32,564 bases of DNA, taken from positions 1-32,564 of IMG/VR virus record IMGVR_UViG_3300049486_000058. One strand, given 5' to 3'. This DNA is from a virus. Lineage: Duplodnaviria > Caudoviricetes. This document shows positions 1-32,564 of this stretch, one piece after another (the stretch's first letter is position 1; every line of letters starts with the position of its first letter). The position numbers and the translations under genes are program-made. Under the pieces are notes generated by a model. That model saw only the letters and a program-made list of their open reading frames with translations. It was not told where the DNA came from and did no database searches.

Positions 1-96
1 CAAAATGTGGAGTACAAATCTACTCCAGCACTGAGGCAGTTAAATTACTATCCTGAAAAATTACAGGGTGGCGTAGCGCTCCACCACCCTGTTACT

Positions 97-804
97 TTAA
101 TAGCGGTTTGTGGTGAGATTTCTTGATTTACTAGCATCTAATTGACGATTTAGATTCTCACGGGTAACTTTACCGCTAAGTAGCTTTGCTAGTTCATCAC
201 GGCTCTTACTGTTAAAATCTGGGATGCCGTACAGATTAGCCAACCGTATCAAAATCGGACGCTTTTGCTGTTTTAACTCATTCTCACCAACTGTTACCGC
301 CTTACTATTGCCATTAGATTCAGCACTAACTATCATCTGAAAGTCACTAGCATCGCCTTTACCGTTGCCGTTGTGACCATTACTGTTTGGCGTGGGGTCT
401 TCCAAAGTCACTTCTGATTCAGGATTGGGTATTGGAGATTGGGCATCAGACGGTGGGGTTTCCTCAAACACCGCATCCTGAACTGCTGGAGGTTCATCAC
501 TAGGGGCAGGGGGTTGAGGGGAAACAGGGGCATCAGGTTCAGTAGCAGCCGTAATTTGCAGAGGAGAATTAAACAGGGCATCAATAGCAGCCTTAAAGGT
601 AGTAACTTCCTCTGGACAGATACCATTCAACATCTGTAAGGCAGTACCAACTTGCACCAGAGCAGAATCAGCAGCTTGTTCCGCACCTTGCACCTCTTGA
701 GCGTGTAGTTGCAATTGGGTAACTTGTTGTTGCAGTGCGGCGATTTGCTCTTGGTAAAATTCGATCTGAGCGTTGATGTTGCTGAGGCGATTAAATAGTA
801 ACAT
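97..804 (-). CDS. Hypothetical protein: N-terminal coiled coil, Pro/acidic linker, C-terminal Rho_N-like helix-extended-helix motif
   Basis: 235-aa ORF with Q-rich heptads; ELKQQKRPILIRLANLYGIPDFNSKSRDELAKLL resembles the Rho N-terminal nucleic-acid-binding motif. Confidence 0.7.
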   Translation of the reverse strand: MLLFNRLSNINAQIEFYQEQIAALQQQVTQLQLHAQEVQGAEQAADSALVQVGTALQMLNGICPEEVTTFKAAIDALFNSPLQITAATEPDAPVSPQPPAPSDEPPAVQDAVFEETPPSDAQSPIPNPESEVTLEDPTPNSNGHNGNGKGDASDFQMIVSAESNGNSKAVTVGENELKQQKRPILIRLANLYGIPDFNSKSRDELAKLLSGKVTRENLNRQLDASKSRNLTTNRY

Positions 805-891
805 TGCGAGATCCTTGTAAGTTAATGGTGAAGCGAGTTTGATTTGAGAGATTGACCCCAGCTTGTAGCTAGGTGCTGGGGTGTAGTTGGT

Positions 892-1251
892 CTAGTCGTT
901 GTCTTGAACAGCAAATTGTCCGTAACCAGAAGTTTGAGTTAATCTTTCGCAAACATCATCTAATACCTGATTGCCAGTAGGGGGAAACTCTTCACCTAAA
1001 TGGTACTTAGCAGATAATTCACCGCAGAGACTAGCATCACCGTTGCAATGGGGTAAAATCTGACCTTCTGGAAAACCAACTTCATCAATATCATTGCTTG
1101 GCCAACCGCTTTGAGGGTAACGCTTGCGGTTCATAGCACGAATAGACTCTTGAACTTCTACAGGTTCCTGCTTGAGCAGTTCGTTCATTTCAATAGCTGC
1201 TTGTAACCAGGGAGAAACGGGCTGCTGATTGTTATTGGTAGTCATTTTCAA
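892..1251 (-). CDS. Hypothetical phage protein
   Basis: 119-aa ORF preceded by AAGGA, downstream of a consensus promoter, co-oriented with 97..804. Confidence 0.65.
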   Translation of the reverse strand: MKMTTNNNQQPVSPWLQAAIEMNELLKQEPVEVQESIRAMNRKRYPQSGWPSNDIDEVGFPEGQILPHCNGDASLCGELSAKYHLGEEFPPTGNQVLDDVCERLTQTSGYGQFAVQDND

Positions 1252-1344
1252 AATTCCTTTAGGTGTAAACCCAGCGTCTTAGAAGCGGTGGCTGGGGTGA
1301 TTGCTTTGGGCTTTGTGTGTAGTGGTTTTGCCCTTATGACTACT

Positions 1345-1373
1345 ACTATAGACGGTACACAATTGGATGTCAA
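1345..1373 (-). promoter_or_regulatory. Sigma70-type promoter for the leftward operon
   Basis: Minus strand reads TTGACA-N17-TATAGT (plus TGTCAA 1368-1373, ACTATA 1345-1350). Confidence 0.75.
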
Positions 1374-1412
1374 GGGGTAAGATAGAAAAAAACAGAAAAT
1401 TTTTTACAGCTT

Positions 1413-1637
1413 ATGACTGGCAGCAATTCCGGGTATTTTCCGAGTCATGGTATAGGAAGTAAGAGCAAGCAAAAAACCATCTCTACTATGTACCATAATC
1501 AAATCGACGCAATATTACGCTCAATGGAAAGTCGTTCTGATTACATTCGCCAAGCTGTAAACGAGAAGCTACACAAGGACGGCTTGCTAGATGACGAATT
1601 AATTCAGGAACTGCGAGAAAGTGGTCAACTACCCTGA
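1413..1637 (+). CDS. Ribbon-helix-helix (CopG/Arc-like) DNA-binding protein
   Basis: ISTMYHNQIDAILRSMESRSDYIRQAVNEKL fits the RHH pattern; divergent from the 1345-1373 promoter. Confidence 0.7.
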   Translation: MTGSNSGYFPSHGIGSKSKQKTISTMYHNQIDAILRSMESRSDYIRQAVNEKLHKDGLLDDELIQELRESGQLP

Positions 1638-1700
1638 AAAACAACGGTATAGACTTTATGCGGTAGATAACCCAAATTGGAGTTAGATAAAAAGTTGATG

Positions 1701-1726
1701 AGCCTGGTTTGTGTCCGGGCTTTTTT
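1701..1726 (+). terminator. Intrinsic terminator after the RHH gene
   Basis: GCCTGG-tttgtgt-CCGGGC hairpin followed by T6. Confidence 0.6.
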
Positions 1727-1741
1727 ATTTAACAAATAGCC

Positions 1742-2230
1742 ATGATTCAACTACCAACAACAGGCACACCGGAACAAAAACAAACGGTCTTTAAATTTCT
1801 AATACAAAGCAAATATGAGGGAAATGTAGACAAAATCATCAACGGGCCAGTCCGTGCTAAAGGTGGCATAGCAGGCAGATTTCAAGATGGTAAAAAAATA
1901 ATTTACTGCTGCTTTCAAGAATCAGATGATGGCTGGCAGGCAAAATATGAAGTAGTTGGCTTTGCAGAAGTAGTTGGCTTTGCAGAAGATGAACAAGATA
2001 CAGTTGACTCATTCACCGAGCAGCTGCGAAATGAAGCAGGGCAACTTACTGATGGATGGGTGGGACAAATAAGAAACCTACTAGATAATTCAGACGACCT
2101 AATCAACTTTCAAGAATCCTTAAGCAACTTCTACCCAAATTTGAGCATTGATGATTTCAGCAGCATCATGGGTGAAGCCATGACCGCATCAAGGTTAGCA
2201 GGTCAATTTGAGGCACAAGATGGTATTTGA
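1742..2230 (+). CDS. Head-module protein: unnamed N-terminal domain plus C-terminal helical region resembling the Mu gp29/DUF935 portal C-terminus
   Basis: Overlaps the MuF start; LLDNSDDLINFQESLSNFYPNLSIDDFSSIMGEAMTASRLAG resembles the portal tail that normally precedes MuF; N-terminus aligns with the MuF C-terminus. Confidence 0.65.
   Translation: MIQLPTTGTPEQKQTVFKFLIQSKYEGNVDKIINGPVRAKGGIAGRFQDGKKIIYCCFQESDDGWQAKYEVVGFAEVVGFAEDEQDTVDSFTEQLRNEAGQLTDGWVGQIRNLLDNSDDLINFQESLSNFYPNLSIDDFSSIMGEAMTASRLAGQFEAQDGI
1949..1984 (+). repeat. Perfect 18-bp tandem duplication (EVVGFA x2)
   Basis: GAAGTAGTTGGCTTTGCA occurs twice, in frame. Confidence 0.9.
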
Positions 2231-3188
2231 GTATAGAAGCTTACCATTTACCCAAGCTATTGATTTCTTCCGGGCTAAAGTCAACGTCCCCACAGCCAGC
2301 TATCAAGACGTGTGGGAACATGATATCGCCTTCGTGGTAGCAGGGGCAACAAAAGCCACCCTACTAGCAGATTTTCGTCAAGCAGTAGATGAAGCCATAG
2401 CCACCGGAAAGACCCGGCAAGAATTTCAGAAAGACTTTGATCGGATTGTAGCAACTCACGGCTGGGAGCATCGCGGTGGACGTGAATGGCGTGCCAATAT
2501 CATTTACGGAACAAACCTCAGAACTGCCTATGCTGCGGGACGCTGGGAGCAGATGACCGACCCAGACATACTGAGAATGCGTCCTTATTGGATGTATAAG
2601 CATGGTAATTCACCACATCCCAGATTACACCACTTAGCCCTAGATGGAAAAGTATTTCCAGCAGATGATCCTTGGTGGCAATACAACTTTCCCCCCAACG
2701 GCTGGGGCTGTAAGTGCTTGGCTGTTTCCCTCTCGATCAGAGATGTAGAGAGAATGGGTAAAGAGGTAGAAACCCCACCCCGCACAGCTACTTACACCTG
2801 GACTAACCCCATTGATGGTAAAAAGTACACCATCCTGAATCAACCAGATCCAGGCTGGAACTATACCCCAGGAAGGTCAACACCACAAGAAAAAGCCCAA
2901 ATCTTCCAGAACATCTTGCAAAATTTACCTGATGATCTACGCTTCCAAGTTGAGCAAGATGCTGTTCAACGTACCCAACAGGCGGGTAACATCTTTAAAC
3001 AGTCTCTATTTCAGTATCTAATTCAAAAACAATACCAAAAGCAAATCCAAGTTTTCGGTATTCCTGAAATGATCCAGGGAAATTTTACAGGCTATTTTCA
3101 AGACGGAAATATTACTTACTATGGACAAATTGAAGCTAGTGATAATAGTTGGGTAATTAATTATGGTCGGCTTGATTCTGAAAGTTGA
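2220..3188 (+). CDS. Phage minor head protein MuF (Mu gp30 family) with short C-terminal extension
   Basis: Motifs AFVVAGAT, TNLRTAYAAGRW, RPYWMY, PRLHHLALDG, DDPWW..NFPPNGWGCKC, PDPGWNYTPG; ATG at 2220 preferred over TTG at 2208. Confidence 0.92.
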   Translation: MVFEYRSLPFTQAIDFFRAKVNVPTASYQDVWEHDIAFVVAGATKATLLADFRQAVDEAIATGKTRQEFQKDFDRIVATHGWEHRGGREWRANIIYGTNLRTAYAAGRWEQMTDPDILRMRPYWMYKHGNSPHPRLHHLALDGKVFPADDPWWQYNFPPNGWGCKCLAVSLSIRDVERMGKEVETPPRTATYTWTNPIDGKKYTILNQPDPGWNYTPGRSTPQEKAQIFQNILQNLPDDLRFQVEQDAVQRTQQAGNIFKQSLFQYLIQKQYQKQIQVFGIPEMIQGNFTGYFQDGNITYYGQIEASDNSWVINYGRLDSES

Positions 3189-3612
3189 TGACAGTGAAAT
3201 TCAAGAGTATTTAACACAACTACAATCAAAAGTTCAGAATTTAGAACCAGCATATAAAATAATTGGCGAGTACATGATACTTGCCATTATAGACCGCTAC
3301 GATAAAGAAATCACAGCAGAAGGACAGCCTTGGGCTGCTTTAAGTGCAGCCACAATTAAGCAGAAGCAGCGCAAAGGTAAAATACAAAAAATCCTCCAAC
3401 AAGATGGGGACTTAAGGAGGACGATTATTTATCAAACATCACCTACCCAATTAGAAATCGGAACAAACCGTATATACGCAGCTATTCACCAATTTGGAGG
3501 ACAGGCAGGAAGGGGTAAAAAAGTAACTATTCAAGCCCGTCCATTTTTAGGAATTAGTGAAGCTGACAAATCCGAAATTGTCAAAATTTGTCAGGATTTT
3601 CTAATTACTTAG
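3163..3612 (+). CDS. Phage virion morphogenesis protein (Mu gpG / tail_S family)
   Basis: GQPWAALSAAT, ILQQDGDLRRTI, IGTNRIYAAIHQFGG, IQARPFLGIS. Confidence 0.92.
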   Translation: MVGLILKVDDSEIQEYLTQLQSKVQNLEPAYKIIGEYMILAIIDRYDKEITAEGQPWAALSAATIKQKQRKGKIQKILQQDGDLRRTIIYQTSPTQLEIGTNRIYAAIHQFGGQAGRGKKVTIQARPFLGISEADKSEIVKICQDFLIT

Positions 3613-4300
3613 TAAAATATGCGATTGTGTAGCTAACATTTGTGGCTGCACTTAATTCCATATTCAAAGCTTGGTTACTTCCAACCTTTAATTCCCTATT
3701 CACTGGGTAAGCCACTGGCTGGCCATCACCTATAACCCCGGCAAGAACAAATTCATCAATCTGAGAATTACCCGCTTTGAGAACCACATTCACGGGAGTA
3801 GCAGATTTATTTTGGATTCTTACGTATGAGATGTACGCTGTTGCTCCCCCAGCAGGTGCTGAGAAAATTGTGTTGTTTGTGTTGCTGGTAGTGTTAGAAA
3901 CGACATTAATAGTTCTATCAAGTAGCTCAAGAAGTCGTTTCTGTAGCTGCAACAGATTAAATGCACCAGTATTATTTGTAGCTGGAGCATCGTTTGGATT
4001 ACCAATACCAGATCCAGCATCACTAAATGTAACCTTGGTTTCCCAAGCAGTACCTGATTCATCATCTCGAAGATTTGATAACGTCTGAGACAGACTTTGA
4101 ATCTGGTATAAGAGAGAGCATAGAATCCCTAAGATTCCTATTGTGGGTGGGTCGTCAACCCCGTCGCTAATGGGAAATCCTAATTTCTCTAGAACATAAT
4201 TTTGAAACTCTGTTGGGGTTGGATTTCCACCACCACCACCAAAACTCACATCAGAAACCTTCAGATTAATACACAAATTACCTTCCGAATCAAAATTCAT
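3605..4300 (-). CDS. Hypothetical protein, probably virion-associated with a beta-rich C-terminus, antisense within the head operon
   Basis: 231-aa ORF fills the G-I gap; DAPATNNTGAFNLLQLQKRLL segment followed by a beta-sandwich-like C-terminus. Confidence 0.7.
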   Translation of the reverse strand: MNFDSEGNLCINLKVSDVSFGGGGGNPTPTEFQNYVLEKLGFPISDGVDDPPTIGILGILCSLLYQIQSLSQTLSNLRDDESGTAWETKVTFSDAGSGIGNPNDAPATNNTGAFNLLQLQKRLLELLDRTINVVSNTTSNTNNTIFSAPAGGATAYISYVRIQNKSATPVNVVLKAGNSQIDEFVLAGVIGDGQPVAYPVNRELKVGSNQALNMELSAATNVSYTIAYFTK

Positions 4301-4435
4301 AATTTTGGCTCATCTAGATTAGATTGCTCCAAATTAAACAAATAAATTTTCTTTTACTAGCCAGAAAAAAATCAGCATTACACCTGTAAAACTTCAGGCT
4401 TCCTATTCATGATGTGCCTTGCCACAATCATAATC

Positions 4436-5329
4436 ATGAAACCTCTACAAATCTTCAAAAAAGGCAAACACACGGCAATGAGCGGCGTTACTCTCAGTTT
4501 TTCTGAGAATGACGTGAGAACTTCCATCTCTGAGTACGACCCAGATGTGCATCAAGCACCCTTGGTAATTGGGCATCCAAAAACAGATGATCCTGCCTAC
4601 GGGTGGGTAAAATCGCTTTCCTATGTCGATGGCATCATGGAAGCACTGCCCGAACAGGTAGATCCTGCCTTTGCCAAGATGGTAAATGAAGGGAAATTTA
4701 AAAAGATTAGTGCGAGTTTTTACCCACCAGATAGCCCGAACAACCCCAAACCAGGAATTTACTATCTCAAACATGTGGGCTTTTTGGGGGCTGCTGCACC
4801 AGCAATCAAGGGTCTAAAGAGTGCCAGTTTTGCAGAAGATGAAGATTACATAGAAGTTGAATTAGATTTTTCTGAATTCTGTCAGTGTCAAACTAATAAA
4901 AATAAAAAGGGGAAAACATTGAATGAAGAAGAATTAAAAGCCCGTGAAGCTGCTCTTGCTGAACGAGAAGCCAAATTAAAGTTAGCAGAAGCAACCAGCT
5001 TTATTGAAGGGATAAGAACCAAAATCCCACCCATTTACAGAAATGGATTAATTGAATTTATAGCCAGTTTGGATGCCGAACAAGAAATCGAATTCTCAGA
5101 AGGAGGGAAAACCAAAAAACTACCCAGTGCCGCGTTCATTAAAGATTTACTTTCCCATCTTCCGAATTTAGTCGAATTCAAAGAAGTAGCAACCGGTCAA
5201 ACACCAGATCCGGAAACAGACCCGCACAAAATCGCCATCAAAGCACGGCAGTACGTAGCTGAACAAAAAAGCAAGGGAATAGAAATTTCCTACACCGAAG
5301 CCGTAAGTCACATTATAGGGGGTGATTAA
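4436..5329 (+). CDS. Mu-like prohead protease/scaffold (gpI-like)
   Basis: IFKKGKH, YDPDVHQAPLVIGHP, PAYGWV, KKISASFY, YYLKHVGFLGAAAPAIKGL; ATG at 4436 preferred over the ORF-track start 4409. Confidence 0.9.
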   Translation: MKPLQIFKKGKHTAMSGVTLSFSENDVRTSISEYDPDVHQAPLVIGHPKTDDPAYGWVKSLSYVDGIMEALPEQVDPAFAKMVNEGKFKKISASFYPPDSPNNPKPGIYYLKHVGFLGAAAPAIKGLKSASFAEDEDYIEVELDFSEFCQCQTNKNKKGKTLNEEELKAREAALAEREAKLKLAEATSFIEGIRTKIPPIYRNGLIEFIASLDAEQEIEFSEGGKTKKLPSAAFIKDLLSHLPNLVEFKEVATGQTPDPETDPHKIAIKARQYVAEQKSKGIEISYTEAVSHIIGGD

Positions 5330-5694
5330 TGGGAGTACGAAAACACGAATTAATTGACTGTGCCGTGCCTCAAGGAGCGATACCACCTTACAGAATTGTG
5401 AAATACGGCACGGCCGATGGGACAGTTACTCTAGCAATTGCTGTCACTGATAAATTGTGTGGAACTGCCAACAACTTAGGAGCAACGGCCACTGATAGGC
5501 GGGTTGACATTATTAAAGGTGGGATTGGTGAAGTGGAATTTGGTGGAAATGTAACTAGGGGAGACTGGCTGACCACTGACGACCAAGGACGGGCCATCAC
5601 TGCCAGCACCGGAAACCGCACTATTGGCATGGCTGAAGTCAGTGGCGTTTCTGGGGACATTGGCTCATATTTATTTGCACCAGGTAAAGCTTAG
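5329..5694 (+). CDS. Capsid cement/decoration protein (DUF2190-like)
   Basis: Lies between scaffold and capsid; VEFGGNVTRGDWLTTDDQGRAI motif. Confidence 0.82.
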   Translation: MGVRKHELIDCAVPQGAIPPYRIVKYGTADGTVTLAIAVTDKLCGTANNLGATATDRRVDIIKGGIGEVEFGGNVTRGDWLTTDDQGRAITASTGNRTIGMAEVSGVSGDIGSYLFAPGKA

Positions 5695-6642
5695 ATGAGT
5701 AATAAAGCACCATTTCCAGTAGATCCAGCACTTACAGCTATTGCCATAGCATACCGAAATAGTCGATTAATCGCCGATGAGGTCTTGCCAAGAATTCCTC
5801 CTTTACCACGACAAGAATTTCAGTGGTGGAAATTCGCGCTAGACGAAAATTTCCGAATACCCGACACCAAGGTCGGGCGAACCTCACGCCCCAATGAGGT
5901 CGAATTTTCAGCCAGCCAAGAATCTGAATCAACGGAAGACTATGCGCTAGATGATCCAATCCCGCAATCAGATATTGATAACGCTTCCGAAGGATATGAT
6001 CCTGTTGGGCGTGCTACTGAATCTTTAACTGATTTGATAATGCTAGACCGCGAAAAACGGTGTGCGGATATAGTCTTTGACGAAAACACTTATCCCCCAA
6101 CCCAAAGGGAAACATTGTCTGGGGCTGATCAATTTAGTGATTCAAGCTCAAAGCCAATTGTGAAGCTCATGAGGGTTATGGACAAAATGATAATGCGTCC
6201 AAATATCATGGTCATCGGTCGGTTGGCTTTTACGGATATGATCCAGAATCCGAGTATCGTCCGGGCATATCACCGCAATGACGGCGGAGATGGCACGGCT
6301 GATGCCAAATTTCTCGCAGATATATTAGGCTTAGAGCAAATACTAGTTGGGGAAGCATGGTTAGTAACCTCTAAGAAGGGGCAAGCCACCACCACTACCG
6401 CTAGAGTATGGGGTAAACACATCGCCTTGTTGCACCGCGACAAACTAGCCAATCCCACTACTGGCAGTGCAGGACGTGCCACTTTCGGGTTTACGGCACA
6501 ATGGGGACAAAAAGTGGCTGGGAAAATTCCAGATCCTCATATTGGTATGAGGGGCGGTATGCGAATTCGTAGCGGTGAATCGGTGAAAGAGTGCATTTGC
6601 GCTCCTGATTTTGGGTACTTTCTCAAGAATGTGGTGGCTTGA
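5695..6642 (+). CDS. Major capsid protein (HK97 fold, Phage_cap_E-like)
   Basis: FPVDPALTAIAIAYRN..IADEVLP, MLDREKRCA, MRPNIMVIGR, FGFTAQWG, APDFGYFLKNVV; size and position fit. Confidence 0.88.
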   Translation: MSNKAPFPVDPALTAIAIAYRNSRLIADEVLPRIPPLPRQEFQWWKFALDENFRIPDTKVGRTSRPNEVEFSASQESESTEDYALDDPIPQSDIDNASEGYDPVGRATESLTDLIMLDREKRCADIVFDENTYPPTQRETLSGADQFSDSSSKPIVKLMRVMDKMIMRPNIMVIGRLAFTDMIQNPSIVRAYHRNDGGDGTADAKFLADILGLEQILVGEAWLVTSKKGQATTTTARVWGKHIALLHRDKLANPTTGSAGRATFGFTAQWGQKVAGKIPDPHIGMRGGMRIRSGESVKECICAPDFGYFLKNVVA

Positions 6643-7082
6643 TCATGAACTATGCAAGCCAAGACGATATGGTTGATTTATTCGGCTACCAAGAGGTAGT
6701 CGAACTAACCAACTTAGAAAACCCAGGCGCTAACACCATTGATTCGGTAAGGCTTGAAAAAGCTTTAGATTACGCCAGTAGAGAGGTAGATAGTTATCTA
6801 CAGGCTACTCGATACCAACTGCCCTTAGCCGTTATCCCCCTGGTTCTTAGAAACAAAGTAGGTGATATTGCCAGATACCATCTTGACAGCTACCGAGCCA
6901 GAGAAGATGTCCGCCAACGCTACGAAGACGCAATTAAGTGGTTGCAAATGCTAGTGCAAGGAAAGGTCAATTTGGGATTAGACAAACTTACAGAACAGCA
7001 AGTTAATCCCAGTGGTGGCGTACATTATTACACCCAAAGCAGAGTATTCACTCAAGAATTTTTAAGCGATTATGCTGGCTGA
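6639..7082 (+). CDS. Head-tail adaptor, Mu gp36 / DUF1320 family
   Basis: YASQDDM, ASREVDSYL..RYQLPL, DIARYHL, RYEDAIKWL; likely ATG at 6645. Confidence 0.9.
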   Translation: MIMNYASQDDMVDLFGYQEVVELTNLENPGANTIDSVRLEKALDYASREVDSYLQATRYQLPLAVIPLVLRNKVGDIARYHLDSYRAREDVRQRYEDAIKWLQMLVQGKVNLGLDKLTEQQVNPSGGVHYYTQSRVFTQEFLSDYAG

Positions 7083-7503
7083 GATTGAACAGGCAATTGT
7101 AAATCAATTGCTGCAACCACTACAGAGTGATGGGGTGAGAGTAACTGGATTTCCCGACAACCCCAATGACTTGGGACGACCAGTGGGGATAGGACAAGTT
7201 CTTGTGGGATTCAAAAAAGAATCTCTATCCCCAGTTACATCGGGTGTTTTGACTGCACCCATTATTCAAACTCACACCTTCAAATTTGAAGTTAGTTTGC
7301 AGCTAAAAAACTTACGTTCTCACGGTGGGGCATATCCACTGATGGATAAAATCCGTAGTCTCTTGACTGGTTTTAAACCATTGGGAGAAGCGAGTAAACC
7401 TATGTACCAAAGTGAGGGGGGATTTGTCGATTTAAAAGAAGGTATTTGGTACTACTCGATGATTTTTGATGTACCTGCTACTTATTGTAAAAAATTAATT
7501 TAA
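7072..7503 (+). CDS. Mu gp37-like tail terminator/completion protein
   Basis: EIEQAIV, NLRSHGGAYPLMDKIRSLLTGFKP, GIWYYSMIF; follows gp36. Confidence 0.82.
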   Translation: MLAEIEQAIVNQLLQPLQSDGVRVTGFPDNPNDLGRPVGIGQVLVGFKKESLSPVTSGVLTAPIIQTHTFKFEVSLQLKNLRSHGGAYPLMDKIRSLLTGFKPLGEASKPMYQSEGGFVDLKEGIWYYSMIFDVPATYCKKLI

Positions 7504-7515
7504 TTAGGAGTAAAA

Positions 7516-8298
7516 ATGTTAAGTGGTGTTGGGCAATTAGGAATATTCACCTTAGACCAAGCAAGTAAAGCTTTAGGTCAAGATGTTTTCTTTCCTGGGC
7601 AATTTGTTGATTTTAGGTATGATGGTGAGTCTCAAAAAAAAGAAGCAAAGGCTTGGGTCAGTGGTGTTAAGAAAACTGTATCATCAGCAGTTGGAGAAGA
7701 AACATATACCCTGAAACTTGCATTTGAATATTTAGACTGGGCACATCTTGGGTTCGCCTATGACGAAATAGCCCAAGTTTCTCAAAATGTTGTTTTACCA
7801 ATATTTAAAACAGCAACAGTTCCCGTAAGTACAGCATACGAAATTGCTGATAATGATATTACTACTACTAACGGAAATAGTATTAAAGTTTATGTACCGA
7901 ATAGAGGTGCGTGGGGTGAAGCTGGATTTAGAAAGAGAACATCAAATAACCCATCTGCTAAAGAATTTAAAGTAGATACAACTGCTAAAAAGCTTATCTT
8001 CCATGCTTCTGACGCTGGTGCGACAATACAATACTCCATTAATCAAACTTATGCTTCAGTTGAGAGTATTGGCTATGAAGCAACAGCAGACTCATTTGGA
8101 AAATTAAGCTTCATTGGTAAAGGGTATGGCCCTGAATTTCCCAGTGGAATAATTATTTACTTACCTAGCATTACTAGGAGTTCTATTGTTTCCATGAATA
8201 CTGATGATGTGCCTAAGTTTGAAATAGAATTCTCCTGTAACGTTCCGGCAGGAAAACGCACCCCTCATCAATACTTCAACTTGGCCACAGCTACTTAA
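7516..8298 (+). CDS. Putative major tail (tube) protein
   Basis: Follows gp37; AGGAG ribosome-binding site; beta-rich 260-aa protein; assigned by synteny. Confidence 0.65.
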   Translation: MLSGVGQLGIFTLDQASKALGQDVFFPGQFVDFRYDGESQKKEAKAWVSGVKKTVSSAVGEETYTLKLAFEYLDWAHLGFAYDEIAQVSQNVVLPIFKTATVPVSTAYEIADNDITTTNGNSIKVYVPNRGAWGEAGFRKRTSNNPSAKEFKVDTTAKKLIFHASDAGATIQYSINQTYASVESIGYEATADSFGKLSFIGKGYGPEFPSGIIIYLPSITRSSIVSMNTDDVPKFEIEFSCNVPAGKRTPHQYFNLATAT

Positions 8299-8303
8299 GT
8301 TAA

Positions 8304-8786
8304 GTGAAGAAAATAACTCTGACATTGCCTGATTCAGTCCCGCCCGATTTGGTACTTTATCAAATACCAGATGGGGCAGATGATTTTGTGCAGAAATCAG
8401 TAATTGATGTAGTTCGCTCAGGATCACCCACGTTAGTGGGAGTATCTACCCTAGAAGGCAGTGGTAAGCAAAGTATTTTATTATCCTTTCAAGTCTACGT
8501 ATCGGAAGATGAAGCCCTGCTATTTGATGAGCTAAAAGCAAGGCAACAAAGCTTATATCAGTTAAAGCAAGATGGTAAAATCACTCTCAGGAATGAACGT
8601 TTTTATTTTTCAGCGAGTGAAGCGACGAAAAATCAGCGAGTGATTATAGATACTAGAAATACTACTTGGGGAACTAAACACTATATTTCATACCCCGTAC
8701 TTCTCAGAATCCCAGAAAATCATACTCAGCAACAAGCTGACGACCTTTGGCTGCTTTCGTTTGACGCTTTGGAATTAAGCAGTTAG
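8304..8786 (+). CDS. Hypothetical tail-module protein
   Basis: 160-aa ORF with GTG start; its TAG stop overlaps the first base of CRISPR repeat 1. Confidence 0.7.
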   Translation: MKKITLTLPDSVPPDLVLYQIPDGADDFVQKSVIDVVRSGSPTLVGVSTLEGSGKQSILLSFQVYVSEDEALLFDELKARQQSLYQLKQDGKITLRNERFYFSASEATKNQRVIIDTRNTTWGTKHYISYPVLLRIPENHTQQQADDLWLLSFDALELSS

Positions 8787-9039
8787 TTTCAATCCCTGAT
8801 AGGGGTTAGATGAAATTGCAACCTGCCTGCTAATGATTTCATTCAATTTTTCTTCTAGTTTCAATCCCTGATAGGGGTTAGATGAAATTGCAACCTGCTA
8901 AAGTCAAGGTTTCAGCTATCAGGGTCTTATTGTTTCAATCCCTGATAGGGGTTAGATGAAATTGCAACATGATTTTGACTAATTCTTTTGCAGCATCTAT
9001 AGGTTTCAATCCCTGATAGGGGTTAGATGAAATTGCAAC
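8786..9039 (-). CRISPR. CRISPR mini-array, 4 repeats and 3 spacers, cyanobacterial type I-D-like repeat, no cas genes in the window
   Basis: Identical 37-bp repeats GTTTCAATCCCTGATAGGGGTTAGATGAAATTGCAAC at 8786-8822, 8858-8894, 8932-8968 and 9003-9039; unique spacers of 35, 37 and 34 bp; reverse complement has a CCCT-ATC-AGGG hairpin and ends in ATTGAAAC (typical Cas6 8-nt handle), so the minus strand is inferred. Confidence 0.96.
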
Positions 9040-9055
9040 TGCACTCTAACAGATA

Positions 9056-9322
9056 CTAACCCCGTGAGTCAAGGAACGCCCCGCCCAAATTGCGTGAGAT
9101 GGCAGGAACGACATCTCCCAAACGAATCCCAGAATTACTGATACTCTTAGCCCTCATCACCCCGCCATCAGGAAGATTAATCTTCTGCTGACCTGTAGCA
9201 GGGTCATAATCTGCCATCGTTCCTAATACTGATGATGCAGTCGATCGTTGCTGCCTTCTGTTGATCTGGGTGTGGCGGTAGTCGATTTCTGATTGTGCTT
9301 GTATGAGTCTTATATTTACCAT
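9056..9322 (-). CDS. Small tail-tip protein, last gene of the minus-strand late block
   Basis: 88 aa, overlaps 9316..10257; DYDPATGQQKINLPDGG resembles EYHQETGRYKVIYPNGG in the preceding gene. Confidence 0.75.
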   Translation of the reverse strand: MVNIRLIQAQSEIDYRHTQINRRQQRSTASSVLGTMADYDPATGQQKINLPDGGVMRAKSISNSGIRLGDVVPAISRNLGGAFLDSRG

Positions 9323-10257
9323 TTGAGTTTTAGCAAAGCTTGAGCGAAAGCAGCATTATCGTTGCCAGTGGACGGGGTTGCCCCAGAAGCCCAATCAACA
9401 TCACCTGAAAGAATAGTCCTAGTCGGTTTATGATATGCAATCCATGTAATATCAATGTTAGTGGGATTACTCCCATCTGATGCTGTACCAGCAGGAAGAA
9501 AAGATATTGGTGTCCCTCCTATTACTTGGCAACTAGCATTACCGTACAAAATATACGTCTTATCTTGAAGTTTAGCTGAATAGTTAAAAGATTGTAACCC
9601 GACATAACTATTATTAGTATCAACGCATCTTAAAGGAGAGTTTAGAAGTTGCATAATTTCATTAGCTTTTCGTCTCTCCAGAAAAAAATCGGAATGTTCT
9701 CCTGTTACGAAAACTATCCCGCCGTCTCTATTAAATTGTTTAATGCGTTGAACCTCCTGTGGTGATAGGGATTTCCCCATCATAGGTATATAAATTAATT
9801 TCAATCCCTTTATATTAGGTAAAAAATCATCATTGCTCTTACATTTTTTCCATTCATCTTTGTTCCTATCAGTCAGACCAGAGAAAAAATCAACTGCCAA
9901 ATCTGCATAACCACTCCAAGTTGGCTTTGTATAGCCAGTATTCCATACCAAGAACCCTTTTAAAGCATCCTGCTGTTTTTCTTCTTTTCCTAGAGGGATA
10001 TGATTTTTATAATCTAAACTAATAGATTGAGATCCATAAGCTTGGTTTGCCCTCACAATAGTCTCATCGGGTACACTGCTAGTAAATAATTTTTTACCAG
10101 CAATCACAGTACCACCATTTGGATAAATTACCTTATATCTACCAGTTTCTTGATGATATTCCCCTATTCTTAGCGGGGGTGATTGAGTATTTTGCTGCTT
10201 ATTTTCATACTCCAACCGAGAAAGATTTTGTAGTTGCCTAACTGCATCATCCATCAC
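9316..10257 (-). CDS. Tail-associated protein with a C-terminal GATase-like/DUF4350-like alpha-beta domain
   Basis: LSPQEVQRIKQFNRDGGIVFVTGEH and ILSGDVDW...DNAAFAQAL patterns; ATGA coupling to the upstream gene. Confidence 0.7.
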   Translation of the reverse strand: MMDDAVRQLQNLSRLEYENKQQNTQSPPLRIGEYHQETGRYKVIYPNGGTVIAGKKLFTSSVPDETIVRANQAYGSQSISLDYKNHIPLGKEEKQQDALKGFLVWNTGYTKPTWSGYADLAVDFFSGLTDRNKDEWKKCKSNDDFLPNIKGLKLIYIPMMGKSLSPQEVQRIKQFNRDGGIVFVTGEHSDFFLERRKANEIMQLLNSPLRCVDTNNSYVGLQSFNYSAKLQDKTYILYGNASCQVIGGTPISFLPAGTASDGSNPTNIDITWIAYHKPTRTILSGDVDWASGATPSTGNDNAAFAQALLKLKW

Positions 10258-10931
10258 AATACCACCCCATATTGGAAGATTTTCCCAGTGCTGTCTATGG
10301 TCTGGGTAAAAACGAAATCTTCATACCCTGCCAGAGTTCCTGCCGAATTTCCTCTTGTTAACATACCTCCACTGATAACCAGAAAGTAACGATAAGTTAT
10401 CGAACCCCCAGTCGGAATAAAGGGAATATTTACAGGGCCAATAGAAACTTGCTTTGTGTTGTAATTAATTAGAGCAGAAGGAAAAGTTATAGCTTGTCTG
10501 CTAGTACCGTAGTAATTAGGTACTTCTTTTCTAACCCATACATCCAAATCATCAATATCGCTTAATGGCTGTTCTGTGATGGTGGTTACTCCAGACCCGG
10601 AACTGGTTATATCAATTGCTGTTCCTGTTTTTGTCTGAGGATTGTAATTAGCCTCAGTACACAGCTTAAAATCATTTCCTGCTACATTAATAACCCGATA
10701 CTGTGTACCAATAGCCAATCCTCCGGGTACACCTCCACCAACATTAGCTGCAAAAACTCTACAGCCATTAACAAAATCATGACCAGTAGCAGTAATAGTA
10801 TCAGTTGAAATATTAACGGAAGTAACATTTACTGATGTGGGATTATCCAAAATTAACAAAGCATACCACCCAGTAGCTGAGTAAATTTCATTTAAGGCTC
10901 TTTCTTTTTCTTTCAATGATTTTACAAGCAT
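10254..10931 (-). CDS. Putative tail/baseplate structural protein
   Basis: TDTITATGHDFVNGCRV...GGLAIGTQYRVINVAGNDFKL is a beta module typical of phage tail proteins. Confidence 0.72.
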   Translation of the reverse strand: MLVKSLKEKERALNEIYSATGWYALLILDNPTSVNVTSVNISTDTITATGHDFVNGCRVFAANVGGGVPGGLAIGTQYRVINVAGNDFKLCTEANYNPQTKTGTAIDITSSGSGVTTITEQPLSDIDDLDVWVRKEVPNYYGTSRQAITFPSALINYNTKQVSIGPVNIPFIPTGGSITYRYFLVISGGMLTRGNSAGTLAGYEDFVFTQTIDSTGKIFQYGVVL

Positions 10932-11617
10932 AAATTATTAACCTCCAAATCATAAAAAATATAAAATAAAGCTAAATACTTCCTGAATTGCCACTTCCAG
11001 TAAAGTTGATAAGCCTTTAATAATCCAATTTCTATAACTAAAAAATCCCAAAGATACTGACTATGGCTTTGTTCATCACTGGATATTTTCTCTAATACTT
11101 TCTGCAAATGCCCTTGTGTACATTGAGTTAGAGCATGGTAAACATCATGCCCTATACTTTCCCCAACACACATAAATGCTAAAGCATCAACTAAATCATA
11201 ATCTTCTGCTTTTAAGTTATTGAAGAACTTTCTAAAAAAGTAGTATTTCAGACTTATGCCAGTAGTATGTATCCATTGCCTTTTAGGAAGTTGTGTGTCG
11301 CTTTCATAAACAAAATAGTTAGGATTATAAACAATAATTCCATGTGAGATATGCTCTCGTTTTCTTTGGGGTCGGTTTATACCATCAACCACTGACCAAA
11401 GCATCTTAGCGTGCTTTCCTTCTTGTTCTGCGTGCTGCTCTAATTCTTGAGAAAGTTTTTCTTTTCCAAAATCTTTGGCTTGAATAGATTTTTTCAAACA
11501 AAAATCTTGAAAGCCGCATTCAAGTTTACCCAAAAGCCGAATTAACTTCTCAATATCTGCCTTTTGAATAACTAAATGATTCACCAACAATTTAATAATA
11601 ATCTTTTGCAGCATCAA
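10922..11617 (-). CDS. Ferritin-like di-iron carboxylate protein
   Basis: Two ExxH motifs (HAEQEGKH, ISSDEQSH), each preceded about 30 aa upstream by a Glu (KLECG, VGESIG); overlaps both neighbours. Confidence 0.8.
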   Translation of the reverse strand: MMLQKIIIKLLVNHLVIQKADIEKLIRLLGKLECGFQDFCLKKSIQAKDFGKEKLSQELEQHAEQEGKHAKMLWSVVDGINRPQRKREHISHGIIVYNPNYFVYESDTQLPKRQWIHTTGISLKYYFFRKFFNNLKAEDYDLVDALAFMCVGESIGHDVYHALTQCTQGHLQKVLEKISSDEQSHSQYLWDFLVIEIGLLKAYQLYWKWQFRKYLALFYIFYDLEVNNLCL

Positions 11618-11985
11618 AATGATTCAATTCTAATAGTATTTGTTAAATTATTGACTGAAACACACAAGCAATCCCAAAAATTATTTTGGGAAGGATTTAC
11701 CTGAAAAAAAGAAAGGGCTATTACATCACCACTGCTAGGTTTTACTTTAAAGCTTCCCCCCTGATTTGGAAGATTCTTGTACCATTTCCTGCCAGCCAGA
11801 TTACTATTGGGTTTTCTATCCCAAGTATGTACCTGAATAATTCCTGTTCCAGTATGTCCAGGTCGAACAATAACTGAAAATGTGATCTCTTTACCATAAA
11901 GTTCCTGATTGAAAATTAAAGATTTGCCACCAACAGCGCAAGTACCACAATCAATCTCAGACATATTACCCCCTAAAACATCCAA
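11614..11985 (-). CDS. Hypothetical protein (beta-rich, CxxC near the N-terminus)
   Basis: Up to 123-aa ORF filling the gap between the hub-like and ferritin-like genes; likely start at MSEID. Confidence 0.6.
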   Translation of the reverse strand: MDVLGGNMSEIDCGTCAVGGKSLIFNQELYGKEITFSVIVRPGHTGTGIIQVHTWDRKPNSNLAGRKWYKNLPNQGGSFKVKPSSGDVIALSFFQVNPSQNNFWDCLCVSVNNLTNTIRIESF

Positions 11986-14137
11986 CCTCTACAGGATTAT
12001 TAACCAAGACATTATAATCATCCAAAGAAACTATGTTAAAGAAACCTGCATAGACAAAAACCCCATAATTATAATCAGCCTGTATATTCACAACGTAATT
12101 ACTAACTTGAATAGTAATTACGTCTTCTAAAGTATAAACCACGCTACTGGGATTTAGGAAAATCCCATAATCGTAATTAGCAATTATTTCACTTGGAGCT
12201 ACAGGGAAATAATCATCCTCTTTAATTGTAATTAAATAATCATAATTATTTTCCATCTTTACCACCTGCACAATAGGCGAAACTGGCACAGATGGTATTT
12301 CTGGTGGGACATCTCCAATAACTGGAATAGCCCCCACATAATTCCCAATAAAACTAAAAATACATCTACCATCCTGAATCAAAATAGCAGGAGAATCCAT
12401 AACAAAAGCCCCATTGTGGATATTAACCCTGCTGAATGGGCTTGGATTATCTAACCACTGTAAAGGAATTTCCGCAGTAACCATTCTTGACCGATATCTT
12501 TGATGCTGCAAACTACCCAATAAATAGGCAAGGTTTTGGCATTCTGCATCATTTGTAAGATAATTGCAATTCGCCTCAAATTCCTTTTCGTAATAAGGAC
12601 TAAAAGTAGCTGGTGAAAATCTGGCTTCTCCTTTGATTACTAGACTTCCTACCGGATTATCAGGTTCTCTAGTAGTCCACTGTGGAGGTGATTGATCAGG
12701 TTGTCTGTCTGTAGATTTTAATAATAAATCCCCAAGTTTGTAATATTTAGATTGTGATTCAATCTGCCCATTATTAGTAATAGTTTCTTCCACTTCAACA
12801 GAATCTCTTTGATAGAGAGTTCTGGTATACTCAAACCGTTCACATTTTGGGCGGTTCTCAATAATCCCACTACCTATAGCTAATTGCGCTTTACCTGTAC
12901 CTTCTCTCCAGGTTTCAATTACTTTTTCCTTAACAGCTAACGTGTATCTAGCTCCAAAAGATTCACTATTTCCTAAAGGAAATAAAGATTTTTTAACAGT
13001 TATTCTACTCCTTAATACTCCATCATCAAACCCACCTACCCTAGCAGTACCTGGTAGTAGTAAATTACTTTCTTCAATTGTGACAACTTCTGCTTCTACA
13101 GGAGCTGTATTTTTGGGGTAAAAGTCCGGCATTGCTACCCCAAGAGGTTTTATGGTTCTTGTTTCTTGCTTCGTTCTTCTCCCCTTAGAATCATAAAATT
13201 TAGTCTCTGTCGTATCCTCTAAATTAATCAAATTCATATTGCCTGGGAAGCCATCAGGCATCGCTAACCCCAAAGCCAATTCCACTAGAATTCTTCTGCT
13301 TTCCTTAGAAGAAGTTCTTACTGGAGGAAAAATAGTTTCCCGGCGCTGTACCACCTTTGCACCTTGAAAAGTAGCAAATTCCTCATTTATTTGTGGTTCA
13401 TCACTTTCGCAATCAGCAATTTTTTCGCAGCTGCCATTTACTCTCACAATTTCCGCAGGCAGTTCTAGTCCTGGCTGGCGCTCATAATCTTGAACTTGAT
13501 CCCTGGAATACTGAAACAGTACATCTCTATAAGGAGTATATTTAGCTGCTTGAATAATCTCGTTTCCATCACAGTACAGCCAGTACCCTCTCTCGCCACA
13601 TATCTGCTGTGCTAAAGAAACATAAGATTCATTAAATTTATTGGGCGGTACTTCAAATTTACCTGGGATGTTCGCTACTGAGGCCAAACCAGCCTTTTGC
13701 AACAGAGTATTCACCACTTCGTAAGCCAAGACACCTTGACGACTTACCCGAAATCCCAGCCCCTCAAAATCTTTTGGTGGAGATTCAAAATCTCTTAGCC
13801 CCAATTGGTCGGTTAATTCTGCCTGCCCAACACCCAAATCCTCGTCATAAAAATATCGCTTAATTCTTAATGTAGCAACTTGCCTTCCTTCTATCCTTAT
13901 TCTGATTGGGTGCATCCCCACAGCCCATCTTTGGGGATTTTCCAAATCATCCAGTGATTCAGGTAGAAGTCCAAAATGTGGTGGTTCTTTGATGGCGAAT
14001 GACCCCTGCCATGAGTATGGTGTTGATATCTCCACCCTTGGCCGACGCAAAACAAGACTTTGTAAAAGATAAGTAATATCCCACTCATCTGTTCCAATAG
14101 TTACTTGCCAATCAGGGACAACAAAATTCAAAGGCAT
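11966..14137 (-). CDS. Large tail/baseplate hub-like protein
   Basis: 723 aa directly after the tape measure; ESYVSLAQQICGERGYWLYCDGNE resembles hub proteins; synteny. Confidence 0.7.
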   Translation of the reverse strand: MPLNFVVPDWQVTIGTDEWDITYLLQSLVLRRPRVEISTPYSWQGSFAIKEPPHFGLLPESLDDLENPQRWAVGMHPIRIRIEGRQVATLRIKRYFYDEDLGVGQAELTDQLGLRDFESPPKDFEGLGFRVSRQGVLAYEVVNTLLQKAGLASVANIPGKFEVPPNKFNESYVSLAQQICGERGYWLYCDGNEIIQAAKYTPYRDVLFQYSRDQVQDYERQPGLELPAEIVRVNGSCEKIADCESDEPQINEEFATFQGAKVVQRRETIFPPVRTSSKESRRILVELALGLAMPDGFPGNMNLINLEDTTETKFYDSKGRRTKQETRTIKPLGVAMPDFYPKNTAPVEAEVVTIEESNLLLPGTARVGGFDDGVLRSRITVKKSLFPLGNSESFGARYTLAVKEKVIETWREGTGKAQLAIGSGIIENRPKCERFEYTRTLYQRDSVEVEETITNNGQIESQSKYYKLGDLLLKSTDRQPDQSPPQWTTREPDNPVGSLVIKGEARFSPATFSPYYEKEFEANCNYLTNDAECQNLAYLLGSLQHQRYRSRMVTAEIPLQWLDNPSPFSRVNIHNGAFVMDSPAILIQDGRCIFSFIGNYVGAIPVIGDVPPEIPSVPVSPIVQVVKMENNYDYLITIKEDDYFPVAPSEIIANYDYGIFLNPSSVVYTLEDVITIQVSNYVVNIQADYNYGVFVYAGFFNIVSLDDYNVLVNNPVEVGCFRG

Positions 14138-14138
14138 A

Positions 14139-17100
14139 CTACAAAGGCATTGATAGTCTAATTAAATCCATCACTTCATAAACTTTACCCATTTGATCCG
14201 TTTCTTGTTGGAAAATGAATTGATTATTACTGACAGGCTTCCGATTTTTTAGATCATCCCGTAAGCCTTGCACTTCCCTAGTCAGATGCTGCAAGCCACC
14301 GTTAATAGCACTTGCAGGTACAGCAGCCCCTAAACTGCCAGGATTCATCAATTCGGCTACCTTACGTGCTGAAACCGCATAGCTATTGGTATTGGGGACA
14401 ATTACTTCAGACACCCCAGGAATAAATTTTCCTCCAGGGCCATCCCCTACCAAGTACGGCTGACCTGCTTTCATTGGCCCTCCCGTAAATCGGGATGTAG
14501 GAGCAGTAGGGGTACTGCTGCCATTACCACTGTTAACCGCTTCATTAGCCTTCTTCATAGATTCAGCAAATTTAGCAGCTTCTATCTGTGCTAATTCTAT
14601 AGACTGTGAAGCTTCTCTAGATTTATCCGCAAAGTCTAATTGTGCCAGTTCAGCTTTCTGGTCAGCATTGAGTTTCTTACGTTCACTCTCAGCCAATTGC
14701 GGTTGTAATTGTAACTGGGCTTGTGCATTTTTTACATTCTCAGCAGCTAGTTGAGACTGCTGCTTACTTAACTCTAAAGCTTGTTGTGCGTTTTTAATCG
14801 CTTCTTGGTCTTGTGGATTTTGCAAAGCTTTATCTAAAGCTGCTTGATTGGCATTAACGTTTTGTTTAGCTTGATTTTCAGCTATTTTAGCATTGGTTAA
14901 AGCCTGTTTTGCGGTCAGTTCCGCTTCTTGAAGTTTCAACGCTAAAGACTGCTTTGCTCTTTCCTGATCTGCTAGGGCTGCTGCCCGTTTCTGTTCGGCA
15001 ATCTTGTCTTCAACAGCTTGGCGTTGGTAAACCAAATCTAATTCCGTAGTAGCTGCGTCAATGTTTAAATCATTGAGTGCTTTTTCTAGAATTAGCCTAG
15101 CTTCAAGGCTTTGGGTAGAGTCGATGGCCTTGCGAATTTCTAGGGCTTTTGCCAAGCTATCAAGTTCTCCCTGGCTTTGAATTTGTTGGAGGTTGGCTAG
15201 TGATTTTTGTAAATTAGCCCTAGACTCTAATAATTTTGTACTAATATCTATGGATTTTTGGATCGCCTCAAATCCAGCTTTTTCCTTCTCCAAATCAGCT
15301 GTGATTTGAGCAGAAGCCCTAGACTGAGCAGCAGCCCTATCTTCAATAGCTTTAATTGCTATCGCCCGTAAGTTTTCCTGTTGCGCTTGTTCATTTTGCA
15401 GCAATTCTAGGGTCAGTGAAGCGGTGCGACTTCTACTGACTCTTATCTTTGCCTGCCGTGCCTCCTCATCCTCTGGATTAGCCGCTTTTGGCAGTGCCAG
15501 TAATTTTTGAAGTTTTTCCGCTTCGAGCTTCAGTTCTGCATTAATGCTTTCTTTTTTAGCGTTCAGTCGTTGCTGATCGGCTTGCTGTTTTAGCAAGCCT
15601 TCCTTATTGACTGACTTCTGAATTTCAATCAGGCGCTCTGTTTCACTCAGTTTTATAGCGTCAGCAGCCTTACCTAAAGAAACCTCTAAATCCTTCAGGT
15701 AAACTGCCTGCTGTTTTTTCTGCCCCTCAGTTCGGACTTTCAACAGTTCTACTTGCTGTTGGCGCTCTTTTTCCACTAACTGTTGTGCAATGTCACCATT
15801 GCCACGTCCCTCTTGTCTCTCCCGTGCCAGGGCTTCACGGGTTAGTTGCAAGCGCTTTTCTATCTCCTGCTGCTTCAAAGCTGTCAGTTTGCGTTCTCCC
15901 TCAATCTGAGGCACTTGTCCCGCCTCAATCTCAGCCTGAAGTTTTTGTTGCTGGAATTTCAGATCAGCTATTTCCTGTTCACCGTCTTCTTGCCGAACTT
16001 TGGCAGCAGCTTTTAACCCCTGTACCCTAACCTTGAGCAATTCAAGCTGTTGTTGACGCTCTTTTTCAACTAACTGTTGTGCAGTGTCACCATTGCCACG
16101 TCCCTCTTGTCTCTCCCGTGCCAGGGCTTCGCGGGTAGCTTGTAGGCGTTTCTCTAACTCCTGCTGCTTCAGTGCGGTGATTTGCTTTTCTCCGTCAACT
16201 TGCCTGATTTGACCTGTTTCGATTTCGTTCTGAATTTTTTGTTGTTGGAATTTGAGGTCAGCCACCTGTTGATCAGCTTCTCGCTGTTTGATTTTCGTGA
16301 TTGCTTCCGTAGCGGCTACCTGTTGCTCAAATGCAATTTTAGTGTTGTTTTTGACACTCTTTAAATCCTTGATTGCTTCTGCTGCTGAAATTTGCCCCAA
16401 CTGACGACGTTTCTCAGTCAAACCAATCAATTCTTTGGCTGACCTATTAGCCAATTCAGTATCACCACTCGCGCCCTCTGCTAACACTCGTTTAGCATTT
16501 TCCGCTTCATTAGCGAGTTGCTTATAGGTGTCGCCAAGTTCTTGCAGGTCTTTTGCCTGAACTTGAATATTGGTAATTGAATTTTTAAATTGGCTATCTA
16601 ATTTTTCTAAAGTTTTGATTTGTCTTTCAAGCTCGACAATCTGAGCTTTTACATTTTCCTTATTTTCTGTTCCAACTAAGCTGGCTTGCACCAGTTCAGT
16701 GCGGTGTGTTTTAATTTGTTTAATTAAATCTTGGTTACTCAAACGAGCTTGTTTCTCAGTCTCTATTTGCTCTTGGGTGAGTTGAGTACCTTCTTTTTCA
16801 GCTTGATTTCTCAATTCTAAAGCTGCTCTTAATTTCTGATTATTAACTAAAGCTTCCTCAGATAATTGGGCAGTGATATTAGAGTAGGTTTCAGCCGCAG
16901 TAGTGGCATCATTATAAGCCCCACTTAAAAGCCCAACAGTAGTTTGTGCAAGTTCAATTGTCTGAGCAGCATCTACTACAATTTGAGCTAATTGATTAAT
17001 TAGGGGAGATAGTAATTCTATAATTCCAGCTATAGTTGTAGCTGTAGCTTTGAACCCAGTTAAGAGTAAATCTCCAACTGTTTCAGCAGCAGGAGCAAGT

Positions 17101-18248
17101 TTTTCTATTGCTGGTAGTAATGCCTCACCAATTCTCATCGCTGCATCACCTACAGCTTGAGCTAAATCTAAAAATTTTAAAACTGCATCTTGGCTAAATT
17201 GTTCTAGTTCTGCTTGATTTTGTCTGAGGAATTGATAGAGAGAGTCTAGAGAATTAACTAATGGTTCAAGCAGTGGTTGACCTGCCTTTTGGGCAACAAC
17301 CTCTAAAACTTCTTGAATATTGCTACTGATACCCGAAATACTGCGGGCTGCGAGTTTATTACCCTCTACAAACGGCTTTAACCTTTCTCTTAATTGATCC
17401 ACCAAAATACCTTGAGCTTTCCATTCTCGTACTTGCTCATTGGTAATACCCAATTGTTTGGCTAGGACAGAGTTGATTGTGATTTGTCCGCGCAGGATTG
17501 AGTTTATTTCCTGGCGGGCTTGGTACAAAGGCAACCCAATTGTACCTAATGCGGCTGCAAAGTCAGTTGTTAGTTTAGCCGCAGCGTCAATACTTGAAGG
17601 AATTTCTTTACTTTGATTAGTTAGATTCGCAGCTTGGGATGTCAGGATATTGAAAACTTGAATTAGCTGTTGGCTTGTTACACCAACAACATCTAAGCTT
17701 GCAGTTCTAACTTGCTGAACTGCTTTTTGAACTGCTGGGTCTAGAGCTTTAATAGCTTGCAGAGGGTCTTTTATCTCAACACCATCTGCTAGAACTTTAT
17801 TAACAGCTACTAGGTTGGCTCTCGCTCCTAGTAGCTGTTGATTTAATTGTTCATTTTGCCCAATTAATAGGTCATAAGCTGGTTTAGCTGCTGCGGCTAA
17901 ATTTTGTACAGCTTGAATGACATTGTTAAATTGAAAAGCTAATTCAGCTACACCGGGCGAACTATTTCTATTACCTCTATTTATGTTATCACCACTAGCT
18001 TTCACTGCCTCACCAGTAGCTTTCGCAGTTTGGGCTAATTTCTCGTATTCCTCTCGTGTGATTCCCAGTTTCTTGAGCAATTCGTCCGTTATTGCTGCGT
18101 ATCTTCCTTGGGCATCCCTCAATCGCCCTTGAGCGTCAACAAATAATCCGTTTGCTTGCGCTGCTGCTTCTAAAGCCTCACGGAGTTTTTGAGTTTGCTG
18201 GACGGTTTGTTGTGTTCCAGTAGCTTGAAATTGTATTGAAACTTTCAT
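14139..18248 (-). CDS. Tail tape measure protein
   Basis: 1369 aa, A/Q/E/K/L-rich and helical; GRLRDAQGRY near the N-terminus; RFTGGPMKAGQPYLVGDGPG...EVIVP C-terminal motif. Confidence 0.9.
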   Translation of the reverse strand: MKVSIQFQATGTQQTVQQTQKLREALEAAAQANGLFVDAQGRLRDAQGRYAAITDELLKKLGITREEYEKLAQTAKATGEAVKASGDNINRGNRNSSPGVAELAFQFNNVIQAVQNLAAAAKPAYDLLIGQNEQLNQQLLGARANLVAVNKVLADGVEIKDPLQAIKALDPAVQKAVQQVRTASLDVVGVTSQQLIQVFNILTSQAANLTNQSKEIPSSIDAAAKLTTDFAAALGTIGLPLYQARQEINSILRGQITINSVLAKQLGITNEQVREWKAQGILVDQLRERLKPFVEGNKLAARSISGISSNIQEVLEVVAQKAGQPLLEPLVNSLDSLYQFLRQNQAELEQFSQDAVLKFLDLAQAVGDAAMRIGEALLPAIEKLAPAAETVGDLLLTGFKATATTIAGIIELLSPLINQLAQIVVDAAQTIELAQTTVGLLSGAYNDATTAAETYSNITAQLSEEALVNNQKLRAALELRNQAEKEGTQLTQEQIETEKQARLSNQDLIKQIKTHRTELVQASLVGTENKENVKAQIVELERQIKTLEKLDSQFKNSITNIQVQAKDLQELGDTYKQLANEAENAKRVLAEGASGDTELANRSAKELIGLTEKRRQLGQISAAEAIKDLKSVKNNTKIAFEQQVAATEAITKIKQREADQQVADLKFQQQKIQNEIETGQIRQVDGEKQITALKQQELEKRLQATREALARERQEGRGNGDTAQQLVEKERQQQLELLKVRVQGLKAAAKVRQEDGEQEIADLKFQQQKLQAEIEAGQVPQIEGERKLTALKQQEIEKRLQLTREALARERQEGRGNGDIAQQLVEKERQQQVELLKVRTEGQKKQQAVYLKDLEVSLGKAADAIKLSETERLIEIQKSVNKEGLLKQQADQQRLNAKKESINAELKLEAEKLQKLLALPKAANPEDEEARQAKIRVSRSRTASLTLELLQNEQAQQENLRAIAIKAIEDRAAAQSRASAQITADLEKEKAGFEAIQKSIDISTKLLESRANLQKSLANLQQIQSQGELDSLAKALEIRKAIDSTQSLEARLILEKALNDLNIDAATTELDLVYQRQAVEDKIAEQKRAAALADQERAKQSLALKLQEAELTAKQALTNAKIAENQAKQNVNANQAALDKALQNPQDQEAIKNAQQALELSKQQSQLAAENVKNAQAQLQLQPQLAESERKKLNADQKAELAQLDFADKSREASQSIELAQIEAAKFAESMKKANEAVNSGNGSSTPTAPTSRFTGGPMKAGQPYLVGDGPGGKFIPGVSEVIVPNTNSYAVSARKVAELMNPGSLGAAVPASAINGGLQHLTREVQGLRDDLKNRKPVSNNQFIFQQETDQMGKVYEVMDLIRLSMPL
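15720..16290 (-). repeat. Internal tandem duplication in the tape measure gene (294-bp / 98-aa period)
   Basis: CACCATTGCCACGTCCCTCTTGTCTCTCCCGTGCCAGGGCTTC at 15794 and 16088; ADLKFQQQK...TREALARERQEGRGNGD.AQQLVEKERQQQ occurs twice; boundaries approximate. Confidence 0.85.
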
Positions 18249-18844
18249 TACTGCCCCCTAGCCCGTTCCATATCTTGTCTAGCGCGTTTTTGCCATTCGC
18301 GCTGCTGTGCTTTCTCCCTGGTTTTGGGGTCAGCTTGCTGTATTTGTTTTGCTCTAGCTTCTACAGTTCCCAGTAACTGTTCAGCAGGGACATTTTCAGC
18401 CAGTTCTAAAGCCTTTGCTATATCTTGGGTATGTGTCGAAATTGCGGCTAAAACTTCCTCATAAGTGGCACTTTTAGCACCATGATTTTTATCTGATTTT
18501 GGAAAATTGAAATCTACTAAAATACCCTCAAATACTTTCCCCTCTATCTCATAAGGAAAAAGCATTTGAATCATCATATTGATATCAATCCAGTGAACTG
18601 AAACGCCACACAATTCTAAGCACCTGTGGCACAGGTATCGGAAATATTTATCTTTGTCATAAAGTTCTTGTAAAGATAATTCTTCTTCTTTTATATCTTT
18701 TAAATATTTTTGAATCTGAGATAATCTCTCTCTGAATTCCTCACGATTAGCCAAGGAACATCCACGAATAAGCCGATATTCTCCAGAAACGTCTTCAAAT
18801 TCTAAACAATCAAATTTTTCAGTATCAATATGATTAATTTTCAT
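18248..18844 (-). CDS. Putative tail assembly chaperone
   Basis: 198 aa immediately upstream of and coupled (TAATG) to the tape measure gene; synteny only. Confidence 0.6.
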   Translation of the reverse strand: MKINHIDTEKFDCLEFEDVSGEYRLIRGCSLANREEFRERLSQIQKYLKDIKEEELSLQELYDKDKYFRYLCHRCLELCGVSVHWIDINMMIQMLFPYEIEGKVFEGILVDFNFPKSDKNHGAKSATYEEVLAAISTHTQDIAKALELAENVPAEQLLGTVEARAKQIQQADPKTREKAQQREWQKRARQDMERARGQ

Positions 18845-18919
18845 GCTAAAGATTAAATCTTTAGCACTTCATAACATCTAATAAGTGTCAATATCTATAC
18901 TGAAAAAATGCACCATGTA

Positions 18920-20233
18920 CTAAAAATTCACCCAATCGCCTAACTCAAAACCTACCCGCCTGCCTCCAATAGACTCAAACTCAACAGGTGCTGTCCCGTT
19001 TGATGCAGCATATAGCCCCAGGAATGCAGCCCAAGCCCGATCGGCGTGTTCATTACTGTCAGCCTCTACATCAAAGCGAACATTCCCTAACGCCGTCGTT
19101 ACCTTCCTTAAACTGTGTAGATCGGAGCGCAAAGCTTGATTACCAAGTGGAATCCTCACCTTTCTATCCTCAAACTTCTGCTTACCAATCGTCGCTAGTA
19201 CAAGCTTATTACTAGGGGTAAAAAGTACACCCTCAGTTCTCAATTGACCATAGCGACGTTGTGCATCCTCCACAGGCTTTTCACCTAAACCCGTCTGATC
19301 TATAGCCAATCTTACAACTCGATACCTTTGCATCAACTCATCTAAAACCCGATCCTGTTCACGGAAAGGACAATTTTTAAGTTCTGCTAATTCCCTACAC
19401 CAAAACACATCACCCAACTTTTCCCAAACCCAGGCTATCCACAAGTGTTTGCGTCGTGCAATATCATTGCCAATATAACAAGGTCCACCCATGTATAAAT
19501 CGGGAATCCCAGCCCCATCATCCTCAACCGCATTGATCAAATCATAGGACAGCCAAGCAGAAGCCTCATCCAGCCACTTCAACTCATATTCTTGCGCCCA
19601 AGCATCCTCATCATTGAGCGCCCGCCGCAATTCTTCAATATCACGCGGTAAACCCTCCTCAACCGCTTGATAAATATCGACCCGATGCTTACTCCAAATC
19701 GGGTCATTAGAAGTCATTAGATCATAAAATTTGTTCCCCTTGCCGTTGGGAGTTGAAGTAATTCTTAGGTCATGCCCCGCCGAAATGACGGGAAACAACG
19801 CCGTCCAAATTTTGCGGCTATCTTTGTGAAACGCAAACTCATCCAGAAACACACTGGCACTAAAACCCCGTGCCGTATCGGGATTAGCAGGTAAAGCCGT
19901 AATTCTGATGCCATTTGGTAACTCAACCTCTAAAGCCCGATACTTCCCCTCATCCCCCTCCCATTCATAATCCAGAGACTCAAAAGCTAAAGAATAAGCC
20001 TTGCAATGGGGTTTAATCCCCTCTTCCATCGCCTCCTTAGCTTGGCGTTCCCCCCTAGAGAGAATCACCCATCTTTTACGTCTTCCCTCTACCAAAGCCT
20101 CAAAGCAGCTATCAACAATTTCTAGGGTTGTGGTGAAAGTCTTCCCGATCTGCCTTGCCCACATCCCAATCTTGAATCGGCTCTTATCTAAGAGCCATCT
20201 TTTTTGATAGCCATATAAACCAACAGCCGCCAT
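18920..20233 (-). CDS. terL: Terminase large subunit (Mu gp28-like)
   Basis: YQKRW, ARQIGKT (Walker A), ARGFSASVFLDEFAFH (Walker B), ITSTPNG, IGNDIAR, IDQTGLG, HADRAWA. Confidence 0.95.
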   Translation of the reverse strand: MAAVGLYGYQKRWLLDKSRFKIGMWARQIGKTFTTTLEIVDSCFEALVEGRRKRWVILSRGERQAKEAMEEGIKPHCKAYSLAFESLDYEWEGDEGKYRALEVELPNGIRITALPANPDTARGFSASVFLDEFAFHKDSRKIWTALFPVISAGHDLRITSTPNGKGNKFYDLMTSNDPIWSKHRVDIYQAVEEGLPRDIEELRRALNDEDAWAQEYELKWLDEASAWLSYDLINAVEDDGAGIPDLYMGGPCYIGNDIARRKHLWIAWVWEKLGDVFWCRELAELKNCPFREQDRVLDELMQRYRVVRLAIDQTGLGEKPVEDAQRRYGQLRTEGVLFTPSNKLVLATIGKQKFEDRKVRIPLGNQALRSDLHSLRKVTTALGNVRFDVEADSNEHADRAWAAFLGLYAASNGTAPVEFESIGGRRVGFELGDWVNF

Positions 20234-20817
20234 TATAGAATCCCGTAAACGTCTTCTCTCACAATCCGCAAGGTTTCTTTATCAATTTTTCTACCTAAGG
20301 TTTCTTTATCAATTTTTCTACCTGCGGTTTCTTCACCATCTTTTTCTGCCTTAGCCGCTTCTGCTTCAAGCTGCTTAAACTTCTCTTCCAACCGTTTCCG
20401 AGCATCAGATTGATATTTTTTCAGATGCACAGACGACTTATTTAAAGCCGCAATCATATTACCTATGTAGGTAATAGCAGACGCTGGTATTTCCGCTTCC
20501 TCTATATTAATTTTTAACAAAGCACGAAGAGCTTTATTGTAAACTAGCCGCGTCACACCCTCAGCTAAAGCGGCTTCATCATCTTTACAAACCTCAATTA
20601 ATGCTTTACACAGTTCTGCTGATTCCCGCTCTTCGTTTATTTCTTGTTGGTACTTTACCCCATAGCGTTGCAAAGAAGATTTCGCAATCTCATAGCCCCA
20701 TTCAGCCAATTTAGCGACTAAATTATCGTAATCAGCAAAAGCATGAACAAGCAAAAATTTATTAACTTGCGAACGAATATCTTCAGGCAACCGCATTACC
20801 TTTGACCGTTGTGGCAT
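20233..20817 (-). CDS. DUF3486 / Mu gp27-like protein (putative terminase small subunit)
   Basis: RSKVMRLPEDIR, GYEIAKSSLQRY, C-terminal VYGI; coupled to terL. Confidence 0.85.
   Translation of the reverse strand: MPQRSKVMRLPEDIRSQVNKFLLVHAFADYDNLVAKLAEWGYEIAKSSLQRYGVKYQQEINEERESAELCKALIEVCKDDEAALAEGVTRLVYNKALRALLKINIEEAEIPASAITYIGNMIAALNKSSVHLKKYQSDARKRLEEKFKQLEAEAAKAEKDGEETAGRKIDKETLGRKIDKETLRIVREDVYGIL
20270..20323 (-). repeat. Perfect 27-bp tandem duplication (GRKIDKETL x2)
   Basis: AAGGTTTCTTTATCAATTTTTCTACCT at 20270-20296 and 20297-20323. Confidence 0.9.
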
Positions 20818-21202
20818 TATAATTTTGTAAAATCTTAAGAATTTGCCTTTCAGTTAAGCTATACTTTTTACTCAATTCAGGTATTGTCATTTTCATTTTA
20901 TCAGCAACTATATCCTGATTTCTCTTTGCCTTTTTGTAACGAGAACCAGTTGCAATTTCTAAATACGTCCCGCCATATTGTTCAATTAGGAAATTGAAAG
21001 CGTCATTCCCTAGTTGGGATAGTAAATGATTATCACTTATCCTTTTAGGAATATATATTCTAGAACCTCCCACAAGGTCTATGAGGGTTTCAGTTGCGAC
21101 ATCGCCAATATGCTTGGCGATTTCCCTTAATCGCTTTGACCAATTATCATTATTAGAGCAAATTTCTCGCGTCATTTCAGTATACAAGCTGAGATAGTAC
21201 AA
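20783..21202 (-). CDS. Mor/C family transcription activator
   Basis: VGGSRIYIPK, YGGTYLEI, RNQDI, IPELSKKYSLTERQILKIL. Confidence 0.88.
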   Translation of the reverse strand: MYYLSLYTEMTREICSNNDNWSKRLREIAKHIGDVATETLIDLVGGSRIYIPKRISDNHLLSQLGNDAFNFLIEQYGGTYLEIATGSRYKKAKRNQDIVADKMKMTIPELSKKYSLTERQILKILQNYNATTVKGNAVA

Positions 21203-21264
21203 GCTTAGTACATCAAATTAATGAATTCTATGCGGTATTATTTCAGGAGTAGTTAAGTTAAATT

Positions 21265-21283
21265 AAAAAACCCCTTGCGGGGT
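21265..21283 (-). terminator. Intrinsic terminator ending the early operon
   Basis: Minus strand reads ACCCC-GCAA-GGGG followed by T6. Confidence 0.7.
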
Positions 21284-21313
21284 CAACTAAGACTAAGTAT
21301 TTTTTACTATTCA

Positions 21314-21661
21314 TCAACCCATCAAGATTTCAGCCCTACTTTCCCAATCCACAGGTAGTTTAAAAATCTTCACAGCTGCTTCTTCATCCGCTCCGATCAA
21401 CTGAGTAGTCCAAACCGTTCCAACTTCTGGGTAAGTTACCGGAAAAACTGAACTATAGTCACCGCAGCTTTCAGCCATCGCTCTATCAATATCCGTAAAA
21501 TCCGGGTGGTTGTGCGGCATGTAAGCGATTCTAGTCTTACTTAAAGCAACCAATCCTAGACCGTATTTTGCATACATCTTTTGAGCAAAAACTACTAGGC
21601 AGATATCAACAAACTTTCCGTAGTTTGGATCTGCGAGTTTTCTTCTTTTGGCTTCTCCCAT
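21314..21661 (-). CDS. Hypothetical protein with MGEAKRRK N-terminus
   Basis: 115 aa; GAGG ribosome-binding site; N-terminal motif familiar from cyanobacterial proteins. Confidence 0.75.
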   Translation of the reverse strand: MGEAKRRKLADPNYGKFVDICLVVFAQKMYAKYGLGLVALSKTRIAYMPHNHPDFTDIDRAMAESCGDYSSVFPVTYPEVGTVWTTQLIGADEEAAVKIFKLPVDWESRAEILMG

Positions 21662-21846
21662 AGTTCACCTCTACTAATAATCACGACTTCAGAAAACGGA
21701 ATCTGACCCCACCCGTACTCCAACCGCACCCACCCATCCCCTATCTCGTAAATCCTCTCTCCCTGGAGATTCCACCAATCAGGGGCGTATTTCCAAGTAC
21801 ATCTGTCCCCCAACCTCAACTCGATTTGTGGGGTCTTCTTTTCCAT
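21595..21846 (-). CDS. Hypothetical protein (small beta-barrel-like)
   Basis: 83 aa, overlaps neighbours within the early operon. Confidence 0.55.
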   Translation of the reverse strand: MEKKTPQIELRLGDRCTWKYAPDWWNLQGERIYEIGDGWVRLEYGWGQIPFSEVVIISRGELWEKPKEENSQIQTTESLLISA

Positions 21847-22223
21847 GCCTTCAAAGCCTCAATCAACTTTGCCTTTTGCCTTGTAGTCAACCATTCCAGC
21901 CGTTCAACTTGCGTTTGTCTCTTAATCCATCTATTCAAAGAATCTCGACTACCACTCCCCGTCTTACCCTGTTCAAACAACTCCTGCCAGAGTTGAAAAA
22001 TCAAACTATCTTGCTTAGAAATTTTACCCTGAACATTTCCGTAAGCTTCCAGAGTAGAAATTACACGCCTCATTTCTCCTACGGCTAAATCACTAGCCGT
22101 TTCTACTTGAAAATACTCGCTCAACAGAAAGCGATAATTTTTATCACTCATCTGAATCTGCTTCTTTAAAATATGAATTCGTGCAAGCAGATTATTTCTT
22201 TCTTCACACATTAAATCACTCAT
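21816..22223 (-). CDS. gemA: GemA / Mu gp16 (DUF1018) family protein
   Basis: LLARIHILKKQIQMSDKNYRFLL...SDL; SLNRWIKRQTQVERLEWL...KLIEALKAW. Confidence 0.88.
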   Translation of the reverse strand: MSDLMCEERNNLLARIHILKKQIQMSDKNYRFLLSEYFQVETASDLAVGEMRRVISTLEAYGNVQGKISKQDSLIFQLWQELFEQGKTGSGSRDSLNRWIKRQTQVERLEWLTTRQKAKLIEALKAWKRRPHKSS

Positions 22224-22813
22224 AACTCACCTACAAATTGCACTGCCTCATTAACACCTTGATGGCTTAAAAAAGTAGCTAAAGCCATCTTCAAAATCTC
22301 CTCCTCACTCCTCCCAGTCCGCGCCCCATACTGCTGCACCATCTCATAGAGTTGCTGTGGCACAGCTGCCAAAATCGCTGCCTCCTGTTCCTCTGCCTCC
22401 TTGCCCTTAGCCTTTTCCATTTCGGGAATCTCAGGCATCATTTGGGGAATAGGCAGGATAAGTTGACCTGCAAGTAAAGGAACGCCAACCTTCTTTAGCC
22501 TGCTCATCATCTTGAGATGAGTCATAGCCCTACCATGTAGCCATTTGCAGTTAGCGTAAATTTCCGCCTCATTTACTGGCCAGTAGTAGCCAGTCTCTGG
22601 AGTCGCCAGAATTGGGAAGCCAGCAGTTCTGAGATTCGTCACGATCTGGCGCAAATATCGCTCATCATTAATAGTGCTCGGTTCATTAGTAATCATCTCC
22701 ACTAAATCTTTAGTCCTAATCCCGTGCCTTGCACCGCGTCGGTATTGAATTTCGAGCAAAACCCGTTCAGGTGTGAGAATTCTCATAATTACCCCCGTCC
22801 TGAGAATTAACAA
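22220..22813 (-). CDS. Winged-helix protein with C-terminal RHH-like segment
   Basis: ERYLRQIVTNLRTAGFPILATPETGYYW; VPQQLYEMVQQYGARTGRSEEEILKMALATFL. Confidence 0.75.
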   Translation of the reverse strand: MLILRTGVIMRILTPERVLLEIQYRRGARHGIRTKDLVEMITNEPSTINDERYLRQIVTNLRTAGFPILATPETGYYWPVNEAEIYANCKWLHGRAMTHLKMMSRLKKVGVPLLAGQLILPIPQMMPEIPEMEKAKGKEAEEQEAAILAAVPQQLYEMVQQYGARTGRSEEEILKMALATFLSHQGVNEAVQFVGEL

Positions 22814-23238
22814 TTGACATAGGTAAACGTTGTTTTGACTTCATTACGAGAACTCCTCTGTATTTGCGGGTCAAATTTCAGCACGAGTTCATAATTAGTC
22901 AACATCTGGTCTTTCTCTACAATCAAACTACCTGGGTAAAATACCAACCCAAATTCCAACTGAAACACAACTGAATAAAAAGCATTAATCAAATCAATTT
23001 CTTGGCTATCCTTGACAACTTGCGGCATATCTTCAATTAGATTTGCATATTGTCCCCTCAGCCAATTAATTCTGAAATGATAATTCTGTAGCCATTGAGT
23101 AGAATTATTAGCCCTAATATCCCCTAATGGCATAGACAAAAGTTTCTCTTGAAACTCAGAAGCTACCAGACGCTCATAAAAAATACTTCTCATCTCCTCA
23201 AAAGAACGATGGTGAAGCAAGATATTATTCATCGTCAT
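22807..23238 (-). CDS. Hypothetical protein
   Basis: 143 aa; GGGGTG ribosome-binding site; overlaps neighbours. Confidence 0.7.
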   Translation of the reverse strand: MTMNNILLHHRSFEEMRSIFYERLVASEFQEKLLSMPLGDIRANNSTQWLQNYHFRINWLRGQYANLIEDMPQVVKDSQEIDLINAFYSVVFQLEFGLVFYPGSLIVEKDQMLTNYELVLKFDPQIQRSSRNEVKTTFTYVNC

Positions 23239-24004
23239 AATTCACCCCACACTGCTTATCCAAAGAAATGATGAGCTTACCCAATCGGCAATCGGCGCAT
23301 TTTTCACCCAACCCAAGTGTGGGACAATCACAGGCAATGTTATAAAACCTAATTAACCTACTACCCCCCAAAGAATGCACATTTTCAACATCCCTGTTGT
23401 TCACAGTAGTTTTAGTCAGAAACTTCTGAGAAACCAAAGTATTGAGCGTTAGAGATATTCGGCTGGCACTATATCCATATTCATCAAATCTTAATCTGAG
23501 TGATTCCTCTGAAACCCCAGGATTACAAAATACAAAATCAATGATTTTGTACAACAGTTCCTGAGAAAAACTAAGCTGTTTATTGATATTTGCCAGTGAT
23601 AAGGAATCAACATCTTTAACAGTTCTACCTATTTTTGACAGAACTCTAATTCTTACAGATGTTTTAGTATGTGGATATTTCCCTTTTATTATCTCCGCTA
23701 ATGTTGTGTGAGATACGCCTAGAAAATTGGCAATCTTTCGCCTCGAAAACTTTTCGCAAGCCGCTTTTAAAATTTCAACCCAATTATCATGAGTGAAATC
23801 TGAATCTAAAGACTTTTGCGGCTGTTGTCCAAAATACAAAAATACTAATTCTTTAATTTTGGTATTTTTAGCCGCATATTTCCCATGAATAATTAAATTG
23901 ATAGTCCTGTTGTTCACATTTAACATTCGAGCTACATGGCTTTGTCCATGAATTGCACACTGGTTTTTGAGAATTTCCAACCAGTTTTGCTGTGTGTCAT
24001 TCAT
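23225..24004 (-). CDS. Tandem XRE-like HTH protein with C-terminal Cys cluster
   Basis: Two NW.EILK..C......A..L.V...T...II.GKY units; CDCPTLGLGEKCADC; ATG at 24004 preferred over ORF-track start 24064. Confidence 0.8.
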   Translation of the reverse strand: MNDTQQNWLEILKNQCAIHGQSHVARMLNVNNRTINLIIHGKYAAKNTKIKELVFLYFGQQPQKSLDSDFTHDNWVEILKAACEKFSRRKIANFLGVSHTTLAEIIKGKYPHTKTSVRIRVLSKIGRTVKDVDSLSLANINKQLSFSQELLYKIIDFVFCNPGVSEESLRLRFDEYGYSASRISLTLNTLVSQKFLTKTTVNNRDVENVHSLGGSRLIRFYNIACDCPTLGLGEKCADCRLGKLIISLDKQCGVNYDDE

Positions 24005-24269
24005 CAGACACCTCCAAATTACCACCACGTACTTGTCGGAGGATATCGAGCAATTTAGAACCATCCAAGGTCATCGGACACAACAAATTACTAACCAGCG
24101 CCTCATTAATGAAATGCGCTGCCATCACTTCCGCTTCCCTTCTAGTGAGTCCCACACCACTAGCTGAAAAATTATCGCCTTCCCAAATGGAGATAGCATT
24201 AATTAAATTGTCAACAGCATCAGCTAGTTCAGAAAAATAACGTCTTGGAATTTGCACTCTATTAATCAT
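23997..24269 (-). CDS. Hypothetical protein
   Basis: 90 aa directly after the ATPase gene, overlapping the next start. Confidence 0.6.
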   Translation of the reverse strand: MINRVQIPRRYFSELADAVDNLINAISIWEGDNFSASGVGLTRREAEVMAAHFINEALVSNLLCPMTLDGSKLLDILRQVRGGNLEVSDE

Positions 24270-24271
24270 CT

Positions 24272-24997
24272 CTAACCTGCCTTTGCTGATAAGAAGAATT
24301 TTTTATGTTGACCCCATTGGGAAGCATTGACCGTTTCCCATTGTTGGGTTTTTGCAAACATCTCAACCCGTGCTAATGCAACAATCATCAAACCCATACC
24401 GCCCTGACTTTCCTTGTGGATTTTAGAAAGTAGGTCATCAGATACCCCAACGTCGCAGACTGTATCTGCCAAAATCCGGGCATCTTGCATATCAAGGGGC
24501 TGAAACTCGACAAACTGGCTGATGCGGCGTGACAGTTGTTGACGATGAGCTAATTTTTTCTCAATGCCGGACATCCCCACCAGAATCACGGGAATGCCTG
24601 CCATATCGTGTATATCTCTGAGGGTTTCTAGCATTCGCAAATCCCGCAGTAGATAGTCGCATTCATCAATAAATAAAGGGCGGCGGGTGGATTCAAACCA
24701 CTCGCACACTGATTTAAGAGTCTTAGCATTCCTCCACTGAGGAGAAATCCCCAAATCAGTCGCTATAGCCCCCAGCATGGAGTTTAGAGTCCATGCCGCG
24801 TTGGCTCTGAGGAAAACTCCGTTAACTTTGGGTTGTTCGATCAACCATTTGATGGATCTAGTTTTGCCAGATCCAGTTCCACCACTGACCAACCCCATCA
24901 CTGGGATACCTAAGCCTAAATTTGCTGTATCTGACAGTGAAAAGTAAGCGCTGGACAGTTGTAATAAATTTTGAACCCTGGCTAATTCCTTTCGCAT
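24272..24997 (-). CDS. Transposition AAA+ ATPase (MuB-like)
   Basis: GGTGSGKT (Walker A), LFIDECDYL (Walker B), ETLRDIHD..GIPVILVGM, QLSRRI; AAGGAG ribosome-binding site. Confidence 0.92.
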   Translation of the reverse strand: MRKELARVQNLLQLSSAYFSLSDTANLGLGIPVMGLVSGGTGSGKTRSIKWLIEQPKVNGVFLRANAAWTLNSMLGAIATDLGISPQWRNAKTLKSVCEWFESTRRPLFIDECDYLLRDLRMLETLRDIHDMAGIPVILVGMSGIEKKLAHRQQLSRRISQFVEFQPLDMQDARILADTVCDVGVSDDLLSKIHKESQGGMGLMIVALARVEMFAKTQQWETVNASQWGQHKKFFLSAKAG

Positions 24998-25057
24998 ATA
25001 ATCTCCTTAGTTGCAACCGCTTGGCAGCAGTTAAATCAGTGCTGCCAAGGGTATTTT

Positions 25058-25354
25058 TTATCTGCCTCTCCCCTTGCGTAGCGGTTTAGGGTTGAGTAAA
25101 AGCTTGATACGACTTACCAATGCTTCCAGGTTACTGATCTGCGAATTTAAGTAACCTAAGCTGCGGTCTTGGATATAGTTGAGATAACCTTTTATTTGTT
25201 TTCTCTCACTGGTGGTAAGCTGTTTTTTAATAGCTTCCCACTGGGAGAGTTTCATCAATTCTTCCAGTTCCGTATTGGTGTAGTCATAGTTGTATTGAGC
25301 TTTTACCCATTCGCATTGCGCTTTATATCGGGCTAGTGCCGGTTCATCCATCAA
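25058..25354 (-). CDS. Hypothetical protein
   Basis: 98 aa, coupled to 25351..25533. Confidence 0.65.
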   Translation of the reverse strand: MMDEPALARYKAQCEWVKAQYNYDYTNTELEELMKLSQWEAIKKQLTTSERKQIKGYLNYIQDRSLGYLNSQISNLEALVSRIKLLLNPKPLRKGRGR

Positions 25355-25533
25355 TCAGCCCTCATAATAAAAAAATCGTTACGTCCAACAGTGTCTCTAA
25401 AAATTCGCTGCCAAAATTGGGCTTGTTCATGAGTAAGAATTATTGCTTGTGATTTCCTACTCCATACGCAGGGTTTACGCACTCCTGCGAAATAACTGCC
25501 ATTAGCTTTATCAAAAATTACCCATTTACTCAT
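25351..25533 (-). CDS. Hypothetical protein
   Basis: 60 aa; AAGGAG ribosome-binding site. Confidence 0.6.
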   Translation of the reverse strand: MSKWVIFDKANGSYFAGVRKPCVWSRKSQAIILTHEQAQFWQRIFRDTVGRNDFFIMRAD

Positions 25534-25535
25534 GA

Positions 25536-25922
25536 CTAATCTCCTTGAATTTCAGCGTACCAAGGTAATTCAAAACCATATTTGATTTTGAATCCTAAAA
25601 ATTGAAAGAATCGGATAGAGAACTTTTCCAGATAGAGTTGTAATTCGTAGCCAATGTAAAGATATCTGGTTGACCACTTTAATAACTGACACCACCAAGG
25701 AATGTTTTTTACAATTGCTATTGAATCAGCGTAAATTTTAACAAGCTCGATGGTTTCGGGTTCGTGTTCTAAGCTTTCTACTAAATCCCAATATTCGGGA
25801 TGATTCTTGAAAGCCTTTTCCCAAACATCGTAAGAGTTCAATTCATCGGCATTTAGCCAGTCTAAATACCAGAAGCCGAACTCTAAAGGTAAGTTTTTGA
25901 TTTTTGGTGTTTCTTCTAACAT
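25536..25922 (-). CDS. Hypothetical aromatic-rich protein
   Basis: 128-aa ORF in operon orientation. Confidence 0.6.
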   Translation of the reverse strand: MLEETPKIKNLPLEFGFWYLDWLNADELNSYDVWEKAFKNHPEYWDLVESLEHEPETIELVKIYADSIAIVKNIPWWCQLLKWSTRYLYIGYELQLYLEKFSIRFFQFLGFKIKYGFELPWYAEIQGD

Positions 25923-25937
25923 AATTACAGCTATTTT

Positions 25938-26171
25938 TTAAGGGCAAATAGTTTCAGCAATTAATGGTTTTGGTAAACCTAAAGTAGAGGCTTTGGACAT
26001 TAAATTATCTAGTATTTCTTGCAGTGAATTACCTTCTAAAAAGCCTTCTAATTTTCCTGAATGGTATAGATAGGCTTTATATTTTGGGCAATCTTTGAAA
26101 GCACCATGAAAATACAAGTAATACCAAATAATCTCTGTTCCGGTTGAATCAACATATTTCCTTTTGGTCAT
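25938..26171 (-). CDS. Hypothetical protein
   Basis: 77 aa; AAGGAG upstream; first gene after the transposase. Confidence 0.55.
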   Translation of the reverse strand: MTKRKYVDSTGTEIIWYYLYFHGAFKDCPKYKAYLYHSGKLEGFLEGNSLQEILDNLMSKASTLGLPKPLIAETICP

Positions 26172-26231
26172 TTTTCTGTCTTAATTAACTCCTTTAGCTA
26201 GGTTGAATTAGCCCCAACAAGACTTAAACTT

Positions 26232-28382
26232 CTATGCTAGGGCTGAGGAAATTTGTTCCTCTGAAATATCCAAGAAAAACAGCGTTCCCCGTCCTTCTGG
26301 AGTGGTCATAAAGTGCAGCATCCACTTAGCGTCATCAGCTGCAACTGATTTACCCTGTTGGATTTCTTTCCACAATTTGCAGAAATACTCACCGTCCCGA
26401 ATAATCACGGGTTGCTGCTCAATCCGGCTGAATGCGGCGTTAGCTGCTGCCAGTTCATCGGCGGTCATGGGTTTAGGCTGTTTGGGTTGCAGCATCTCCA
26501 CTACTTCCGCCGCAGTCTGTAGACCTTTGGTGTCGTGAATCTCACCCCGTTGGGGGAAGGGTACGACATTGGTCTTTTCTTCTTGGGCATCTAGGATGGC
26601 TTCGACAACATCCTCAACCTGGACTTTTTTAGCCAGTTTCTTGAGTGCCTGCCGTCCTTCCTGTACCCGTTCCTTCTGCATTGCTCGTGCTTTGACTGCG
26701 ACTTCTTGGCGGTTTATACCAGTCCGGGCAGGGTCTTGGGCTATGCAAATTAGGTTGAAGTCTCCATCGAAAACGTAGATTTTCCCCAAGTCCATCGGGT
26801 CTAGTCGGACTTGTACCGTCTTACCAATCCACGCTTCTAAATCTGGGGCTATGAAGTATGTCCCCTCCAGTTGGATGCCACGCTTTTGCACTACGCGGAG
26901 TCCATCGCTACCAGGGGCTTCTGCCAGCAAGATATCTAAAGCTCGTTCATTGGCGATTCGCTTGATGTTGCCACGCCAGTTAGTGAAGATTTCAAATGGC
27001 GTTGATCCTTCCAAACCCTCATGTATTTGATGGGCATAAACGGTGTCACACCATCGGTTAGCAAAGTTTTGGAAGTCGGCCGCGCTCATGTTTAGGGCTA
27101 TTGGCTCGTTTTTGGTCATCAGCCGTTCAGCGAAGCTTTCTCTAGCCCTTAGTTCCTGGCGTTCTGCTACGTTGTGACCGATGAATCCGGGTAGCAGTTC
27201 TACTAGATCATGAGCAAATGTCCTGAAGAATCGCTCAATGTGTGGTTTTTGCCAGGGCTGGAAGGGTTCACAGAATTTTTGCTTGATTTCCAGGGCTGCA
27301 AATAGGCGCTGGAGGTGGTTGGCTGTGTAGTCTTTGCCGTTGTCGGTTTTCACCTGTTCCGGTACGCCCCAATCTAGGAGGCATTGCCGGAGTAGGGTGG
27401 CTATGGCTACGGCTTTGGATCGGGGGACTAGCAGCAGTTTGGTTCTGCGGCTGTAAACGTCTATGCAGCCTATGAGGTGATAGCGTCCATCTGACAGCAT
27501 TATGTCGGCTGGGGTCGAGTCCATCTCCCAGAGTTGGTTAAGCCTGTCTATGCCATCGGAGTAGCTGCCGAAGGCGCTCATGTATTTGGATTTCCAAGCG
27601 TCTGGGTTAGAGACGGCGGTGAAAATCTCTTTATTTTCTTCCCGCCAACTGGCGATCCACCGTTCTAGGGTGCGTTGGCTGGGTAGGATTTCTGGCTCAA
27701 ATTTACTCTGGAGGATGGTTAGTAGGTGCTTTCCTGTACAGTGGGGGTACTGGGTGAGCATTCCTAGTACAAATTCCCGCACTTTGGGGCAAACATCTAT
27801 TTTTGTTTGGCCTTTCCGGTTGCCGTAGTTACCGCAAAGGGCTTGAACGCTGCCTGTTTCCAGGGTTTTTACCCATCTCTGTAGGCTGGATGGGGAAAGG
27901 TTGGGAATGGCTTGTTTTGTGGTCGTTGAGACTTGAATTTCACCTTTGTTGTAAGCGTTTGCAAATATGTGATGGCAGTTAACTTTTTTTAATTGGTGTT
28001 GTTGGCAAAAGTTTTCTAAAATTCTTAATATGTCTAAGCGTGCATCTATTCTTATGTCGTTATTCCCAGTTGCCTTTGGGTTTCTGGGTCTAACTGACGT
28101 TTGTACCAGTGTTTCTGTCACTGGCTGGGTGGTCAGTTCTATTACCTTTGGCTGAATCGCTTCTGTTTCTTCTACAGGCTTGGTTGCTTGTGTTTCAGCA
28201 GTTCTGTTTAATAAATACTGCTGTGTTTCAGGTGGCAAGCTGGAGATGTGATACTCCTTACCCCCTCCTATGGCGCGTCGATCGCGTGTCTCCCAGTTTT
28301 CTCGCTGTGCCTTCTTGATCAATCCTTTGATTGATCCAGGTAGTCCAGGTAGGCCGGCTAATTCTGAAGTTCTGAACCACAT
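26232..28382 (-). CDS. Mu-like DDE transposase (MuA/gpA)
   Basis: N-terminal Mu-type HTH (WFRTSELAGLPGLP...GGGKEYHISSLP); catalytic WEMDSTPAD, VKTDNGKDY, KPHIERFFRT; C-terminal VQVRLDPMDLGKIYVF. Confidence 0.95.
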   Translation of the reverse strand: MWFRTSELAGLPGLPGSIKGLIKKAQRENWETRDRRAIGGGKEYHISSLPPETQQYLLNRTAETQATKPVEETEAIQPKVIELTTQPVTETLVQTSVRPRNPKATGNNDIRIDARLDILRILENFCQQHQLKKVNCHHIFANAYNKGEIQVSTTTKQAIPNLSPSSLQRWVKTLETGSVQALCGNYGNRKGQTKIDVCPKVREFVLGMLTQYPHCTGKHLLTILQSKFEPEILPSQRTLERWIASWREENKEIFTAVSNPDAWKSKYMSAFGSYSDGIDRLNQLWEMDSTPADIMLSDGRYHLIGCIDVYSRRTKLLLVPRSKAVAIATLLRQCLLDWGVPEQVKTDNGKDYTANHLQRLFAALEIKQKFCEPFQPWQKPHIERFFRTFAHDLVELLPGFIGHNVAERQELRARESFAERLMTKNEPIALNMSAADFQNFANRWCDTVYAHQIHEGLEGSTPFEIFTNWRGNIKRIANERALDILLAEAPGSDGLRVVQKRGIQLEGTYFIAPDLEAWIGKTVQVRLDPMDLGKIYVFDGDFNLICIAQDPARTGINRQEVAVKARAMQKERVQEGRQALKKLAKKVQVEDVVEAILDAQEEKTNVVPFPQRGEIHDTKGLQTAAEVVEMLQPKQPKPMTADELAAANAAFSRIEQQPVIIRDGEYFCKLWKEIQQGKSVAADDAKWMLHFMTTPEGRGTLFFLDISEEQISSALA

Positions 28383-28546
28383 AAGACAGAACCACTGTTT
28401 GTTAAAGTTTGTTTATCAATTGCTAATTGGGAAATGATTGCGTGTGCAATATATTCATGAGGAGCTATCCCGCGTATAGCAGCCCCTAAACAAGCATTTT
28501 GATAAACAGCTAGGCTTAATACAGGTCTGACGACTTTTCGACTCAT
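28358..28546 (-). CDS. Small first gene of the early operon (Ner/Cro position; RHH-like)
   Basis: 62 aa, divergent from the repressor, overlaps the transposase start. Confidence 0.55.
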   Translation of the reverse strand: MSRKVVRPVLSLAVYQNACLGAAIRGIAPHEYIAHAIISQLAIDKQTLTNSGSVLCGSELQN

Positions 28547-28549
28547 TTG

Positions 28550-28611
28550 TTGTCTACGCTTGTCTTAGGTTGTCTAAGACAGTATAGTACATAAAGAACT
28601 TAAAGTACAAT
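28550..28611. promoter_or_regulatory. Lysis-lysogeny control region: operator-like repeats and candidate leftward promoter
   Basis: TTGTCT at 28550, 28560 and 28570; inverted repeat TGTCTTAG-N5-CTAAGACA at 28561-28581; minus-strand TTGTAC-N18-TATACT. Confidence 0.55.
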
Positions 28612-28641
28612 AGGTACGTTAGGAAAATTAAGCTAACAAAA

Positions 28642-29280
28642 ATGCTGATTCAAACTCGTAGAACACCTACACCCGAAGGAATAAGCCTTTTGAGCAAGGT
28701 TTTGCAAGCCACGCTCACATACAATCGTTGGACAGAAAGAGAGTTGGCACGAAAAGCTGATATCTCTCCTGGTTCAGCCAATAGATATGTTAATGGTAGG
28801 GTAATTAAACCTCAAGACGAAATTCTGAAAAAATTAGCACCATATATCTACGTGGTGACAGCCGTTACCGATAGTGGAGTAGAAATAAATCCAACCTTAA
28901 CGTATGGTAATAACTGGACTGAGTTGGAACGTATTGTTTTAGACGGAAAACTTATAAAATCTTACAGTCTATCTAAACACATGGAGATACTTCAAAATCT
29001 TATTATTCAGTATATTGAACGTGAAAATATAAATGAAGAAGAATTTGCACGTAGAGCTTTATTACACCCCACTGTTATACGAGCAATATTATACGAAGGA
29101 AATATGCTTGGAGATGACCCAGTAGTAATATTAAGCCTGATATCAAGTGTATTACAGAATCCACAGACAGGCCAAACTTTTACTGGCTGGGTAGAATTAG
29201 CAGAATACTGCAAATTCCCCATAGAAAAAGAACATGATTCTGCCTGCGATAATTCAGGACAGAACCATGTGTCACTGTAA
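28642..29280 (+). CDS. Putative prophage repressor, XRE-type HTH with a second HTH-like segment
   Basis: WTERELARKADISPGSANRYVNG; INEEEFARRALLHPTVIRAIL; divergent from the early operon. Confidence 0.8.
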   Translation: MLIQTRRTPTPEGISLLSKVLQATLTYNRWTERELARKADISPGSANRYVNGRVIKPQDEILKKLAPYIYVVTAVTDSGVEINPTLTYGNNWTELERIVLDGKLIKSYSLSKHMEILQNLIIQYIERENINEEEFARRALLHPTVIRAILYEGNMLGDDPVVILSLISSVLQNPQTGQTFTGWVELAEYCKFPIEKEHDSACDNSGQNHVSL

Positions 29281-29295
29281 AATTAGATTTAAAGC

Positions 29296-29994
29296 TTAAA
29301 TCATAGGCTCACAGGCAAGGGTCTTTACAATTCTCACCGGATCACCACGAAAATAGGTTAGTCTTGCATCAACCGTAAACCTTGCCTTTTGACCTGTGAA
29401 TAGATGAGCGTAATAAGAATAGTTAGAAACATTAATGTCTTTCAGCAATGTTTCTTTAAATTTCGGTAGCTCATTATCTATCCAAAGTTTGGTTAAACGG
29501 TTGCCAACCCATTTATTGGGGTCAATGCCACTAGAAGCATGTATGCGAGAGTTACTGAAAATTCCTTTATCATCTAAAAGACCAATAATATAAGCCGCAT
29601 TACCATAACCCATTACTTCCGCAATAATTTCGTCCTCTCGTTCAGCAAGAATTCTACTGCGTAAGTCTCGATCATCAAAAATTATACTGGGTGAGTCTGA
29701 CTCAGGCTGATCTGGATGGATAATCTTTTGATCTTGTTTGTTACTCATAGGTAGATGTAACCTGTAGCTTGGATTAAGCGGAAAAGATACTCTCCTTTCC
29801 CCTGTGGCTATTGTCATACAAGTAACACTACTTTCACAAGACATCAATGCCAGAATATGTTTGTAATTTTTAACAAGCGCTCGCCATACTGCATCATTAG
29901 GACAAATAATTAACAAATTTTTATCAGCCGCAGTTACAAAACAGCAACTAATCAAACTTTGAATATTATCCTTATCACTTTCATTACTGATCAT
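29296..29994 (-). CDS. Hypothetical protein with C-terminal PAS-like domain
   Basis: AAYIIGLLDDKGIFSNSRIHASSGIDPNKWVGNRLTKLW...FTGQKARFTVDARL fits a PAS-fold pattern. Confidence 0.65.
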   Translation of the reverse strand: MISNESDKDNIQSLISCCFVTAADKNLLIICPNDAVWRALVKNYKHILALMSCESSVTCMTIATGERRVSFPLNPSYRLHLPMSNKQDQKIIHPDQPESDSPSIIFDDRDLRSRILAEREDEIIAEVMGYGNAAYIIGLLDDKGIFSNSRIHASSGIDPNKWVGNRLTKLWIDNELPKFKETLLKDINVSNYSYYAHLFTGQKARFTVDARLTYFRGDPVRIVKTLACEPMI

Positions 29995-30069
29995 AGAAAT
30001 TAGATTGTGCTTCTGTCCTTAGATATATATTTTACAGAATTTTACAGGCTTCTTGGACAAGAATGAGTC

Positions 30070-30179
30070 AGTTCAAACTTAGTTCAAGCTTAGTTCAAAC
30101 TTAGTTCAAGCTTAGTTCAAACTTAGTTCAAGCTTAGTTCAAACTTAGTTCAAACTTAGTTCAAACTTGGTTCAAACTT
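30070..30179. repeat. Intergenic tandem array, 10 x 11 bp (AGTTCAARCTT)
   Basis: Units at 30070, 30081 and so on to 30169; A/G variants alternate in the first six units; the last unit starts with G. Confidence 0.95.
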
Positions 30180-30484
30180 AATTGAGAATAAATCTCATTT
30201 AGTAATTGCACACAACCCTAATAACTCTAAAGTCCCCCCTTTTATCCTGAATAACTCTCTATATCTTCAGGATTTAACAGGTAGTATTCAATACCTGTTA
30301 GCTCAGATAATTTAAACTTTATTCGCTTAGTCAAGGTTTCGTCAACCTTATCTTCAAAAATTACCATCATCATCTACATAAGCCTCAATAATAACCGTAG
30401 TGCCATCACGGTAAACAGTCTCTCATGGCTAACCGGCAGATAACAACATAAAGACTCTAGCATCATTAAGTGACATAATTAATT

Positions 30485-30514
30485 AAACCCCCCTAACCTG
30501 AATTAGAGGGGTTT
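30485..30514. terminator. Hairpin, possible bidirectional terminator
   Basis: AAACCCCCCTAA-cctgaa-TTAGAGGGGTTT. Confidence 0.45.
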
Positions 30515-30567
30515 ATTACAAATTTTGAATGGTCTTACCATTGTAACCACAAATAGAGACAAAAACA

Positions 30568-30804
30568 ATGACAGACCTACTCACACCTGCACCACAAGCA
30601 CCAGTAGAAGAGTTAGACTACTACGATATGGCACGTAAACGTATTGATAAAATTTCTAAAAGCCTAGACAACATTCAAGGAAAAATTGATGCCCTACTTG
30701 AAAAATCAGACTTAAATGAAGCCGAAGCCAGAATCCTGCTCATATACTGTCAGTCTATTCAAGCCCTAGCAACTGCCAGAGACGACATCAATAATCTTCC
30801 CTGA
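30568..30804 (+). CDS. Hypothetical coiled-coil protein
   Basis: 78-aa helical ORF. Confidence 0.65.
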   Translation: MTDLLTPAPQAPVEELDYYDMARKRIDKISKSLDNIQGKIDALLEKSDLNEAEARILLIYCQSIQALATARDDINNLP

Positions 30805-30899
30805 TAGCATCATGTGAATTAGAGGGGGTTAAAAAAATCAACATTTTGAAAAGCAGGTGGTAAAGTCCTAACGTCCAAGACAAGACAACAAAAATCACC

Positions 30900-31241
30900 A
30901 TGCAAACAAAAACACAAGCCGCCTTAACTGCCCTAGTTCTAGCATTTAAGGAAATGTTTAACATAACCAGAAACACCCTACAAACCCCACCTTACATCGC
31001 CGAACAAGAACTCGCAGACAAACAAAAACAAATTGATGATTTAAACCTCCAACTTCAACAACAAGACGAATTAGACCAACAAACCGCCGATGAAATAACC
31101 GCATTTACGGCTGAAATTAAAGCGTTCCTGGCAGAACTAGCACCCGTCAACCCCGAAACACCAGCCATCACAGAAGAACCTTCCACCGTTCCCGACACCG
31201 ACATCACCGACATTCCTGAAGAAGAGGAAGAACAAGCTTAG
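30900..31241 (+). CDS. Hypothetical acidic coiled-coil protein
   Basis: 113 aa; Q-rich heptads; acidic Pro/Thr tail; followed by a terminator. Confidence 0.7.
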   Translation: MQTKTQAALTALVLAFKEMFNITRNTLQTPPYIAEQELADKQKQIDDLNLQLQQQDELDQQTADEITAFTAEIKAFLAELAPVNPETPAITEEPSTVPDTDITDIPEEEEEQA

Positions 31242-31266
31242 TTCATTCCCACTATTTGGGCATAAG

Positions 31267-31298
31267 TAAACCCCTCCTGCTGGTCAAGAGGGGTTTTA
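31267..31298. terminator. Bidirectional terminator between convergent genes
   Basis: TAAACCCCTC-ctgctggtcaa-GAGGGGTTTTA. Confidence 0.7.
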
Positions 31299-31301
31299 TG
31301 A

Positions 31302-31517
31302 TTAATTAGATGTAGTTTGCTTTTTCTGAGTCTTGCGTTTTTTCTGAGCCGCTTGCCGTTGCCGGATATCTGCTATTATTTCTTTGTTCATTTCTGCAAC
31401 TTTCGGATTAATTCGTGCTGTTGGATCTGGAACATCAAAAACTGCAAAAAGCTCATTAAATTCATCTAAATATTTCTCCATTTCTTCTTCAGTCAGAATA
31501 TTTAGTTCTTCACTCAT
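31302..31517 (-). CDS. Small protein with acidic N-terminus and basic C-terminus; candidate immunity or partner protein
   Basis: 71 aa; AGGAG ribosome-binding site; begins a few bases after the stop of the upstream ORF. Confidence 0.65.
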   Translation of the reverse strand: MSEELNILTEEEMEKYLDEFNELFAVFDVPDPTARINPKVAEMNKEIIADIRQRQAAQKKRKTQKKQTTSN

Positions 31518-31522
31518 AATAT

Positions 31523-32563
31523 TTATTTGCTCCTAGTTTTTTTAGCGTTTTTTCTGTTATCGAATTCCATTTGTACAGAATCTGGCAATTGTTTAAAACC
31601 AAATTTCTCATAGGAAGCTTTTCGACTTTCATATCTGCTATTTTCCTCCTTTTCATCATAAGGAGTGCAGGTAAAAAGTCTGTTAGATACGGGGGAATTG
31701 GCATAACGCAGCCAAGCCCTTGTCATATCTCTCAGCTCTTTTGATGGTACACCTTCTCCAGCAGAGGTTTTATTAACATTATATTCACCATCGACCGTAA
31801 AATATACTTCTCCTTTCGATGAAACAAACATCTCAACCCTATCACCAGAATACAGTACGGCCGGTTTGTTTTTAAGTTTACGCAAATTAGGTTGATATTT
31901 AGTATCTAGGAACTCCTCCAAACTTGAAAATCCGTTTCTAATTTTGAGCAGCCTATCTAGTTGCTCATCAGTTAATTCTATCTGATCATTCTCAGCTTTT
32001 ATACCTATGGCCTTTAATTCATCCTTAGAAGCATCTTGATTACCTAATATTTCCGAGCCTTCAGGAGCTATTATCTTCACTTTCTGCTGTTCAACCGGCT
32101 TAGGCTGTTCAACTGGTTTGGGCTGTTCAACTGGCTTGGGCTGCTCAACTGGCTTGGGCTGCTCAACTGGCTTGGGCTGCTCAACTGGCTTGGGCTGTTC
32201 AACCGGCTTGGGCTGTTCAACTGGTTTGGGCTGTTCAACTGGCTTGGGCTGCTCAACTGGCTTGGGCTGCTCAACTGGCTTGGGCTGTTCAACCGGCTTG
32301 GGCTGTTCAACCGGTTTATTATCTAACTTTGCTGCCAAAGTTGCAGTAGCCTGACTAGCTACTGGTGGCTGCTCCTTCCTACATTTCTTATTAGGAGAAA
32401 TACAGCTACCACCGCAAGGAGTCCCTTTTGAGCAATTTTTCCCCGTTGAATAACTTAATTCCTCACTAAAATTAGCGACATCATTAGGATTTAATAACTT
32501 ATATCCAATCTCTTGAGTATCAAAATCAAAATTATATCTTTTAATTAAATTACCATTAACTCT
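31523..32563 (-). CDS. Modular protein, 5'-truncated by the window: Cys4 motif, PVEQPK repeat linker, GNAT-like C-terminal domain
   Basis: The frame stays open from 32338 to the window edge (RVNGNLIKRYNFDFDTQEIGYKLLNPNDVANFSEELSYSTGKNCSKGTPCGGSCISPNKKCRKEQPP), so the ORF-track start is an artefact; C-terminal RKASYEKFGFKQ. Confidence 0.8.
   Translation of the reverse strand, partial: RVNGNLIKRYNFDFDTQEIGYKLLNPNDVANFSEELSYSTGKNCSKGTPCGGSCISPNKKCRKEQPPVASQATATLAAKLDNKPVEQPKPVEQPKPVEQPKPVEQPKPVEQPKPVEQPKPVEQPKPVEQPKPVEQPKPVEQPKPVEQPKPVEQPKPVEQQKVKIIAPEGSEILGNQDASKDELKAIGIKAENDQIELTDEQLDRLLKIRNGFSSLEEFLDTKYQPNLRKLKNKPAVLYSGDRVEMFVSSKGEVYFTVDGEYNVNKTSAGEGVPSKELRDMTRAWLRYANSPVSNRLFTCTPYDEKEENSRYESRKASYEKFGFKQLPDSVQMEFDNRKNAKKTRSK
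32081..32314 (-). repeat. Coding tandem repeat, 13 x 18 bp (12 PVEQPK plus one PVEQQK)
   Basis: GGCTTGGGCTGYTCAACY-type units with mostly synonymous variation. Confidence 0.95.
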
Positions 32564-32564
32564 A

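Follow-up and report, generated by a model that had tools for sequence, protein, structure and literature searches.

The stretch of viral DNA analysed here (32,564 nt, hereafter the window) carries four copies of a 37-nt repeat that are 100% identical within it and start at positions 8786, 8858, 8932 and 9003; they enclose three unique spacers of 35 nt (8823–8857), 37 nt (8895–8931) and 34 nt (8969–9002), exactly as an earlier note on this DNA had written, and the next-best repeat-like place in the window reaches 22/37 identities. All four copies pass the Rfam model RF01318 (CRISPR-DR5) on the minus strand, scoring 41.3 bits against a gathering threshold of 40, a 4-bp core hairpin is predicted for them, and the spacer lengths are regular, falling within the range of host arrays (31–43 nt, median 35; n = 70 spacers). 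In the predicted direction of transcription (minus strand, with the orientation taken from the position of the leader in related arrays), the DR5/type I-D-like repeat at 9003–9039 comes first and is followed by the promoter-proximal 34-nt spacer, an identical repeat (8932–8968), the 37-nt spacer, another identical repeat (8858–8894), the 35-nt spacer and a last repeat (8786–8822) that is intact and lacks a degenerate trailer; its base 8786 doubles as the G of TAG, the stop codon of the neighbouring ORF 8304–8786.

The statement of the earlier note that the window has no cas gene was borne out by the ORF searches, which found none among 45 ORFs with PHROGs and Pfam, 28 with PADLOC and 30 with NCBIfam, the sole Cas-labelled match being a weak one to Cas11e (PADLOC, E 0.005), in an ORF that also matches a phage family of PHROGs; this holds for the window record, which is possibly incomplete, as the N-terminal part of the portal is missing from it. 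The same four databases gave no match to a TniQ-like adaptor. With its four repeats, the array differs from the single repeat that defines solitary-repeat RNA anti-CRISPRs, and its three spacers exceed the limit of one or two that applies to mini-arrays in the strict sense (PMC11656645); we therefore group it with short arrays of the type found in Nostoc cyanophage N-1.

The array is placed at the junction of two converging gene runs, the plus-strand head genes and the minus-strand tail genes. Its left neighbour, ORF 8304–8786 (plus strand, 160 aa), is the last gene of the head/neck run, with 58–64% homologs in four related proviruses (L001–L004) and no family match in PHROGs, Pfam, PADLOC or NCBIfam; its right neighbour, ORF 9056–9322 (minus strand, 88 aa), is the last gene of the tail run. 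The remaining gene content, assigned by PHROGs and Pfam, agrees with the earlier description of a Mu-like transposable phage. The head/neck genes at 1742–8298 (plus strand) comprise a C-terminal piece of the portal, Mu F, neck, protease, capsid, gp36 and gp37, and ORF 7516–8298 is, judged by position only, likely the tail tube. On the minus strand, 18920–22223 encodes the large and small terminase subunits (the latter Mu gp27), the Mor activator and GemA, and 24272–28382 holds the transposition genes, namely a MuB-like AAA ATPase (24272–24997; PF13401 and phrog_296) and a DDE transposase (26232–28382) with Mu DNA-binding, integrase-core and Mu C-terminal domains (PF02316, PF00665, PF09299). 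The transposase is 32–39% identical to that of the nearest cultured phages among the matches listed. The closest named capsid relative comes from Trichormus variabilis (69%), with only four other clusters at 69% or above; because of this relative, the host is likely a Nostocales-type cyanobacterium, as the earlier note had proposed.

In all four proviruses that have both flanking genes (L002 and L003 being nearly the same phage), these genes overlap by 12 bp and the array is absent. Because the related proviruses have overlapping flanking genes without an array, we regard the latter as an insertion in the lineage of the window phage. The insertion changed the final codons of the left gene, the stop codon of which now ends on the first base of a repeat, and left 16 nt between the array and the right gene; both flanking ORFs stay open. 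The whole records of five related proviruses (G001–G005) and locus L010 contain no repeat above 22/37, and searches for further array-bearing relatives returned none: scans with the tail genes gave five viral and four genome loci (one of the latter a true relative), whereas alignment of the flanking genes recovered the same four proviruses only, with nothing among 503 candidate metagenome stretches. Mu genes like those of the window were also absent, within the flanks fetched, near 13 viral loci selected by an I-D-type repeat tail, a pattern that samples viral arrays of that kind incompletely. The array is seen in one genome only and so gives no sign of selection or spacer turnover.

Repeats invite misassembly, and the earlier note had itself raised the prospect that phage arms had been joined to a host array by the assembler. 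In the public sequencing run X1, the left-arm contig enters the first repeat copy by 28 nt and the right-arm contig the last one by 30 nt, both without differences. Depths in this run are 196.4 for the repeat, 45.6 and 40.2 for the arms and 32.2, 38.9 and 63.8 for the spacer contigs; the resulting repeat/arm ratio of 4.3–4.9 fits some four copies of the repeat in each phage genome and does not fit a long host array, which would give far more. A chimera would fit the fact that no single X1 contig spans the whole array, so that the order of the spacers rests on the window assembly, and X1, the only run holding the array, may be the window's own source and so is not independent; in runs X2–X4, scattered short pieces of the flanks were covered and the array was not. 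The clean joins of both arms to the repeats, the depths and the empty sites in relatives nevertheless argue against such an artefact, which we consider very improbable. As side observations on the same run, the contig of the 8969–9002 spacer is deeper (64) than those of the other two spacers (32 and 39) and the arms (40–46), and the depth of the repeat lies slightly above four copies, perhaps reflecting an extra unit in some genomes, or noise. The depth bins also imply an unlisted 32-nt contig, 80–90% like the repeat and with a depth near 700, which would represent an abundant related, non-identical repeat in the sample, possibly the host's own.

Comparison of the repeat with host arrays, a check suggested by the earlier note, yielded no identical 37-nt copy in the genome, viral and metagenome collections, the nearest being 34/37. 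Of 401 genomes in the order of G006, 5 have repeats within this distance (three mismatches); each of the five encodes Cas10d, and none has a homolog of the capsid of the window phage. The repeat is moreover 33/37 identical to arrays located beside a complete type I-D operon on a Nostoc plasmid. Together with the DR5 match, these I-D-linked repeats and the Cas10d genes support both the orientation and the type I-D-like character that had been assigned to the repeat, and type I-D is our best call from sequence. Low in its stem, the repeat has a C:A mismatch, a feature described in Anabaena as marking repeats of the type III-D group (bioRxiv 2020.04.14.041012); lower-stem mismatches also occur in the I-D-linked repeats of L009, and the idea that the mismatch is a phage-specific change was rejected, since the same variant is found in viral loci L041, L042, L045 and L048. 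The repeat of N-1 is reported to differ from the nearest repeat of its host at six positions (bioRxiv 2020.04.14.041012). Separately, the viral contigs L042 and L045 have I-D arrays (18 and 6 repeats, respectively) with host-type leaders, and share the leader as well as one nearly identical spacer.

The 16-nt gap between the right gene and the array (9040–9055, minus strand) contains no type I-D leader. In eight related arrays, including those of N-1 and Nostoc phage YongM, a common leader motif precedes the first repeat by about 40 nt; these arrays score 24–202 when aligned to each other, whereas alignment of the 220 nt upstream of the window array to these eight leaders scores 16–21, with a mean of 19 for shuffles. 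Type I-D leaders are described as 202–220 bp long, with conserved motifs, and as promoting spacer uptake (PMC10212523); because such a leader is absent, the array is likely unable to gain spacers easily. In place of the leader lies a predicted sigma70-type promoter (9043–9072, minus strand) consisting of TTGACT, an 18-nt spacing and a TG-extended TAGAGT, with the predicted −35 box within the last codons of ORF 9056–9322, where the relatives differ, and the −10 box in the 16-nt gap. The site ends 3 nt before the first repeat and is found at none of three empty sites examined. Only 1.3% of window positions have a site of this kind ending at most 12 nt upstream of them (0.06% when the TG is required), a chance computed after the site had been seen, and the number of promoters predicted over an 800-bp region is not above expectation (3 found versus 1.6 ± 1.6). 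Boxes resembling a promoter, identified by eye, also adjoin the first repeat of other viral mini-arrays, L041 and L048 among them, so that this layout is not unique to the window. The array is, as far as can be judged from these predictions, likely expressed; among RNA contigs, none covers it. In four of the viral loci (L041:9920-10090, L048:9850-10020, L043 and L046), promoter-like boxes are followed immediately by one or two degenerate repeats of I-D type; these loci are in their own right candidate regulatory mini-arrays or RNA anti-CRISPRs.

Searches of viral and cyanobacterial collections, also suggested by the earlier note, found a target for none of the three spacers. Within the window itself, the best spacer matches cover 20–22 of 34–37 positions, and in the whole records of G001–G005 and L010 they cover only 19–23. 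When the array was compared by blastn with 50,697 phage and 72,556 plasmid records, E values up to 10 being allowed, no spacer target emerged: the cyanobacterial matches are to the repeat, and those on the spacer side (Bacillus, Clostridium, Enterococcus and Staphylococcus phages and phage NCTB) have E values of 0.3–4 and were rejected as chance. In IMG/VR, wobble-degenerate pieces of 26–29 nt gave one match for the 35-nt spacer, at locus L014, which was rejected as a target (25/35, 24% GC), and none for the 37-nt and 34-nt spacers; an exact 19-mer of the 37-nt spacer gave none. Spacer pieces of 25–26 nt with up to three mismatches match none of 251 genomes of a candidate host family, for each spacer, and no protospacer-bearing contig appeared among the matches listed for runs X1–X4, a weak negative since short matches may be filtered. 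The earlier note had taken the open reading frames of the spacers as consistent with protospacers in coding genes. The frames exist; however, all three spacers are equally open on that strand in 53% of shuffles, and the frames therefore carry no information. Compared with 1008 open stretches from viral loci, related ones and others, the spacer peptides likewise did not beat shuffles (36–93 of 100 being as good).

A PAM-plus-seed scan was run on the window phage, on two relatives, on one I-D operon and on four regions upstream of cas10d, none of them from the true host; 3 of its 27 tests had at most 1 in 30 shuffles as good, about what is expected for that number, with runs of 8–9 nt and at most 19/35 identities overall. 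The databases searched hold few phages of such hosts, and the lack of a target is little evidence against function, since the spacers of N-1 are likewise reported to have no known target (PMC4916379; bioRxiv 2020.04.14.041012). The 37-nt spacer is predicted to pair with the repeat over 9 nt (reached by 1.4% of shuffles, with a hairpin probability near 0); this was considered and rejected as a special feature, the same loss of the hairpin being seen in 19 of 70 host repeat-spacer units.

What best accounts for these observations, with a probability that we put at about 0.6, is that the phage supplies crRNAs which the host Cas6 and Cascade load and turn against rival phages or other mobile DNA, a use of the host machinery that had already been put forward for N-1. 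The scenario starts from features given by sequence comparison, that is, insertion of the array at a site empty in relatives, its repeat family and the absence of cas genes and leader, and its further steps would follow N-1 and the viral mini-arrays. Transcription of the array, on the minus strand, would start at the compact promoter beside the first repeat and also arise by read-through from the tail operon; a host type I-D Cas6 would, as in N-1, cut the repeats 8 nt from their 3′ end to release three crRNAs with an 8-nt 5′ tag; and host Cascade with Cas3′ would destroy matching DNA next to a GTN PAM, the PAM described for type I-D (PMC10212523), so that the lysogen or infected cell would be protected. 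Without a leader, the phage array would not easily gain spacers and may be a frozen collection that came from a host array. Intact identical repeats of the DR5/I-D family, the core hairpin, spacers of host-range length, the empty site and the promoter-like site all favour this reading. Against it stand the lack of a spacer target, even in five related proviruses, when most mini-array spacers are reported to target related viruses, and the lack of an identical host repeat, when mini-arrays are described as host-identical (both PMC11656645). The absence of a capsid homolog from the five genomes with the nearest repeat, the occurrence of the array in a single genome and a regional promoter count no higher than chance likewise count against it.

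The same silence of the target searches, the missing leader and the single occurrence of the array, absent from all four relatives, would also be expected of an unselected passenger, namely a piece of host array captured recently by illegitimate recombination at a site made harmless by the two gene 3′ ends that meet there; its repeats would then be identical only because the capture is recent, and orphan arrays are described as common in filamentous cyanobacteria (bioRxiv 2020.04.14.041012). Such an accident would hardly be expected to start and end on whole repeats with only 16 nt extra, to keep both flanking genes open, or to bring a promoter-like site, absent from the empty sites, exactly to the start of the array, and we hold it to be unlikely. 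Counter-defence, in which decoy RNAs tie up host Cas6 and Cascade or imperfect guides repress host cas or other promoters, draws on the absence of a cleavage target and on the position at the end of a late operon, which would give many copies during lysis; inhibitors derived from phage repeats and regulatory mini-arrays have been described (PMC11656645; bioRxiv 2023.03.03.530964). These described elements are single repeats or units of one or two spacers, often with degenerate repeats, whereas the window array consists of four perfect repeats with three normal-length spacers, and the 27 PAM-plus-seed tests, on regions from other than the true host, gave no convincing match; we judge this possibility improbable.

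That the carrier is transposable and encodes both a transposase and an AAA ATPase invites the further suggestion of RNA-guided transposition in trans, with phage crRNAs in host I-D Cascade steering the Mu transposase and ATPase. CRISPR-associated transposons (CASTs) are reported within Mu transposons (types I-A and V-F) and, for type I-D, in cyanobacterial Tn7-like elements (PMC11656645), and a complete Mu-like phage that provides only guide RNAs would be a step toward Mu-type CASTs. The window has neither a cas gene nor a match to a TniQ-like adaptor, its array lies 15 kb from the transposition genes, the relatives have transposases 62–81% identical to that of the window yet no array, and the spacer pieces match none of the candidate host family genomes, all of which makes guided transposition highly unlikely. 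CASTs of Mu- and Tn7-like transposons resemble the window in combining transposase, AAA ATPase and CRISPR array on one element (PMC11656645); beside its transposase, a CAST has cas effector genes of its own and a targeting adaptor, which were not found in the window, and the window, unlike CASTs, has phage head and tail genes.

The closest precedent for phage-supplied crRNAs is Nostoc cyanophage N-1 (KU234532), which is described as having five 37-bp DR5 repeats, four spacers, no cas genes and a transcribed array (PMC4916379), with a repeat that is cut by the type I-D Cas6 of its host (bioRxiv 10.1101/2020.04.14.041012). N-1 is a phage of filamentous cyanobacteria, as the window phage likely is, and both have cas-less arrays of 37-nt DR5/I-D repeats with few spacers (four in N-1, three in the window); their repeats are identical at 26–28 of 37 positions, and targets were found for neither array. 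N-1, however, is described as lytic, and its array has retained a host-type leader with its motif about 40 nt upstream, whereas the window phage is Mu-like and its array is leaderless, has a compact promoter-like site that overlaps a tail-operon gene, and has empty-site relatives. I-D-type repeats also occur in YongM (31/37 identical) and in Microcystis phages MaMV-CH01, CH02, DL01 and DL02 (29/37); unlike the window, these phages are not Mu-like and their mini-arrays have one spacer each, that of YongM with the leader motif. The 3-kb stretches fetched around them contain no cas gene, and the mini-arrays are unannotated in the two records that were opened. In MaMV-CH01 (PP681321.1; L006:1500-1665), the single spacer of the two-repeat mini-array is almost the complement of the promoter-like region upstream of the mini-array itself, a site without an annotated feature, and self-repression is possible. 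Viral mini-arrays in general are likewise cas-less and are described as having one or two spacers rather than three, host-type repeats identical to those of the host and targets in related viruses (PMC11656645), and arrays of Clostridioides difficile prophages, as cited in PMC4916379, share with the window their location in the morphogenesis module.

The window thus contains a real, phage-borne, cas-less and type I-D-like array of the N-1 kind in a new carrier. The novelty claimed by the earlier note needs to be divided accordingly: a cas-less DR5 array had already been published for N-1 (PMC4916379), and what stands is the Mu-like cyanophage as its carrier. No Mu-like cyanophage with a CRISPR array appeared in titles and abstract openings among the matches listed, a search with subscription literature mostly uncovered, and the supplementary tables on viral mini-arrays of bioRxiv 2023.03.03.530964 could include Mu-like carriers. 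The missing host-type leader and a compact predicted promoter at the first repeat are further new aspects. If the phage does supply crRNAs, the borrowing of host type I-D CRISPR by phages would extend from lytic cyanophages to a temperate, transposable one. The relatives with overlapping genes and no array, set beside a leaderless array with a promoter-like site, form a before-and-after pair, and a site partly built from the last codons of a gene would show how a virus can switch on captured host immunity. No new mechanism is opened and, as no spacer target was found, function is only inferred; a target in a host gene or at phage insertion sites would raise the significance of the array.

Several minor observations concern the rest of the phage genome. 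Mu-like phages end in TG...CA with variable host DNA. The 7551-nt contig of the left arm in run X1 would, by its length, end at about window position 1263, a branch point between ORFs 892–1251 and 1413–1637 that is possibly a genome end or an inversion junction. The N-terminal part of the portal is absent after the terminase in the window and present there in two of the related proviruses, G001 having a portal of 422 aa and G002 a 1376-aa portal fusion; the regions of the window concerned are 18844–18920, 1742–2230, 30248–30422 and 31523–32563, and the middle of the G002 fusion matches window 32381–32563 and a broken piece at 30248–30422. In G002 the head-tail block runs the other way round, which hints at large inversions in this phage group. 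A ferritin-like (rubrerythrin) ORF at 10922–11617, within the tail run, is found in G001 and was not found in G002. Finally, a non-coding 11-bp tandem repeat occupies 30048–30201, and a coding 18-bp repeat with a six-residue unit lies at 32050–32355, in ORF 31523–32563.
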